64,000 nucleotides of DNA, taken from Acutalibacteraceae bacterium. Lineage in GTDB: Bacteria > Bacillota > Clostridia > Oscillospirales > Acutalibacteraceae. Numbering within the stretch: position 1 is the stretch's first letter; each line of letters begins with the position of its first letter. A model generated the notes under the pieces. It was not told the DNA's origin, ran no database searches, and was given only the letters and a program-made list of their open reading frames with translations. Of the stretch, positions 1 to 64,000 are shown piece by piece. The position numbers were made by a program, and so were the translations under genes. The DNA is taken from positions 1,772 to 65,771 of the forward strand of contig JAZOBD010000047.1 in assembly GCA_045595825.1 (NCBI GenBank). The letters run 5' to 3'.

Positions 1-1
1 T

Positions 2-115
2 ATGACGCAGCTTCCTGACGGCAATATAGGAGTGTTGTTTGAACCTGATTTAGAGTGTCAGAATATCTGGTTTACTAAATTTTCTTTGGATTGGATAAAA
101 AACAAAGAACAGTGA
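2..115 (+). CDS. 3' end of a probable sialidase (exo-alpha-sialidase / BNR-repeat protein), truncated by window edge
   Basis: Manual translation from nt 2 gives MTQLPDGNIGVLFEPDLECQNIWFTKFSLDWIKNKEQ*, matching the typical sialidase C-terminal pattern xxLPDGxIGxLyE...I.F..f.ldW. Confidence 0.6.
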   Translation: MTQLPDGNIGVLFEPDLECQNIWFTKFSLDWIKNKEQ

Positions 116-236
116 TAACAATTAAGGGATACAGACTGAAACGGCACGGTAAAAAAGCAAAAAGAACTGCAATCTTACCGAAAGGTTTGGTTGCAGTCTT
201 TTTATGTAAACATTATATTTATCAAAGGAGAATCGT

Positions 237-1184
237 ATGAAGCACACATTAATTTCTAAAGATAAAAACCAATACGTTGCAAACCTGCATTGCCACACCA
301 CACTCTCTGACGGAAGAAAATCCCCCGAAGAAATCCGTGACGCATATAAAGCGCAGGGATACAGTATTGTTGCATTTTCAGACCACGATAATTATTTTGA
401 TCACAGCGATTTCTGCACGGATGATTTTATTGCTATAAACTCCTTTGAGGCGGACATCAGCGACAATATTGTAAGCAGCAGTCAGTTTCGCAGATGCTAT
501 CATCTTAACGCATTCAATATCAATGGTGACAAAGAGGTTACACTGCCTGCAACACCCGATTACAGAGATATGAAGGCGGTAAACGAATACATACATAAGC
601 TCAGGGATTTGGGGTTCATCGTTGCCTATAACCACCCCTACTGGTCAATGCAATGCCTCGACGATTACCGTTACCTTGAAGGTTGCAGTATTGTTGAAAT
701 ATATAATAACTCTGTTTTTATTGAGGGCGGTGATGACGGACAGGAGCAGGTTTATGATGAAATGCTCCGTAGCGGAAAACGACTGTTTTGTACTATGGCA
801 GACGATAATCATAATGAATTTCCTTTTGGCGATGTGCGTTGCGACAGTTTTGGGGGTAAAACAGTTTTTCTCTGTGATTCGCTCAGCTACGAATCTGTTA
901 TCTCCGCTATGCAGAGCGGGTCGTTTTATTGTACCCGTGAACCTAAAATTTTCGAGCTTACTTTGGAAAACGGCAAGGTTCACATTGAATGTTCACAGGC
1001 GCAACGCATAGCACTTTCAACTGCAGGCAGACGTTCAAAAGCATTGCACGCCCCTGAGGGTGAATACGTAACTCAAGCAGATTTTCAACTGGAGAATGAG
1101 GATACATACTTCCGAATTGAAGTGATAGGACCATCAGGAAAAAAGGCGAACACCAACGCATATTTTGTTGAAGATTATGAATAA
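237..1184 (+). CDS. PHP-domain metallohydrolase (CehA/McbA-like / histidinol-phosphatase-like)
   Basis: NLHCHTTLSDG, FSDHD, YNHPYWS and ADDNH metal motifs; aaggag RBS. Confidence 0.8.
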   Translation: MKHTLISKDKNQYVANLHCHTTLSDGRKSPEEIRDAYKAQGYSIVAFSDHDNYFDHSDFCTDDFIAINSFEADISDNIVSSSQFRRCYHLNAFNINGDKEVTLPATPDYRDMKAVNEYIHKLRDLGFIVAYNHPYWSMQCLDDYRYLEGCSIVEIYNNSVFIEGGDDGQEQVYDEMLRSGKRLFCTMADDNHNEFPFGDVRCDSFGGKTVFLCDSLSYESVISAMQSGSFYCTREPKIFELTLENGKVHIECSQAQRIALSTAGRRSKALHAPEGEYVTQADFQLENEDTYFRIEVIGPSGKKANTNAYFVEDYE

Positions 1185-1460
1185 TTAAAACGAACACCTC
1201 TTGCCAAAAGGCAGGATTACAGCCCTTCTATAATAGATCATTCGTCTGCTAAATGCAGAAAATATTTATGCAAAGTATTTTATCAGGTAAAGCATCAACA
1301 TATGCACGGGGTAAAAAGCATAGAAACCGTACTGCATTTTTTTGTTCGAGCGACCTTTTCTGCCGCCGTAAAGCCAAATGGGATTTTTATCAATGGGCTG
1401 TTGGTCGGGAGCTTGGTTTTTACATTCTCCTTCATTTACATCTCTCTTTTTTACATTGTA

Positions 1461-1754
1461 TCACAGAATACGAAAGGCGACAACTATTTTCAAAAGAAGA
1501 CGAATCAATTTTACACATCTAATTTCAGGAACAGCGACAGCATCAATTCTTTCAAAAAGCTTTGAAAGTGAAATATTTAATGCGGATGAAATTTTCTCAA
1601 TGCTTTCAGGTGTTGCATTCTTTTCGCCACGCTCTATCTGACCAATATATGTCGGATGACAGCCGGAAAGCTCAGCGAGCTTTTCTTGACTGATACCAAG
1701 CTGATTTCTGTAATTACGAATTCTTTGACCTACTGATTTTGCAATATCGCTCAT
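1461..1754 (-). CDS. XRE/Cro-family HTH transcriptional regulator (C-protein-like)
   Basis: MSDIAKSVGQRIRNYRNQLGISQEKLAELSGCHPTYIGQIERGEKN HTH_3 signature; start moved to ATG 1754 on aagga RBS spacing; C-terminus looks atypical. Confidence 0.8.
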   Translation of the reverse strand: MSDIAKSVGQRIRNYRNQLGISQEKLAELSGCHPTYIGQIERGEKNATPESIEKISSALNISLSKLFERIDAVAVPEIRCVKLIRLLLKIVVAFRIL

Positions 1755-2081
1755 ATTTACCACAATCCTTAGTTAACTTTCGCATATAGTCTATGAGTAT
1801 CAAAACAATCATTCCACAGACTATTGATATCATTTGCACTTGGCGATATACTATAGGTATCGTTGCGCTAAAATTTGTGTCTATAGTATTTATTACGAAC
1901 TTTGAGAATCTTTTTAATCTTAAATGACCGCTATGCACATACAATATGTTTATATGGGCTGCGCGTTTGTATTAACGCCCCGCTCGGATGCTCCTTAAGC
2001 GGAGATGCTTTTGATAGCGAGGTCATTAAAATAGCTCGACGAACATTAAAGTCCGTCGGGCGTTTTTATTAGGGAGCGCTT

Positions 2082-2264
2082 ATGAAAGAAAAAACCGTAA
2101 CATTCTTCGGTCACAGAGACACACCAAAAGAAACAGAGTCAACCTTACAGCTGACTCTGATAGACTTGATTGAAAATAAAAATGCAACTATGTTTTACGT
2201 TGGCAATCACGGCAATTTTGATGCTATGGTAGCGTTTGCTCAATGTTCGCGATACGTTGTGTAA
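2082..2264 (+). pseudogene. Truncated SLOG/DUF1273-like protein
   Basis: TFFGHRDTP and FYVGNHGNFD motifs, good gggag RBS, but stops after 60 aa, well short of a full Rossmannoid fold. Confidence 0.55.
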
Positions 2265-2329
2265 GTTCACCAAAAAAATTTATTATGTATCATTAATAAT
2301 CTACCGCCAGAGGTTTACAGATAGGTTAT

Positions 2330-2815
2330 GTGTTGTTGTTCATACCTATCCTTTTATCAAATAGTGATTATGCTCGCTATAAATTTGTAATTTCCTTTAC
2401 ACTCGCTTTTGTATTAACTGTTCTGTTGTTGCTGAACATCCGCATCTGGCGGCCTGTTCAGTTGGGGAATGCAATCCTTATGACAGTCTATGGCTTTGCA
2501 CCCCTGATTCTTTCCGCGGTAATATGCGTTTTTCTTCTTGATGCGTTTCTAAAGGCTGGAATTTGCACAGCTTTAAGTGCAGTAGCGTTTTATTGCGTAA
2601 ATTATGTGCTGACAGTCTTGTTTGGCTCCGCCGAAAATCACTATCAAGTGGATTTCCGCAACTGGGAGCAGTGTCTGAACGGAAATGTTCAATTAATTAT
2701 ATTGTTATCACTCTTGCTTGTAAGTGCCGCTTTTCTCGGCCTTGGTTTTTTAGAATTCGTAAAAGTAAAAACAGATAAATTCCGGTTCGTCAAGTTACTG
2801 CTGATTTGGTTGTAA
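2330..2815 (+). CDS. Multi-pass membrane protein, possibly N-terminally truncated
   Basis: 161 aa with about 5 hydrophobic segments; no clear RBS; in-frame stop at 2297. Confidence 0.5.
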   Translation: MLLFIPILLSNSDYARYKFVISFTLAFVLTVLLLLNIRIWRPVQLGNAILMTVYGFAPLILSAVICVFLLDAFLKAGICTALSAVAFYCVNYVLTVLFGSAENHYQVDFRNWEQCLNGNVQLIILLSLLLVSAAFLGLGFLEFVKVKTDKFRFVKLLLIWL

Positions 2816-2820
2816 CACTA

Positions 2821-2860
2821 AAAAGCGCAACAGTCTTCAACTAAAGACTGTTGCGCTTTT
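2821..2860. terminator. Bidirectional intrinsic terminator
   Basis: Perfect 17-bp inverted repeat aaaagcgcaacagtctt / aagactgttgcgctttt. Confidence 0.85.
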
Positions 2861-2897
2861 TATATTTTATTGATGAATAAAAGATTTTACAAAAATA

Positions 2898-2926
2898 TTG
2901 ACTTTACCGTGCTAATGTGGTAGATT
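2898..2926 (+). promoter_or_regulatory. SigA-type promoter of the amino acid ABC operon
   Basis: TTGACT-17 nt-TAGATT with extended TG. Confidence 0.6.
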
Positions 2927-2990
2927 ATAACTGCATTAAAAAGGGGATTGATGTCCCGAAAAAACAGTTGAAAAAACGGAGGAAAAAACC

Positions 2991-3794
2991 ATGAAGAAAA
3001 AGATTTTAGCTCTTGTTCTCGCTCTTGTTATTGCAGCCCTCACATTCGGCCTTGCCGCTTGTGACAAAGAAGGCGCAGAAAAAGAAACAATCGTTGTCGG
3101 CTACACAATTTATGAGCCCATGAACTATCTTGATGAAAGCGGCAAGCTTGTCGGCTTTGATACCGAGCTTGCAGAGGCTGTTTTTGCTAACCTCGGCTAC
3201 GATGTTATCTTCCAGGAAATCGAGTGGAGCAGCAAGTACACTGACCTTGATTCCGGCACAATTGACTGTGTTTGGAACGGTTTCACAGCCAACACAGCTG
3301 ATGATGACGGCATTCTCCGCTCAGAGAAAGTTGACTTCTCATACAATTACATGGAAAACCGCCAGGTAGTTGTTGTCAAGGCTGACTCAGGCATTGCAAC
3401 CGCTGCTGACCTTAACGGCAAATTCGGCGTTGCTGAAAGCGGCTCCGCAGGCGAAGCTTATGCAAAGGGCTTTGAAGGTACATCTTTCAAGGGCTTCATC
3501 AAGCAGACAGAATGCCTTACAGAAATTGATGCGGGCACAGCTGATTTCGCTGTTGTTGACGCACAGCTTGCAAAGAGCTATGTCGGCAAGGGCGACTATG
3601 CAAACCTTGCAATTGTTGAAGAACTTTCAAGTGATGTTGAATACTACGCAATCGGCTTTAAGAAGGGCAGTGAACTCACAGCTAACGTCAACGCACAGCT
3701 CGAGGCTCTTGCAGCTGACGGCACAATCGCAACTCTTGCTGAAAAATACGGTGTTTCAAACACAGCCATCACAGATTTCTCTGACCAGAAATAA
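2991..3794 (+). CDS. Polar amino acid ABC transporter substrate-binding lipoprotein
   Basis: Lipobox FGLAAC; GYTIYEPMNY, GFDTELA, LDSGTIDCVWNG SBP_bac_3 motifs. Confidence 0.92.
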   Translation: MKKKILALVLALVIAALTFGLAACDKEGAEKETIVVGYTIYEPMNYLDESGKLVGFDTELAEAVFANLGYDVIFQEIEWSSKYTDLDSGTIDCVWNGFTANTADDDGILRSEKVDFSYNYMENRQVVVVKADSGIATAADLNGKFGVAESGSAGEAYAKGFEGTSFKGFIKQTECLTEIDAGTADFAVVDAQLAKSYVGKGDYANLAIVEELSSDVEYYAIGFKKGSELTANVNAQLEALAADGTIATLAEKYGVSNTAITDFSDQK

Positions 3795-3824
3795 TTTTTA
3801 AAGATATTAAATTGGAGCTTTAAT

Positions 3825-4520
3825 ATGTCCTTTTTAGAAGTCACGGCTTTTTTGTTCGACGGCTTTAAAATATCTTTGCTTATCTTTGCGGTGACACTGC
3901 TTTGCGGTGCACCGCTTGGTTTGCCTATAGCCTTTTGTTCGATGAGCCGGTTTAAAACAGTCAAATCAATCTCAAAGGTGATTGTGTGGATTGTCAGAGG
4001 TATTCCTCTGATGCTTCAGATTTTCATTATTTATTACGTGCCCGGTCTGCTTTTCAACTATCAGCTTTTCGGCAAGATTGACCGATTCATGTTCATTGAA
4101 TACGGTATTTCCGATGCAGGCAGAATAACTGCTGTTCTTATTGCTTTCACAATCAATTACGCTTGTTATTTCTCCGAGATTTACAGAGGCGGTATTGAAA
4201 GCATTTCAAAGGGTCAGTATGAGGCGGGTTATGTGCTTGGCCTGACAAAATCGCAGATTTTCAGAAGAATCATTTTAAAGCAGGTTATTCAGCGTATTGT
4301 TCCGCCCATGTCGAATGAGATTATCACACTCATCAAGGATACCGCCCTTGCAAACTGCATTATGGTTTGTGAAATTATCAAGAATGCAAAGGAACTTGCG
4401 GCAACAAAGGCTTTGATCTGGCCTTTGTTCTTCACGGGCGTGTTCTACCTTGTGTTTGTCGGTATTCTGACGATTGTTCTCAACAAGACAGAAAAGAAGC
4501 TGAGCTATTTCGGGAGTTAA
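3825..4520 (+). CDS. Polar amino acid ABC transporter permease
   Basis: IVRGIPLMLQ and EIYRGGIESISKGQYEAG EAA loop; multiple TM segments. Confidence 0.92.
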   Translation: MSFLEVTAFLFDGFKISLLIFAVTLLCGAPLGLPIAFCSMSRFKTVKSISKVIVWIVRGIPLMLQIFIIYYVPGLLFNYQLFGKIDRFMFIEYGISDAGRITAVLIAFTINYACYFSEIYRGGIESISKGQYEAGYVLGLTKSQIFRRIILKQVIQRIVPPMSNEIITLIKDTALANCIMVCEIIKNAKELAATKALIWPLFFTGVFYLVFVGILTIVLNKTEKKLSYFGS

Positions 4521-4523
4521 ATT

Positions 4524-5309
4524 ATGCCTATATTAGAAGTAAGTAACATAAAAAAGAACTTCGGCAAAACCGAGGTTCTTAAAGACATAAGCTTTACACT
4601 CGAAAAGGGTGAAGTTCTTGCCATCATCGGTTCTTCGGGCAGCGGTAAAACAACGCTTCTGCGTTGCCTCAATTTCCTTGAAACCGCCGATAAGGGAAAA
4701 ATTGTTGTCAGCGGTGAAACCGTTTTTGACAGTGAGTCAGGTGTTAAGGAAAGTGCTGCTGAAAGATATGAAAAACAGAAAAAAATCGGTCTTGTTTTTC
4801 AGTCGTTTAACCTTTTTCCGCAGTATAACGTGCTTGAAAACGTAACGCTTGCACCGAAGCTGCACGCGAAAAAGCGACCCGATTATAAGCACAACAAAAA
4901 GCAGATTATTGCCGAAATTGAAAAGAAAGCTCTTGAAATTCTTGCCGATGTCGGTCTTTCCGACAAGGTTGAAAATTATCCCTGCCAGCTTTCCGGCGGT
5001 CAGCAGCAGCGTGTCAGCATTGCACGTGCGCTTGCGCTTAATCCCGAGATTCTTTTCTTTGACGAGCCTACCTCTGCTCTTGACCCCGAGCTTACGGGCG
5101 AGATTCTCAAAGTTATACGTGACCTTGCGGCAACAAAAATGACAATGGTTATTGTAACGCACGAAATGAAATTTGCACGTGACGTTGCTGACAAAATCAT
5201 TTTTATGGATGCAGGTATAATTGAAGAATCAGGCACACCCGAAGAGGTGTTTGACTTCACAAAATCCGAGCGTACAAAGGCTTTCATCGGTAAAATTGAA
5301 AGTAAATAA
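4524..5309 (+). CDS. Polar amino acid ABC transporter ATP-binding protein (GlnQ-like)
   Basis: GSSGSGKT Walker A, LSGGQQQRV signature, FDEPTSALDPE. Confidence 0.95.
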   Translation: MPILEVSNIKKNFGKTEVLKDISFTLEKGEVLAIIGSSGSGKTTLLRCLNFLETADKGKIVVSGETVFDSESGVKESAAERYEKQKKIGLVFQSFNLFPQYNVLENVTLAPKLHAKKRPDYKHNKKQIIAEIEKKALEILADVGLSDKVENYPCQLSGGQQQRVSIARALALNPEILFFDEPTSALDPELTGEILKVIRDLAATKMTMVIVTHEMKFARDVADKIIFMDAGIIEESGTPEEVFDFTKSERTKAFIGKIESK

Positions 5310-5322
5310 ATCAGTGTTATCG

Positions 5323-5344
5323 GCGCAGGAGAAAACTCCTGCGC
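5323..5344 (+). terminator. GC-rich hairpin after the ABC operon (possible weak terminator)
   Basis: gcgcaggag-aaaa-ctcctgcgc followed by a short T run. Confidence 0.5.
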
Positions 5345-5367
5345 TTTGATATTCGGAGAGGTTTTTA

Positions 5368-6210
5368 ATGAAATATCTTATACTCAATGCTGATGATTTC
5401 GGTTACAATCCGCAGCAGACGAAGGCGATAACCGAGCTTTATGAAAAAGGACTGATAACATCAACCTCGCTTATGACGGTCGCCGAAGATGCGTGTAATG
5501 CGGCGGAAATTGCCCGTGAAAAATCCTTCGCTGTCGGTGTGCACCTGACTGTCAACTCGGACAGTGCTTCAAATCCGTGGCAAAGCATAAGCGGTGCAAA
5601 ATCGCTGGGCACCGATGGACTTTACGAGTCGCAAAAAGACCTTGCCATTCACGCAACACGTGCGGATATCAGAAAAGAACTTGAAGCGCAATATGCTTTT
5701 CTTATTGCAAGCGGATGTACCGTTGACCACGCAGACAATCATTGCGGCACGCTTTACGGTATAAACGGAAGACGCTTTTTCATTGATGCATTTGATTTTT
5801 GCGCAAGGCACGGCTTGCCTTACAGATTTCCGAAAACGCCTTATTTTCTTGAACGTCAGCTTGGCAGAAAAATACCTCATGCCGTCGTTTTGCTTCAAAA
5901 AGCAATTGTTGGTTGCGGCGAAAAAAGGGGAGTAAAAATGCCGGATGACATTGTGCCGGACCCGCGCCCGATTGAGCAAATCGGCAGTTATGAAAACCTG
6001 AGAGAATATTACCTTGATGCGGTCAGAAGCTGTATTGAGGGTGTGACGGAAATGTTTTTTCATCCCGCTTACCCTCAGGATGACACTTTTGGCGGTTGGA
6101 CAAAGCGTGTTTATGAGTTTGAACTTCTGAAAAGCGGAGATATACTTGAGTGTGCCGCTGACAACGGTATTAAGGTTGTTTCCTGGTCAATTTTTGAAAA
6201 TATAGTGTAA
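5368..6210 (+). CDS. ChbG/HpnK (YdjC) family carbohydrate deacetylase
   Basis: LILNADDFG, GVHLT, DHADNHC and EMFFHP motifs. Confidence 0.85.
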   Translation: MKYLILNADDFGYNPQQTKAITELYEKGLITSTSLMTVAEDACNAAEIAREKSFAVGVHLTVNSDSASNPWQSISGAKSLGTDGLYESQKDLAIHATRADIRKELEAQYAFLIASGCTVDHADNHCGTLYGINGRRFFIDAFDFCARHGLPYRFPKTPYFLERQLGRKIPHAVVLLQKAIVGCGEKRGVKMPDDIVPDPRPIEQIGSYENLREYYLDAVRSCIEGVTEMFFHPAYPQDDTFGGWTKRVYEFELLKSGDILECAADNGIKVVSWSIFENIV

Positions 6211-6270
6211 AAAAGAAATTTCTGCACAAAATCTACGTGTTTTTTGCGGGAATTTTTTCTTTTTGTAATA

Positions 6271-6299
6271 TTGAATTGTTTTACTGTGCGTAGTATAAT
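6271..6299 (+). promoter_or_regulatory. SigA-type promoter of the S8 peptidase gene
   Basis: TTGAAT-17 nt-TATAAT. Confidence 0.65.
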
Positions 6300-6320
6300 G
6301 ATAATGGAGGAGGTGTAGCA

Positions 6321-8243
6321 GTGGAATTATTCAGAAAAATATCAGCTGTTTTTCTTGCTGTGTCGCTTTTGGCGGCAATGGCAGGCTCTTCCTTTGTCTC
6401 TGCGGCTGTTGACCCCAGATACGGCAACGAAAAATTCGGCACAAAATCCGCTCAGCTTGTCATTGAATATGATGAGTCTGAAAACACCCCTGCTGACAGC
6501 ACCGATTCTCCTTTGCGCCTTATCGGCAAAACCGTAAACTATGGCTTTGATTTGTCTTTGTACGGTGCCTGTGAATATATCAGATGCACAGACAACCGCT
6601 TTTTAATGCAGTTTGACAACATCAGTGCTTTTGAGGCGGCTTACAGTGCGCTTGATTCAGACCCTGATGTTGTATATGTTGACCGCGACTGTTACGTTGA
6701 ATCTTCGGCAATTTCAACCGTTATTGATGATTATCTTTCGTGGGGCACTACGGCAATCGGTGCCGATTTGTACTCACAGCATGTCGGCCGTGAAGCAGGT
6801 GACGGCGACGGCGTTGTTGTGGCTGTTATTGACTCGGGTGTTGCAGACATTGATTTCCTTGACGGCAGAGTTGTCGGCGGTTACGATTTCGTTGACAATG
6901 ATGCGGATGCCTCTGATGACGTCAACGCAAAAAGTCACGGCACACATATGTCAAGCATCATTGTTGACACTGCGCGCGATGTGCCCGTTTATATAATGCC
7001 CGTCAAGGTTATCGGCGAAAGCGACGGCGCGCTTGTTGACGTTATAAACGGAATTTATTACGCCGTTGACAACGGTGCGGATATTCTCAACATCAGCCTC
7101 GGCTACGATCAGGAGGATTGTGAGGCTTTTCACGACGCACTTGCTTATGCCTATTCAAAAGGTGTTACCTGCTGTGTTTCCGCAGGTAATGACGGCATTG
7201 ACTGTTCAGATTATTGCCCTGCTCACATCGAAAGCGCAATAACGGTTTCTGCCATTGATACAATAAATCTTTTCGGTGCCGGCCACTCAAATTTCGGCGC
7301 TTGTATTGATATTGCAATGCCCGGTATCGCCATTGCGGGATACAACGCACAGGGCAAGAGAATTACGGGCAGCGGCACCTCGATGGCGGCGGCTTTTGCT
7401 TCTGCCTCAGCGGCTCTGATAAAGCTTGCAAACCCCGGTTTCACACCCGATGACATCCGTCAGGCTCTCATTGACTGTGCCAAGGATCTGGGTGCTGAGG
7501 GCTTTGATAATTACTATGGCTACGGTCTGCCTCAGCTTTCGGCGTTGATGCCTGCGGTGGAGGGTATATCCCTTGATGTGACTGAGGTTCACCTTTCTGT
7601 CGGCGAAACCTTTACACCCACGGTTACGTTTATTCCTGCCAATGCAGGCAATCAGAACGTTATCTGGATTCCCGGCAAAAACGACGTTGTTCAGGTTGAC
7701 TCCGACGGAACTATCACAGCCGTTTCCGCAGGCGAAATGACAATGCTTGCAAGAACTGTTGAGGGCGGATTTATCGCAAGGTATTACATCACCGTAACGG
7801 GTGAAAATCCCGTTGCGCTTATCATGGATGATGAGTTCATCGATGAGCCGACAACTGAAGAAAAAACAACGGAAACTACAACCGGGCCGAAGCTTATAAA
7901 AGTTGACCCTGCGGCAAAGGCTGTAAGACTCACCCTTTCTCAGACGAAGCTTGCATACGGCGAAACCGCAAAAGTCAAAATCAGCGGTCTGCCTGCCGGC
8001 TATTATGCCAGATGCGTTTCCTCTGACTCAAGCGTTGCAATAATCAACGGCAACGGCCTTGTTGAGGCTGTCGGAATGGGTAAATCCGTTATAAAGGCAA
8101 CGATTGTTGACCCCGACGGATATGTCTGTGTTGATGAAAATGAAGAGCCGATTGTTGCAAAAGCCACTGTCAGATGTACGCTTACTTTCGGTCAGTTCCT
8201 CAAACAAGTTTTAAGTAAATTGTTTAATCTTAAATTCAAATAA
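6321..8243 (+). CDS. Secreted S8 subtilisin-family serine peptidase with two Ig-like (Big_2) domains
   Basis: Signal peptide; catalytic triad motifs VAVIDSG, HGTHM, SGTSMAA; C-terminal Big_2-like segments; GTG start with ggagg RBS. Confidence 0.9.
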   Translation: MELFRKISAVFLAVSLLAAMAGSSFVSAAVDPRYGNEKFGTKSAQLVIEYDESENTPADSTDSPLRLIGKTVNYGFDLSLYGACEYIRCTDNRFLMQFDNISAFEAAYSALDSDPDVVYVDRDCYVESSAISTVIDDYLSWGTTAIGADLYSQHVGREAGDGDGVVVAVIDSGVADIDFLDGRVVGGYDFVDNDADASDDVNAKSHGTHMSSIIVDTARDVPVYIMPVKVIGESDGALVDVINGIYYAVDNGADILNISLGYDQEDCEAFHDALAYAYSKGVTCCVSAGNDGIDCSDYCPAHIESAITVSAIDTINLFGAGHSNFGACIDIAMPGIAIAGYNAQGKRITGSGTSMAAAFASASAALIKLANPGFTPDDIRQALIDCAKDLGAEGFDNYYGYGLPQLSALMPAVEGISLDVTEVHLSVGETFTPTVTFIPANAGNQNVIWIPGKNDVVQVDSDGTITAVSAGEMTMLARTVEGGFIARYYITVTGENPVALIMDDEFIDEPTTEEKTTETTTGPKLIKVDPAAKAVRLTLSQTKLAYGETAKVKISGLPAGYYARCVSSDSSVAIINGNGLVEAVGMGKSVIKATIVDPDGYVCVDENEEPIVAKATVRCTLTFGQFLKQVLSKLFNLKFK

Positions 8244-8272
8244 AAAATGCACCCGTAGAGGGTGCATTTTTT
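8242..8272. terminator. Bidirectional intrinsic terminator
   Basis: aaaaaatgcaccc-gtaga-gggtgcatttttt between convergent genes. Confidence 0.85.
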
Positions 8273-8273
8273 G

Positions 8274-8711
8274 TTACAGATAAGGCTTCATCTTTTCAAC
8301 AAGATCTTCTTCGATTCTGATTATGTCATCAACGATTTTTTTGACATCTGGGTCTGCGTCGGAATATTCATTAAGGTACTTGTTGATGGATTTGATTCCC
8401 ATGCCGCAACCGTCGGTGATAAGGCTTGCTGCCTGCGCCTCATTTGGTTTAACTGTCATCTCGGCGTTGATTTTGATTTTTGACATTCCCTTTGCCATGA
8501 TGTTCGGTTCTTTCCCGTTTGCGTTGATTTTTTTCAGGGCTTCGTCAACGTCTTTTTCAATCGCCTTGTGTTCTGCTCTGTTCGCTGTCAGGATTTTTTT
8601 GAATTTTTCATCTGCAACGTAGGGCATCACGTCGTCAATTGAGGTGACTGCCGTTTTGATTCCCGCACTGCATTCTCTCAGCAGGTGCAGGGTGTCTGCA
8701 CTGTTTTTCAT
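8274..8711 (-). CDS. Conserved ferritin-like (DUF2383-like) four-helix protein
   Basis: All-helical 145 aa with LLRECSAGIK and ITDGCGMGIKS motifs; ggagg RBS before ATG 8711. Confidence 0.6.
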   Translation of the reverse strand: MKNSADTLHLLRECSAGIKTAVTSIDDVMPYVADEKFKKILTANRAEHKAIEKDVDEALKKINANGKEPNIMAKGMSKIKINAEMTVKPNEAQAASLITDGCGMGIKSINKYLNEYSDADPDVKKIVDDIIRIEEDLVEKMKPYL

Positions 8712-8770
8712 AACAATTCCTCCCGTCAATAAAAGTATTGCCGGAAAACTGTTGTTTATAAGTAAAAATT

Positions 8771-8802
8771 AAAGGCGTAACGAATTCTCGCTACGCCTTT
8801 TT
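8771..8802. terminator. Intrinsic terminator downstream of the acyl-CoA synthetase gene
   Basis: aaaggcgta...tacgccttt imperfect stem flanked by A/T tracts. Confidence 0.6.
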
Positions 8803-8805
8803 GCT

Positions 8806-11127
8806 TTATTGCTGACTGTAAGCCTCGTCTTTGAGAACCGTTCTCATAATTTTGCCGCTGATTGTCTTGGGCAGTTTTTTGCGGAACTCAATAATTCTGG
8901 GATATTTGTAAGGTGCGGTGTTTTCTTTGACATATTTCTGAATGTCTTTTTTGAGCTCGTCGGTCGGCTCTGTGCCTTCTGTGAGCACGATAACGGCTTT
9001 TACAACCTGACCTCTGATTTCGTCGGGGGCGGGGATAACGGCACATTCAAGTACATAAGGCAGTTCCATAATAACGTTTTCAATCTCAAACGGGCCAATG
9101 CGGTAGCCTGATGATTTGATAAGGTCATCGACTCTGCCGACATACCAGAAGAATCCGTCCTCGTCACGCCATGCGGTGTCGCCGGTGTGATAAATGTCGT
9201 CGTGCCATACCTCGTCGGTGCGTACACGGTCGTTGTAATAGCTCTTGAAAAGACCGTTGGGTGTGTGATACTTTGTGCCGATAACAATTTCACCGACCTC
9301 GCCGATACGGGCAGGTGTACCGTCAGCGGTGAGAATGTCAACATCAAACAGGGGGCTGGGCTTGCCCATTGAGCCGGGTTTGATGGGTGTGCCGACAAAG
9401 TTGCCGATGACAAGTGTTGTTTCGGTCTGACCGAAGCCTTCCATAAGTCTGAGACCCGTTGCCTTGAGGAATTGCTGGAAAACCTCGGGGTTGAGTGCTT
9501 CACCCGCTACGCAGGCATATTTGATTGAACGCAGGTCATATTTTGAAAGGTCTTCTTTAATGAAGAATCTGAACATTGTGGGGGGCGCACAGAATGTTGT
9601 GATGTTGTACTTTGCAAACATCGGCAGAATTTCATGTGCATCAAAACGGTCAAAGTCATAGGTGAATACGGGAGCTTCGCAAAGCCACTGACCGTAAAGC
9701 TTGCCCCAGAGGGCTTTACCCCAACCTGTGTCGGAAATTGTGAAATGCAATCCGTTGGGGTCAACGTTGTGCCAGTATTTTGCGGTGATGAAATGACCGA
9801 GTGCATATTTGAAATTGTGAGCGGCGATTTTGGGATATCCGGTTGTGCCCGATGTGAAGAACATGAGCATTGTGTCACTGCCGCAGGGACATTCGTCTCC
9901 TTCGGGGCGGGGGAATTCGTCGCCGTGTTTATCAAACTCTGCATCAAAATCGTGCCAGCCGTCACGTTTGCCGCCGACAAGAATAAGGTTGTTGATGCTG
10001 TCGGTTTCTTTTGCTGCTGCTTCAACGTGTGTTGCAACGTCACCGTCGGCGGTGCAGACGATTGCGCTGACGCCTGCTGCCTTGAAGCGGTAGTCAAAGT
10101 CGTGCTTTACAAGCTGATTTGTTGCGGGGATTACAACCGCGCCGATTTTGTGAAGCGCAAGAATTGAGAACCAGAACTGATAATGACGTTTCAGAACAAG
10201 CATAACGCGGTCGCCGCGCTTGATGCCGAGTGAGCGGAAATAGTTTGCCGTCATTGAGGAATAGCGGCTCATATCGCCGAATGTGAAACGTCTTTCCGTT
10301 TTATCGTTTGCAATGTGCAGCATTGCAAGTTTGTCGGGACACTTGCGTGCAAGCTCGTCAACAACGTCGTAAGCAAAGTTGAAGGTTTCGTCGTTGTTGA
10401 ATTCAATGTCGCAAAGAACGCCGTTTTCATCTGTCTTTGTGTGGATGAAATGCTCGTAAACGGGGTCAACAAGGTTTGCGAGGTCTGTGTTTGTGGTTGA
10501 TGCAGTTTCAAGACGCTCTTTGTAATCGTTAAGAGACGTTCCGTCGGGGCTGATGACAATTGCATAAAATTCGCAGTCTTCACCGCCGACGGCGATTTCG
10601 GTGTGAGGAGTTGACGAATCAAAATAGATGCAGTCACCCTCGTTGAGTATTTCGGTTGCGTCACCGATAATCATTTTCATTGTGCCGCGGATTATAATGT
10701 TGATTTCCTGACCCTCGTGCGTTACCATCTTGTAAGGGGGATTAAGACCCTCAACGGTGTAAGGAATGACAACCCTGAAGGGCTCGGCAATCTTGTTTTT
10801 AAAATAAGGTGCAAGACGGTTGTACTCAAAGCCGTGACGGCGCACGATGGGGTTGCTTTCGCCCTTGCGTGTGATTGAGTATTCGGTAAGGCTGGGGGTA
10901 AGACCCTCCATGATTTCGGTCATTTCAACGCCGCAGACGTTGGCGATTTTGTAGATAAAAGTAAAGCTGAAATCGGTTTTACCTGCCTCAAAATTTACAT
11001 ATTCTTCGGTGGATATACCGATTCTTGTCGCCATTTCTTCAGCCGTCAGACCCATGTCTTCACGGATTGCGGTAATTCGGCCGGCTACCTCCTTGATTTT
11101 TGTTTCAATCATGAACTGGTTTTCCAT
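8806..11127 (-). CDS. Fusion of XRE-HTH/cupin regulator domain with a medium-chain acyl-CoA synthetase (AMP-binding)
   Basis: N-terminal HTH plus cupin (HEGQE, YFDSSTPH); FTSGTTGYPK, SDTGWGKALWGKLYGQW, GFGQTET, IKSSGYRIGPFEIE and PKTISGKIMR; start ATG 11127 after aaggagg. Confidence 0.88.
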   Translation of the reverse strand: MENQFMIETKIKEVAGRITAIREDMGLTAEEMATRIGISTEEYVNFEAGKTDFSFTFIYKIANVCGVEMTEIMEGLTPSLTEYSITRKGESNPIVRRHGFEYNRLAPYFKNKIAEPFRVVIPYTVEGLNPPYKMVTHEGQEINIIIRGTMKMIIGDATEILNEGDCIYFDSSTPHTEIAVGGEDCEFYAIVISPDGTSLNDYKERLETASTTNTDLANLVDPVYEHFIHTKTDENGVLCDIEFNNDETFNFAYDVVDELARKCPDKLAMLHIANDKTERRFTFGDMSRYSSMTANYFRSLGIKRGDRVMLVLKRHYQFWFSILALHKIGAVVIPATNQLVKHDFDYRFKAAGVSAIVCTADGDVATHVEAAAKETDSINNLILVGGKRDGWHDFDAEFDKHGDEFPRPEGDECPCGSDTMLMFFTSGTTGYPKIAAHNFKYALGHFITAKYWHNVDPNGLHFTISDTGWGKALWGKLYGQWLCEAPVFTYDFDRFDAHEILPMFAKYNITTFCAPPTMFRFFIKEDLSKYDLRSIKYACVAGEALNPEVFQQFLKATGLRLMEGFGQTETTLVIGNFVGTPIKPGSMGKPSPLFDVDILTADGTPARIGEVGEIVIGTKYHTPNGLFKSYYNDRVRTDEVWHDDIYHTGDTAWRDEDGFFWYVGRVDDLIKSSGYRIGPFEIENVIMELPYVLECAVIPAPDEIRGQVVKAVIVLTEGTEPTDELKKDIQKYVKENTAPYKYPRIIEFRKKLPKTISGKIMRTVLKDEAYSQQ

Positions 11128-11162
11128 TAAAATCGGTTCCTCCTTCTTTAAAAATTTGTAAA

Positions 11163-11425
11163 AAAATAACCGTCCCAAAGCTTTTGACTTTGAGACGGGT
11201 TAAATCAAAAATACCCGCGGTACCACTCAAATTGCATCAATGATGCCACTCACAGGCTCAAACAAGCCCACAACCTTAACGCGGTCAGACGGGGGTAACT
11301 AATTGTAAGATACTTTCATAACCCCGGCTCGGAAGTGATAGCTGATGGAACGCTTCATTACCGACTTTCAGCAAAATGTCGGCTCTCTGTGAAATCGGCA
11401 GCTCCGGCTTTCTTCGTCACAGCCT
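11163..11425 (-). promoter_or_regulatory. T-box riboswitch leader, specifier ATC (Ile)
   Basis: Minus strand: AGAGAG and GCTGAAA stem I boxes, specifier cagct-ATC-a-cttc (11339-11337), T-box aatttgagTGGTACCgcgg (11233-11214), terminator ccgtctcaaag/ctttgggacgg plus T tract. Confidence 0.85.
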
Positions 11426-11445
11426 TTGCTTTTGTTCAATTGTAT

Positions 11446-11474
11446 AGGATAAACTATTTTTTTTGCTTTGTCAA
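11446..11474 (-). promoter_or_regulatory. SigA-type promoter of the T-box leader
   Basis: TTGACA-17 nt-TATCCT on the minus strand just upstream of stem I. Confidence 0.65.
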
Positions 11475-11610
11475 CACAAATTTTAATTTTTTTTGCGGCA
11501 AACATCTTGTGGTAATAAATGTTTAACAATCAGGTAACATTTTGTTGTTTACATTAAGCGGAAGAATGTTATAAAATTATTAAACCGAATCTTTTATGAA
11601 AGGAAAGAAA

Positions 11611-13161
11611 ATGAAAATGAAAAAATCCCGCAAAATCCTCGCTCTCCTGCTTTCGCTGATTATGCTTGTCGGTGCGATAAGCGTGTCTGCAAGTGCGGCG
11701 GAAGAAACTCCTCCCGCCAATGTTTTTACCGAAACGGAGCCAAACAACACTCCCGAAGCAGCTGACGAAATAGAACTGCTTACCGAAGTGTCAGGCAATC
11801 TGAATGCCGGTAATGCTGATTGGATTGACGTTGACTGGTATAAAGTCAGCGTTGAGCAGTCCGGCGTTTTGTCGGTTGAGTTTACTCACCCCGTTTTTGA
11901 ATCGCTGCTCAGTTATTATACCGTTGATGTTATCGGTGTTGACGGCGGAAATGAATTTCTGCTTTCAAGTACAATATCTCTTGGGACGGACGGAAAAATC
12001 ACTACCGTCGGCAGTCTTGTTGCTTCGGGTACATATTATGTACGTGTGACGGGCGGAGATGTTGTCAGCGAAGACGGTTATACGCTGACGGTTACGCTCG
12101 GTCAGTCACGTGACGGTGAAACCGAGCCCAACAATACTTTTGCAGAGGCTGATATAATAAGTACGGATTCAGGTGCGGCTTACTTCGGTTCAATCGGCGC
12201 CGCAGACGATATTGATTTGTACGCTTTCAATCTTGCCGCAAAGGGTTATGTTGATATTTCGGTTTCGGACGATTCCGCTGCTGCGGGCAACGCCGAATAT
12301 ACAGTAAGCGTTATGAAATTCGGTTCAGGTGAAGCTGTTGCGCCCGAGACGGTTGCCGTTTTTGTCACCGATTCAGCCAAACCGGGAACAACCTTCCCCA
12401 GGCTCGGTCTTGAAGCAGGCACTTATTTTGTGAAAGTTGAAATCAGCGGCAATTTTGTTGGAAACTCTGCTTACGCTTTAAGCGTGAAAGCTTCTGCTTA
12501 TGCTTTTTATGAAACAGAAGTGAATGACAACTGGCAAACAGCTGACGTTTTCGATGCAACCGTAAACACGGGTGACTCGTACACAGGCACTTTCACAAAT
12601 AATATTTATGCAAATCTGAGCGGCAAAAACGATGCTGACTGGTTTGCCGTTTCACACAATTCTTCGGGAGTAAGCTCCGTTGATGTCATTGTCAGGGTTG
12701 ATGCAGGTGCAAATGCAGACAACTGGAAAGTAGAGCTATATAATTCGGGGCTGCTTTCTCAGCCTGCGGATACTTACGACATTTCGTCTTATGCCGTACC
12801 TTTTGAGAAAAACGTCAAAGGCGGCAGTGCCTTATTCAACACAGACACGGATATAGTGTGCAAGGTTGATACTGCTTCTTATTCGGGCGACAAGCTTGTT
12901 GTCAGGGTTTACTGTGACGGAGAAGAGGTTGATACATCAATGTATACGGTAATCTGTGTTGTCAGTGTCGATAACACCCCTGAAAAGAGCTGGTTTGAAA
13001 ACCTTCGAGATTATTTCAAGGGACTTTCTCAGATTGAATGGCCGTTCCTTTCCGAGCTTATCGGCAAAGTTTTCGAAGATTTCACCTTTGATACGGTGCT
13101 CGGTCTTATCGGTAATGTCGGTTCACAACTTATTAAGTTCCTTTTTAATTTCCTCGGCTGA
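11611..13161 (+). CDS. Secreted protein with three PPC-like (ETEPNN) beta-sandwich repeats and an amphipathic C-terminal tail
   Basis: Signal peptide ending ASA-A; repeats FTETEPNNT, GETEPNNT, YETEVNDN each followed by D.D.(Y/F); no catalytic motif seen. Confidence 0.7.
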   Translation: MKMKKSRKILALLLSLIMLVGAISVSASAAEETPPANVFTETEPNNTPEAADEIELLTEVSGNLNAGNADWIDVDWYKVSVEQSGVLSVEFTHPVFESLLSYYTVDVIGVDGGNEFLLSSTISLGTDGKITTVGSLVASGTYYVRVTGGDVVSEDGYTLTVTLGQSRDGETEPNNTFAEADIISTDSGAAYFGSIGAADDIDLYAFNLAAKGYVDISVSDDSAAAGNAEYTVSVMKFGSGEAVAPETVAVFVTDSAKPGTTFPRLGLEAGTYFVKVEISGNFVGNSAYALSVKASAYAFYETEVNDNWQTADVFDATVNTGDSYTGTFTNNIYANLSGKNDADWFAVSHNSSGVSSVDVIVRVDAGANADNWKVELYNSGLLSQPADTYDISSYAVPFEKNVKGGSALFNTDTDIVCKVDTASYSGDKLVVRVYCDGEEVDTSMYTVICVVSVDNTPEKSWFENLRDYFKGLSQIEWPFLSELIGKVFEDFTFDTVLGLIGNVGSQLIKFLFNFLG

Positions 13162-13173
13162 TAATTAATCAGT

Positions 13174-13213
13174 GCCGCAAGACCTTGTTTTGCTCGGTTT
13201 TGCGGCTTTTTTT
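13174..13213 (+). terminator. Intrinsic terminator
   Basis: gccgcaagacc...ggttttgcggc followed by T7. Confidence 0.7.
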
Positions 13214-13301
13214 GCCGTAATAAGCCTTGACTTGAAAACATAATAATGATAATATGTAATTTATAATAAAATCTAAAAAATTCAAGGAGAAGAAAGATTT
13301 T

Positions 13302-14486
13302 ATGAGTATTGAATTTTGTTCAAATTGCAGTGCCTTGCTTGATGAAAACAACCCCGTTTGTCCCAAGTGCGGCACAAAAAACGTTCTTAAAGATTCAAAG
13401 ACGGCAACATCGGCCGACGTGCTGAATAACTCACCTTTTAATTTTGTTGCAAATGCGGCAAAAGCAGACACTGCCGCAGCGCCTGCTGCCCCTGCAACTC
13501 CCGTTGCTCCTGCGGCGCCTGCCAAGCCTGCGGCACCCGTTGCCCCTTCTCAGCCGAGTGCTTCCGTAGCGCCCGCCAAGCCTGCAAGTGCATCGTCTTC
13601 CGCTTTCTTTGCTTTTTCCGCGCCTGCAAGAAAGCAGGAGCCTGCGCAGAATAGCGGTGCTTCTGTCCCTGCACCCGTAAAACCGCAGACACAGGCACAG
13701 CCAGTCAGGCAACCTGCTCCTGCTGCGTCGGTTAAACCGGTTGCGCCCGTCAATGCTGCTCAGCCGAGTGCCCCTGTTGCACCCGTTAAGCCTGCCGCAC
13801 CCGCGGTGCAGCCTGCCGAAACATCTGCACCCAAGGCAGAAGTAAAGACCGAAAAGCCTGCAAAGGTTAAAAAGCCGAAAAAGGAAAAAATCAAGAAAGA
13901 AAAGACGGAGAAATCCTTTGATATAGGTGCATTTTTCAAAAAGAATATCAAACTCATAGCGATTGTCGGCGGCGTCGCCGTTGCGGTTGCTGTTGCCGTG
14001 ATGATTATTATGAGCGTCGTAAGCAACGCAGGTTATAAGGGTGTCATTAATGACCATTTTTCCGCTTATGCCGATTGCGACGGCAAAAAGATGGTTGATT
14101 CAATGGCGGATTTCTACGTTGAAGACCGCCTTGCTCAGAATAACTGGAGTGAAAAGGACTATGCCGATTACTATGAAAACGGCACACTTAAAGATGTTCA
14201 GCTCCGTGTTGCCGATGTGTTTGGCGGAAAAGCAAAAATAAAATATGAAATCATTGAGGAGAAAGAGGTAACCGAGTACAGGTTCGATAATCTCAATGAG
14301 GATTTCATTGCTTTGTATGACCTTGGTAAAAACGATCTTGATGAAGCCGTCACCGTAACCGTCAAGATAACCGTCGAGGGCGAACTTCGCACCGTTGAGC
14401 GCCGCTACGATATCACTCTTGTCAATGTCAACGGCGATTGGGGTGTCTGGCAGAGCGACTTGAATCAGCTTGCATGGATTGCCTGA
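13302..14486 (+). CDS. Zinc-ribbon, Pro/Ala-rich single-pass membrane protein
   Basis: CSNC...CPKC ribbon, long PAAP-rich linker, Lys-rich patch, one TM helix, extracellular alpha/beta domain. Confidence 0.75.
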   Translation: MSIEFCSNCSALLDENNPVCPKCGTKNVLKDSKTATSADVLNNSPFNFVANAAKADTAAAPAAPATPVAPAAPAKPAAPVAPSQPSASVAPAKPASASSSAFFAFSAPARKQEPAQNSGASVPAPVKPQTQAQPVRQPAPAASVKPVAPVNAAQPSAPVAPVKPAAPAVQPAETSAPKAEVKTEKPAKVKKPKKEKIKKEKTEKSFDIGAFFKKNIKLIAIVGGVAVAVAVAVMIIMSVVSNAGYKGVINDHFSAYADCDGKKMVDSMADFYVEDRLAQNNWSEKDYADYYENGTLKDVQLRVADVFGGKAKIKYEIIEEKEVTEYRFDNLNEDFIALYDLGKNDLDEAVTVTVKITVEGELRTVERRYDITLVNVNGDWGVWQSDLNQLAWIA

Positions 14487-14533
14487 TTATACAGATTACT
14501 TGCGTTGACCACAAATAATTTTGAAGGTTGTTG

Positions 14534-16087
14534 ATGATAATGTTCAAGAAAATTATTGCGTTTTTGCTTGCTGTTTGTCTTGTCTTTTCGGCACTTTTCT
14601 GTGCAGGTGCGGTTGAACCTGAGCAAGAGAAATTTTTCCGCGTAATGGTGCCTGGTGTCAACACGCGTGACATTTTGTATATGCCCGGCACCGATGATGC
14701 TGTCGGTGTTTTTCCGCCCTCCACAGATGCAATCCTGTCTGTTGTCGAGGGTGCTCTTCCCGTACTCGGCAAGTTCGCTTGTACGAGAGATTGGGATGCT
14801 TTTGCCGTTGAAGTTTCGGGGCTTGTAATGCAGTTGTTTGACAAGTTTGCCTGCGATGAAAACGGCAATTCAAAAGAAAATGTCGGCATTGACTGGGAAT
14901 ATCCCGAAGAGGAAATAATACTTGAATCTGACAACGCAACCTTCTACTATGACTGGCGTCTTGACCCTCTTTACGTTGCAGAGCAACTGAGCGATTACAT
15001 TGATTACATTCTTGAAGTCAGGGGAGAAGAGAAAGTTGTTGTTGAGTGCCACAGTATGGGCGGCGTCATAACGCTTTCGTACTTTGCCAATGAGGGCGAA
15101 AAAGCCTATGACAAGGTACATTCCGTTCTGTTTGATTCCACTGCAATTTTCGGCACATCCGTTGCAGGCGAACCGATGAACGGAAAAATCGCCGTTAACG
15201 GAACATCCCTTGCAAATTTTCTTTATGATTCCGTTCTCGGTATGGATGCCGAGGCGCTTCTTCACAGCATTTTTGATGTGATTAACGAGGCAGGCATTTT
15301 TGACGGAGTCGGTGTTGTCGCAAACAATATAGTCGATAAAATTATTGCAACCGTTTATGAAGAATGTGCGATTGATATTTTTGCATCCGTTCCCGGCATC
15401 TGGGCGCTTACTCCCGCTGAAAATTTTGAGGCTGCCAAAAAGCTTTGCTTTGAAGGGGAAAGGGGAGAGAAATACGCAGGTCTTATTGAAAAAATCGACA
15501 ATTACGACCTGAAAGTCCGCCGTCAGGCAGTGACTCTTCTTAAAGAAATTGACAGCCGTATGAATATCGGTGTTTTCTCACGCTACAATTATCAGATTAC
15601 TCCGGTTATCGAAACCTGGAACGTGCAGAGCGACATGGTTATCGACACAAAGTTTACCTCCTTCGGCGCAACCTGTGCACCGCTCGGAGAAACTCTCGGT
15701 GAGGGCTACGCACAGAAAAACACGGACTGCGGTCATAACCATCTGTCAATTGACGGCGTGATTGACGCTTCCACCTGTCTTTTCCCTGAATATACCTGGT
15801 TTATCAAAGATATTCAGCATTCGTTCGGTATGCGTGAAATGGAAGAATTGCGTGACCTGATTTTTAATTCGGAAAAGCAGGTAACCGTTCACGATTATGA
15901 AGAATTTCCGCAGTTTATGAGCTATGATCCCGCCGAAGAAACCTTCTCACCGCTCGGTGTACCTCAGGTTGAAACCAAAAGTCCGTTCATGGCGTGGATT
16001 TCAGGCACAAAAGCATCGGTTTTTGTGAATGTTTATTATCAGTTCTTTAAGCTTATCGCCGATTCCGTTGTTTCGGTGTTTAAGTGA
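14534..16087 (+). CDS. Secreted alpha/beta hydrolase (LCAT/lipase-like)
   Basis: Signal peptide; MVPG oxyanion region, YYDWRL and nucleophile elbow CHSMGG. Confidence 0.7.
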   Translation: MIMFKKIIAFLLAVCLVFSALFCAGAVEPEQEKFFRVMVPGVNTRDILYMPGTDDAVGVFPPSTDAILSVVEGALPVLGKFACTRDWDAFAVEVSGLVMQLFDKFACDENGNSKENVGIDWEYPEEEIILESDNATFYYDWRLDPLYVAEQLSDYIDYILEVRGEEKVVVECHSMGGVITLSYFANEGEKAYDKVHSVLFDSTAIFGTSVAGEPMNGKIAVNGTSLANFLYDSVLGMDAEALLHSIFDVINEAGIFDGVGVVANNIVDKIIATVYEECAIDIFASVPGIWALTPAENFEAAKKLCFEGERGEKYAGLIEKIDNYDLKVRRQAVTLLKEIDSRMNIGVFSRYNYQITPVIETWNVQSDMVIDTKFTSFGATCAPLGETLGEGYAQKNTDCGHNHLSIDGVIDASTCLFPEYTWFIKDIQHSFGMREMEELRDLIFNSEKQVTVHDYEEFPQFMSYDPAEETFSPLGVPQVETKSPFMAWISGTKASVFVNVYYQFFKLIADSVVSVFK

Positions 16088-16116
16088 TTTTATTAGTTTG
16101 AAATGAAGGTTTAACA

Positions 16117-16650
16117 ATGAGCAATATCTGGCACGACATCAGCCCGCGCAGAATTTCCTGCGACGATTTCATCGCCGTTATCGAAATCTCAAAGGGCAGC
16201 AAAAGAAAGTATGAACTTGACAAGGAAACGGGCATGCTTATACTTGACCGTATCCTTTACACTTCCACGCATTATCCTGCAAATTACGGGTTTATTCCGC
16301 GCACCTACGGCGATGACGAAGACCCGCTTGACGTTGTTGTCATTTGCAGTGAAGAGCTTGCGCCTCTTACCCTTGTGCGTTGCTATCCCATCGGCGCAAT
16401 CACAATGAAAGACGGAGGCAAGTTTGACGAAAAAATCATCTGTATTCCGTTCAATGACCCCAACTACAATACCTACGGTGATATTACTGACCTTCCTGCC
16501 CATCTGTTTGATGAAATGAAGCACTTTTTCTCTGTCTACAAAACTCTTGAAGGCAAGGAAACAGTGGTTGATGAGGTGCGCGACCGTCAGGAGGCAACCC
16601 GCATCATTGCACAGGGTATTGACAACTATATTCAGAAATTTTGCCGATAA
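16117..16650 (+). CDS. ppa: Family I inorganic pyrophosphatase
   Basis: YPANYGFIPRTYGDDEDPLDV and DEKI signatures. Confidence 0.93.
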   Translation: MSNIWHDISPRRISCDDFIAVIEISKGSKRKYELDKETGMLILDRILYTSTHYPANYGFIPRTYGDDEDPLDVVVICSEELAPLTLVRCYPIGAITMKDGGKFDEKIICIPFNDPNYNTYGDITDLPAHLFDEMKHFFSVYKTLEGKETVVDEVRDRQEATRIIAQGIDNYIQKFCR

Positions 16651-16654
16651 CGAA

Positions 16655-16685
16655 ACAAAAAGCAGACGCTCAGTCTGCTTTTTGT
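16655..16685 (+). terminator. Intrinsic terminator after ppa
   Basis: acaaaaagcagac-gctca-gtctgctttttgt. Confidence 0.85.
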
Positions 16686-16831
16686 CGTTTGTTGTAGAAT
16701 ATTACCAAAAGTTACCCCGTAATGCAGTTACATTTTTAAACAGCGGCAAGCTCTTGTTTGCTTGACTTGTTAAATAATTATATGATATACTATATGCAGT
16801 ATTTTTATTGCTGCTTAAGGAGGTATGTCTT

Positions 16832-17326
16832 GTGAAAAAAATCGGAATTGTAATGGGCAGCGACAGCGATTTGCCTGTCGTTGAAAAAGCATTCAATACG
16901 CTTGACGAATTCGGTGTACCTTACGAGGTGCATGTTTTCTCTGCGCACAGAACACCTGAGCAGGCAAGGGAATTTTCTGCAACTGCGCGCGCAAACGGAT
17001 TCGGCGCAATTATTGCCGCCGCCGGCAAAGCTGCACACCTTGCAGGTGCCATTGCCGCAAACACCACTCTGCCTGTTATCGGCATCCCTGTAAAATCATC
17101 AACACTTGACGGCATTGATGCGCTTTTGTCAACCGTTCAGATGCCTGCGGGTATTCCCGTTGCCACGGTTGCTATTGACGGCGCTGTCAATGCCGCTTTG
17201 CTTTGTATACAGATTCTTGCCGTTGAGGACAGCGACCTTGCACAAAAGCTTGACGCATCCCGTGCGGCAGCCGCACAGAAAGTTCTTGTAAAAAACGCTG
17301 AAATTTCAGCAAGATTCAATAAATAA
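16832..17326 (+). CDS. purE: N5-CAIR mutase / AIR carboxylase catalytic subunit
   Basis: [23 protein letters not shown] and STVQMP; GTG start after aaggagg. Confidence 0.95.
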
Positions 17327-17342
17327 TCGGGAGGAACAAAAA

Positions 17343-18026
17343 ATGAACAAGCTCGTTTACAAAGGAAAAACAAAGGATGTCTTCGCACTCGAAAACGGCA
17401 ACTATCTTCTTAAATTCAAAGATGACGTTACAGGTGCAAACGGTGTTTTTGACCCCGGCGCAAATACAGTCGGTCTGAGCATTGATGGCGTAGGTAACCT
17501 CAATCTCAGAATGTCAATCTATTTCTTTGAAAAGCTCAAGGAAGCAGGCATCAAAACACATTACGTAAGTGCAAACCTTGATGACACAACAATGGAAGTT
17601 CTTCCTGCAAAGGTATTCGGTAAGGGTCTTGAGGTTATTTGCAGACATAAGGCTGTCGGCAGCTTCATCCGTCGCTACGGCGATTATATCGAAGAAGGCG
17701 CTGACCTTCCCGCTTACGTTGAAATGACTTTCAAAGATGACGACAGAGGCGATCCCCTCGTAACAAAAGAAGGACTTATCGCTCTTAATGTTATGACTGA
17801 CGAGCAGTATGAATCTGTCAAGGCTATGACCCAGGAAATCACACAGATCGTTGCTGACGAGCTTCTTAAAAAGGGTCTTGTCCTTTATGACATCAAGTTT
17901 GAATTCGGTTACAGCGGCGACGAAGTTATTCTCATTGACGAAATCGCTTCCGGCAACATGAGAGCTTACAAAGACGGCAAGTATATCGAGCCTCTTGAGC
18001 TTTCCGAAATTTTCTTCGCTGAATAA
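17343..18026 (+). CDS. purC: SAICAR synthetase
   Basis: [22 protein letters not shown] and DIKFEFG...DEI. Confidence 0.9.
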
Positions 18027-18058
18027 TCATAAACCTGAATCAATCCGGAGGCATGTAT

Positions 18059-19507
18059 ATGTGTGACCTTAACAACAAGCTCCACGAAGAGTGCGGTGTG
18101 TTCGGCATTTTTGTTCCCACACGTCAGGACGTTGCGCACTCTGCTTATTACGGACTTTATGCTCTTCAACACAGGGGACAGGAGAGCTGCGGCATTGTTG
18201 TAAACGATGACGGCGTTTTCCACTCCTTCAAAGATATCGGCCTTGTCAATGATGCAATCACAACCGAAACAATGGAAGAGCTCGGCCCCGGTAACATGGC
18301 AATCGGCCACGTGCGTTACGGTGCGCTTGGCACAGACCCGCGCCTGAGTGCTCAGCCCGTCGTTGTTGAGCACATCAAGGGCAGAATGGCGCTTGCCAAC
18401 AACAGTGCACTTATCAACTACTACGAGCTTCGTGAAGAGCTTGAGCTTGAAGGCTCGATTTTCCACACCACAAGCGATGCGGAAATTTTTACCTACATCA
18501 TTACCAAAGAGCGTCTTACCGCACCCTCAATCGAAGAGGCTGTCAACAGGGCAATGTGCAAAATCAAGGGTGCATATTCATTTGTTGTCATGTCACCGTC
18601 AAAGCTTATTGCCGCAAGGGATGAGCGCGGCTTCAAGCCCCTTTGCTACGGTGTGCTCGATGACGGCGGATACGTTGTCGCTTCCGAAAGCTGTGCGCTT
18701 GATTCAATCGGCGCAACACTTGTGCGTGAGCTTGACCCCGGTGAAATCCTTGTTTTCACAAAGGACGGCGTCAAGAGCATACGCGACCACTGCGACAAGG
18801 CTCCTTCGTCTTTTTGCATTTTTGAATATCTTTATTTTGCACGTCCCGACTCGATAATTGACGGTCTTTCCGTCCACAGCGCAAGACTCCGTGCAGGTGC
18901 ATTCCTTGCGCTCGAACATCCCGTTCAGGCAGATGTCGTAATCGGTGTTCCCGACTCCGGTCTTGATGCCGCAATCGGTTATTCAAGACAGTCAGGCATT
19001 CCTTACGGTCTGGGCTTCATCAAAAACAAATACATCGGCAGAACATTCATTGCGCCCGGTCAGGCTTCTCGTGAAGACAAGGTAAAGATTAAACTTAACC
19101 CCATCAGCGAAACAGTCAAGGGCAAGCGAGTTGTTCTTGTTGATGACTCAATCGTCAGAGGCACAACCTGTGCAAGAATTGTCAAGCTTCTGCGTGATGC
19201 GGGTGCAACCGAGGTTCATATGCGTTCCTCAGCTCCTGCGTTCAAATATGTCTGCCATTACGGCACCGACATCGAATCCGAAAAGGTACTTATCGCAAGA
19301 CAGCATACGCTTGAGGAAATCAAAGAAATCCTCGGCGTAGATTCCATCGGTTTCCTGAGCGTTGAAAACGCACCCAAAATCGCCAACGGCTGTGCACGCA
19401 ATTATTGCCTTGCCTGCTTTAACGGCGAATATCCGACCGAAATCCCCTGCAAAAAACAACAAAGAAAATATGAAAAAAAGATTTCTGAAAGTGAGGCTGC
19501 AATATGA
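18059..19507 (+). CDS. purF: Amidophosphoribosyltransferase (Fe-S type)
   Basis: Propeptide then CGVFG, QHRGQES, VLVDDSIVRGTT and four Fe-S Cys; atypical glutamine site (see findings). Confidence 0.92.
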   Translation: MCDLNNKLHEECGVFGIFVPTRQDVAHSAYYGLYALQHRGQESCGIVVNDDGVFHSFKDIGLVNDAITTETMEELGPGNMAIGHVRYGALGTDPRLSAQPVVVEHIKGRMALANNSALINYYELREELELEGSIFHTTSDAEIFTYIITKERLTAPSIEEAVNRAMCKIKGAYSFVVMSPSKLIAARDERGFKPLCYGVLDDGGYVVASESCALDSIGATLVRELDPGEILVFTKDGVKSIRDHCDKAPSSFCIFEYLYFARPDSIIDGLSVHSARLRAGAFLALEHPVQADVVIGVPDSGLDAAIGYSRQSGIPYGLGFIKNKYIGRTFIAPGQASREDKVKIKLNPISETVKGKRVVLVDDSIVRGTTCARIVKLLRDAGATEVHMRSSAPAFKYVCHYGTDIESEKVLIARQHTLEEIKEILGVDSIGFLSVENAPKIANGCARNYCLACFNGEYPTEIPCKKQQRKYEKKISESEAAI

Positions 19508-20538
19508 ACAGTTTCAGTGAAAGCTACAAAGCCGCGGGCGTAGATATTACTGCGGGTTACAAAGCCGTTGAGCTTATGAAAAAACACATTGCCAGAACAC
19601 TTACCGCGGGCGCAATGTCCGACATCGGCGGTTTTGGCGGCCTTTTTGAACTTGATCTGACGGGTATTTCAAAGCCCGTTCTTGTCAGCGGTACTGACGG
19701 CGTCGGCACAAAGTTAAAGCTTGCGTTTATTATGGACAAGCACGACACAGTCGGCATTGACTGCGTTGCAATGTGTGTCAATGACATCATCTGCTGCGGC
19801 GCAAAGCCTCTTTTCTTCCTTGATTACATTGCCTGCGGCAAAAACGTTCCCGAAAGAATTGCTGACATCGTTGCCGGTGTTGCAGAGGGTTGCGTCCAGG
19901 CAGGTGCCGCTCTTATCGGCGGTGAAACCGCTGAAATGCCCGGCTTCTATCCCGTTGATGAATATGACCTTGCAGGCTTCTCTGTCGGTGTTGTCGACCG
20001 TGATAAGGTTGTTGACAACAAAAAAATCAAGGTCGGTGACGCTATTGTCGCACTTCCTTCCAGCGGCGTACATTCAAACGGCTTTTCTCTTGTGAGAAAA
20101 GTTTTTGACGTTGAAAACAAAGACATCAAAACTCCCGTTGCAGAGCTTGGCGGCAAATCAATCGGCGAGGCACTTCTTGCTCCCACCGTTATTTATGTCA
20201 AGCCCATGCTCAACCTCTTTGATAACGTAACAGTCAAGGCTGTTTCACACATCACAGGCGGCGGTTTCTATGAAAATATTCCCAGAAGCATTCCCGCAGG
20301 CTTTGCCGCAAAAATCGAAAAAGCGGCAGTCAGAACTCTGCCCATCTTTGATATGATTGCAAAAGCAGGCGACGTCTGTGAGCGCGATATGTTCAATACA
20401 TTTAATATGGGTGTCGGCATGAGCTGTGTTGTCAGTGCCGAAGAGGCTGATAAGGCTGTTGCCACACTTAAAGCAAACGGTATTGATGCTTATATCATGG
20501 GCGAAGTTGTCAGCGGCGAGGGTGTTGAGTTATGCTAA
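19504..20538 (+). CDS. purM: AIR synthetase (phosphoribosylformylglycinamidine cyclo-ligase)
   Basis: YKAAGVDI, GTDGVGTK, GGETAEMPG and SGVHSNGFS. Confidence 0.96.
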   Translation: MNSFSESYKAAGVDITAGYKAVELMKKHIARTLTAGAMSDIGGFGGLFELDLTGISKPVLVSGTDGVGTKLKLAFIMDKHDTVGIDCVAMCVNDIICCGAKPLFFLDYIACGKNVPERIADIVAGVAEGCVQAGAALIGGETAEMPGFYPVDEYDLAGFSVGVVDRDKVVDNKKIKVGDAIVALPSSGVHSNGFSLVRKVFDVENKDIKTPVAELGGKSIGEALLAPTVIYVKPMLNLFDNVTVKAVSHITGGGFYENIPRSIPAGFAAKIEKAAVRTLPIFDMIAKAGDVCERDMFNTFNMGVGMSCVVSAEEADKAVATLKANGIDAYIMGEVVSGEGVELC

Positions 20539-21140
20539 AAGCAAAAATCGCCGTCCTTGTTTCGGGCGGCGGCACCAATTTGCAGGCGCTCATTGATGCG
20601 CAGAGCAGCGGTATAATCAAAAGCGGTGAAATCGCAGTTGTCATTTCCAACAATGCTGATGCCTATGCACTCACCCGTGCAAAAAATGCGGGTATTGCAA
20701 CGGCAACCGTCATCAAAAAGGAATGTGCATCGCAGGCTGAGTTTGAAAGCAGAATAATTGACATTCTCAATGAAAATGAGATTGATCTTATTGTGCTTGC
20801 AGGCTTTATGTGTATTCTCAGCGCAGATTTCACACGCCGCTACGATGAAAGAATTGTCAACGTACATCCGTCACTTATTCCGTCTTTTTGCGGCAAGGGC
20901 TTTTACGGCCTGCGCGTGCACGAGGCGGCACTTGAATACGGTGTCAGGGTGACGGGTGCAACCGTTCATTTTGTAAATGAAATTCCCGACGGCGGCAGAA
21001 TCATTCTGCAAAAGGCTGTCGCAATCCGTAAGGGTGACACACCGAAAACTCTTCAGAAAAGAGTTATGCAGCAGGCAGAGTGGAAGATTCTTCCCAAAGC
21101 CGTTGAACTTGTTTCAAAAGATATTATTGCAGGAAAATAA
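20532..21140 (+). CDS. purN: GAR transformylase
   Basis: VSGGGTNLQA, VNVHPSLIP and TGATVHFV. Confidence 0.95.
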   Translation: MLKAKIAVLVSGGGTNLQALIDAQSSGIIKSGEIAVVISNNADAYALTRAKNAGIATATVIKKECASQAEFESRIIDILNENEIDLIVLAGFMCILSADFTRRYDERIVNVHPSLIPSFCGKGFYGLRVHEAALEYGVRVTGATVHFVNEIPDGGRIILQKAVAIRKGDTPKTLQKRVMQQAEWKILPKAVELVSKDIIAGK

Positions 21141-21160
21141 GAAAGGTAAGGTAAGCAAAA

Positions 21161-21886
21161 ATGAGCATTTACGAGTGCGCCGATATCGGCAAGATTCTCA
21201 GCGAGAATACATATCCCGGCAGAGGAATCATTGTGGGCAAATCTGCTGACGGAACAAAGGCGGTTTCTGCATATTTCATTATGGGCAGAAGCGAAAACAG
21301 CCGTAACCGTGTTTTTGAAGAAAAAAAAGATGAAATCAAAATCCTTCCCTTTGACGCATCAAAGGTTGAGGATCCCTCTCTCATTATTTACTACCCCGTG
21401 CGCAAGTTTGAAGACACCCTTGTTGTAACAAACGGTGACCAGACAGATACGGTTTATGATTTCATTAAAGAGGGCAAAACCTTTGAGCAGGCGCTTGAAA
21501 CACGTTGTTTTGAGCCCGATGCCCCCAACTTCACACCTAGAATCAGCGCACAGCTTACCGAAAAAGACGGTGCTTTCACTTACAAAATGAGCATCCTCAA
21601 AAGCAACGATGCCGTTGGCAGTGATTGCAACCGTTACACCTTTACTTATGCTCCCGTTAACGGTGTCGGCCACTTTATCCACACCTATAACCACGACGGT
21701 AACCCCATCCCCACTTTCACAGGTGAGCCTGAAAGAATCGAAATTGTTGATGATATTAACGAGCTTGCCGAAAAAATTTGGGCAAATCTTAATCCTGACA
21801 ATAAAATTTCTCTTTATGTCCGCTATTTCGACCTTGCGACCGGCGCTTGTGAAACCAGACTTTACAACAAGCATTTAGGAAATTAA
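21161..21886 (+). CDS. IMP cyclohydrolase-like protein (PurO-like Ntn fold)
   Basis: YPGRGI, YFIMGRSENSRNR, TNGDQTD and FEPDAPNFTPRIS; located in the pur operon. Confidence 0.8.
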   Translation: MSIYECADIGKILSENTYPGRGIIVGKSADGTKAVSAYFIMGRSENSRNRVFEEKKDEIKILPFDASKVEDPSLIIYYPVRKFEDTLVVTNGDQTDTVYDFIKEGKTFEQALETRCFEPDAPNFTPRISAQLTEKDGAFTYKMSILKSNDAVGSDCNRYTFTYAPVNGVGHFIHTYNHDGNPIPTFTGEPERIEIVDDINELAEKIWANLNPDNKISLYVRYFDLATGACETRLYNKHLGN

Positions 21887-21900
21887 CGGAGGATTTTAAA

Positions 21901-23085
21901 ATGAAAGAATTTGAACTCAAATACGGTTGTAACCCCAACCAGAAACCCGCCAAAATTTATATGCACGACGGCACAGAGCTCCCCATTGAGATTTTGTCCG
22001 GCCGTCCCGGTTACATTAATTTCCTTGATGCTTTCAATTCCTGGCAGCTTGTCAAGGAAATCAAAGCGGCACTCAATATGCCTGCCGCAACATCATTCAA
22101 ACACGTCAGCCCCACATCTGCGGCTGTCGGCACACCCCTGAGCGATACACTCAAAAAAGCCTGCTTTGTTGATGATATCGAAGGTCTTGACGATTCTCCG
22201 CTTGCCTGCGCTTATGCAAGAGCAAGAGGCACGGACAGAATGTCCTCATACGGCGACTGGATTGCCCTGAGCGATGTTTGTGACGTTACAACCGCCAACA
22301 TCATCAAACGCGAGGTTTCCGACGGCATCATTGCCCCCGGATATGAGCCCGAAGCACTTGAAATTCTCAAAACAAAGAGAAAGGGTACATACAATATCAT
22401 TAAAATCGATCCCGATTTTATTCCCGACCCTCAGGAAATCAAGCAGGTTTTCGGCATTACCTTTGAGCAGGGCAGAAACAATTTCAAAATTGATAACTCC
22501 TTGCTTGAAAATCTTGTAACAGAAAATAAAGGGCTTCCCGACAGCGCAAAGCGTGACCTCATTATTGCGCTCATCACTCTTAAATATACACAGTCCAATT
22601 CCGTTTGCTACGCCGTTGACGGTCAGGCAATCGGTGTCGGCGCAGGTCAGCAGTCAAGAATTCACTGCACACGTCTTGCCGGCAATAAGGCTGACATCTG
22701 GCACTTAAGACAGCATCCGAAAGTGCTTAATCTTCAGTTTGTTCCCACAATCGGCAGAGCAGACAGAGACAACACGATTGATACATATATTTCCGATGAA
22801 TTTGAAGATGTTCTCGGCGATGACGTATGGCAGAATTTCTTCGCAGTCAGACCCGAACCCTTCACCAAGGAAGAGCAGAAGGCATGGCTTGCACAGATTA
22901 ACGGTGTTGCCCTCGGCAGTGACGCATTCTTCCCCTTCGGCGACAACATTGAGCGTGCACGCAAGAGCGGTGTTACCTACGTTGCACAGCCCGGCGGCTC
23001 TGTCAGAGATGACCACGTCATTATGACCTGCAATAAATATAAAATGGCAATGGCATTCACCGGAATGCGCCTTTTCCATCACTGA
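21901..23085 (+). CDS. purH: AICAR formyltransferase (PurH C-terminal domain only)
   Basis: LKYGCNPNQ, SFKHVSP, KYTQSNS and SDAFFPF; lacks the N-terminal MGS/IMPCH domain. Confidence 0.88.
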   Translation: MKEFELKYGCNPNQKPAKIYMHDGTELPIEILSGRPGYINFLDAFNSWQLVKEIKAALNMPAATSFKHVSPTSAAVGTPLSDTLKKACFVDDIEGLDDSPLACAYARARGTDRMSSYGDWIALSDVCDVTTANIIKREVSDGIIAPGYEPEALEILKTKRKGTYNIIKIDPDFIPDPQEIKQVFGITFEQGRNNFKIDNSLLENLVTENKGLPDSAKRDLIIALITLKYTQSNSVCYAVDGQAIGVGAGQQSRIHCTRLAGNKADIWHLRQHPKVLNLQFVPTIGRADRDNTIDTYISDEFEDVLGDDVWQNFFAVRPEPFTKEEQKAWLAQINGVALGSDAFFPFGDNIERARKSGVTYVAQPGGSVRDDHVIMTCNKYKMAMAFTGMRLFHH

Positions 23086-23103
23086 TAAACGGAGGATTGT
23101 TCT

Positions 23104-24363
23104 ATGAAAGTCGTAGTCATCGGTGGCGGCGGCAGAGAGCATGCGATTATCAAAAAGCTTAAAGAAAGTCCGCAGATTACCGAAATTTTTGCATTGCCCG
23201 GCAACGGCGGCATTGCCGCTGACGCCACTTGTGTTGCCATTGGTGCAACAGATATCGGCGCAATTGTTGATTTTATAAAGAATAATGACATCGGGTTTGC
23301 CGTTGTTGCACCCGACGACCCGCTTGTACTCGGCGCAGTCGACGAAATCGAAAAACTCGGCGTTCCCTGTTTCGGCCCGAACAAAGCGGCTGCAATCATT
23401 GAGGGAAGCAAGGTTTTTTCAAAGAATCTGATGAAAAAATACGGCATCCCCACCGCACAGTACGAAGTCTTTTCTGATATGGATGCGGCACTTGCTTACC
23501 TTGAAACCGCACCCATTCCCACAGTTATCAAGGCTGACGGTCTTGCTCTCGGCAAAGGTGTTATCATCGCCGCAACCCGTCAGGAAGCTTTTGATGCTGT
23601 TCACTCCATGATGGAAGATAAGGTTTTCGGCGAAAGCGGCAGCAATGTTGTTATTGAAGAATTCCTTACAGGCCCCGAGGTTTCCGTTTTGTCATTTACC
23701 GACGGTAAAACCGTTGTTCCCATGGTTTCTTCAATGGACCACAAACGTGCGCTTGACAATGACGAAGGTCTCAATACCGGCGGTATGGGTACAGTTGCCC
23801 CCAACCCTTATTACACCCCTGAGATTGCAAAGAGATGTATGGAAGAAATCTTCCTTCCGACCGTCAACGCAATGAATTCCGAGGGCAGAAGCTTCAAGGG
23901 TTGCCTTTATTTCGGCCTTATGATTACTGCCGACGGCCCCAAGGTTATCGAATATAACTGCCGTTTCGGTGACCCCGAAACACAGGTTGTTCTGCCTTTG
24001 CTTAAAACAGATTTGTTTGAAATCATGAAGGCTGTTTCTGCCGGCACACTCGGCGAAATGAACGTTGAATTCAGCAACGATAACGCCTGCTGTGTAATTA
24101 TGGCAAGCAACGGTTATCCTCAAAAATATCAGTCGGGCTTTGAAATCACTGTTTCACCCGATTTCGATAAAGAGCTGTTTGTCGCGGGCGCAAAGCTCGT
24201 TGACGGCAAGCTTCTCACAAGCGGCGGCAGAGTTCTCGGTGTTACGGCGGTTGAGCCTACACTTGAACAGGCCGTAAAATCCGCCTATGAGGGCGTGGAA
24301 AAGGTATCCTTTGAAAACGCTTATTGCCGTAAGGATATCGGTAAACGCGCTTTAATGGCATAA
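23104..24363 (+). CDS. purD: GAR synthetase
   Basis: GGGGREHA, PGNGG, KADGLALGKGV, NTGGMG and EYNCRFGDPE. Confidence 0.96.
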   Translation: MKVVVIGGGGREHAIIKKLKESPQITEIFALPGNGGIAADATCVAIGATDIGAIVDFIKNNDIGFAVVAPDDPLVLGAVDEIEKLGVPCFGPNKAAAIIEGSKVFSKNLMKKYGIPTAQYEVFSDMDAALAYLETAPIPTVIKADGLALGKGVIIAATRQEAFDAVHSMMEDKVFGESGSNVVIEEFLTGPEVSVLSFTDGKTVVPMVSSMDHKRALDNDEGLNTGGMGTVAPNPYYTPEIAKRCMEEIFLPTVNAMNSEGRSFKGCLYFGLMITADGPKVIEYNCRFGDPETQVVLPLLKTDLFEIMKAVSAGTLGEMNVEFSNDNACCVIMASNGYPQKYQSGFEITVSPDFDKELFVAGAKLVDGKLLTSGGRVLGVTAVEPTLEQAVKSAYEGVEKVSFENAYCRKDIGKRALMA

Positions 24364-24376
24364 GGAGGAAAAGCTA

Positions 24377-27300
24377 ATGGTATACAGAGTTTATGTCGAA
24401 AAAAAGCAGGGCCTCGCCAATGAGGCAAACTCGCTTTGCAATGATATAAAAACATTGCTTCAGATTGAAAAGCTTGAGTCGCTTCGTCTGCTCAACAGAT
24501 ACGATGTTGAAAACATTGACAGCGAGCTTTTTGATTACAGTGTTTCAACCGTTTTTTCAGAGCCTCAGCTTGACAATGTTGCATATTCGCTCGGCGACAC
24601 CTCCGACTGCACGGTGTTTGCCGTTGAATATCTTCCCGGTCAGTTTGACCAGAGAGCTGACTCTGCGGCACAGTGCATCCAGATTATCTCACAGGAGGAA
24701 CGTCCTCTTGTAAGAACTGCAAGAATTTATATGCTTTACGGCGACCTCACTGCTGAGGATGTTGCCGCAATCAAAAAGTACGTTATCAACCCCGTTGAAA
24801 GCCGTGAGGCAACACTTGACGAATTCAAGACTCTTGTAACAGAGTATGAAATTCCCGAAAGTGTTGAAACCCTTGACGGATTTATTTCACTTGATGCCGA
24901 CGGTCTTGCGGCGTTTGTTAAAAAATACGGTCTTGCAATGGATTGCGATGACATTGCTTTTTGTCAGAGCTATTTCAAGAAAGAGGGCAGGGAGCCGACA
25001 ATTACCGAAATCAGAATGATTGACACATACTGGTCGGACCATTGCCGTCATACCACTTTCCTTACAACAATTGACAGCGTTAAGTTTGAAGATGAGCTTC
25101 TCGAAAAGACTTATAACGATTATCTTGCCGCACGCAAGGCGATCAACCGCACAAAGCCTGTTAATCTTATGGATGTTGCAACTGTCTGCACCAGATATCT
25201 TAAAGCAAACGGCAAGCTTCCGAGAATTGACGAGTCAGAAGAAATCAACGCCTGCACAGTTAAAATCAAGGTTAACGTTGAAGGTGAAGAGCAGGATTGG
25301 CTGCTTCTCTTCAAGAACGAAACACATAACCATCCCACCGAAATTGAGCCCTGCGGCGGTGCCGCCACCTGCATCGGCGGTGCCATCCGTGACCCGCTTT
25401 CGGGCAGAGCTTATGTTTACGGTGCAATGCGTGTAACGGGTGCGGCAAATCCGCTTGTTCCCGTTAAAGATACAATCAAGGGCAAGCTGCCCCAGCGCAA
25501 GATTGTCACAACCGCCGCCGCAGGTTACAGCTCCTACGGCAATCAGATCGGTCTTGCTACGGGTCAGGTTGATGAACTTTATCACGACGGCTATGCTGCA
25601 AAGCGTATGGAAATCGGCGCTGTTGTCGGTGCCGCTCCTGCTGAAAACGTAAGACGTGAATGTCCCGTTGACGGTGATATCGTTATTCTTCTCGGCGGAC
25701 GCACGGGCCGCGACGGTTGCGGCGGTGCTACCGGCTCATCAAAGTCCCACACACTTGATTCTCTCGAATCCTGCGGCGCAGAGGTACAGAAGGGTAATGC
25801 TCCCGAGGAAAGAAAGCTTCAGCGCCTTTTCAGAAATAAAGAAGCATCACGCCTTATCAAGCGTTGTAACGACTTCGGTGCAGGCGGTGTTTCCGTTGCC
25901 ATCGGCGAGCTTGCAGACGGTCTTGAAATTGACCTCAATGCAGTTCCCAAGAAGTACGAAGGACTTGACGGCACAGAGCTTGCAATCAGTGAATCTCAGG
26001 AGAGAATGGCTGTTGTTGTTGCGGCAAACGATGTTGAGTGCTTCAAAAAGCTTGCAGATTCCGAAAATCTTGAAGCAACGGTTGTTGCCGAGGTTAAGGC
26101 AGAGCCCAGACTCCGCATGAAGTGGAACGGCAAGTACATTGTTGACCTTTCCAGAGAATTCCTTAACTCGAACGGTGCTGAAAAGCACATTGATATCACT
26201 CCCGCAGCTCCCGAATGTTATAAAAAGACTGTCGGCACAGACTTTGAAAAAGAGCTTGTTGCCCTTGCAGATGACCTCAACGTCTGCTCAAAGCGCGGCC
26301 TTTCAGAGCGTTTTGACTCAACAATCGGTGCAGGCACGGTTATGATGCCCTTCGGCGGCAAAAATCAGCTGACCCCCTCTCAGGCAATGGTAAACAAGGT
26401 TTCGGTTGAGAAGAAGCACACAGATACCTGCTCGCTTATGGCGTGGGGCTACAACCCCTTCATCGCCGAAAAGAGCCCCTATCACAGCGCATATCTTGCT
26501 GTTGTTGAATCCGTATCAAAGCTTATCGCTACGGGCGCAGATTTCACAGACGTTTATCTTACCTTCCAGGAATACTTTGAAAAGCCAATGCGTGACGGCA
26601 AGCGTTGGGGTAAACCCCTCGCCGCACTTCTCGGTGCATTCAAAGCACAGATGGATTTTGAAATTGCATCAATCGGCGGTAAGGACTCAATGAGCGGTAC
26701 GTTCGAAGACATTGATGTTCCTCCCACACTTGTTTCTTTTGCAGTTACAACCGATGATGTAAAGAACATTGTCACTCCCGAATTCAAAGCAGCCGGCAAT
26801 AAGGTTGTTCTTCTTAAACCCGAATATGACAGCAACCATCTTCCTGTTGCCGAATCCGTTAAGGCAAACTTTGCAACTGTCAGCAAGCTTGTCCGTGAGG
26901 GTAAGGTGCTTTCTGCATATACTCCCGGTTACGGCGGCATTGCCGAGGCAATAATGAAGATGTGCTTCGGTAACGACATCGGCTTTGATTTTGCCGACGG
27001 TTTCTCAATGGATGAAATTTTCGGCTATTCATACGGTTCATTCATTCTTGAACTTGCCGATAATACAGATGTCGGTGTTGTTCTCGGTGCCACAACGGGC
27101 GAAAAGGCAATCAAATTCGGCGGCACAGCCGTTTGCCTTGATAAATTGCTTGACACTTACGAAAATAAGCTTGAACCCATTTTCAGCTGCAACATTGAGC
27201 AGTCCCACGGCGAAATTCCTGCGTTTGAGTTTAAAGCAAACGAGTGGAGCTCACCCGTCATCAAGACCGCTCAGCCCAAGGTGCTTATTCCCGTATTCCC

Positions 27301-28069
27301 CGGTACAAACTGTGAGTTTGATACCGCAAAAGCACTTGAAACAGCAGGCGCAAAGGCTGAAATCATTGTTATCAATAACCTTACCCCCGCAGGTATTGCA
27401 AACAGTGTTGATTACTTTGTAAAACAGATTTCCGAGTCACAGGTTATCTTTATCCCCGGCGGCTTCTCCGGCGGTGACGAGCCCGACGGCTCAGGTAAAT
27501 TCATTACCGCATTCTTCCGCAACGGCACGGTCAAAGAAGCTGTCAATGAGCTTCTTAAAAACCGCGACGGCCTGATGTGCGGCATCTGCAACGGCTTCCA
27601 GGCAATCATCAAGCTCGGTCTTGTTCCTTATGGTGAGATTATTGACACCGATGAAAACTGCCCGACGCTGACCTTCAACACAATCGGACGCCACCAGTCA
27701 CGTATTGTACGCACACGCATCGCTTCCAACAAATCGCCCTGGCTTATGAATACACAGGTCGGCGATATTTATTCAGTGCCCATTTCTCACGGCGAAGGTA
27801 AATTCCTTGCAAGTGAAGATCTTATCAGAAAGCTTGCCGAAAACGGTCAGATTGCGACACAGTATGTTGACCTTGAGGGCAAACCTTCCTCTGATATTCA
27901 TTTCAATCCCAACGACTCCGCTTTTGCGGTTGAAGGCATCACTTCACCCGACGGCAGAGTTTTCGGCAAAATGGGTCACTCGGAAAGAATCGGCAACGGT
28001 CTTTATAAGAACGTTGAGGGTAACTATAATATCGGCTTGTTTGATTCAGCCGTTAAATACTTCAGATAA
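24377..28069 (+). CDS. purL: FGAM synthase, single-chain large type
   Basis: DTYWSDHCRH, KNETHNHP, DFGAGG; glutaminase motifs PGGFSGGD, GICNGFQ and MGHSER. Confidence 0.95.
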   Translation: MVYRVYVEKKQGLANEANSLCNDIKTLLQIEKLESLRLLNRYDVENIDSELFDYSVSTVFSEPQLDNVAYSLGDTSDCTVFAVEYLPGQFDQRADSAAQCIQIISQEERPLVRTARIYMLYGDLTAEDVAAIKKYVINPVESREATLDEFKTLVTEYEIPESVETLDGFISLDADGLAAFVKKYGLAMDCDDIAFCQSYFKKEGREPTITEIRMIDTYWSDHCRHTTFLTTIDSVKFEDELLEKTYNDYLAARKAINRTKPVNLMDVATVCTRYLKANGKLPRIDESEEINACTVKIKVNVEGEEQDWLLLFKNETHNHPTEIEPCGGAATCIGGAIRDPLSGRAYVYGAMRVTGAANPLVPVKDTIKGKLPQRKIVTTAAAGYSSYGNQIGLATGQVDELYHDGYAAKRMEIGAVVGAAPAENVRRECPVDGDIVILLGGRTGRDGCGGATGSSKSHTLDSLESCGAEVQKGNAPEERKLQRLFRNKEASRLIKRCNDFGAGGVSVAIGELADGLEIDLNAVPKKYEGLDGTELAISESQERMAVVVAANDVECFKKLADSENLEATVVAEVKAEPRLRMKWNGKYIVDLSREFLNSNGAEKHIDITPAAPECYKKTVGTDFEKELVALADDLNVCSKRGLSERFDSTIGAGTVMMPFGGKNQLTPSQAMVNKVSVEKKHTDTCSLMAWGYNPFIAEKSPYHSAYLAVVESVSKLIATGADFTDVYLTFQEYFEKPMRDGKRWGKPLAALLGAFKAQMDFEIASIGGKDSMSGTFEDIDVPPTLVSFAVTTDDVKNIVTPEFKAAGNKVVLLKPEYDSNHLPVAESVKANFATVSKLVREGKVLSAYTPGYGGIAEAIMKMCFGNDIGFDFADGFSMDEIFGYSYGSFILELADNTDVGVVLGATTGEKAIKFGGTAVCLDKLLDTYENKLEPIFSCNIEQSHGEIPAFEFKANEWSSPVIKTAQPKVLIPVFPGTNCEFDTAKALETAGAKAEIIVINNLTPAGIANSVDYFVKQISESQVIFIPGGFSGGDEPDGSGKFITAFFRNGTVKEAVNELLKNRDGLMCGICNGFQAIIKLGLVPYGEIIDTDENCPTLTFNTIGRHQSRIVRTRIASNKSPWLMNTQVGDIYSVPISHGEGKFLASEDLIRKLAENGQIATQYVDLEGKPSSDIHFNPNDSAFAVEGITSPDGRVFGKMGHSERIGNGLYKNVEGNYNIGLFDSAVKYFR

Positions 28070-28081
28070 GGAGAGTGTAAA

Positions 28082-29587
28082 ATGGCTTACTATTTTTCAG
28101 AACCGTCAAGAACATTCAGTGAATATCTTCTTGTGCCCGGTTATACATCAGAGCAGTGCATTCCTGCAAACGTAACCCTTAAAACACCGCTTGTAAAGTA
28201 CAGAAAGGGTCAGGAAGAGTCTGCGATCAATCTTAATATCCCCATGGTTTCCGCCATCATGCAGTCTGTTTCCAACGACACAATGGCAATTGCCCTTGCA
28301 CGTGAGGGCGGCATGTCCTTCATCTACGGCTCACAGACTATTGAAGACGAGGCAAAAATGGTTGCCAAGGTAAAGAATTACAAGGCAGGCTTTGTTGTCA
28401 GTGACTCCAACCTTAAACCCGACAGCACACTTGAAGATGTTCTCAATCTTCTCAACGAAAAGGGTCACAACACAATGCCTGTAACCGAAAACGGTCAGCC
28501 CAACGGCAAGCTTCTCGGTATTGTCACGGGCCGTGACTACCGTGTCAGCCGTATGCCTCTTGACCTCAAGGTTACTGAGTTTATGACTCCTCTTGACAAG
28601 CTTATCACAGCACCCGATACAACTCCTCTTAAAGATGCTAACGATATTATCTGGGAAAACAAGCTCAATTCTCTTCCCATTGTTGACAAAGACGGCAACC
28701 TTGTTTATATGGTTTTCCGTAAGGATTACTCACAGCACAAGGAAAATCCGCAGGAGCTTTTGGATGACAACAAGCGTTATATGGTCGGTGCAGGTATCAA
28801 TACCCTCGACTATGAAAGACGTGTTCCCGCCCTTGTTGAGGCAGGCGCAGACGTGCTTTGCATCGACTCGTCAGAGGGGTATACTGTCTGGCAGAAGAAA
28901 ACGCTTGACTTTATCCGTGAAAGATACGGCGACAGCGTAAAGGTCGGCGCAGGTAACGTTGTTGACCGTGACGGCTTTATGTTCCTTGCTGAGGCAGGTG
29001 CAGACTTTATCAAGGTCGGCATCGGCGGCGGCTCAATCTGCATCACCCGTGAGCAGAAGGGCATCGGCAGAGGTCAGGCAACCGCTCTTATTGAGGTTGC
29101 AGCCGCAAGAGACGAATACTTTGAAAAGACAGGCATTTACATTCCCATCTGCTCCGACGGCGGCATTGTTCATGACTATCACATGACACTTGCTCTTGCA
29201 ATGGGTGCTGACTTTATGATGCTCGGCAGATACTTTGCACGCTTTGATGAGAGCCCCACAAACAAGCTCAACATCAACGGCACTTATGTTAAAGAATACT
29301 GGGGTGAAGGCTCCAACCGTGCCCGTAACTGGCAACGTTATGACCTCGGCGGCAAGACAAAGCTTTCATTTGAAGAAGGTGTTGACTCTTATGTCGTTTA
29401 CGCAGGTCCCCTCAGAGATAATGTGGAAAAGAGCCTCTACAAGGTCAAATCAACAATGTGCAACTGCGGCGTGCTTACAATTCCCGAGTTGCAGAAAAAC
29501 GCAAAAATCACCCTTGTTTCCGCAACAAGTATTGTTGAGGGTGGCTACCACGACGTTATGCTCAAAACAACTGCAAATCCCGGTTAA
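28082..29587 (+). CDS. guaB: IMP dehydrogenase with CBS pair
   Basis: [19 protein letters not shown] (catalytic Cys), SDGGI and YWGEGS. Confidence 0.95.
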
Positions 29588-29591
29588 AATG

Positions 29592-29626
29592 AATGTGCTT
29601 CGGCTTTCGCCGAAGCACATTTTTTA
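29592..29626 (+). terminator. Terminator of the pur-guaB operon
   Basis: aatgtgcttcggc-tttc-gccgaagcacatt plus T tract. Confidence 0.85.
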
Positions 29627-29646
29627 TAATATTATAGAGATGTACC

Positions 29647-29683
29647 AAAAAAATCCCGCCTTCCGTGTTACGGAAAGCGGGAT
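29647..29683 (-). terminator. Terminator of the SLH phosphoesterase gene
   Basis: atcccgc...gcgggat imperfect stem with an A tract on the plus strand. Confidence 0.6.
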
Positions 29684-29698
29684 GAATTATTTTGCGGA

Positions 29699-32101
29699 TC
29701 AGCCTGCGTAGGGGCTCCATTCTTCGTAAATTTTGCCGTTGTAGGTGATTGTACCTGCAGTGTGTGAGGTTGTTGCTTCATAAAGTGAAACGTAGCCTGC
29801 AAAGTGCTCGTCAACGTCAGCAAAGTAATTTACGTTACCTTCCATACCGGATGTGACGTAAACCTTCTTGACAGAGCGGTTGAGAACGGCATTCATTGCG
29901 GTTACAAACTGAATTCTTGAAACGGTCAGGTCGGGGCAGAAGGTGCCGTCTGAGAAGCCGTGAATCCAGTTGTAATTGAGCGCAGTGTAGATAGACTCTG
30001 CATAATCACTTGCCGTAACGTCTGAATATTTTGAAGCGATGCTGTTGGTGTAGCAGATGCCTGTGAAGTTGGTGATAATCTTGCAAAGCTCGCCTCTGGT
30101 TACGCCGGTGTTGGGTCTGAAATATGTTGCACCGTCAGCGGCATAGGGTGTGCCGTCAAAAATTCCGGCGCCGTAAAGAGTCTTGACTGCGGTGATTTCT
30201 TCGGGTGAATAGTAAGTTGCGCCAAGGTCAGTGTAGGGGATTTCCGTGTTGGCATAGGCTGACTTTGTTGTGTCATCAAGCAGGTTGTAGACGGAAAGTG
30301 CAAGGTCAAGACGGCTTAAATTGTCGTTGGGCTTGAGGTATTCGCCGTTGATGACGTTAAGATATGCAACGTGGTCTGTTTTGAGTGAATATGCGGTGTT
30401 TGCCGTTGATGCAACAACCGTAATTGCGCAGGCTGCGCTGACGTAGCCTGTTGCTGAGGATTTGACCTTTGCCGTGATTGTGCAGGAGCCTGCACCGACG
30501 GGGGTGACAACGCCGTTTGAAACGGTTGCAACATTCCGGTTGTCCGATTCCCAGATAACGCTCTTATCATAAGTGCTTGTCGGGGTGACCGTTGCTTCAA
30601 GCACAAGATTTCGTCCGACTGTGAGTTTTGCTTCGTTGGTATTAAGCTCAATTCCGTTTGCATAAACCGTTGAAACATTTACAGTACAAGTGTCTGAAAC
30701 ACCGCTTGCGGCGGTTGCCGTGATTGTACACTCACCTTCGCCGACACCCGTTACGTAACCGCTTGAAGATACGGTTGCAACAGATTTATCGCTGGAAGTC
30801 CAGGTTACGCTTGTGTTTGTTACACCTGTGGGGGTGAAGATTGTTGAAAGGAGAGAGCCGCTGCCGGTGTTGATGTTGAGGTTATCCTGAACAATGTTGA
30901 TTGCTGTTGCAGGGACGTCAACAAATGAAAGGTTGTGGGTATATTCTGCAATATCCGTGTTGACGGTAAGTGAGGTTGAACTTGAATGCTGGGTGTACTG
31001 TGTGCCGAGGGGGCCGAAGTTTTTGCAGTCAAGAACAACTCTGTCCTCATAAACGTAAATAATGAGTGACTGATAAAGAACGGTTTCGTCAACAAAGCCG
31101 ATAACACTGCTTGACAGTGAACCGCTGTAATAACCCATTGAGCCCATGAATGCGGAAATAAAGCCGGGGTTTGCGGTTGCGGTTGTTGTTGCGTTGCCTG
31201 ACGAGTCAAGATAATACTGTGTTACACGCTGTGCAACCTCTGTTTTGTAGCAGGCGTTGTCCATCTGATGGTCGTGGCCGTAAACGTAAATGAGGTTGGG
31301 GTATTTTGCAAGCTTGCTTTTGAGCAGTGCATCTTCATTTGTAAGACCGTAGTTTGAACGCAATCCCTTTGAGTCGTTGAAGGGAATATGAGCAAGGAAA
31401 ATTACAAGTGCGTTGGGGTCACTGTCGTAAATTTCATCAACCTTGTCTGCGCACCAGTTCATAACCTCTGTGTTATATGTATAGTTGGTGTTGGTGTCAT
31501 AAAGGTGAGAACCTGCGTTCATAACAACGAAATGAATGGGCGTACCGTTGGAGCAGTACTGCTGATAGTGGTAAGCCAGAAGTACGTTGGAAAGGGCACT
31601 TGAAGAAGCAACTGCACCGTAATAAGCATCATCGGGTGTTCCCATGCCCTCGGTTTCGCTGAGCATCATATTGGTGTAATAATCGCCCGAGTTGTAACCG
31701 CTGCCTGCACTTTTACAAAGGTCGTATTCGTGGTTACCTGCAACGTAAAGAACGTTGTACTTGTTGGCAGGGTCACTGAATGCGTTGGGAAGCTTGGCTT
31801 TCAGTTCGTCACGGATGGCTTCCCAGGATTCCTGACTGTAATTGCTTGAGTAGTTACTCGCAATATCGCCGCCGACAAGAACCATATCAAGGTCTTCCGT
31901 AGCACCAAGCTTGTTGATTGTGTCCACAACGTTTGTTCTGAGGTTTGATGTGTTTGTGGCACAGTGAATGTCGGAAATGCAGCCGATTGTGTAAATCGGT
32001 TCGTCAGCCGCAGAAACAACAGGGGCACCGATTGCCAGACAGCAGGCAAGCAGTGTGAACACCATCATTAAAGAAACGGCAGATTTAAAAATCTTTTTCA
32101 T
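29699..32101 (-). CDS. S-layer-anchored calcineurin-like metallophosphoesterase with two Big_2 domains and SLH repeats
   Basis: Signal peptide; SDIH, GGD, GNHE and GHDH motifs; VTWTSSDKSVATV Ig repeats; FRPNTGVTRGE and FCPDLTVSRIQ SLH-like motifs. Confidence 0.85.
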   Translation of the reverse strand: MKKIFKSAVSLMMVFTLLACCLAIGAPVVSAADEPIYTIGCISDIHCATNTSNLRTNVVDTINKLGATEDLDMVLVGGDIASNYSSNYSQESWEAIRDELKAKLPNAFSDPANKYNVLYVAGNHEYDLCKSAGSGYNSGDYYTNMMLSETEGMGTPDDAYYGAVASSSALSNVLLAYHYQQYCSNGTPIHFVVMNAGSHLYDTNTNYTYNTEVMNWCADKVDEIYDSDPNALVIFLAHIPFNDSKGLRSNYGLTNEDALLKSKLAKYPNLIYVYGHDHQMDNACYKTEVAQRVTQYYLDSSGNATTTATANPGFISAFMGSMGYYSGSLSSSVIGFVDETVLYQSLIIYVYEDRVVLDCKNFGPLGTQYTQHSSSTSLTVNTDIAEYTHNLSFVDVPATAINIVQDNLNINTGSGSLLSTIFTPTGVTNTSVTWTSSDKSVATVSSSGYVTGVGEGECTITATAASGVSDTCTVNVSTVYANGIELNTNEAKLTVGRNLVLEATVTPTSTYDKSVIWESDNRNVATVSNGVVTPVGAGSCTITAKVKSSATGYVSAACAITVVASTANTAYSLKTDHVAYLNVINGEYLKPNDNLSRLDLALSVYNLLDDTTKSAYANTEIPYTDLGATYYSPEEITAVKTLYGAGIFDGTPYAADGATYFRPNTGVTRGELCKIITNFTGICYTNSIASKYSDVTASDYAESIYTALNYNWIHGFSDGTFCPDLTVSRIQFVTAMNAVLNRSVKKVYVTSGMEGNVNYFADVDEHFAGYVSLYEATTSHTAGTITYNGKIYEEWSPYAG

Positions 32102-32316
32102 ACAGCAATTCTCCTTTCAAAAAACGCTGTTGTGCATATTATACATAGAAATTATATAACTATTTATATTAAAGTCAAGCATAAATAAAATAAAAAGTAT
32201 TTATTTTCTATTTACTTTACAAATAATATATGTTAATATAAATTGAGATTATTTTATCCTGAGTAATTGGTCATCTTGACCTTTGAGTTTTTACGTGTTT
32301 AAGGAGGTAATAAATC

Positions 32317-35300
32317 ATGAAAAAACTCACAAAAATTTTAGCCGTGCTGCTCAGCGTAGCTGTTGCTGTGTGCTCACTTCCGTTCGGCGCTTTTGCTGCG
32401 GATTACTCACAGACAGTTAGCAACGAGGGCAGATACGGTATGAAGGACTCTCTCGGTTATGCACTTACCGAGATGGTTGACGGCCACATCCTTGAAGAAA
32501 CCGTTGTCACCACAACCGAAACGGTTAAGGATTTGCCCGGCGTTTCTATGTTTGAAAGAAAAACGGGCTCACTTGTGGACGGCAAGAATTACGTTATCGT
32601 TACAACTACCGATGTACGTTCACTCTCCGCTGACGGCAACGGCTCCGCATCGCCCGTCGGCTATGCTGTCGGTGTCACCGGCACAAGCACAAAGGTAACA
32701 ACCGCAAGCGTTACCGATGAGTGGACAGACAATGTAATAGTGACTGATGATTTTACTTATGTCTGGAAATGGAATGCTGCCACAAGGACGTTCACAAACG
32801 TCGCAGACAGCAGTCTTTATCTCGGTATGGACGGCAGCGTTATGTCAACAGCCGCACAGACTGCTTGGACTGTGACCGAAACCGCAAATGCCGTTAACGG
32901 TCTTAATGCCTACACTTTCTACGGCAATAACGGCAGCGGCGATTACTATATGCGCTACCAGTACCATTCATCTTCCGGCGGCGAGGTTGTCCGTGTTTCG
33001 GGTACTGCTGCAAACTTCTTTGTTTTTGAAGAGGTACAGTATCCCTCCGGCTCTGAGAAGGCTTATTTCAGAACCGATGACGCTTTCGTCAACGGCGAAG
33101 AATATATGCTTGTTACCACCACGGCAAGTTCAGCAGGCGGTTCAACTGTAACCGGCTATCAGCGAATGACAGGCGATGCTCTTGTAAACGGCACGTCATA
33201 CATTATCGCTACAACAAATACAAGTGCCCGTGCGATGATTCTCAACGGCACAGGTATTGCAAGGTCCGGTGACTATATAAATTCAGGCTCTGCTTCTACA
33301 CTTTCCCTTGATGTTATTGATGACACAATGCTGTGGACTTATAATAACGGTTCTTTTCAAAATGTAAGCAATCCGGCTCGTTATCTTACAAACAGCGGCA
33401 ACAATGCTCTTACTACCGGCACTTCGGCAACAACCTGGACTGTCAGCCCTAACGGTGAAAATTACAGAATTTACCGTACTGTCAGTAACCAAGCCCGTTA
33501 CATTCAGTATGCCAGCAATACTTTTTCGCTGACCACAACCAGCACAAATCTTCACATTTATGAACCGATTGTTGAAACAACTGTCGGCGGCGAAGTTGAA
33601 AGCTCAACCGGTTATGCTCTCAACATCAGCGGTTCAACCGTTGGCGTAACATCCTCTGCCGTAACTCAGGGCTGGGGCAATGATGTTATTGTCTCCTCCG
33701 ATTCAGCTTCTGCATGGGTTTACAACAACGGCGTTTTCACCAACGTTTCAGACCCCTCCAAGACCCTTACTGTCGGTGGCGCATCCACATGGAACGGCAC
33801 TGCAACAAAAAATGCGGTAAACGGTTCTGTTACCGGTTATACACTTGCTTCCGGCTCAAGCTATCTTGATTATGAAGACGGCTCTGTCACTACCTCCTCA
33901 GAGCCCTACTATTTCATGGCTTATCAGGAAAAGTCTTATCCCGTTGCGGGCGGTACGGAAACGATAGTTGCAGAAACTGAAAACTTTGACATTGAAAGCG
34001 GCGAAAACTACGCAATTCTCGGCTTTGCAAACACAGCCCCCAATGCGCAGACCGCACATGGTGCCCTTACCAACAATATGGAAGAGGCAATTAACGGTGT
34101 TCAGTATTACTTCGGTTATACAGGCAGCGGCAGTAACGTTTCAACGGATGCTTTTGCCTGGGATATCAGAATTACCGAAGGTGCAAGAAACGGTATTACC
34201 GCATACAGCTTCTACGATAATGACGAAGAATACAACGTCCGTTATCAGTATAACAACGGCAGTGTCGTTGTACGCATTTCAGGTACACAGTGTTATTTCT
34301 TCGTGTTTGAAGAGACAGTTGAAAACGGCACTACGGTATTCAAGAGAATCGATACCGAGCTTACACCCGGTAAAAAATACATAATCGTTACCACCAACAA
34401 CGCAACAAGCTCTGACAGCACAGGTGTTACCGGCAGCGGTAACGCAATCTGTATCAATAACGGTGCAGTTTCCTACACCTCATCAAACGTAACGACAAAC
34501 TATGCCGACACAATCACAACCTGGGATGATTCTTATGTATTCCTTTATACCCCGGAAGGCTATTTTGCAAGCATGGACGGCGTTACCTATGACACCGCAC
34601 TTGCTGCTGACACAACTCCCACGTTTGACTCAGGCATCAGTCGTCTTGTTGACGGTGACCAGCCTGTTGACGATTTCACCTTCACAAAGGTTGATGACGG
34701 TTGGTATGTTTCTTACACAGAAAACGGCACAACCTATTACCTCAACATTTCATCAACTCAGGCAAGCTTTTCGACAACTCCTCAGGTGCTTGCAATCGAC
34801 ACCGCGGCAACTGCATCGACAGATGTTCCCTGCATCAGAATTTCAGATGCTTCAAAAACCAATTATCTCGCATATAACGGCACAACCTACGGCGTTTCAA
34901 CAAGCGCAACATCCGCAGAAACCGCACTTTATCCTTACGCCGAGGCACAGTTCCCCGTTGGCGAGGAATATTATGTTGAAATCGTTTACAACGGCGCTAT
35001 CATCAGCCAGACACTCCGCTGGATTGCTAATGTAACCGCCGCCGACACACGTCAGTTCGAATACGCAACCAACATTGATACAACTGACGCAAACACTTCG
35101 GTTATCTGGTCGATTGACGAACAGTATGACGTTGACGGTAACCTTATTACGGAAGCTGAAAAATCAATCGCAAGCATTAACGACAGTGGTTTTGCTTCTT
35201 TCACCGGTAACGAAGGTACAATCATTGTGAAGGTTTCCGTTGAATCTGCAATTGACTCAACCGGTGAAATCAGCTACGTTGCAACAGACTATATCAAGAT

Positions 35301-38300
35301 TATTGTTTCTGCCGGCGACATTCCTCCGCTGACAGATACATCTGACCACACAAACTTCCCCGAATATCCCAATGAAGGTTCCGTTTCAATTGATAAGTTC
35401 ATCAGCGAAAGCAACAATTTCTTCAGTGACGGTCTTCTTCAGCTTGATCTTGAAGTAACGGGCGTTCCCAAGAATGCGGGCGTTGACGTTGTTGTCGTTG
35501 TTGACTTCTCATCAAGTATGCTTAAAAACTACGTTTCCGGTGACGGAAGCACGGACCTTTCAACCAATAACCGTCTTATTTCCGCCGTCAACTCAACAAA
35601 CCTTTTCATTGATCAGGTTCTTGCGGCAAACGAAGACGGCTCCGCTTCCAACAACCGTGTTGCGGTTGTCCGTTTCTCACCCAACGGTGTTGCTGACCCC
35701 GCACTTAGCACAAACGGCAGCTACGGCTCAACGTCAGATTATGAAGACGGTTATGTTACACCGATGACCTCTGCCGCTGTCAACTGGAACAATATGGAAC
35801 ACGTCATTTCCGGCTTCGTCGGTGCTGACGAAAAGGCATCTCTCAAATCAAAGGTTTCCGCACTTCTGACCGAGGGTCAGGCCAGCGGTACAAACTATGA
35901 CGCAGGTCTCTGGTATGCAAAGCAACTCCTTGAAGAAGCTTACACCCCTGAACGCCAGCAGTTTGTTGTTTTCCTCAGTGACGGTAAACCCACACAGTAT
36001 AACAACAGAAGCTGGGAAAGTTCCAACAACAGCGCAAGCCAGGGTACAAGCGAGATCAACCTTTTGTTCTACCGTGAAATCGGTGCGTATAAGTTTGCAA
36101 CCAAGGGTCTTACCGCACTCAACGATCCAAGCGAGGTTGTCGGTTACGTTGAAGCGACGGGTGATTCTTCAGAAAAGTACTATGCCGATTACGGTGCAGG
36201 CCCCAGACCTCACGACCTTTCAGAGGCAATCAAAACAATGGGCGCAACCCTTTACACCATTGCATTCGACGTTCTTGAAACGTCTTCCGGTCTTGATGAC
36301 AACTACTATTTCACAGCCGCTCAGGCTATGGAAATTCTCAAGAAAATGGCATCTGTTGACGAAGCGGGTAATCCTCTTTCCTACAACGTTGCTTCAACCA
36401 ACGAGCTTGTCGGACTTCTTGGTGACATCGCCGGTGCAATCAAGCAGGCGGGTACAAGAGCTTATGTTGAAGATATCATCGGTTCAAACTTTGAGCTTCA
36501 GTATAAACCCGTACAGCTTCGTAACACAAACGAATACTTTACCCCTGAAATCACAATAACCAACTATCCGCTCAACGCTGACGGCACCCGTGATAAAGCG
36601 AATGCAACCATTATTGAATCTGTCAGATTTGAATATGATTCAGGCTCGGATACCTATTCCGCTTATTCATCAATTCTCGGTGATGACGTCAATATCCTCA
36701 GCTACACCGACGGTGTTGAGGCTGACGGTGTGATTACGGCAAGCAAGTTCACCTATAACTTTGCAACCCGGAAATTCAACTGGAACATCGGTGATATTAC
36801 ATCCGATCTGATTGTCCTTTCATACGATATTTATCTTACAGGCTCAGTGGAAGGCGAGGTTGAATCAGGTACATACGACACCAACCAATCAGCAATTCTT
36901 TATTATTACAATTACCTTGATAACCTTTGCTCGCTCACATTCCCCGTGCCTCAGGCTGTATGGGGTCAGGCAAAGATAAGCTACCAGTTCTACCTCGTAA
37001 ACGAGCAGGGTAAACCCGTTAACACAAAGGGTCAGGTAGTTCCTTTTGCCAACAGAGTTATTGTTGTTCCCGAGCAGGTTTACGCCACGGTCCTTCTCAA
37101 TGAACAGACGGTTACTCTGGACGCTATCTTCCTTGCTGCGGGCGACGTTCTTCCCGACGGATACACAATTTACACAAAGAACAATATTGATCCCGGCTAT
37201 GCTCTTTACACAGACTCTGCCGATATGGGCGGCGACGTTCTCTGGAGCAAATCCGAAACAATCGGTGACGCCGTTGTCGAATACAGAGGCGGTTCAAAGG
37301 GTATTGCACAGATGGGTACGTTCAACGACCTTGCTGTTGCGTTCCCGGTTCTGTTCAGCATCTCCGCATACCCCGACATTGTTGTTGCCGACTACGGTCT
37401 GCCCATCAACATCAATGTCATTGCAAACGACCTTGGCGTTGACAATGCAATTTACGGCCTCGGCACACAGGAAGCTGTTCTTCCCTCAGGTTCAACAACA
37501 TTCACAACTTCTCCCTATACGTCTGATGAAATCACACTCACAACACTGCGCAACGGTAATACGGTAACGTCAGGCAAGGCGGAACTTTACACACCGTCAA
37601 ACTCCAACACCAAGATGGTAAGATATACAATGGCAACTGATCTTGACCACGTTGAAACCTTCTGGTACGGCGCAGGTAATGCTGTTGAATCGAAATATGT
37701 CACAAGCTATGTCAAGGTTATTCCCGCAACCACCGTTTATTATGAGGATAACTTCGCATACGGCGACAGTTCGTGGATTGAATATGTCGGTGACTGGACT
37801 GCAACGGGCACACAGTCGCCCACACAAAACGGCACGCAGGATACCGACAGACCCGGTGCAGACAACAGATACGACGACGCAAATAATAACTACAACTACG
37901 ACAGCTCCTACACGGATTACAACACTTACAGCTACGGCTCTGCACACTTTGCAACCGAAACCGAAGAAAACGGCAGCAATCATTATGTTCAGTTCTGCTT
38001 CTCGGGCACGGGCTTTGATGTCATCAGCCGTACCAATAACGACACGGGTTATGTGATTGTTTGGGTGTATGACACCAACGGCACAGACTCGACCGCAGAC
38101 GATAAACTTGCATCCAAGCAGGTTATCGACACCTACTATTCATCCGGTGATCTTTATCAGATTCCCGTCATCAACTGCTACGACCTGCCTTATGCACGCT
38201 ACCGTGTAAAGATTGGTGTCGTTCACAGTGAGATTCTTGCCGACACGGATGAGGGTAACTACACCTTCTACATTGATGCTGTCAAGGTTTACAATCCCGT

Positions 38301-39360
38301 TGATCCCTTCGGCGATGATAAAGAGGTTGCTACCGACGCTTACATTGCCGACAACGAGGCATTTACAACAACGCTTGAAATGCGTGATATCCTTATTTCG
38401 CAGGATAACACAGTCCAGTCGGGCACTGACGGCGGCGTTGTTTACATCGACGGCAGCACAACGCAGGAGATCGGTGAGCACACAAATCAGCTTGACAGAC
38501 TCATCGGCAGCGATGACGATTCAAAGCTTGCTCTGCTCAACGCTCTTACCTTTGCAAACGCAGGTCCCAACAATGAGGTTTATGTCGGCCCCGGTCAGAC
38601 AATTGCATTTAAGATTGCGGGTAACAACCTCAACAAGATAACGTCTGTTCAGCTCGGTGCAAAGGCTCCTGAGGGCGCTGCGGCAAATATGGTTGTTTCT
38701 TACATTGCCGTTTCGGGCGAAACAAGAAACACCTACACCCAGACTCTTGCCGTTAACAGAGAGATTGCAACTGCAACCGATATGTATTACAACATCACAC
38801 CTGCTGTTTCAATCGACCGTGACAGCGACAGTTCAGCAACCAAGACAAAGACAATCGTCATCACCAACACAGGCGACGGAATTCTTGCTTTGTCAAACCT
38901 CAAAATTGCAACCGCATCTGCTCTCGGCACATCAACATCCAACTCCGAAACAGACGAAGAGTTTGTAATTGAAGCTGTTCTCAATGCGGCTTCCATGGGA
39001 CTTAACAATTACGGCGAGGCACTTGTTGCTTCTTATCTGCTTACCGTTTCAGATGAAAATGCAACTGCGGGCAGTGTGTTCACTTATACTGTCGGCAATG
39101 AGCCCAATGCCGAAAAACCCGAAAAGCCCGAAAATCCCGATAAGCCCGACAACACGGATAAACCTGGCGCAACCGATAAACCCGTCGATTCAGATGACTC
39201 AGAAACTCCCGAGCCTCCTCAGGAGCCTGAAAAAGCTCCTGAAAACGCACACAACGGTATTCTTAACAAGATTATTGATGCAATTATCGGCGTGTTCAGT
39301 TACATCTGGAATTTCATCAAGCCTTTGGTAACGGGTGCGTTCCAAAAGTTTTCGCTTTGA
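32317..39360 (+). CDS. Very large secreted vWA-domain adhesin-like protein (2347 aa)
   Basis: Signal peptide; repeated GxxYxIvtt modules; vWA MIDAS DFSSS...SGTNY...FLSDG; Pro/Glu/Lys linker; amphipathic tail without LPXTG. Confidence 0.8.
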   Translation: MKKLTKILAVLLSVAVAVCSLPFGAFAADYSQTVSNEGRYGMKDSLGYALTEMVDGHILEETVVTTTETVKDLPGVSMFERKTGSLVDGKNYVIVTTTDVRSLSADGNGSASPVGYAVGVTGTSTKVTTASVTDEWTDNVIVTDDFTYVWKWNAATRTFTNVADSSLYLGMDGSVMSTAAQTAWTVTETANAVNGLNAYTFYGNNGSGDYYMRYQYHSSSGGEVVRVSGTAANFFVFEEVQYPSGSEKAYFRTDDAFVNGEEYMLVTTTASSAGGSTVTGYQRMTGDALVNGTSYIIATTNTSARAMILNGTGIARSGDYINSGSASTLSLDVIDDTMLWTYNNGSFQNVSNPARYLTNSGNNALTTGTSATTWTVSPNGENYRIYRTVSNQARYIQYASNTFSLTTTSTNLHIYEPIVETTVGGEVESSTGYALNISGSTVGVTSSAVTQGWGNDVIVSSDSASAWVYNNGVFTNVSDPSKTLTVGGASTWNGTATKNAVNGSVTGYTLASGSSYLDYEDGSVTTSSEPYYFMAYQEKSYPVAGGTETIVAETENFDIESGENYAILGFANTAPNAQTAHGALTNNMEEAINGVQYYFGYTGSGSNVSTDAFAWDIRITEGARNGITAYSFYDNDEEYNVRYQYNNGSVVVRISGTQCYFFVFEETVENGTTVFKRIDTELTPGKKYIIVTTNNATSSDSTGVTGSGNAICINNGAVSYTSSNVTTNYADTITTWDDSYVFLYTPEGYFASMDGVTYDTALAADTTPTFDSGISRLVDGDQPVDDFTFTKVDDGWYVSYTENGTTYYLNISSTQASFSTTPQVLAIDTAATASTDVPCIRISDASKTNYLAYNGTTYGVSTSATSAETALYPYAEAQFPVGEEYYVEIVYNGAIISQTLRWIANVTAADTRQFEYATNIDTTDANTSVIWSIDEQYDVDGNLITEAEKSIASINDSGFASFTGNEGTIIVKVSVESAIDSTGEISYVATDYIKIIVSAGDIPPLTDTSDHTNFPEYPNEGSVSIDKFISESNNFFSDGLLQLDLEVTGVPKNAGVDVVVVVDFSSSMLKNYVSGDGSTDLSTNNRLISAVNSTNLFIDQVLAANEDGSASNNRVAVVRFSPNGVADPALSTNGSYGSTSDYEDGYVTPMTSAAVNWNNMEHVISGFVGADEKASLKSKVSALLTEGQASGTNYDAGLWYAKQLLEEAYTPERQQFVVFLSDGKPTQYNNRSWESSNNSASQGTSEINLLFYREIGAYKFATKGLTALNDPSEVVGYVEATGDSSEKYYADYGAGPRPHDLSEAIKTMGATLYTIAFDVLETSSGLDDNYYFTAAQAMEILKKMASVDEAGNPLSYNVASTNELVGLLGDIAGAIKQAGTRAYVEDIIGSNFELQYKPVQLRNTNEYFTPEITITNYPLNADGTRDKANATIIESVRFEYDSGSDTYSAYSSILGDDVNILSYTDGVEADGVITASKFTYNFATRKFNWNIGDITSDLIVLSYDIYLTGSVEGEVESGTYDTNQSAILYYYNYLDNLCSLTFPVPQAVWGQAKISYQFYLVNEQGKPVNTKGQVVPFANRVIVVPEQVYATVLLNEQTVTLDAIFLAAGDVLPDGYTIYTKNNIDPGYALYTDSADMGGDVLWSKSETIGDAVVEYRGGSKGIAQMGTFNDLAVAFPVLFSISAYPDIVVADYGLPININVIANDLGVDNAIYGLGTQEAVLPSGSTTFTTSPYTSDEITLTTLRNGNTVTSGKAELYTPSNSNTKMVRYTMATDLDHVETFWYGAGNAVESKYVTSYVKVIPATTVYYEDNFAYGDSSWIEYVGDWTATGTQSPTQNGTQDTDRPGADNRYDDANNNYNYDSSYTDYNTYSYGSAHFATETEENGSNHYVQFCFSGTGFDVISRTNNDTGYVIVWVYDTNGTDSTADDKLASKQVIDTYYSSGDLYQIPVINCYDLPYARYRVKIGVVHSEILADTDEGNYTFYIDAVKVYNPVDPFGDDKEVATDAYIADNEAFTTTLEMRDILISQDNTVQSGTDGGVVYIDGSTTQEIGEHTNQLDRLIGSDDDSKLALLNALTFANAGPNNEVYVGPGQTIAFKIAGNNLNKITSVQLGAKAPEGAAANMVVSYIAVSGETRNTYTQTLAVNREIATATDMYYNITPAVSIDRDSDSSATKTKTIVITNTGDGILALSNLKIATASALGTSTSNSETDEEFVIEAVLNAASMGLNNYGEALVASYLLTVSDENATAGSVFTYTVGNEPNAEKPEKPENPDKPDNTDKPGATDKPVDSDDSETPEPPQEPEKAPENAHNGILNKIIDAIIGVFSYIWNFIKPLVTGAFQKFSL

Positions 39361-39391
39361 TGAAACCGACAATAAATCAGAGGTGAGTAAA

Positions 39392-39628
39392 ATGAAAAAA
39401 GCTTATAAAAAGCCTGAAATGTATATTGAAAACTTCCGCCTGTCGGTTAATATTGCAGGATGCTCGAAGGCGGCGGGATTAAGCGAATACGAGTGCGGCG
39501 TTGACCTCGGCTGGGGTGAATCCCTTTTCCTTGAGGGTAACCTTGCCTGCACGGTGTTTGACTGGGATCCCAACAATAAGGTCTGCTACAACCAGCCTTT
39601 CGCAAGCGGAGTTTTGTTCGGCTCATAA
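39392..39628 (+). CDS. Putative RiPP precursor peptide (78 aa, 4 Cys, C-terminal Ser)
   Basis: gaggtg RBS; MKKAYKKPEMYIENF leader with YxxP; sits at the head of a radical SAM/kinase/nucleotidyltransferase/peptidase cassette. Confidence 0.7.
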   Translation: MKKAYKKPEMYIENFRLSVNIAGCSKAAGLSEYECGVDLGWGESLFLEGNLACTVFDWDPNNKVCYNQPFASGVLFGS

Positions 39629-39636
39629 TTAAACAG

Positions 39637-39666
39637 AAAAGCCATGCCACGTGGCATGGCTTTTTT
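39637..39666 (+). terminator. Perfect palindromic hairpin between precursor and maturase genes
   Basis: aaaagccatgccac/gtggcatggctttt 28-bp palindrome followed by a T run. Confidence 0.75.
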
Positions 39667-39684
39667 CGCTGAGGAGAAATTAAT

Positions 39685-40383
39685 TTGAAACTTTTTATAA
39701 AAGTTATTTCCTGCGTGCTTGCAGCGTTGCTGTTCGTTTTGCCGCTGTGTTCATGTGACGGCAAGGGTGATGACACCTCCACGCAAAGCACACACAACCG
39801 ACCGCTGATGAATGAGTTTCCCTGGACGTTTGCCAACGAGGGGATAGAGGTTGTTGACATCGGCCAATACAGAGGAGCTTTTCTTGAGGACGGAAGCGAT
39901 ACTCTTATCAACAACGTTCTTATGATTATTGTTCACAATCCCACCGATAAACCGTTGCAATATGCCGAAATCACTCTTTTTGCGGGCGATGACCTTGCTT
40001 ATTTCGATGTTTCGACTTTGCCTGCGGGTGAAAGTGCGGTTGTTCTTGAGCGTAATATGTTGCCCTATGAAGAGGATTACAGATATTTGCTCAAAAACAT
40101 GCAGACCGCTTATTTCACCGACGGTGTTTGTACACTGCAAGAAGACGTTTTTGAAATAACGGGCGACAACAGTCAGCTTTCGGTTAAGAACATAAGCGAA
40201 AAAGACGTAGACGGCACCGTGAAAATTTATTACAAAACTTTCAAAGACGGCTATTATTACGGCGGAATCACTTACAACGTTTCAATTGATTCACTTGCAA
40301 GCGGTCAGACAAAAACCGTGCCTGCGGGTCACTTTATAAAGGATTATTCACAGCTTATGTTTGTGACATATTTAAATGAATGA
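39685..40383 (+). CDS. Lipoprotein of unknown function in the RiPP-like cassette
   Basis: TTG start after gaggag; lipobox PLCSC; beta-rich body; stop overlaps next start. Confidence 0.75.
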   Translation: MKLFIKVISCVLAALLFVLPLCSCDGKGDDTSTQSTHNRPLMNEFPWTFANEGIEVVDIGQYRGAFLEDGSDTLINNVLMIIVHNPTDKPLQYAEITLFAGDDLAYFDVSTLPAGESAVVLERNMLPYEEDYRYLLKNMQTAYFTDGVCTLQEDVFEITGDNSQLSVKNISEKDVDGTVKIYYKTFKDGYYYGGITYNVSIDSLASGQTKTVPAGHFIKDYSQLMFVTYLNE

Positions 40384-41257
40384 TATGACTGTCAGATACT
40401 ATGAAATCGGCGGATTGATAATTGAAATTTCAGCCGATTTTGATTATGAAGAAAGCGGATATTCACGCTTTTTTCTTACAAACAAAAGAAGAATGCCTGA
40501 TGCACGCTATATCTTCAAAAGTGGCGAAATGCCTGCGTTGCCCGAAAAAGAGGTGATGCGTGAAGATAAATTCCGTGTCTGTCAGTCCGAGGAAAAAACT
40601 TTTACGGTTTTTTCACGCCACGAAAGCGGCGACCCCGAGGATATGGCGGATTATGCGTGCCTGAGTTATGATAATGCCGCTGACGGCATTTTTACCGCTG
40701 AGGTCACTGTTTTACCTGCGGGTGAAGGCTATTTCAGCGGAAGCTACCTTGTTTTTAACGTGCTTGCCGTTGAGCATCTTTTTCTGAGAAACGGAATAAT
40801 GCTTCTTCATTCGTCGTTTCTTCGCTTAAAAGACGGTACTGCGCTTTTGTTTACGGGCAGGTCAGGAATCGGCAAGTCCACTCAGGCGGAGCTCTGGGAA
40901 AAATACGAGGGTGCCGAGCTGATTAACGGCGACAATGCTCTGCTTTATAAGCGTGACGGTGTGTGGTATGCCTCGGGTCTGCCGTTTGCAGGCACTTCCG
41001 GTGTTTGCAAAAATGCGGAATGTCCCGTAAAAGCTGTTGTCGGCATTGAGTGGAGTGACACCAGCACAGCTTCACGGCTTTCGGGCGCATCTGCGCTGAA
41101 AACGCTGTATTCGGGCGTTTTTCAGTGCGTGTGGCACCGTGAAGATATGACGTCTGCCTTTGACCTCGCACTTGATTATGTGCAGAATATGCCCGTTGTT
41201 TTACTCAGCTGCACACCCGATAAATCCGCCGTTGAGGCGTTAAAGGAAATAATATGA
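40376..41257 (+). CDS. HPr-kinase-like P-loop protein (RiPP-associated kinase-like)
   Basis: LLHSS, GRSGIGKST and INGDN pattern resembling the His-Lys-Asp motif of lasso-peptide kinases. Confidence 0.72.
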   Translation: MNDMTVRYYEIGGLIIEISADFDYEESGYSRFFLTNKRRMPDARYIFKSGEMPALPEKEVMREDKFRVCQSEEKTFTVFSRHESGDPEDMADYACLSYDNAADGIFTAEVTVLPAGEGYFSGSYLVFNVLAVEHLFLRNGIMLLHSSFLRLKDGTALLFTGRSGIGKSTQAELWEKYEGAELINGDNALLYKRDGVWYASGLPFAGTSGVCKNAECPVKAVVGIEWSDTSTASRLSGASALKTLYSGVFQCVWHREDMTSAFDLALDYVQNMPVVLLSCTPDKSAVEALKEII

Positions 41258-42372
41258 AAAATATGTCGAATGAGGCCGCACTCGCAACTTTTCTGCACGC
41301 AAAAGCCGCAAGGCAGGGTATACCCGTGTCGGGAAACTTCGAGCTTACGCGCCGCTGTAACTTCAACTGCAAAATGTGCTATGTGCACTCTGCCGAAACT
41401 TGTTGCTTTGATGAGGAGCTGACGGGCAGGCAGTGGCTTGACATTGCTGAGGGTGCAAAGCAGTCAGGTACCGTCTTTTTGCTGTTGACCGGCGGTGAGC
41501 CTCTTGTCAGAAACGATTTTGAAGAAATCTGGGTTAACCTCAAAAAAATGGGTTTTGCCCTTTCACTCAATACAAATGCATCGCTTATTACCCCCGAAAT
41601 CCTTGAACTTTTCAGGCGCTATCCGCCAATGAGGGTCAACGTTTCGCTTTACGGTGCGAGTGACGAAACCTATCAGTCACTTTGCGGTAACAAGGCTTTT
41701 TCAAAGGTTGTCGGCAATATATCGGCACTGAAAGAGCTTGATATTCAAGTGAAACTCAGCGCGAGTGTAACTGAGCAGAATTACGGTGATCTGCCCGAGA
41801 TTTTCAGAATTTCGCGCGAATTCGGTTGCTATGTGCAGACAAGCGCCTATATGTTTCCGCCCGTGCGCCGTGATATCAGCTTTGTCGGCGCAGGGGACAG
41901 GGTGAGTCCCGAAACGGCGGCACTTTATTCAGTGGGCTGTGACAGCCTGAGATATGAACGTGACGAGTATCTTAACCGCGCACGTGCTACGTTAAAGGGA
42001 ATCTCAATTCCCGACCCGGAAGATGAGTGCAGAGCTCCGGGTGCGGCACCGATTGACTGCCGCGCGGGCAAATGCACCTTCTGGATTAATTTTGACGGCA
42101 CAATGACACCTTGCGGAATGATGTTTGAGCCCACCGCTGACGTTGTGAAAAACGGTTTTGCTTCGGCGTGGGAAAGCATCAAAGAGCAAACGGCTCTTTT
42201 GCATCAGCCTGCCGAGTGTGTCAGCTGTAATCTTAAAAACATCTGCTCTGTCTGTGCAGCAAAATCACTTGCCGAAACGGGAAGTTGTGACAAAAAGCCT
42301 GAGTACCTTTGCCGTATGACAAAGGAAATCATAAAGCTTACCGAAAAGGAGCTTGAGAAAACGGATGAATAA
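41254..42372 (+). CDS. Radical SAM protein with SPASM domain
   Basis: CNFNCKMC (CxxxCxxC), TGGEP; CRAG...GTMTPC and CVSC...CSVC...C auxiliary cluster ligands. Confidence 0.92.
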   Translation: MKNMSNEAALATFLHAKAARQGIPVSGNFELTRRCNFNCKMCYVHSAETCCFDEELTGRQWLDIAEGAKQSGTVFLLLTGGEPLVRNDFEEIWVNLKKMGFALSLNTNASLITPEILELFRRYPPMRVNVSLYGASDETYQSLCGNKAFSKVVGNISALKELDIQVKLSASVTEQNYGDLPEIFRISREFGCYVQTSAYMFPPVRRDISFVGAGDRVSPETAALYSVGCDSLRYERDEYLNRARATLKGISIPDPEDECRAPGAAPIDCRAGKCTFWINFDGTMTPCGMMFEPTADVVKNGFASAWESIKEQTALLHQPAECVSCNLKNICSVCAAKSLAETGSCDKKPEYLCRMTKEIIKLTEKELEKTDE

Positions 42373-43576
42373 AGCGCAGGAACAGCTTCTGGAGTTGCTC
42401 AAAGCATATTTCAACTCACAGACGCCGCTCATATCCGAAAGCGAGGATATAAGCGGTGCGTTGCGCCTTGCCGAAATGCACAAACTTCTGCCGATTGCGC
42501 GTCACGCCGCAAATTCGTTGCCGCAGATTAGCTCTTTGGAAGGTGCGTCTGCAAATTTATTGCGCCAGATGTCGCTTAACGATGTTATCTACCAGACAAA
42601 GAAAACAGCGGCATTAAAAGAAATACTTGCCGATTTTGAAAAAGCAGGTATAACCGCCCTTGTTGTCAAGGGTGCGGCGGTTGCCGTTTGTTATAACAAT
42701 CCCGATTACAGAGTTTCTTCGGATGAGGATATTTTTATCCGCCGTGAGGATTTACATCGCTGTGCCGATATTCTGCAAAATTCGGGCTTCACAGATATTG
42801 ACGGTATAAAAACGAATAAAGATGTATATTTATTCAAAAACGATGAAAAAATTATTCATCTTGAATTGCACGTTTCACTGCTTCCGTCTGGCACCAAAAA
42901 CTATAAACATCTCAACGAATTGTTTGCCGCCGCTTTCAATGACAGTTACACCATTGATTTTGATGGTACCAGAATAAAAACTCTGCCGGCGACAGAGCAT
43001 CTGATTTTTCTTGTTGCCCACGCTTTCAAGCATTTTGTTCACTCGGGCTTTGGTATCCGTCAGCTTTGCGATGTTCTTGTTTTTACCCGTAAAAACAGTG
43101 AAAGTATTGATTTTGCGCAGGTTGACGCTTGTTTCTCAGCTTTGCGTGCGGATAAATTCTTTGGCGCACTGCTTAAAATCGGCAGTGAATATCTCGGGTT
43201 TTCCGATTTGGATTCTTTGAAAGTGAAAGCTCCCGACGGCGACTGCAATGACCTTCTGTGTGATGTATTTGAAGCGGGAATTTTCGGAAAAAGTAATGAA
43301 AACAGAATGAAAAGTGCTGCTGCAACCGATGCCGCCGCACGTGCGGGCAGGGGAAAAAATACGCTTTCTTTGTTCTTCCCACCGCTTGAAATAATGCGGG
43401 AAAGATATGCTGTTTTGCATAAATATTCTTTTTTGCTACCTCTTTACTGGCTTGTCAGGGCGGTTGAGTATTTGTTTGGAATGAGAAAATCAGACAGTGC
43501 AACATCTCCGTTTGCAAGCGCCGATATTGCCGCAAAACGTCTTGAATTACTGCGACATTATGATATAATTGATTAG
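42365..43576 (+). CDS. Nucleotidyltransferase family protein (NTP_transf_5-like)
   Basis: VVKG...Y...RVSSDEDI, ELH and HAFKHF...GIRQLCD motifs. Confidence 0.82.
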   Translation: MNKAQEQLLELLKAYFNSQTPLISESEDISGALRLAEMHKLLPIARHAANSLPQISSLEGASANLLRQMSLNDVIYQTKKTAALKEILADFEKAGITALVVKGAAVAVCYNNPDYRVSSDEDIFIRREDLHRCADILQNSGFTDIDGIKTNKDVYLFKNDEKIIHLELHVSLLPSGTKNYKHLNELFAAAFNDSYTIDFDGTRIKTLPATEHLIFLVAHAFKHFVHSGFGIRQLCDVLVFTRKNSESIDFAQVDACFSALRADKFFGALLKIGSEYLGFSDLDSLKVKAPDGDCNDLLCDVFEAGIFGKSNENRMKSAAATDAAARAGRGKNTLSLFFPPLEIMRERYAVLHKYSFLLPLYWLVRAVEYLFGMRKSDSATSPFASADIAAKRLELLRHYDIID

Positions 43577-44057
43577 GGTGAGAGCTTTGAAAGACTTTGA
43601 AAAATCCCGAAGCAGGGTTGTTGACCCTGAGGTTTTTCTGACCGCCTTTGAGAAATACGCAGGGCTGTCACAACCGATGCCGCTTGTTGTTACGGGGTCA
43701 AGTATGTCTCCGTTTCTCTGCGCAGGGCGTGACAGGGTGTTTTTGTCAAAGCCTGTCAGTGCACCCGTTAAGGGTGATATTGTTCTTTACCGCCGACTTA
43801 ACGGCGAAATCTGGCTTCACCGTGTTTATGATGTAAAAGATGGCGTTTATTCTTTGGTCGGCGACCGACAGATACAGATTGAAAGCGGAATTCCGCACGA
43901 AAATCTGCTTGCTGTTGTAACGGCTGTTGAGCGAAAAGGAAAAATGCTGACCCCTGAAAGTGCACTGTGGCGCTTTTTTGCAAATAAGTGGCTTGAATTG
44001 ATTCCCAAACGGCCTTTAATTTTAAAAATTTTTCGCAAACTGAAAGGAGAACTCTGA
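43569..44057 (+). CDS. S24/S26-family peptidase (signal-peptidase-like, Ser-His type)
   Basis: TGSSMSPFL, GDIVLYRR and LHRV; start uncertain (TTG 43569 or GTG 43578). Confidence 0.8.
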   Translation: MIRVRALKDFEKSRSRVVDPEVFLTAFEKYAGLSQPMPLVVTGSSMSPFLCAGRDRVFLSKPVSAPVKGDIVLYRRLNGEIWLHRVYDVKDGVYSLVGDRQIQIESGIPHENLLAVVTAVERKGKMLTPESALWRFFANKWLELIPKRPLILKIFRKLKGEL

Positions 44058-44812
44058 TGGTTAATGTAATTTCTCACCGCGGCGCAAACACTTTTGCACC
44101 GCAGAACACTTTGCCCGCCTTTCAAAAATCCTTTTCAATCTCCGTTGATGGTATTGAAACCGATATTCACGTGACAAAAGACGGTGTTCCCGTTGTTTGC
44201 CACAACTACACAATTGATGAAACCTCAACGGGCGTCGGCGAAATCTGTGACCTTACCCTCGAAGAGCTTCGCAGTTACGATTTCGGCTCATATTTTGACA
44301 AGGAATTTGAGGGCACAAAAATCCCCACGCTTGACGAGTTGCTCGACCTTTGCGCCACTGCAAACCTTACCGTGCTTAACATTGAGCTTAAATCGCCCCG
44401 CAACAAAGATTCAGACATTGTCAAAAAGACCATTGATGCAGTCAAGGCGCACGGTTTGTTTGACGTGCTTCTTATTTCAAGCTTTGATTCAGAACTTCTC
44501 ATTGAGGCCAAACAGATTGACCCTGCCTGCAAAACTGCTTATCTTTATGCACCCACAATGCTTAAGTCAATTCACAAATGGTTCAATGCTGTAAAGTTTG
44601 CCAAGAAAATCAACTGCGATGCTTTGCATCCTCATTACAGCTTTGTTACAAAGCACTACGTTAAAGCTAGCCACAAGGCCGGAATTCGGGTTAATCCCTG
44701 GACCGTCAATTCTCCCGAGGTTATGTTGCAAATGATTTCTTGCGGCGTTGACGGCCTCATAACCGACCGTCCCGACATTGCAAACTCCCTTCTTGGCAAA
44801 AAGACAAAATAA
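44057..44812 (+). CDS. Glycerophosphodiester phosphodiesterase
   Basis: SHRGA...PQNT, ETDIHVTKDG...CH, NIELK and GLITDRP. Confidence 0.9.
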   Translation: MVNVISHRGANTFAPQNTLPAFQKSFSISVDGIETDIHVTKDGVPVVCHNYTIDETSTGVGEICDLTLEELRSYDFGSYFDKEFEGTKIPTLDELLDLCATANLTVLNIELKSPRNKDSDIVKKTIDAVKAHGLFDVLLISSFDSELLIEAKQIDPACKTAYLYAPTMLKSIHKWFNAVKFAKKINCDALHPHYSFVTKHYVKASHKAGIRVNPWTVNSPEVMLQMISCGVDGLITDRPDIANSLLGKKTK

Positions 44813-44828
44813 AACTGCAATGAATATG

Positions 44829-44865
44829 AAAAATCCCGTAATACACAGCGTATTACGGGATTTTT
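44829..44865. terminator. Bidirectional intrinsic terminator
   Basis: aaaaatcccgtaatac-acagc-gtattacgggattttt. Confidence 0.85.
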
Positions 44866-44883
44866 AATCCTTACGGAAACGTT

Positions 44884-46500
44884 TTATTTTTTGACTGATT
44901 TTACAAGTTCGTTGTAAGCAGTCCAGATTGTTGAACCTGTTGTTTTGCCTGCGGAAACGATTTCTTCATTTTCTGTAAAATATGAGTGCCAGCTGTTGTC
45001 GGTAAGAATGTAACCGATCTGGTCGTTTGAAAGGCCGAATACAAGCAGCTTTCTTCCGTTGCTCATTGATTCAAATGTGTCATATTCCCAGTTTGCGCCG
45101 TCCCATGAGGTTTCTGCTGTTTCGGCACCGCCCCAGGCGATTTCGGGTGCAAGCTCACCGGGGATAAGGGAAATTGCAAGCTCGTCACCGAATTCGGCAT
45201 AGCCGACCTCTGAGAGGATGCGATAGTTTGCAAGACCTGACTTATAAACCTTGTTTGAAAGCAGGCCGCCCTTTGCTGCAAGAACAAGGATGCTGTTGTC
45301 AACGTCAACAAGAACTTCTTTGTGTGCAATGCTGAGCTTTGCACCTACGGGGATTTCGTTATTGATTGAGCAGGTCAGCTCACCGAGTCTTTTGCCGAGA
45401 GCCATAATGTGAGCATAGTCATTGTTTGTTTTTTCAACGTCAGCAGGGTCGGGGGTGATGCTGTCGCCCTGAACGGAAATTGCAAGCTCTGCGCCCTGAA
45501 TCATAATGAAATCTGCGTTTGCATTTTCATTGATGTATTTTTCCATATAGTAGGGGTAGTCGCCCGTGACGTCTGTCGGACCTGCGCCGTAGCCGACACA
45601 GTGAAGACCGAGGTTAACAAGCCAGATTTCTCTCTTGGCGGTGTCAGCGGGAACAAAGCGAAGACGGTTGATGTTGGGGTCAAAAACTTCGGGTTCACGC
45701 TTTTCTCTGATATATTCGCTGATGTCAACGGTGCCGTAGTAAAGGTCGCCCTCTGTCATTTTGCTAACAGCGTCAATCATTGTGTTAACAACCTGAGTGT
45801 AAAGGTTTTCCATAAATTCGGGGTTTTTACCGCCGTTAAGCTTAACACCGAAAAGATTTTTAACAGATGATGTGAAAAGGGCGGAGATGATGTCGCCGTT
45901 CATGCCGAAGGTGTCAATGCAGCTGTGCTGGTGAAGAGTGAAAACGTTGATGCTTTCAACGTCAAGATTGTTATCCTTGGCGTATTTCATAAATCTTTCA
46001 CGGATGATTCTTACGTCGGAGTTTGCAAGACCGTAAGCGTCAAGTGAAGCAAAAATAACGATGTCTTCTTTTTTGCCTGTTGTTGACATTGCAACTGTTC
46101 TTACTCTCTGGTCGTCGGCGATGCTTGTGGCAAGCTTCTTTGTTACGGAAAGACTGCCGCCGACATAGTGCTCGTCAATAAGCTCTTTGCCTGTCTGCAA
46201 AGAAGCGCTTGAATAACCGACGTTCCAGGTGGCGTCTGCATCTGTTGCTGCTTTGAATTGGTTTGCATCCATGCCTTCAAGGAATGTTTCTTCGGTTTCG
46301 TAGTTTCTTTCCCATTCCCAGCCCGGATCAAAAATAAGCATTGCAATGCCGCCGACAAGAACATCTACAACCTTGTCAAGGAAACGGTTAAGAGAGTTTT
46401 CGATTTTTTCTCCCGTTGTGTAATCGGCGCTTGCGGGAATTGCAAAAGCAGAAAACACCATTACAAGAACAAGAGAAAGAGCGGTGATTTTTTTAAGCAT
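44884..46500 (-). CDS. Secreted neutral/alkaline ceramidase-superfamily-like protein
   Basis: Signal peptide; ASLDAYGL, LHQHSCIDTFG, GLHC, GDYPYY and PGEL motifs resemble that fold. Confidence 0.55.
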   Translation of the reverse strand: MLKKITALSLVLVMVFSAFAIPASADYTTGEKIENSLNRFLDKVVDVLVGGIAMLIFDPGWEWERNYETEETFLEGMDANQFKAATDADATWNVGYSSASLQTGKELIDEHYVGGSLSVTKKLATSIADDQRVRTVAMSTTGKKEDIVIFASLDAYGLANSDVRIIRERFMKYAKDNNLDVESINVFTLHQHSCIDTFGMNGDIISALFTSSVKNLFGVKLNGGKNPEFMENLYTQVVNTMIDAVSKMTEGDLYYGTVDISEYIREKREPEVFDPNINRLRFVPADTAKREIWLVNLGLHCVGYGAGPTDVTGDYPYYMEKYINENANADFIMIQGAELAISVQGDSITPDPADVEKTNNDYAHIMALGKRLGELTCSINNEIPVGAKLSIAHKEVLVDVDNSILVLAAKGGLLSNKVYKSGLANYRILSEVGYAEFGDELAISLIPGELAPEIAWGGAETAETSWDGANWEYDTFESMSNGRKLLVFGLSNDQIGYILTDNSWHSYFTENEEIVSAGKTTGSTIWTAYNELVKSVKK

Positions 46501-46527
46501 TGTTATTTCTCCTTTTCTAAATTTATG

Positions 46528-47592
46528 TTATGTATCAAGCTTCATATCGCCCGATTTGATAATATTGAGCTTTCTCATTCCTTCCGAAATGACAAGCGAA
46601 ATTACCGCCGGTGCGATAAAGTGCATAACAACAATTTCAATCAGAACTATTTTCGGGTCAACGCCGTTTGCGGTCATTGAGTTGAACGTCATAAACTGGC
46701 CGACAAGTCCTGCCGTGCCCATACCTGAGCCGGATGCCGTGCAGGTCATACCGAGAAGTTTTGTGGAAATCGGGCCGAGAATTGCACTTGTGATAATCGG
46801 CGGAATCCATATGAGGGGATGTTTTACAATGTTTGGCATCTGTAACATTGACGTGCCTACACCCTGGGCAATCAGACCTCCCACCTTGTTTTCACGGTAG
46901 CTTGAAACGGCAAAACCTATCATTTGCGCACTGCAACCGATGACGGCGGCACCTGCGGCAATTCCGTCAAGACCGAGGATGAGACCGATTGCGGCAGAGC
47001 TGATGGGCAAAGTAAGACAAATACCCATAACAACAGAAACGACGATACCCATAAGAATCGGCTGACACTGTGTGCCCCAGTTGATGACATCGCCGAGAGC
47101 CTTCATAATGCGGCTGATTGTCGGGCCGAGGAACAGACCGACAGCCGAACCCGTAAGAATTGAAACGGCAGGGGTGAGAATGATGTCAAGCTTTGTTTTA
47201 CCGCTGAGAAGTCTGCCGATTTCAATTGCCGTGAATGCGGCAATGAAAGCACCGAGCGGCTCACCGGGACCTGCGTAGAGAACACCGCCGCTGAGCAGAG
47301 TACCGGCGCTTATCTGACTTGAAAAAGCACCGACCATACCTGCAACTGCGGCTGAAACGGTGACAAGCGGAGCGGCTTTGTACTTGCTTGCAACACCTAC
47401 GCCGATGCCTGCGCCCGTTATTGATTTGGCAACGGCGGCAACAGTGGTGAGATATGCACCGTAGGGGGAGGGGATGAACGAAGCAATCTGGTCTAAAATC
47501 GTGCCGATAATCAGTGTCGAAAAAAGACCGAGAGCCATACCCGAAAGGCCGTCAATAAAAATGTGATTAAGAATTTTTTTGAGCTGTCTCAC
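46528..47592 (-). CDS. Stand-alone PTS EIIC-like membrane protein (PTS_EIIC_2)
   Basis: DGLSGMALGLFSTLIIG, GEPLGA, LPISSAA, GTSMLQ and SGMGTAG; GTG start. Confidence 0.85.
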   Translation of the reverse strand: MRQLKKILNHIFIDGLSGMALGLFSTLIIGTILDQIASFIPSPYGAYLTTVAAVAKSITGAGIGVGVASKYKAAPLVTVSAAVAGMVGAFSSQISAGTLLSGGVLYAGPGEPLGAFIAAFTAIEIGRLLSGKTKLDIILTPAVSILTGSAVGLFLGPTISRIMKALGDVINWGTQCQPILMGIVVSVVMGICLTLPISSAAIGLILGLDGIAAGAAVIGCSAQMIGFAVSSYRENKVGGLIAQGVGTSMLQMPNIVKHPLIWIPPIITSAILGPISTKLLGMTCTASGSGMGTAGLVGQFMTFNSMTANGVDPKIVLIEIVVMHFIAPAVISLVISEGMRKLNIIKSGDMKLDT

Positions 47593-47613
47593 ATTAATCC
47601 TTCTTTGCAAATT

Positions 47614-48225
47614 TTATTTCAAAAGTTCTTTAACGGCATTGCAGTAGTGCTCGGCAATGAATTTTGCGCCCTCTGCTGTGGGATGAACGCCGTCTGCTGC
47701 CCAGTAGGTGGGCTCTTTTTTGATGCTTGCTGCGGCAAAAAGGCCGTCAAGAGGAATATATACGTCCGCAAATTCGCGTGCAAGGCGTCTTACGATATCA
47801 AGTTTCGGGTCAAGATCGACGCGGAAAAATTCTTTATCGGGAACAGAAAGTAAGAACTGTTCGAGCATTATGATTTTTGCGTTTGTGTTTTCTTTGATAG
47901 CTGTAAGAACCGTGCGGTAATTGTTTTCAAATGTTTCGTTGTCAATCCAGTTTTGTTCTTCGGCGCGGTGCCAGGTGTCGTTGACACCGATAAGAATCGA
48001 AACAATGTCGGGCTGAATGTCAACAAAATCATCCTGCAAACGCTCAACAAGGTTTTCGGTGCGATCGCCGCTGATGCCAAGATTTACAAACTCAAAATCA
48101 ACACCGGGATAGTTTTCTTCAATAAGATATGAAGCGTAAAACGGATAGCCCTGACCCATGTCGTGATAATCTGCACGGTCACGTCCCGCATCGGTGATGC
48201 TGTCGCCCTGGAAAAGAATTTTCAT
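47614..48225 (-). CDS. SGNH/GDSL hydrolase
   Basis: FQGDSITD, GISG, GVND and DGVHP. Confidence 0.9.
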   Translation of the reverse strand: MKILFQGDSITDAGRDRADYHDMGQGYPFYASYLIEENYPGVDFEFVNLGISGDRTENLVERLQDDFVDIQPDIVSILIGVNDTWHRAEEQNWIDNETFENNYRTVLTAIKENTNAKIIMLEQFLLSVPDKEFFRVDLDPKLDIVRRLAREFADVYIPLDGLFAAASIKKEPTYWAADGVHPTAEGAKFIAEHYCNAVKELLK

Positions 48226-48241
48226 AACAAAACCTCCGTTA

Positions 48242-49354
48242 TTAAAACTTGTCAATAATCTTTCTTAGTTCGTCAATGATTTGTATCTGCTGCGGGCACT
48301 TGCTTTCGCACGCACCGCATTTTCTGCAAAGACCTGCGTTGTATTCAATATCGGGGAAAAGCTCTTTAACCTTGCGTCTGCCGCCTGTTGTGATGTTGTT
48401 GTATGCAGCAAAAACGTCGGGAATTTTTACACCTGCGGGGCAGGGAATGCAGTATTCGCAGTGGGTACAGGGTACAACGGTGAGTGTGTCAAACACCTCT
48501 TTTGCCGCGGTGTATTTGGCAAGGTCTGCTTCGGTGAGTGAGTTTTCTTTGCTTGCACTTGCGTAAGCAATGTTTTCATCAACCATCTGTAAGTTACCCA
48601 TGCCGCTGAGAACAAGCGAAACCTCGGGTCTGTTCCACAGAAAATCAAGCGCATTCTGAACGGGAGTTTTGCCCTCGGGAAGTTTTTCGGCAACAAGGTC
48701 AACGGGGGTTGCCAGCTTTCCGCCGAGCAGGGGCTCCATAATGATAACGCCAAGACCTTTTGCAGCGGCATATTCAAGACCCTCTGTGCCTGCCTGGTAG
48801 TCAACGTCTATGTAGTTATACTGAATCTGGCAGAATTCACAGCCGTCGAATTCGTCAACAATTGTTTTGAAAACTTCAAGGTCGTCGTGGAAAGAAAAGC
48901 CGATATGTCTTACTTTGCCCTCAGCCTTTGCTGTGTGCATTTTTTCGATGATTCCGTGTTCTTTTACCTTTTCCCATTTTTCTCTGTCGAGGGCGTGCAG
49001 AAGGTAAAAGTCAATATAGTCAGTCTGAAGCTTTGAAAGCTGTTCGTTTAAGAAGCGGTCAAAATCCTCGGGGCAATTCACATTCCACATCGGCAGTTTT
49101 GTTGCAAGGTAAACTTTATCACGGTAGCCGTCGAGCAAAGCCTTGCCGACAAGCACCTCGCTCATATGGTTGTGGTAGCCGTAGGCGGTGTCAAAATAAT
49201 TGATGCCGCTGTCAATTGCGTGGCGCAGCATTGCAATTGCCTGATTTTCATCAATGGCAGCAGCGTCGTCGGGATTTATAAGAGGCAGGCGCATTGTTCC
49301 GAAACCGAGTGCCGAAACTTTGCAACCCGTGTTTCCGATATTTCTGTATTGCAT
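48242..49354 (-). CDS. Aldo/keto reductase with C-terminal 4Fe-4S dicluster
   Basis: GFGTMRLP, YFDTAYGY, ATKLP; CTHCEYC.PCP and CRKCGACESKCP. Confidence 0.9.
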   Translation of the reverse strand: MQYRNIGNTGCKVSALGFGTMRLPLINPDDAAAIDENQAIAMLRHAIDSGINYFDTAYGYHNHMSEVLVGKALLDGYRDKVYLATKLPMWNVNCPEDFDRFLNEQLSKLQTDYIDFYLLHALDREKWEKVKEHGIIEKMHTAKAEGKVRHIGFSFHDDLEVFKTIVDEFDGCEFCQIQYNYIDVDYQAGTEGLEYAAAKGLGVIIMEPLLGGKLATPVDLVAEKLPEGKTPVQNALDFLWNRPEVSLVLSGMGNLQMVDENIAYASASKENSLTEADLAKYTAAKEVFDTLTVVPCTHCEYCIPCPAGVKIPDVFAAYNNITTGGRRKVKELFPDIEYNAGLCRKCGACESKCPQQIQIIDELRKIIDKF

Positions 49355-49472
49355 AATAACCTCCTGAAATATATTCATTATATTCTAACATATCTATACA
49401 ACATATGCAAGATTTTTGCAAACAAAAAAATGAGCCGTGCCTAAGCACAGCTCATCCGGTTTGCGGGAAAGA

Positions 49473-49688
49473 TTAAAGCTCTTTAACGATTTCGCAAAGG
49501 GCAGCCATCTCTTCCTGGCTGAGAGTTACACCCTTACCCATTTTTTCGTGTTCGGGAGCCCACTCGCGGATATCATACTTGGGGTCTCTGCCGTTCCAGC
49601 TGATAAGGTTGAGTTCTTTTGTCCAGCCCTTGGGGTTTTCGGAGAGGACACCGACCTGTTTGACTATCTCATAAGTAAATTCAGGCAT
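49473..49688 (-). CDS. YdbC/PC4-family ssDNA-binding protein
   Basis: GWTKELNLISWNGRDPKYDIREWAPEHEKMGKG. Confidence 0.88.
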   Translation of the reverse strand: MPEFTYEIVKQVGVLSENPKGWTKELNLISWNGRDPKYDIREWAPEHEKMGKGVTLSQEEMAALCEIVKEL

Positions 49689-49787
49689 GATATGTACTCC
49701 TTTCGTAATTATATCAATGCCATTATAATCCACTTATTTTTAAAAGTAAATACTTTTTTACAAATTTTTTAATAGATTTTAATAGAA

Positions 49788-50201
49788 TTAAGCATTTTTA
49801 TATAGTTTTGTCAGCATAATTGAGTGTATGATTTCGTCTGTCATCAGCTCAAAGAATAATTCTTTTACGAACATTTCACTGCTTGATATGTAAATGTCAC
49901 GGTATTTTTCAATCGCCTTTGTCTTTTTGTCAATCGCATCGCCCAGCGCCTGACAGATGCTTGTGAATATAACGTCCGACACGGGCGGCATCTTCGGCTC
50001 GCAGCGGAAAAGGCGGCAGAAAAGCTCGCGCATCAGAATAAAATGTTTTATTTCGTTATCTCTGATTTTTTCAACTGCATCCGCTGAATCTTGACTCAGA
50101 TTTTCTGTCAGCAGTTGCTGAAAGTATTCGACGTCATTCTGTTTTTCAATCAGTATTTGTGTCATCAGGTTTCGTGTGAGTCGGTTGCGGTTTTTATCCA
50201 T
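49788..50201 (-). CDS. Ferritin-like/rubrerythrin-like protein, possibly sporulation-related
   Basis: Paired E..H motifs (DEIKH, DEIIH); helical; ggaggtg RBS. Confidence 0.55.
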   Translation of the reverse strand: MDKNRNRLTRNLMTQILIEKQNDVEYFQQLLTENLSQDSADAVEKIRDNEIKHFILMRELFCRLFRCEPKMPPVSDVIFTSICQALGDAIDKKTKAIEKYRDIYISSSEMFVKELFFELMTDEIIHSIMLTKLYKNA

Positions 50202-50223
50202 TGTGTAAAACACCTCCGCTAAT

Positions 50224-50286
50224 ATAATATGAGCCCCGACGGCATTGTTTACACTGTCATAAACGGGACAGGGTGTGAATATAAAT
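50224..50286. promoter_or_regulatory. Candidate divergent mother-cell (SigE/SigK-like) promoters
   Basis: Plus: tcataaa-14 nt-aatataaat; minus: catattat -10-like element. Confidence 0.35.
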
Positions 50287-50317
50287 AGGCTGAAGAATTT
50301 TTAAGGGGAGAAAAACT

Positions 50318-51853
50318 ATGAATTTCAATATGCAAAGCAAAAAAACGGGTTGTGCGGTGAAGGCACTTGAAACGGCGGCGCAGTATGCGGTTGACTTTGA
50401 AATAACACTGCCTGATTACTGTCCCGAAATCCAGCGTGTTTTAAAGTGCATTGTTGAGCCGAATGTCATCTCAACTCAGGTTTCCGACAGCAGCGTTACT
50501 GTCGGCATCACATCTGTTGCCCGTGTGATTTTTGTCGGCGATAACGGCAGGCTCTGCTGCTATGAGCACACTGTAAACGGCGACAAACGCGTTGACACAA
50601 ACGGTGTGTCGGTTGCCGCCGAAAGCACCCGTGTTTCGGCCGTTACTGATTACGTGAACTGCCGTGCGGTAAGTCCCCGCAGGGTTGACGTGCACGCAAT
50701 GATCAATGTCGGAGTCACCTCAACAAAGCTTGTTAACGACGAATTACTCTGCTCTGCCGACGGTGCAGGTGTTCAGGTCAATACACGCGAGCGTGAGATT
50801 TTCAGTTGCACCGGCTGCACGGAAAAGACTTTTCCTCTCAGTGAGGTTGCCGAAATCAAAGACAGCCTGCCGGCAGTTTTTCAGATTCTCGGTTGTAACG
50901 CCGTTGCGGTAATCGCTGACAAAAAAGTCATCAGCAACAAATTACTTATAAAGGGCGATCTGAAAGTGAAAATTCATTATATCGGCGAAGACAGCAGTGC
51001 GCCCGACTGCTTTGACCACACAATGCCGATAAGTCAGATTATTGAGCTTGACGGCGTTTCTGAGGATTGCATATGCGCACTCGGTGCCGACGTCATTTCC
51101 GTGATTGCAACACCGAAAGCGGATACCTCGGGAAAAATGCGCCTTGTCGATATCAACGCAAGGGTGAACGTCGCTGTGACTGCGGGAATATCAATGCCGC
51201 TGACCCTCATAGGCGATGCGTATTCGACTGAATATGAAATCACCGCAGACCGCAGCAATGCAGAGCTTTTCGGACTTGTTGATACACTTGATGAAACGTT
51301 CACCGCAAAAACAACGCTTGAATCGCCCGACGGCGAGGTTAAAAGTGTTGTTGCCGTGTGGTGCAACTCTCCGTCGGCAACGCCTGCCGCAACCGCAGAG
51401 GGTATTCTTTTCTCGGGCACATACAAGGCAAACGTTCTTTATAAAAATGCCTCCGATGAATACGCAATGATTTCGGTACCCGTGAATTTTGAACATAAAA
51501 TGCGGCTTGCGGATGCTCCGACAGTTGTCAGGTCGAATGTCACACTCTGTGTGCTTGAAAGTGCGTGCGCCGTCACCGCTGACGGCAAGCTTGACCTGCG
51601 CACCGAAATTTCCGCAAGGGGACTTGTGCTTTCCGCCGCCAACGAAAACTATGTAAGCAATATTGTTGTTGACTCGGACTGTCCCAAGAAAAACGATACT
51701 GCCGCACTGACGGTTTATTTCTGTGACAGCGGTGAAAAGGTCTGGAATATCGCCAAACGCTACAACACAACGCCCGAAGCGATTATGAAAGAAAACTCAC
51801 TTGACGGCGGCACGGTCAGTGAAAAAAGAATGTTAATGATTCCTTGCGTGTAA
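50318..51853 (+). CDS. SPOCS (DUF3794) repeat plus LysM spore coat morphogenetic protein (SipL-like)
   Basis: LPDYCPEI...ILK start of SPOCS repeats; C-terminal LysM GEKVWNIAKRYNTT...N.L. Confidence 0.85.
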   Translation: MNFNMQSKKTGCAVKALETAAQYAVDFEITLPDYCPEIQRVLKCIVEPNVISTQVSDSSVTVGITSVARVIFVGDNGRLCCYEHTVNGDKRVDTNGVSVAAESTRVSAVTDYVNCRAVSPRRVDVHAMINVGVTSTKLVNDELLCSADGAGVQVNTREREIFSCTGCTEKTFPLSEVAEIKDSLPAVFQILGCNAVAVIADKKVISNKLLIKGDLKVKIHYIGEDSSAPDCFDHTMPISQIIELDGVSEDCICALGADVISVIATPKADTSGKMRLVDINARVNVAVTAGISMPLTLIGDAYSTEYEITADRSNAELFGLVDTLDETFTAKTTLESPDGEVKSVVAVWCNSPSATPAATAEGILFSGTYKANVLYKNASDEYAMISVPVNFEHKMRLADAPTVVRSNVTLCVLESACAVTADGKLDLRTEISARGLVLSAANENYVSNIVVDSDCPKKNDTAALTVYFCDSGEKVWNIAKRYNTTPEAIMKENSLDGGTVSEKRMLMIPCV

Positions 51854-51934
51854 TAATTTTATTTTGCTCTTGCATTTATCAGCATTGGTGTTGTAAAATA
51901 ATAAGGCAGTTTTTTATTGAAAAGGATTTTTATT

Positions 51935-52852
51935 ATGATTTACGACGTGATTATTATCGGCGGCGGTCCTGCGGGCTATTCGGCGGCGCTTTATTGCGGC
52001 AGGGCTCAGCTTAATACACTGCTGATTGAAAAATTAATGCCCGGCGGCCAGATGGGCACAACCGAGCAGATTGACAATTATCCCGGCTTTAACGAGGGCA
52101 TCGGCGGTGTCGAGCTTGCAATGAATATGCAGGCAGGTGCCGAGCGCTTCGGTGCAAAAACCGAATATGCCGAGGTTACGGGAGTAGAGCTTTCGGGGGA
52201 TATTAAAAAGGTTAAGACCGATTCTGATGTTTTTGAGTGCCGTGCGGTTATTCTTGCAACGGGTGCTTATCCCAGAAAACTCGGCCTTGATAATGAGGAT
52301 TCACTGCGCGGCAGGGGAGTTTCTTACTGTGCAACCTGCGACGCAATGTTCTTTAAAGACAAAACAGTTGCAGTTGTCGGCGGCGGCGACACAGCGGCAG
52401 CAGATGCCCTTGTGCTTTCAAAGGTCTGCAAAAAGGTTTATCTCATTCATCGCCGTGACACTCTGCGTGCAAACAAGTCTTACTCTGCACCGCTTGAAAA
52501 ATGCGGCAACGTCGAGTTTGTCTGGAATTCAAACGTAACCGCACTTTCGGGCAAAACCAGGCTTGAATCGATTGATGTTACGGACAATGACGGCAAAACA
52601 ACAACACTTGACTGTGACGGCGTTTTTGTTGCCATCGGTTATCTGCCCGATACAAAGCTTGTTTACGGCCACGTAAAGCTTGATGCTCAGGGCTATGTTG
52701 ATGCAGGCGAAGACACAAAAACAAGTGAGACAGGCGTTTTTGCCGCAGGCGATTTGCGTGCAAAGCCCTTGCGTCAGGTTGTAACGGCGGCGTGCGACGG
52801 TGCCGTTGCGGCGACAATGGCTCTTGATTACCTTATGACAAAAGAAAACTGA
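51935..52852 (+). CDS. trxB: Thioredoxin-disulfide reductase
   Basis: GGGPAG, CATCD, GGGDTA and FAAGD. Confidence 0.95.
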   Translation: MIYDVIIIGGGPAGYSAALYCGRAQLNTLLIEKLMPGGQMGTTEQIDNYPGFNEGIGGVELAMNMQAGAERFGAKTEYAEVTGVELSGDIKKVKTDSDVFECRAVILATGAYPRKLGLDNEDSLRGRGVSYCATCDAMFFKDKTVAVVGGGDTAAADALVLSKVCKKVYLIHRRDTLRANKSYSAPLEKCGNVEFVWNSNVTALSGKTRLESIDVTDNDGKTTTLDCDGVFVAIGYLPDTKLVYGHVKLDAQGYVDAGEDTKTSETGVFAAGDLRAKPLRQVVTAACDGAVAATMALDYLMTKEN

Positions 52853-52864
52853 TTAAAAAATGAA

Positions 52865-52900
52865 ACGGACGGTCTGATGTCAGACCGTCCGTCGTTTTTA
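52865..52900. terminator. Bidirectional intrinsic terminator
   Basis: acggacggtctga-tg-tcagaccgtccgt. Confidence 0.85.
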
Positions 52901-54247
52901 TTATTCCGCTTTGATTTTTTTGAGTGCTGTTTTCAAGAAATATGCCGACAGAATCAGCGACATTGTTTCTGCAATCGGGAATGCAAGCCAGATGTAGTTT
53001 ACGTTGCCGAGCCTTGACAGGAGGAATGCGGCGGGAATGAGTACGACAAGCTGTCTGCCGATTGAAACAAAAAGGCTGTACATACTCTTGCCGAGTGCCT
53101 GACACACGGAGCCCGCAACAATGCAGAAGCCTGCGAAAAGGTAGCTTAAACTGATTGTGCGCAGGGCGACTCTGCCGATTTCTTTCATTTCCGCCGATGC
53201 ATTGAAAATAGAAAGCAGTCGGTCGGGGAAAATCTGGAAAACAAGCAGTGCGATAAGCATAATTGACACTGCGTAAATAATGCTGAGTTTGAGTGTTTTA
53301 TGAATACGGTCAAACTTACGTGCGCCGTAGTTGTAAGCAATAATCGGTACCATGCCGTTGTTAAGACCGAAAACAGGCATAAATGCGAAGCTCTGAAGCT
53401 TGAAGTAAACGCCGAAAACGGCAACGGCTGTTGAGGTGTAGGCAATGAGCAGAAGATTCATGCAATATGTCATTACCGAGCCGATGGCGGCAAGCAGAAT
53501 TGACGGCGTACCGATATACATGATTCTGCCGAAAATTGAAATGTGCGTTTTGAAGAAATAGCTGATTTTGATTTTCAGCTCTTTATTGAGCGTGAAATGC
53601 AGAATGATTGCGGTGATGCCTGCAACAGTCTGACCGATGACCGTTGCAACCGCCGCACCCTCAACACCCATTGCAGGTGCGCCGTATTTGCCGAAAATAA
53701 AAACGGGGTCAAGAATTATGTTTGTGATTGCACCGACACTCTGTGCAATCATTGAAAGCTTTGTTTTGCCGGTTGAAAGAAGCATTCTTTCAAATGAAAT
53801 CTGTGTGAAAACACCGAAAGACAAGCAGCAACAGATTTTAAGATAGTCGGAACCCATTTCAACAATTTCGGGCACATCTGTTTGCGAATTCATAAATGCA
53901 GTTGTGCCGAAAAGACCGAGCACAAAGAAGAGAACGGCGGCAATGTAGCTGAGCATAAGACCGTGTGCGGCGGTCTGACCTGCTTTTTTGCCGTCTTTTT
54001 CGCCCAGAGCCTTTGAGATGAGAGCATTCATACCTACGCCTATGCCGACACCTGCGGCAATCAGAAGATTCTGTACGGGGAAGGCGAGTGAAACGGCAGT
54101 GAGTGCGTTTTCGCTGAGCTTTGCAACGTAATAGCTGTCAACAACGTTGTAAAAAGCCTGAACCAGCATTGAAACTATCATCGGCACAGACATGTTTATG
54201 AGCAATTTGTTTACGGGCATAACGCCCATTTTGTTTTCCTGATTCAA
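52901..54247 (-). CDS. MATE family efflux transporter
   Basis: YNVVDS, LAFP, NIILDP.FI, GVEGAAVAT and two-fold TM repeat; TTG start by RBS spacing. Confidence 0.92.
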   Translation of the reverse strand: MNQENKMGVMPVNKLLINMSVPMIVSMLVQAFYNVVDSYYVAKLSENALTAVSLAFPVQNLLIAAGVGIGVGMNALISKALGEKDGKKAGQTAAHGLMLSYIAAVLFFVLGLFGTTAFMNSQTDVPEIVEMGSDYLKICCCLSFGVFTQISFERMLLSTGKTKLSMIAQSVGAITNIILDPVFIFGKYGAPAMGVEGAAVATVIGQTVAGITAIILHFTLNKELKIKISYFFKTHISIFGRIMYIGTPSILLAAIGSVMTYCMNLLLIAYTSTAVAVFGVYFKLQSFAFMPVFGLNNGMVPIIAYNYGARKFDRIHKTLKLSIIYAVSIMLIALLVFQIFPDRLLSIFNASAEMKEIGRVALRTISLSYLFAGFCIVAGSVCQALGKSMYSLFVSIGRQLVVLIPAAFLLSRLGNVNYIWLAFPIAETMSLILSAYFLKTALKKIKAE

Positions 54248-54372
54248 AAGAAAAACCTCCAAAATATATTACCTTAAAATGATAATATTTTTTGAAGGCT
54301 TCTGTCAATATGATTTTATAATGATATTTGTGTCGTATTTTTTATGTTTTTGTGCTTTTTGCTTGATGTGGT

Positions 54373-56070
54373 TTATCCGCTGACTTTACCGCCCCATTCG
54401 ACAACGGTGAAGCCGCTTCTTGTGTGGGGCATAAGTTCCTGCTCTTTTACCTCAACCGGAGCTTCAAGAGGGGTATAAACCATAAATATTCTTATAATCG
54501 TGTCAGGTGTCGGCTCAATGTCAAGCTTTGCTTTTTCCGTGTATTCTTCCTCTGCAAAGGTGATTAAATTGTAATTGTTCTTTGCCAGCACGGGTACCCA
54601 GAATTCCATAAAATCCGCTCTCTCTTTTGCATTTAATCCCATGTGAGTCAGCTTTTCTTCAAGGAATTCTTTTGTGTCGATTCCCTTAACGCAGAAGCCC
54701 TCGTTCGGGTCGGTCTTTACATCAAGCTCCGCTTCCCAGAAAAGATATTCATAAATTGTAAGGTCGCTGTTGACAATTGTGCCGTCAGGAAATGCCGTGA
54801 CATGCCAACCGTCATTGTATAAAGGCTCGCTTACGGTGAGCTTTCCGTCAAGGTTGAGCTTTACGCTGACATTTGTTTTTTCTTCGGGATAAAGATAAAT
54901 TACCGGTTTGTAGGCGACCATCGGATCGGGTTCAAAATTGCTTTGAGCAACTGAATAAGCGGTTACGGTCTGCTTGTTGTCGCCTGTGTTTTTTATTGAC
55001 TCGGATTTATATTTGACATCAACAAAATCGCCGACTTTGAAGTTTTCCGACAGGTCAAAAATAATTGTGTATTCAAGAGGGGAGGGCCAAGGGTGAGTGC
55101 CCTTGAAATAGCCGTTGCCGATTTCCGTAATTTCAACCGTCAGCATATCGCTGTCTGCAAAGTTACTGCTTTGCAGCGGCTCAGAGCAGATAACGGCATC
55201 ATCAACATTCATTACTGCCGTTTCATAATCACCCGCGGGGATTGTCACGATAATTGTCCACATTGCAATGTCGCAGGTGCCGACCTCGGGCACGATTCTT
55301 GCAACATCAACATTGATTTCTTTTCCGTTTAACCACACGCTTTCAATGTAATGGCTGTTACTGCCGCTCGGCTCGTAAAGATTGACAAAAACAAGGGCGT
55401 TTTTCTTGAAAAAGCTTTCGTCACAGTGCGAAACATAATCTTTCACACCCTTTCCGCCGTCGGCGGCTTTGAGCGAAAATCCGCAGATGTGGTCGTCAAA
55501 ATGTGCGTTAAGCTCCGCAGCGCTCTGAACAATCTGACAGCTGTTTTCCCATATTCCGTCACAGTCTTCAATGGCAACGCGCACCGTGTCAGAAGAAAAT
55601 TTGAGTGTTTTTATCGGTGAATTTGTTGTTGACACGGTACTTGTGGTGTTTGTGGTGCTTGAGATATTTTCCTTTTCCGTGTTGCGTGCACGGTAAAGGG
55701 TGAATGTGCCGTCAGTTCCTTTTACCGCAACGCATTCGCTCTGATTCTTTACGGAATAAATCTCTGTGCCGACGGGCAGAAAGCTTGCGCTGAAATCCTG
55801 TGATACATAGTTTTCGTATTCGCTTTCTTTCATTTCGGACGGCACTTGCACGGCTACCGTGCCGAGCAGGTCACCGATTAAATCTTCACTGATGTCGGCA
55901 TCTTCGACGTTGTTGTTGTACTCGTAGCTCACACCGTCAACCTTTACAAAATCAACCCATTCAACCATCATAATTGAGTCGGTAAACGGCAGGTCGATGC
56001 CTTTGCTGCAACCTGAAAAGGCACACAGTGCAAAAACAAGGGCAAGCGCGGCACATAATAATCTTTTCAT
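54373..56070 (-). CDS. Multi-domain lipoprotein with PrcB-like and C-terminal KPVIYLYP domains
   Basis: Lipobox AFSGC; YEPSGSNSH...GTCDIAMW segment; YKPVIYLYP...YLFWE...VVEWGG. Confidence 0.7.
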   Translation of the reverse strand: MKRLLCAALALVFALCAFSGCSKGIDLPFTDSIMMVEWVDFVKVDGVSYEYNNNVEDADISEDLIGDLLGTVAVQVPSEMKESEYENYVSQDFSASFLPVGTEIYSVKNQSECVAVKGTDGTFTLYRARNTEKENISSTTNTTSTVSTTNSPIKTLKFSSDTVRVAIEDCDGIWENSCQIVQSAAELNAHFDDHICGFSLKAADGGKGVKDYVSHCDESFFKKNALVFVNLYEPSGSNSHYIESVWLNGKEINVDVARIVPEVGTCDIAMWTIIVTIPAGDYETAVMNVDDAVICSEPLQSSNFADSDMLTVEITEIGNGYFKGTHPWPSPLEYTIIFDLSENFKVGDFVDVKYKSESIKNTGDNKQTVTAYSVAQSNFEPDPMVAYKPVIYLYPEEKTNVSVKLNLDGKLTVSEPLYNDGWHVTAFPDGTIVNSDLTIYEYLFWEAELDVKTDPNEGFCVKGIDTKEFLEEKLTHMGLNAKERADFMEFWVPVLAKNNYNLITFAEEEYTEKAKLDIEPTPDTIIRIFMVYTPLEAPVEVKEQELMPHTRSGFTVVEWGGKVSG

Positions 56071-56072
56071 TT

Positions 56073-57320
56073 TTATCCCTCCATGGTTGTAACAACACCG
56101 ATGAATATCGGCAGACGGTTTTCTGTGTCAATAATTGCACATACAAAGGGTCGGTTGAGAATTACCTCTTTCGCGACAACCTCTGCGGATTTTTCGTCGA
56201 CACCGACAAGGGTGATTGCGCCTGCCTTGGTGCCGTGCTCGTCAACGCAGATGTAGGTTTTGTGAATAACGGTGCTTATAAAGCAATCGTTTTTCGCCAT
56301 TTTTGAAAAATCAGCACTTTCTGCATCGAATGCGCTGACCATGCCCATTTCCTTTAATGTGTCAGTCAGCTCAATGTCAAAGTCAAACTCAAATTTTGGC
56401 ATTGCCGTGTAAACAGTTTCGTTGCTGCCGTTATCAAGAATATTAATCAACTTTTCTCCGCTGAGGTTTTCAACAAAATCGTAAATACTCACATCCTCAT
56501 CGGGCAAAAGTGCGGCAAAGGCGTAGTCACCGCCCTTGTAGTATTTCATGAAGCCCTTTGCGCCGTCGCAGCTTAAATAAACCTGCTCGTCTGAATGAAG
56601 AAAATCAACGTTCTGTCTTCTGCTTTTTACGTCTGTGAATACGTGGTTAAAAACATCGCTCTTTTCATAAGTTTTTTCCCATTCGCCGTCAAAAGCAAGA
56701 CAGTTTATGAGGTAAATTATTGTGTTGGGGTTTATTGAGTCGATTATTTTGTCAATCATTCCGTCGGTGCCGTTGTCAACCCATTTGTTGATTCTTTTTA
56801 CCGTCGAGTCATCAAACGGCTCTTTGTAAGCCGCCGCACCGTAGTAATCGGCATTGGTCTGCAAAAAATCAGGATTTACCTTTGCAAAATCCTGCCTGAA
56901 CCAGATTGAATTTGCAATTGAAAATTTTACCTTTTCACTGCTCGGCAGAGAATTCTGATAAGTGTAAAGATATTCGTTCAGTGCATTGATTTCAACACCG
57001 CCCAGGGCGTTTTCCATTTCGGCAAGTGTCTGAGTGTTGGCACCGTTTGCGGTCATTGCAAGCGCAAGCATTACGGAAAGGGGAGAAACCAGTGTGCACT
57101 TTTCCCGGGAAACGCTTTCTTTTAAAAGATTTGCGGTAAAGGTGCAGTAGGCTGTTCTGAATAAGTTGTCGGGTGCTTTTTCTTTTACGCTTTGCGCAGT
57201 TATGTTTTCCATCAGGTCAGCTGCCTGCGCTTTCGGCAAAACGGCGGTGCAGGCGGATAAATTAAAGATAAGGGATAAAACAAGGATTAAACAGACAACA
57301 GAAAGTAAAAGCCTCTTCAT
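56073..57320 (-). CDS. Serpin-family lipoprotein
   Basis: Lipobox NLSAC; SPLSV, INKWV, NCLAFDGEW, MPKF, VDEHGTKAGAIT hinge and NRPF. Confidence 0.92.
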   Translation of the reverse strand: MKRLLLSVVCLILVLSLIFNLSACTAVLPKAQAADLMENITAQSVKEKAPDNLFRTAYCTFTANLLKESVSREKCTLVSPLSVMLALAMTANGANTQTLAEMENALGGVEINALNEYLYTYQNSLPSSEKVKFSIANSIWFRQDFAKVNPDFLQTNADYYGAAAYKEPFDDSTVKRINKWVDNGTDGMIDKIIDSINPNTIIYLINCLAFDGEWEKTYEKSDVFNHVFTDVKSRRQNVDFLHSDEQVYLSCDGAKGFMKYYKGGDYAFAALLPDEDVSIYDFVENLSGEKLINILDNGSNETVYTAMPKFEFDFDIELTDTLKEMGMVSAFDAESADFSKMAKNDCFISTVIHKTYICVDEHGTKAGAITLVGVDEKSAEVVAKEVILNRPFVCAIIDTENRLPIFIGVVTTMEG

Positions 57321-57332
57321 TTTGTTCACTCC

Positions 57333-58016
57333 TTAAACCAGTATTAAATTTTTGATTGTTTCGTTGTTTTCGGGGCCGATGCCGTACCATTCGTTGCCGA
57401 AACACACGGCACCGTCAGTCCAGTAATAAACGTTGCCGGTCTTTGTGACGGTGATGATGTAATAATCGTCGGGTGCCTGAAAATCGAGCATAATTTTCTC
57501 CTCGGGATCAAGTGCCGACATCAGCTTTTCATAATCGGTGTAAATTTCTTTTATGAAATCGGGGTCGCCGTTTCGCGTTACAGTTGCAACTGATTTTGCC
57601 GTGCTTTCGGAAACTGCGCTTGTCTGTGCCCTGAAGGTGGTTGCGGGTGTATTGACGGTTGTTGCGGGGCTTGAATCGTAAGAATCACTGCCTGCCGCCG
57701 CAAAGCCGTCAATGTCTTTAAGATGTTCGTAGTCATTCAGCGCACTGTTGTTGTATGCAAAGTCCTCATCCTGTGCACCGATTGCTGTTGAAGCATCCGT
57801 TGCGGTTTGCTGAATTTCGATTGATTCATTTTCGGGGGCGGCCATGTCAGCTGATTTCATGCCGAAAAAGCCCGACGAAAATGCGGATATGCCGACAACA
57901 ATTACCGCGCACAGCGGCACAAGCGTTGCGAAAGCGGTGATTTGCTTTTTGCGCTGTTTTGCGGCATTGTCACGCTTTTTGTAAATGCTTTCAAGATATT
58001 CATCTCTGCTTTTCAT
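57333..58016 (-). CDS. Probable anti-sigma factor (single TM)
   Basis: Short basic N-terminus, one TM helix, low-complexity extracellular part; overlaps the ECF sigma stop. Confidence 0.65.
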   Translation of the reverse strand: MKSRDEYLESIYKKRDNAAKQRKKQITAFATLVPLCAVIVVGISAFSSGFFGMKSADMAAPENESIEIQQTATDASTAIGAQDEDFAYNNSALNDYEHLKDIDGFAAAGSDSYDSSPATTVNTPATTFRAQTSAVSESTAKSVATVTRNGDPDFIKEIYTDYEKLMSALDPEEKIMLDFQAPDDYYIITVTKTGNVYYWTDGAVCFGNEWYGIGPENNETIKNLILV

Positions 58017-58557
58017 CTGCATATCCCTCCTTTTCCATTGCGATTTTTAAGGCTTGCTTTGCGCGGTAAGCAAGGTTTTCAATTTGTTTTTTGCTTTTTT
58101 TCATTACTTTTGCGGTGTCTTCGTTTGACATTTCTTCAAAATAGATAAGGTGTAAAACGGTTTTATAATCGTCGTTAAGGGTGTCAAGACAGCGGTGCAT
58201 TGCACGCAGCTTTTCCTGCTTTAAAAACTGTTCTTCGGTGCTTTGCGTGCCCGAAAGATTTTCAATTGTGCCGTAGTCTGTTTCGGGATGCCGTGCAAGT
58301 CGGCGCAAAGAATCAAGCGCTTTGTGGCGCGCGACGGCAAACAGGTATGTTTTGAAAGAGGCTTTGAAATTGTAGCGGTGCCTGTGCATAAGCACCTCAA
58401 CAAAAACATCCTCTGAAATATCCTCGGCAAGCGAGAGATTTTTAACATATCTGTTGATGAAAAATATTAAATTGTCGGCATAGAGGTCAACAATTTCCTC
58501 AAACGCCTTCCGGTCACCGTCAAGAAAACGGCGGTAAAGCAGGGTACCCTTATCCAT
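58000..58557 (-). CDS. ECF-type RNA polymerase sigma factor
   Basis: AEDISEDVF, FKTYLFAVARHKALD and YFEEMS.EDTA region 2/4 motifs. Confidence 0.92.
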   Translation of the reverse strand: MDKGTLLYRRFLDGDRKAFEEIVDLYADNLIFFINRYVKNLSLAEDISEDVFVEVLMHRHRYNFKASFKTYLFAVARHKALDSLRRLARHPETDYGTIENLSGTQSTEEQFLKQEKLRAMHRCLDTLNDDYKTVLHLIYFEEMSNEDTAKVMKKSKKQIENLAYRAKQALKIAMEKEGYADEKQR

Positions 58558-58588
58558 AAAAAAGCCTCCGCGTCAAGCTTTCATCTGT

Positions 58589-58616
58589 TAGTCGTATCAA
58601 CAGTAAAAAACACTCA
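58589..58616 (-). promoter_or_regulatory. Candidate autoregulatory ECF promoter
   Basis: Minus strand tgagtg-T tract-cgacta, about 30 nt upstream of the sigma ATG. Confidence 0.4.
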
Positions 58617-58660
58617 CCAAAAAATAAATATTTTCAATTAAATTTTAAACCCTGCCTCAA

Positions 58661-58694
58661 AAAAAGTCAACGGAGCCTCCGCAGAGACTCCGTT
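58661..58694 (-). terminator. Terminator downstream of mazF
   Basis: aacggagtctc-tgcg-gaggctccgtt then T7 on the minus strand. Confidence 0.7.
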
Positions 58695-58704
58695 ATAATG
58701 TAAG

Positions 58705-59058
58705 TTATACAAGTGCCGTAATACCCAAGCTGACCGAAAGCGCACGGTCAACACGTGTCATATCCGTGTCGTTGAGGTATCCCATTTTTTCTTTCAGCCG
58801 TTTTTTATCAAGCGTTCTTACCTGTTCAAGCAGTACAATGGAATCTTTGGCAAGACCGCAACCGTCTGCATTTACGCGGATGTGCGTGGGCATACTTGTT
58901 TTGTATTTCTGGCTTGTGATTGCAGCGGCAATCACGGTCGGGCTGAATTTGTTGCCGACGTCGTTTTGCACAATCAGCACGGGCCTTGTGCCGCCTTGCT
59001 CTGAGCCGACCACGGGGCTCAGGTCGGCGTAATAAATTTCTCCCCGTCTGACATTCAT
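58705..59058 (-). CDS. mazF: MazF/PemK (EndoA) endoribonuclease toxin
   Basis: [33 protein letters not shown]...AAITS...[10 protein letters not shown]. Confidence 0.93.
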
Positions 59059-59182
59059 TTTATCACTCCCCGTGAATTTGTTTGCAAAAATATTTTTGAC
59101 AGTAAAAAGCAAAATAAACATACCTTTTTAAAAATCGGGGAGGAATTTTTAAAAGGCTTACAATGAATTATATTCAGCTTTT

Positions 59183-59217
59183 AAAAAAATGAAACGGAAG
59201 CACGCAGCTTCCGTTTC
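59183..59217 (-). terminator. Terminator separating acpS-nnr-lipoprotein from mazF
   Basis: gaaacggaagc-tgcgt-gcttccgtttc then T7 on the minus strand. Confidence 0.8.
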
Positions 59218-59221
59218 GCAG

Positions 59222-59731
59222 TTATGTAAAATTACTGAATGTTACTTCAAGACCGAGGCTTTCAACCGAAAGATTCTGCCATGCACCCGTGTCGGCTTTC
59301 TGCGTCAGCACAAATGCACCTGAGTCGGTGTTGCCCGTGTAAGTCCACACGCCGTCAGCACAGGTCGGTGTTAAGTTTGCCGTTGGCAGAGTGTCAAGAA
59401 TATCGGCAACAACACTGCAAAATGCGGTTTGCGGATAACGGCCGACGTCTGTTTCAAATCTCAGGTCGTTGTATGTGACGGTACAAAGACCGCCTTCAAA
59501 GCTGAGCATCATCGGTGCGAGAGCATCGGGTGTAAGCATGTCGAATATATAGCTTGCAAACGAATTCTGTCGCATGGTTGCCGTCATTTCGTTGCCGTTG
59601 TAGCTGACGGCAAGGTCAGCCGTGAAAGTGTCGGGGATTTTCGGCGGTGTGTTGCCGTTACTTTGAAATTCCTGCTTGCCGCAGCTGCAAAACAGCAGAA
59701 GGGCAATTAAAAGCACGGGAATTTTCTTCAA
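59222..59731 (-). CDS. Lipoprotein of unknown function (LolA-like position in the acpS-nnr locus)
   Basis: Lipobox LFCSC; beta-rich; position matches the usual Clostridial acpS-nnr-lipoprotein-alr order. Confidence 0.65.
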   Translation of the reverse strand: MKKIPVLLIALLLFCSCGKQEFQSNGNTPPKIPDTFTADLAVSYNGNEMTATMRQNSFASYIFDMLTPDALAPMMLSFEGGLCTVTYNDLRFETDVGRYPQTAFCSVVADILDTLPTANLTPTCADGVWTYTGNTDSGAFVLTQKADTGAWQNLSVESLGLEVTFSNFT

Positions 59732-59751
59732 TCAATCACCTGCAATCAGTT

Positions 59752-61287
59752 TCAGAAATTTGAAAGAAGCGCAGGTAATTCCGTGGCGAGGTCAGACGGC
59801 AGAATTCCTCTCGGCGAAAGCTTTTGTGCCGCCGCGTCGGCAACTTTTCCGTGCAGATAAACGGCAACCCTTGCGGCATTTACGGGTGAAACGCCCTGAG
59901 CGAGCAATGAAAGCATCATTCCTGCAAGCAGGTCGCCGCTTCCGCCCTTTGCAAGCGCGGTATTGCCCGTGACGTTGATATAAACGGGATGCTCGTCATC
60001 CGTATTGCAGACAACCGTATTTGCGCCTTTGAGCACAAGTGTTACGTCGTGTTTTTGCGAAAAATCTTTTGCAATGCCGATTGAGTCAGCAAGGATTTCT
60101 GCAATCTCTTTGCCGCAAAGTCTGCTCATTTCACCGGGGTGCGGTGTCAGAATTACGGGAGCTTTTGCTTCTTTCAATACATCTATATTTTTCGCAACAA
60201 GATTTATTCCGTCTGCATCAATAATTATCGGCTTTTCGCAATTTTTTATAATTTCATATACGATTTCGGCTGTGTCTGCGTTGACTCCGAGACCGCAACC
60301 GATGAGCACTGCGCTTGCTTTTTTTGTGCTTTCAAGCAGTGAGGGCAGTGCCGCAACGGCGAAAGTGCCCTGAGTATTTGAGGGCAGGGGAAGCATCAGC
60401 GGTTCTGTGAGTTTCGGTGCAATTGCCGGGTATGCAGCGTCGGGAAATGCGGCGGTTACAAGACCGGAACCCATTCTGAGTGCGCCGTTTGCCGCAAGCA
60501 CGGCGGCGCCCTGCATGTTTTTACTGCCGCATATACTCAGTGCATGACCGAAAGTGCCTTTATTTGAAACGGCAGGCCTCACGGGCAGAATTGCGGAAAT
60601 ATCACTGTCGTCATAGGTGACCAATGCATCTTTGCCGAGGCTTTCAAAATCGTTTTCGGTAATGCCGATGTCGGCGATTATCACTCTGCCGCAGGCGGAG
60701 TTTACGGGCTTTGAAATGTGAAGCTTTTTCAGTGCGGAAACGGCGATTGTTGTGTCCGCTTTTATATATGCTCCCGTTATTTGCGGCTCATCGCAATTGA
60801 TGCCCGAGGGTACGTCAATACTGATTGTTTCGCCGCTTGCCGCATTGATTTTTTCGCAAAGCTCAGCCAATCCGCCGTCAATTGCGCCGCTGAAACCGGT
60901 GCCGAAAATGCAGTCAACAATAATGTCGGCACTGTTGAGAATATCGGAATCAATATCCCTTTCAATAACGGTGATTTTCTTTGTGTCAAGCTGAGAAAAC
61001 ATATAAATCGCATCCTCTGCCTTCGGTGTGCCGAGAGCAAGTAAAACCGTCACTTTGCAGCCCGATTCACAGAGTTTGCGTGCAATTACAAATCCGTCAC
61101 CGCCGTTTTTTCCCTTGCCGCAAACGACAAGTACATTTTTGAGCTGGGTGCGGATACCGTATTCATCAATAATGATTTCAGCGCAAGCCGTGCCTGCATT
61201 TTCCATAAGCTGTGTGAATGAAATTCCGCGCTCAACCGCAGAGGCTTCTGCGGCAAACATCTGCTTTGATGTCAGAATATAATTCAT
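59752..61287 (-). CDS. nnr: Bifunctional NAD(P)HX epimerase/dehydratase (YjeF)
   Basis: LMENAG, GKGKNGGDG, DCIFGTG, NKGTFG, DADG, TPHPGEM and GGSGDLLAG. Confidence 0.93.
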   Translation of the reverse strand: MNYILTSKQMFAAEASAVERGISFTQLMENAGTACAEIIIDEYGIRTQLKNVLVVCGKGKNGGDGFVIARKLCESGCKVTVLLALGTPKAEDAIYMFSQLDTKKITVIERDIDSDILNSADIIVDCIFGTGFSGAIDGGLAELCEKINAASGETISIDVPSGINCDEPQITGAYIKADTTIAVSALKKLHISKPVNSACGRVIIADIGITENDFESLGKDALVTYDDSDISAILPVRPAVSNKGTFGHALSICGSKNMQGAAVLAANGALRMGSGLVTAAFPDAAYPAIAPKLTEPLMLPLPSNTQGTFAVAALPSLLESTKKASAVLIGCGLGVNADTAEIVYEIIKNCEKPIIIDADGINLVAKNIDVLKEAKAPVILTPHPGEMSRLCGKEIAEILADSIGIAKDFSQKHDVTLVLKGANTVVCNTDDEHPVYINVTGNTALAKGGSGDLLAGMMLSLLAQGVSPVNAARVAVYLHGKVADAAAQKLSPRGILPSDLATELPALLSNF

Positions 61288-61658
61288 CTTTTTTCCCTCT
61301 TGAATGCAATTACTGCCGCCGTGGCGGTTGTGTCGGTGTGCGTAAGACTGACGTCAAAATCAAGACCGTTTTCTTCGGAAATTTCCTTTGCCGAGCCCGA
61401 AAGTACAAGGTAAGGCTTGCCCTTTTCGTCGTTGAGCACCTGAATGTCTTTTAACGAAATGCCCGAAAGGCCCGTGCCGATTGCTTTCGAAAATGCTTCT
61501 TTTGCGGCAAAGCGTGCGGCAACGCTCTGGGCAGGTATGTCTTTTTCTTCAATCAAACGTTGCTCTTCTTCGCCCAGAATATATCCGAGAAAACGGGGAT
61601 TCTGCATTGATTTTTTTATTCTTGCAATCTCAACGCTGTCAATTCCGATTTTAAACAT
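61284..61658 (-). CDS. acpS: Holo-ACP synthase
   Basis: GIDSVEI, ARFAAKEAFSKA, GKP and VSLTH. Confidence 0.93.
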   Translation of the reverse strand: MFKIGIDSVEIARIKKSMQNPRFLGYILGEEEQRLIEEKDIPAQSVAARFAAKEAFSKAIGTGLSGISLKDIQVLNDEKGKPYLVLSGSAKEISEENGLDFDVSLTHTDTTATAAVIAFKREKR

Positions 61659-61757
61659 TTTTCATTCCTCCAGTGGTGTCTGCTGAAATTATAGCATCTG
61701 CCCGTGCACTTGTCCACCGATAAATTGTTTAAATATTAAAAAAATCCGTATTTACAC

Positions 61758-61786
61758 TTGAAAAAATAAAAAGGATGTGATAAACT
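61758..61786 (+). promoter_or_regulatory. SigA-type promoter of the pheST leader
   Basis: TTGAAA-17 nt-TAAACT with extended TG. Confidence 0.6.
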
Positions 61787-61799
61787 ACTTGCAATGTTA

Positions 61800-62066
61800 A
61801 ACGCGTTGACCAAGAGAGTAAGCAGATTCTTGGCGCACCCCAGAGAGGATATGCGTGGCTGAAACATATCCGTGCGTTGGTTTGCCGAAGTTCACTTGTT
61901 AGCGGTGCGGCTGAAGCTTTTTGTTGTAGGTCGCAACGGTTTGCAACCGTTACCGTGCAAAAAACGCCATCGTGCGTTTGTGAGTGTCTGCCCTTGCGGC
62001 AGGAATATGGGTGGTACCGCGGAGTCGTCTTCGTCCCAATCAGGAACGAAGACGTTTATTTTTTTA
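61800..62066 (+). promoter_or_regulatory. T-box riboswitch, specifier TTC (Phe)
   Basis: AGAGAG/GCTGAAA boxes, gaag-TTC-a-cttg at 61891-61893, aatatgggTGGTACCgcgg at 62004-62022, terminator cgtcttcgt/acgaagacg plus T tract. Confidence 0.93.
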
Positions 62067-62083
62067 TTCGGAGGTAGTTTGAA

Positions 62084-63148
62084 ATGCAAGAAAAAACCGC
62101 AAATCTCAAAAAACAGTTTGAGGAAAAAATCGCAGCTGCCGCTTCAACCGCTGAGGTTGAGCAGTTAAGAATTGAATTTATCGGTAAAAAAGGTTACGTT
62201 GCCGATCTTATGGGTCAGCTTCGCACAATCCCCAACGAAAGCAAAAAAGAAGCAGGTCAGCTTATCAATGAAGTAAAACAGTTTATTGAGGGTGCACTTG
62301 CCGCAAAGCTCAGCGAGCTTGCAAAGCTTGAAGAAGAGCGCCTTATCAACAGCACAGAGGCTTATGACGAGTCTTTCCCGAGCAACGTTGACTGTGGCTC
62401 ATATCACCCCATCACACTTGTTCAGCGTGAGGTTGAAAGCATTTTTGAAACAATGGGATTTGCCATTGAGGATTATTACGAGGTAACCGACGATTACAAT
62501 TGTTTCGAGGCTCTTAACATTCCCAAAAACCACCCTGCAAGAGATATGCAGGATACTTATTATCTGAGCACGGGTCAGCTTCTCAAAACTCACACATCCG
62601 CCGCACAGAACACAATTCTGCGCAAGTACGCCGCCGACCTTGAAAAGGGTCTGCCGCTTCGTGCGGTTTTCCCCAGCCGTTGTTTCAGAAATGAAAAAAT
62701 CGATGCCTGCCACGAAAACACCTTCTTCCAGATGGAAGGTATGATGGTTGATAAGAATATTTCGATTTCAAACCTCATTTACTTTATGAAAACAATGCTT
62801 TCCGAGGTTTTCCAGCGTGACGTCACCGTACGTCTGCGCCCCGGCTTCTTCCCCTTTGTTGAACCCGGCTTTGAGCTTGACATTCAGTGCCTTATCTGCC
62901 ACGGTGAGGGTTGCCCCTCCTGCAAAAACTCAGGCTGGCTTGAGCTTTGCCCCTGCGGTATGATTCACCCCAATGTGCTGACGGCGGGCGGCGTTGACCC
63001 CGAAAAGTATACAGGTTTCGCTTTCGGTCTGGGCCTGACAAGACTTGCAATGATGAGATACGGCATCAAGGATATCCGTGTTTTCAATTCCTGCAATCTT
63101 AAATCACTTTCACAGTTCAACAACAGAACCTTTACGGTTAATGAATAA
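62084..63148 (+). CDS. pheS: Phenylalanyl-tRNA synthetase alpha subunit
   Basis: HPIT, HPARDMQDT, KTHTS, FPFVEP and FAFGLGLTR. Confidence 0.96.
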   Translation: MQEKTANLKKQFEEKIAAAASTAEVEQLRIEFIGKKGYVADLMGQLRTIPNESKKEAGQLINEVKQFIEGALAAKLSELAKLEEERLINSTEAYDESFPSNVDCGSYHPITLVQREVESIFETMGFAIEDYYEVTDDYNCFEALNIPKNHPARDMQDTYYLSTGQLLKTHTSAAQNTILRKYAADLEKGLPLRAVFPSRCFRNEKIDACHENTFFQMEGMMVDKNISISNLIYFMKTMLSEVFQRDVTVRLRPGFFPFVEPGFELDIQCLICHGEGCPSCKNSGWLELCPCGMIHPNVLTAGGVDPEKYTGFAFGLGLTRLAMMRYGIKDIRVFNSCNLKSLSQFNNRTFTVNE

Positions 63149-63166
63149 GGGCGGGAGGTAAAAGAA

Positions 63167-64000
63167 ATGTTTGTATCAATTAACTGGATTAAAGAATACG
63201 TAAACCTCGACGGCTTTGATATTGACAAGCTTATCGGCAGTTTCACTCTTGCCACAGCTGAGGTTGAGGAAATTATTCACAAGGGCGACGACGTTCAGAA
63301 CGTTGTTGTCGGTGAGATTGTTTCAATTGAAAATCACCCTGACTCCAAGAAACTTCATCTTCTCAAGGTTGACGGCGGCGACAGACTTTATGACGTTGTC
63401 TGCGGTGCACCCAACGTTGCAATGAATATGAAGGTTGCTTTTGTCAAGGCAGGCGGCAGAGTACCCGCAGGCGAAATCACAAAGGCAAAAATTGCAGGCT
63501 ATGAATCCGAGGGTATGTGCTGTTCTGCATTTGAACTCGGTCTGAGCGATGATAAATCCGGCCTTATGCAGATTCGTGCCGATATTCCCAACGGCACCGA
63601 TCTTAAAGAAGTTTACCCGATTGATGACGTTATTTTTGAGGTTGACAACAAGTCCCTTACAAACCGCCCCGACCTGTGGGGTCACTACGGTATTGCCCGT
63701 GAATTTGCGGCACTTGCAGGCAGAGAGTTAAAGCCCCTCAACCTTGCCGACCTTGATTATGACGGCGATTACAAAGTTCCTGTAACCATTGAGCGCGAGG
63801 ATATGGCTTTCAGATATTCTTGCCTTAAAATGGATAATATCGGTGTTAATGTCAGCAATGAAGTTATGTCAACCCGTCTTTATTACTGCGGTATGCGTCC
63901 CATTAACCTGCTTGCCGACGTAACCAACTACATTATGCTTGAGGTCGGCCAGCCCACTCACGCATTTGACGCTACAAAAATCACCGATATTGTTGTAAAG
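63167..64000 (+). CDS. pheT: Phenylalanyl-tRNA synthetase beta subunit, 5' part (runs off the window)
   Basis: Manual translation MFVSINWIKEYV...HPDSKKL...VCGAPNV...SEGMCCS...TNRPDLWGHYGIARE; ggaggt RBS. Confidence 0.95.
   Translation, partial: MFVSINWIKEYVNLDGFDIDKLIGSFTLATAEVEEIIHKGDDVQNVVVGEIVSIENHPDSKKLHLLKVDGGDRLYDVVCGAPNVAMNMKVAFVKAGGRVPAGEITKAKIAGYESEGMCCSAFELGLSDDKSGLMQIRADIPNGTDLKEVYPIDDVIFEVDNKSLTNRPDLWGHYGIAREFAALAGRELKPLNLADLDYDGDYKVPVTIEREDMAFRYSCLKMDNIGVNVSNEVMSTRLYYCGMRPINLLADVTNYIMLEVGQPTHAFDATKITDIVVK

What the first reader, a model, noticed from the sequence alone, without database searches (positions are those of the whole stretch)
39392..39628. Precursor anatomy: YxxP leader, four Cys, aromatic motifs and a terminal Ser
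Seen: MKKAYKKPEMYIENFRLSVNIA-GCSKAAGLSEYECGVDLGWGESLFLEGNLACTVFDWDPNNKVCYNQPFASGVLFGS*. Known: YxxP is the RRE-binding leader motif of lasso precursors; paeninodin-type kinases phosphorylate a C-terminal Ser, and in pseudomycoidin the nucleotidyltransferase is linked to glycosylation of that phospho-Ser. Inference: Ser78 is the kinase target, and the radical SAM links Cys to Asp/Glu/Asn/Thr (ranthi/sacti) or crosslinks W/Y/F three-residue motifs (WGE, WDP, YNQ).
Basis: partly seen in the sequence, partly recalled or inferred. Interest (0 to 1): 0.7.

Follow-up and report, generated by a model that had tools for sequence, protein, structure and literature searches.

The report
Precursor of a radical-SAM/kinase peptide cassette
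This 78-residue gene is a real member of a large, unnamed family of small peptides from gut Clostridia that are almost certainly modified after translation by a radical-SAM enzyme and a kinase-like enzyme; its YxKP leader, four cysteines and final serine are conserved across the family, and the gene nearly always sits directly after a giant cell-surface protein gene.

Summary
The ORF at 39392-39628 reads exactly as described. It has a ribosome-binding site and a terminator hairpin. An exhaustive HMMER scan found 133 further cluster representatives, 129 of them 68-100 aa and most aligning over nearly their whole length. No source or library names the family. Across 289 distinct members, Tyr5, Pro8 and the four Cys are near-invariant. 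Ser is the last residue in 278 and lies within the last two residues in all 289.

The conserved cassette is: giant VWA surface protein, precursor, lipoprotein, ScmC-type P-loop protein, radical SAM/SPASM enzyme, PqqD. The ScmC-type protein has a PEPCK/HPr-kinase fold. The PqqD is most like lasso B1 recognition proteins. The nucleotidyltransferase and S24 peptidase in this window are accessory (10 and 6 of 85 sources). They match LppN and LppS of the linear polyphosphorylated peptides described in 2026. The window itself has no PqqD.

Best reading: a precursor of a new radical-SAM plus kinase peptide family. Phosphorylation of Ser78 and Cys thioether cross-links are plausible but unproven. Novelty: new variant of a known kind. 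Interest 0.7.

The parts
32317..39360 (+). Giant (2347 aa) secreted surface protein. It has a signal peptide, a VWA/MIDAS domain (DFSSS, aa ~1058-1229) and a hydrophobic C-terminal tail. Its stop lies 31 nt before the precursor start.
   Evidence: ORF and translation. Weak Pfam VWA_2/VWA hits. The part from aa ~950 to 2270 is conserved in the giants of related loci. A large ORF lies directly upstream of 47/58 precursor genes.
39380..39387 (+). Ribosome-binding site GAGGTGAG, 4 nt before the ATG.
   Evidence: Read directly from the sequence.
39392..39457 (+). Leader region of the precursor (aa 1-22, MKKAYKKPEMYIENFRLSVNIA). It carries the Y5-x-K7-P8-x-M10 recognition-type motif and the F/E/F/L/S/I/A conserved positions. 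The exact leader/core cut is not known.
   Evidence: This is the most conserved block of the family. The motif fits the lasso/LPP recognition motif described in PMC13381572.
39458..39625 (+). Core region (aa 23-78). Invariant Cys24 (39461-39463), Cys35 (39494-39496), Cys53 (39548-39550) and Cys65 (39584-39586). Conserved aromatic positions F46, Y66 and F76. Motif C-Y-x-x-P. Terminal Ser78 (39623-39625).
   Evidence: The AlphaFold2 model of the peptide alone has low confidence (pLDDT 55.6), as expected for an unfolded substrate peptide.
39626..39628 (+). Stop codon TAA directly after Ser78.
39637..39664 (.). Terminator-like hairpin (12 bp stem, 6 G-C pairs, T-run) between the precursor and the downstream genes. 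Probably a partial terminator that keeps precursor transcript levels above enzyme transcript levels.
   Evidence: The attenuator role is inference.
39685..40383 (+). 232-aa lipoprotein (lipobox LCSC) with a weak, sub-cutoff FxLYD-domain hit at its C-terminal end. A core cassette gene of unknown role.
   Evidence: Sub-cutoff NCBIfam FxLYD_dom hit. Homologues in 55/85 sources, next to the precursor or the radical SAM gene.
40376..41257 (+). ScmC-type P-loop protein (293 aa; GRSGIGKST; invariant H145, K167, D186). Putative peptide kinase.
   Evidence: Homologues carry PF27840 ScmC. AlphaFold2 pLDDT 94. Foldseek matches PEPCK (E 6.5e-8) and HPr kinase/phosphorylase (E ~5e-6). Profile hits to HprK are weak, E ~0.3.
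41254..42372 (+). Radical SAM/SPASM enzyme (372 aa). CX3CX2C at C35/C39/C42 and seven SPASM Cys. No fused N-terminal recognition domain.
   Evidence: Pfam Radical_SAM 5e-24. No NCBIfam family reaches its cutoff. Nearest solved structure is SkfB, 1.9e-16. The seven SPASM Cys and C35 and C42 are invariant in 70/70 relatives; C39 is present in 69/70.
42353..43576 (+). NTP_transf_5 nucleotidyltransferase (407 aa, D124-E-D126), like PsmN and LppN. Accessory gene.
   Evidence: Pfam PF14907 4e-44. Present in 10/85 sources. Role of PsmN in PMC6993621. LppN in PMC13381572.
43569..44057 (+). S24/S26-type peptidase resembling archaeal-type signal peptidase I (162 aa). GSSMSP Ser45 and His84 are 39 residues apart, as are Ser29 and His68 in LppS. 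No membrane segment. Candidate leader peptidase; accessory gene.
   Evidence: Pfam Peptidase_S24 and NCBIfam sigpep_I_arch, both sub-cutoff. Present in 6/85 sources, next to NTP5 or PqqD. LppS precedent. Motif positions.
44057..44812 (+). Glycerophosphodiester phosphodiesterase. Its start overlaps the S24 stop. Co-operonic here and in the closest relative only. Link to the peptide unknown.
   Evidence: Pfam GDPD 6e-46. Present in 3/85 sources. Also follows PqqD in L001.

Best explanation
The ORF encodes the precursor peptide of a previously undescribed family of ribosomally made, post-translationally modified peptides (RiPPs) that is widespread in gut and rumen Clostridia.

Shown:
- The peptide family, its invariant positions and the six-gene cassette: giant VWA surface protein, precursor, lipoprotein, ScmC-type P-loop protein, radical SAM/SPASM enzyme, PqqD.
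- The kinase fold of the ScmC-type protein.
- The intact radical-SAM and SPASM cysteine motifs.
- The lasso-B1-like nature of the cassette's PqqD.

Inferred mechanism:
1. The N-terminal ~22 residues act as a leader. Its Y-x-K-P-x-[IVLM] motif is held by the PqqD-type recognition protein. That protein is missing from this window, so here recognition would have to be in trans or direct.
2. The radical SAM/SPASM enzyme acts on the core, most probably using the four invariant Cys as thioether donors (sacti- or ranthipeptide-type chemistry).
3. The ScmC-type kinase phosphorylates a hydroxyl. The only invariant Ser or Thr is the C-terminal Ser78, which sits in a fixed-length C-Y-x-x-P-x6-F-x-S tail.
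4. In this window's variant, an LppN/PsmN-like nucleotidyltransferase may decorate the phosphate, and an LppS-like S24 peptidase may remove the leader.

The product probably works at the cell surface together with the co-encoded lipoprotein and giant VWA protein. That last step is speculative.
For: The ORF is real and has signals for expression.

The family is large: 133 further cluster representatives in the exhaustive scan and 152 hits in the profile search, all unnamed.

The cassette was recovered from the kinase side: at least 585 relatives in species-representative genomes. Of the 84 fetched loci and the window, 75 had more than 1.5 kb upstream of the ScmC gene, and 56 of those 75 carry a precursor hit, which in the canonical layout lies just upstream of that gene. 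Radical SAM is present in 75 sources and PqqD in 56. It was also recovered from the precursor side: all 5 look-ups that started from a precursor, as well as the kinase-side loci.

The ScmC-type model has pLDDT 94 and matches PEPCK and HprK/P. H145, the P-loop and D186 are invariant and align to the HprK LH, GxGKS and DD motifs.

Radical SAM: CX3CX2C and seven SPASM Cys are invariant or nearly so. The nearest solved structure is the sactisynthase SkfB.

The cassette's PqqD profile matches TbiB1 at 2.6e-11, against PqqD proper at 0.015. The lasso PqqD model hits 22/22 members.

The peptide alone is predicted to be unstructured.

Experimental precedents: phosphorylation of a terminal Ser by PadeK and PsmK, and a PsmN-dependent hexose on the phosphate (PMC6993621); an SpI-like leader peptidase working with a recognition protein and an HprK-like kinase (PMC13381572).
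Against: - No experiment exists for any member.
- The window lacks PqqD, although LppS-type peptidases need a recognition protein. This copy may depend on a gene elsewhere or be impaired.
- Sequence similarity of the ScmC-type protein to HprK is weak (E ~0.3), and no family model reaches its cutoff. It could be an ATPase or scaffold rather than a Ser kinase.
- In LPP the kinase targets Ser3 of the core, not a terminal Ser.
- The radical SAM enzyme scores similarly against haem-, MoaA-, PqqE-, MftC- and sactisynthase-type models, so thioether chemistry is not singled out.
- No exporter, and in most loci no protease, is part of the cassette. This is unusual for a secreted RiPP.
- Only one weak metatranscriptome trace was found, and it stops at the precursor start.
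Confidence: 0.55

Rival explanations
1. The peptide follows LPP-like logic. The kinase phosphorylates Ser18, just after a cleavage site F12-E13-x14 | F15-x-L-S18, analogous to LPP's F-E-T | x-x-S3. The terminal Ser is conserved for another reason, such as enzyme recognition or export.
For: The family motif I-x-F-E-[S/D/N]-F-x-L-S resembles LPP's I-x-F-E-T-x-x-S. In LPP, F-3, E-2 and T-1 are needed for cleavage and Ser3 is the sole phospho-site. The window carries LppS-like and LppN-like genes. L061 even reads FETFALS.
Against: Ser18 is Ser in only 94/130 members (Ala 12, Thr 10, Asn 7), whereas LppK does not accept Thr. By the way the loci were found, the kinase-like gene is present in every source, whereas the peptidase is in only 6/85. 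The terminal Ser is conserved in effectively all members.
Confidence: 0.12
2. The invariant aromatic-x-Ser C-terminus (F76-G77-S78) is a substrate motif for the radical SAM enzyme itself. The chemistry could be a three-residue cyclophane (aromatic ring to the beta-carbon of residue +2) or MftC-like chemistry at the C-terminus. The ScmC-type protein then does something other than phosphorylating Ser78.
For: Position 76 is aromatic in 129/130 members and Ser78 is invariant. The Cys4-to-end spacing is fixed at 13 residues. The radical SAM enzyme scores about as well against the C-C cross-linking or C-terminal-modifying enzymes WgkB, MftC and PqqE as against sactisynthases. That three-residue cyclophanes use aromatic-x-x motifs is from my own knowledge of triceptides and was not checked here.
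Against: It leaves the four invariant Cys and the ubiquitous kinase-fold protein without a role. No model of a known cyclophane synthase reaches its cutoff.
Confidence: 0.15
3. It is not a RiPP. It is a small accessory subunit or chaperone of the giant VWA surface protein, with the four Cys forming disulfides or a metal site, and the enzymes act on something else.
For: The gene lies directly after a giant ORF in 47/58 cases, with gaps of -26 to +50 nt. This holds even in a rearranged cassette. The cassette has no exporter and usually no protease.
Against: The peptide has no signal peptide, although the giant protein is secreted. It has a leader-like, strongly conserved N-terminus with the lasso-type motif, and a lasso-B1-like PqqD is in the cassette. 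The peptide has no confident fold even with a 106-sequence alignment. A radical SAM/SPASM enzyme with PqqD is a hallmark of peptide modification.
Confidence: 0.08
4. It is a chance ORF, or a family artefact of gene calling.
For: The word-indexed search found only the query itself. No Pfam or NCBIfam model matches.
Against: There are 133 cluster representatives besides the query in the exhaustive scan, 129 of them small proteins that mostly align over nearly their whole length, with invariant positions, a fixed genomic position, a ribosome-binding site and a terminator.
Confidence: 0.01

Closest known systems
Linear polyphosphorylated peptides (LPP) of Bacilli (Popov et al., Nat Commun 2026, PMC13381572)
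   Same: A leader with a YxxPx[V/I] motif followed by an I-x-F-E motif. A discrete lasso-type recognition protein at family level. A kinase of the HprK/PEPCK fold. An NTP_transf_5-type transferase (LppN) and a soluble archaeal-type signal-peptidase-like leader peptidase (LppS), both present in this window. Located near cell-surface or polysaccharide genes.
   Different: LPP has no radical SAM enzyme and its product is linear. The LPP kinase is a recognisable HprK-family member and phosphorylates Ser3 of the core. LPP has an MsbA-like exporter. LPP precursors have variable C-termini, whereas this family has four invariant Cys and an invariant terminal Ser. LPP occurs in Bacilli, this family in Clostridia. 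The window has no recognition protein and no exporter.
Paeninodin/pseudomycoidin-type phosphorylated lasso peptides (PMC6993621)
   Same: A [Y/W]xxP leader bound by a B1 (PqqD) protein. A C-terminal Ser that is (poly)phosphorylated by an HprK-like kinase. A PsmN-type nucleotidyltransferase that adds hexose to the phosphate.
   Different: Among the ORFs of at least 140 aa at 26-52 kb, none was recognised as a lasso cyclase (Asn-synthetase-like) or a B2 protease, and none was called at the related loci. A radical SAM/SPASM enzyme is the core modifier instead. The core is 55 residues or more with four Cys.
Sactipeptides and ranthipeptides (for example SkfB, AlbA, PapB, CteB systems)
   Same: A radical SAM enzyme with a full SPASM domain, a PqqD-type recognition element and a Cys-containing precursor. 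The nearest solved structure is the sactisynthase SkfB.
   Different: No family model reaches its cutoff. The recognition element is a separate protein rather than fused to the enzyme, and it is of lasso-B1 type. A kinase-fold protein is an obligate partner. The usual peptidase-transporter is absent. The cross-links are unknown.
SynChlorMet (SCM) cassette: ScmC, ScmD, ScmE, ScmF (TIGRFAM/NCBIfam, bioinformatic only)
   Same: A ScmC-type P-loop protein together with a PqqD homologue and a radical SAM/SPASM enzyme. The Pfam family PF27840 'ScmC' covers the homologues.
   Different: SCM has two radical SAM genes, and (from my memory of its TIGRFAM description, not checked here) occurs in unrelated bacteria and archaea and has no identified precursor. 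NCBIfam ScmC, ScmD, ScmE and ScmF models are hit only far below their cutoffs.

Membership tests
RiPP precursor recognised by a lasso-type (B1/PqqD) recognition protein | Leader motif [Y/W]xxPx[L/V/I/F/A] | tested here: met
   Y5 129/130 and P8 129/130. Position 10 is I, V, L or M in 128/130. The window has YKKPEM. Motif definition taken from PMC13381572.
RiPP precursor recognised by a lasso-type (B1/PqqD) recognition protein | A discrete PqqD-type recognition protein encoded in the cluster | tested here: not met
   No PqqD match in any frame of the 64-kb window. It is met at family level: 56/85 sources, with a profile that matches TbiB1 at 2.6e-11.
Paeninodin-type phosphorylated lasso peptide | Lasso cyclase (Asn-synthetase-like) and B2 cysteine protease in the cluster | tested here: not met
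   No ORF of at least 140 aa at 26-52 kb was recognised as either enzyme. Seven of them were scanned against Pfam and NCBIfam. Neither enzyme appears among the called genes of related loci.
Paeninodin-type phosphorylated lasso peptide | C-terminal Ser as the phospho-acceptor of an HprK-like kinase | not testable with these tools
   The terminal Ser is conserved (278/289 as the last residue) and a kinase-fold partner is present. The phospho-site needs mass spectrometry.
Linear polyphosphorylated peptides (LPP) | Core gene set: SpI-like peptidase, discrete recognition protein, HprK-like kinase, NTP transferase, MsbA-like exporter | tested here: not met
   Present: an S24/SpI-like peptidase (sub-cutoff hits), NTP_transf_5, and a kinase-fold protein of the ScmC type. 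Absent: a recognition protein and an exporter.
Linear polyphosphorylated peptides (LPP) | Leader consensus YxxPxVLxHQxIxFETxxS, and a linear product with no cyclising enzyme | tested here: not met
   The family consensus is YxKPxIxFExFxLSxxIA. It shares YxxPx[VI] and IxFE but is 6 residues shorter. A radical SAM/SPASM enzyme is a core gene.
Sacti-/ranthipeptide | Radical SAM enzyme with CX3CX2C and a SPASM domain that can bind two auxiliary clusters | tested here: met
   C35 and C42 and the seven SPASM Cys are invariant in 70/70 relatives; C39 is present in 69/70. Pfam Radical_SAM 5e-24.
Sacti-/ranthipeptide | Cys sulfur to carbon thioether bridges in the product | not testable with these tools
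   The four invariant Cys are consistent with this. It needs MS/MS and NMR.
Sacti-/ranthipeptide | Maturase belongs to a curated sactisynthase or ranthisynthase family | tested here: not met
   StsB 67.8 bits (cutoff 625), SkfB 65.2 (300), AlbA 55.5 (850), PapB 50.8 (340).
SynChlorMet cassette | ScmC equivalog plus two radical SAM/SPASM genes (ScmE, ScmF) plus ScmD | tested here: not met
   There is only one radical SAM gene. TIGR04249 ScmC scores 16-25 bits against homologues (cutoff 125). ScmE scores 72 bits (cutoff 400). Pfam PF27840 'ScmC' does cover the homologues.
HPr kinase/PEPCK-fold P-loop kinases | Fold, Walker A motif, and conserved His and Asp | tested here: met
   Foldseek probability 1.00 to PEPCK and HprK/P. 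GxSGxGKST, H145 and D186 are invariant. The motif alignment to 1jb1 and 1ko7 is weak by E-value, 0.24-0.33.

The most novel reading that the evidence does not exclude
The cassette makes a new kind of cell-surface peptide adduct. A radical-SAM cross-linked peptide ends in a phosphorylated (and, in this window, further decorated) Ser. It is not a diffusible bacteriocin. It is a dedicated partner of the giant VWA surface protein encoded directly upstream, for example by docking its phospho-Ser and free carboxylate into the metal-ion (MIDAS) site of the VWA domain, with the lipoprotein assisting. This would be the first RiPP that combines radical-SAM chemistry with HprK/PEPCK-fold phosphorylation, and the first tied functionally to an adhesin-like giant protein.
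Probability: 0.15. Interest if true: 0.85.

Novelty: new variant of a known kind. Interest (0 to 1): 0.7.

Why it matters
The family is widespread. At least 585 relatives of the kinase-like gene occur in species-representative genomes of gut and rumen Clostridia. The precursor has no name in any source and matches no Pfam or NCBIfam model, and I found no description of it in the searchable literature.

It joins two modification logics that have so far been studied separately: radical SAM/SPASM cross-linking, and the phosphorylation, nucleotidyl-transfer and SpI-peptidase logic of paeninodin-type lasso peptides and LPP. It uses a lasso-type leader and recognition pair to do so.

The strict conservation of the terminal Ser and the four Cys gives direct, cheap experimental handles. 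The constant pairing with a giant VWA surface protein points to a role in the cell envelope or in adhesion of abundant gut anaerobes rather than a classical antibiotic role.

Tried and rejected
- Word-indexed homologue search with the single peptide found only the peptide itself. The exhaustive HMMER scan was needed.
- Pfam and NCBIfam give nothing for the precursor or for divergent relatives.
- Matches of the precursor to long proteins (P0142, P0171, P0232, P0251). The one examined in detail, P0142, matches through short repeats inside IPT/TIG domains. They match residues specific to this window (ACxxxDWxxxxxC..P), not the family-conserved ones. Judged spurious.
- AlphaFold2 of the precursor, run to look for Cys pairing, gave a low-confidence model that is unusable for geometry.
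- Sequence-only profile search of the ScmC-type protein against PDB gave only E ~0.3 to HprK. The fold comparison was needed.
- Expression. One gut metatranscriptome holds low-depth contigs over the 3' end of the giant gene, running 10 nt into the precursor (39146-39401). There is no coverage of the rest of the precursor or of the enzymes, and DNA carry-over is possible. Not informative.
- Literature searches for ScmC/SynChlorMet, for radical SAM with HPr kinase or HprK, for ranthipeptide with kinase, and for radical SAM with von Willebrand found no description of this family.
- Taxonomic origin of the window could not be read from cluster members. It is inferred only from the relatives (Clostridia MAGs) and from the gut, faeces and sheep-gut metagenomes that hold the sequence.
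- A search of the 19 loci that have enough upstream sequence but no precursor hit found no further convincing precursors next to ScmC. It did find a divergent YIKP...CKFT...S peptide type further downstream.
Full report
OBSERVATION. GAGGTGAG lies 4 nt upstream of the ATG. A 12-bp G+C-rich hairpin with a T-run follows at 39637-39664. The four Cys are residues 24, 35, 53 and 65, and Ser78 is the last codon.

IS IT MORE THAN CHANCE? The word-indexed search returned only the peptide itself. An exhaustive HMMER scan of 1.84 billion cluster representatives returned 134 proteins including the query. Of these, 130 (the query and 129 others) are 68-100 aa, and most align over nearly their whole length. 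A profile search added 152 proteins, none with a name other than 'hypothetical protein' and none with a Pfam domain.

In an alignment of the 130 representatives the following are invariant or nearly so: Y5 (129), K7 (119), P8 (129), F15 (122), I21/A22, C24 (130), C35 (129), C53 (130), C65 (130), F46 (121), Y66 (125), P69 (122), F76 (122) and S78 (130 aligned).

In 289 distinct sequences, Ser is the literal last residue in 278 and lies within the last two residues in all 289. 242 have exactly four Cys. The tail from Cys4 to the end is 13 residues long in 213 of those 242. 170 have no Trp. So the leader motif, the four Cys and the terminal Ser are family signatures. The conserved aromatic positions are 46, 66 and 76.

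Because these sets were gathered by similarity to the peptide, I repeated the test from the neighbouring gene. Small ORFs next to ScmC-type genes in 84 independently fetched loci show the same features. This includes 142-150-aa divergent versions that still end in ...LS, and a three-Cys YIKP...YCKFT...S type.

SURROUNDINGS. Downstream on the same strand lie:
- a lipoprotein (39685-40383);
- a 293-aa P-loop protein (40376-41257);
- a radical SAM/SPASM enzyme (41254-42372);
- an NTP_transf_5 nucleotidyltransferase (42353-43576);
- an S24/signal-peptidase-like protein (43569-44057);
- a glycerophosphodiester phosphodiesterase (44057-44812).

Upstream, ending 31 nt before the precursor, is a 2347-aa secreted protein with a weak VWA/MIDAS hit.

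THE CASSETTE. A profile of the P-loop protein found at least 585 relatives in species-representative genomes. The 80 loci kept come mostly from Clostridia: Oscillospiraceae, Acutalibacteraceae, Faecousia, Lachnospiraceae, Anaerostipes butyraticus and Terrisporobacter muris. A few are from Erysipelotrichaceae. Most are gut or rumen MAGs.

With HMMs built in-session, the recurrent order is giant protein, precursor, lipoprotein, ScmC-type protein, radical SAM, PqqD. Of the 85 sources searched (84 fetched loci plus the window), 75 had more than 1.5 kb of sequence upstream of the ScmC gene, and 56 of those 75 gave a precursor hit. Counted over all 85 sources, the lipoprotein is in 55, radical SAM in 75 and PqqD in 56. 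The nucleotidyltransferase occurs in 10, the S24 peptidase in 6 and GDPD in 3.

All five look-ups that started from precursors returned the same six genes and no other conserved neighbour. In particular there was no exporter.

A large ORF (median 2086 aa, many cut by locus ends) lies directly upstream of 47 of 58 precursor genes, with gaps of -26 to +50 nt. The pairing survives in a rearranged cassette: L044 runs ScmC, radical SAM, giant, then the peptide 1 nt after the giant's stop. The giants share a ~1300-aa C-terminal module that includes the VWA domain.

THE ENZYMES. Homologues of the P-loop protein carry Pfam PF27840 'ScmC'. The local Pfam and NCBIfam copies give no hit above cutoff; the sub-threshold hits are to HprK_rel_B, ScmC and HprK_rel_A. 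Its AlphaFold2 model is confident (pLDDT 94). It matches ATP-dependent PEPCK (E 6.5e-8) and HPr kinase/phosphorylase (E ~5e-6, TM 0.44-0.52 on the target). The invariant H145, GxSGxGKST and D186 align with the HprK LH, P-loop and DD motifs. A phosphotransferase function is therefore well supported at fold level. The substrate is not shown.

The radical SAM enzyme has CX3CX2C and seven SPASM Cys. All are invariant in 70/70 relatives except C39, which is present in 69/70. It has no fused recognition domain. Its nearest solved structure is the sactisynthase SkfB. It reaches no curated family cutoff, and it scores similarly against haem, MoaA, PqqE, MftC, WgkB and sactisynthase models.

The cassette's PqqD proteins are most like lasso B1 proteins. 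TbiB1 (5v1u) scores 2.6e-11 over the full length, followed by 9x90, 9x8z and TfuB1, while PqqD proper scores 0.015. The lasso PqqD models hit 21-22 of 22 members, below their cutoffs. This fits the Y-x-x-P-x-[IVL] leader.

The window itself contains no PqqD in any frame. The slot after the radical SAM gene is taken by the nucleotidyltransferase and the peptidase. In L015 the order is radical SAM, PqqD, NTP5, S24.

The peptide alone gives a low-confidence model (pLDDT 55.6 with 106 sequences), as expected for a substrate peptide rather than a small folded protein.

LITERATURE. PadeK and PsmK phosphorylate the side chain of the C-terminal Ser, and PsmN is required for hexose addition to the phosphorylated peptide (PMC6993621).

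A closer precedent appeared in 2026: linear polyphosphorylated peptides (LPP) of Bacilli (PMC13381572). [quoted passage not shown] Their leader consensus is YxxPxVLxHQxIxFETxxS. LppS cuts after T-1 only when LppB presents the leader. LppK polyphosphorylates Ser3 of the core.

The window's NTP_transf_5 and S24 genes correspond to LppN and LppS. In the S24 protein, GSSMSP Ser45 and His84 are 39 residues apart, as are Ser29 and His68 in LppS, and there is no membrane segment. That paper mentions no radical SAM enzyme. No searchable paper combines HprK, radical SAM and RiPP.

MOST LIKELY MECHANISM.

Shown: the family, its invariant residues, the cassette, the kinase fold, the intact radical-SAM and SPASM motifs, and the lasso-type recognition protein at family level.

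Inferred:
1. Residues 1-22 form a leader that is held through Y5, P8 and a hydrophobic residue at position 10.
2. The radical SAM/SPASM enzyme cross-links the core, most simply through the four invariant Cys as thioether donors.
3. The ScmC-type kinase phosphorylates the one invariant Ser or Thr, Ser78. It sits in a fixed-length C-Y-x-x-P-x6-F-x-S tail that looks like a recognition module.
4. In this window the LppN/PsmN-like enzyme may extend the phosphate, and the LppS-like peptidase may remove the leader.

Two cut sites are conceivable. One is after F12-E13-x14, by analogy with LPP's F-E-T. The other is around I21/A22, which reproduces the lasso register Y-17, P-14, L-12. That register is from my own knowledge and was not checked here.

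I give about 0.85 to 'genuine RiPP precursor of this cassette' and about 0.5 each to 'Ser78 is the phospho-acceptor' and 'Cys thioethers'. The composite statement gets 0.55.

RIVALS.
(a) LPP-like phosphorylation of Ser18 in FE[SDN]|FxLS. This is attractive by motif, but Ser18 is Ser in only 72% of members.
(b) The aromatic-x-Ser C-terminus is itself the radical SAM substrate, through a three-residue cyclophane or C-terminal chemistry. This would also explain the invariance of positions 76 and 78.
(c) The peptide is an unmodified partner subunit of the giant protein. This is argued against by the leader, the PqqD and the lack of both a signal peptide and a fold.
(d) A chance ORF. This is refuted.

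WHAT WEAKENS THE CASE FOR THIS PARTICULAR COPY. The window has no recognition protein. No exporter is present. The only RNA trace is weak and stops just inside the precursor start. A near-identical strain variant differs only at S44A, so the gene is maintained.

VERDICT.

The feature is a member of a large, unannotated peptide family that combines radical-SAM chemistry with the lasso/LPP-type recognition, kinase, transferase and peptidase toolkit. It is genetically welded to a giant VWA surface protein. I rate it a new variant of a known kind, with interest 0.7.

Noticed in passing
window 32317-39360, with 39392-39628; also L044:9964-16405, L085, L087, L089-L091: The precursor gene lies directly after a giant (about 1100-2700 aa) VWA-containing surface protein gene in 47/58 cases, with gaps of -26 to +50 nt. 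This holds even when the cassette order is rearranged. It suggests a functional tie between the peptide and the giant protein.
   Followed up: partly
window 1-64000: No PqqD-type recognition protein is encoded anywhere in the window, although 56/85 sources carry one right after the radical SAM gene. Here that position holds the nucleotidyltransferase and the S24 peptidase.
   Followed up: yes
window 44057-44812; L001:5189-5947: A glycerophosphodiester phosphodiesterase gene overlaps the S24 stop codon and so looks co-operonic. It also follows PqqD in the closest relative, but it is found in only 3/85 sources. A link to a phosphodiester on the peptide is conceivable but untested.
   Followed up: no
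L036:16525-16755, L044:16169-16405, L069:15093-15332, L073:16403-16648: A divergent sister peptide type (M..YIKP...C...C...YCKFT...S, three Cys). In L044 it lies right after the giant gene of a ScmC, radical SAM, giant arrangement. The context of the other three was not examined. It keeps the YxKP start and the terminal Ser.
   Followed up: partly
L010:7489-7917, L043:7140-7577, L082:7345-7797: Long (142-150 aa) precursor-like ORFs upstream of ScmC have the same leader and still end in ...LS. L010 is from the cultured strain Anaerostipes butyraticus JCM 17466.
   Followed up: no
L032:4144-14014: Two tandem cassettes, each with its own precursor, ScmC and radical SAM genes and with several PqqD genes between them, in one Erysipelotrichaceae MAG.
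   Followed up: no
L015 (Terrisporobacter muris DSM 29186), L007 (Faecousia intestinalis CLA-AA-H192): Cultured strains carry the cassette. L015 has the fullest layout (precursor, ScmC, radical SAM, PqqD, NTP5, S24), which makes it the natural experimental system.
   Followed up: no
window 39637-39664: A strong terminator-like hairpin sits between the precursor and the downstream genes. This is the usual arrangement for keeping precursor mRNA in excess over enzyme mRNA.
   Followed up: no
L033, L057 (S24 next to PqqD); L015, L084, window (S24 next to NTP5): The S24/SpI-like peptidase gene, where present, is usually adjacent to a PqqD or NTP_transf_5 gene. This is consistent with a recognition-protein-guided leader peptidase module like LppS/LppB.
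   Followed up: partly
window 29699-32101 (- strand): An 800-aa secreted protein is encoded divergently upstream of the giant gene. From the sequence alone it looks like a metallophosphoesterase with Ig-like repeats and an SLH-like C-terminus. It was not scanned and no relation to the cassette was seen.
   Followed up: no
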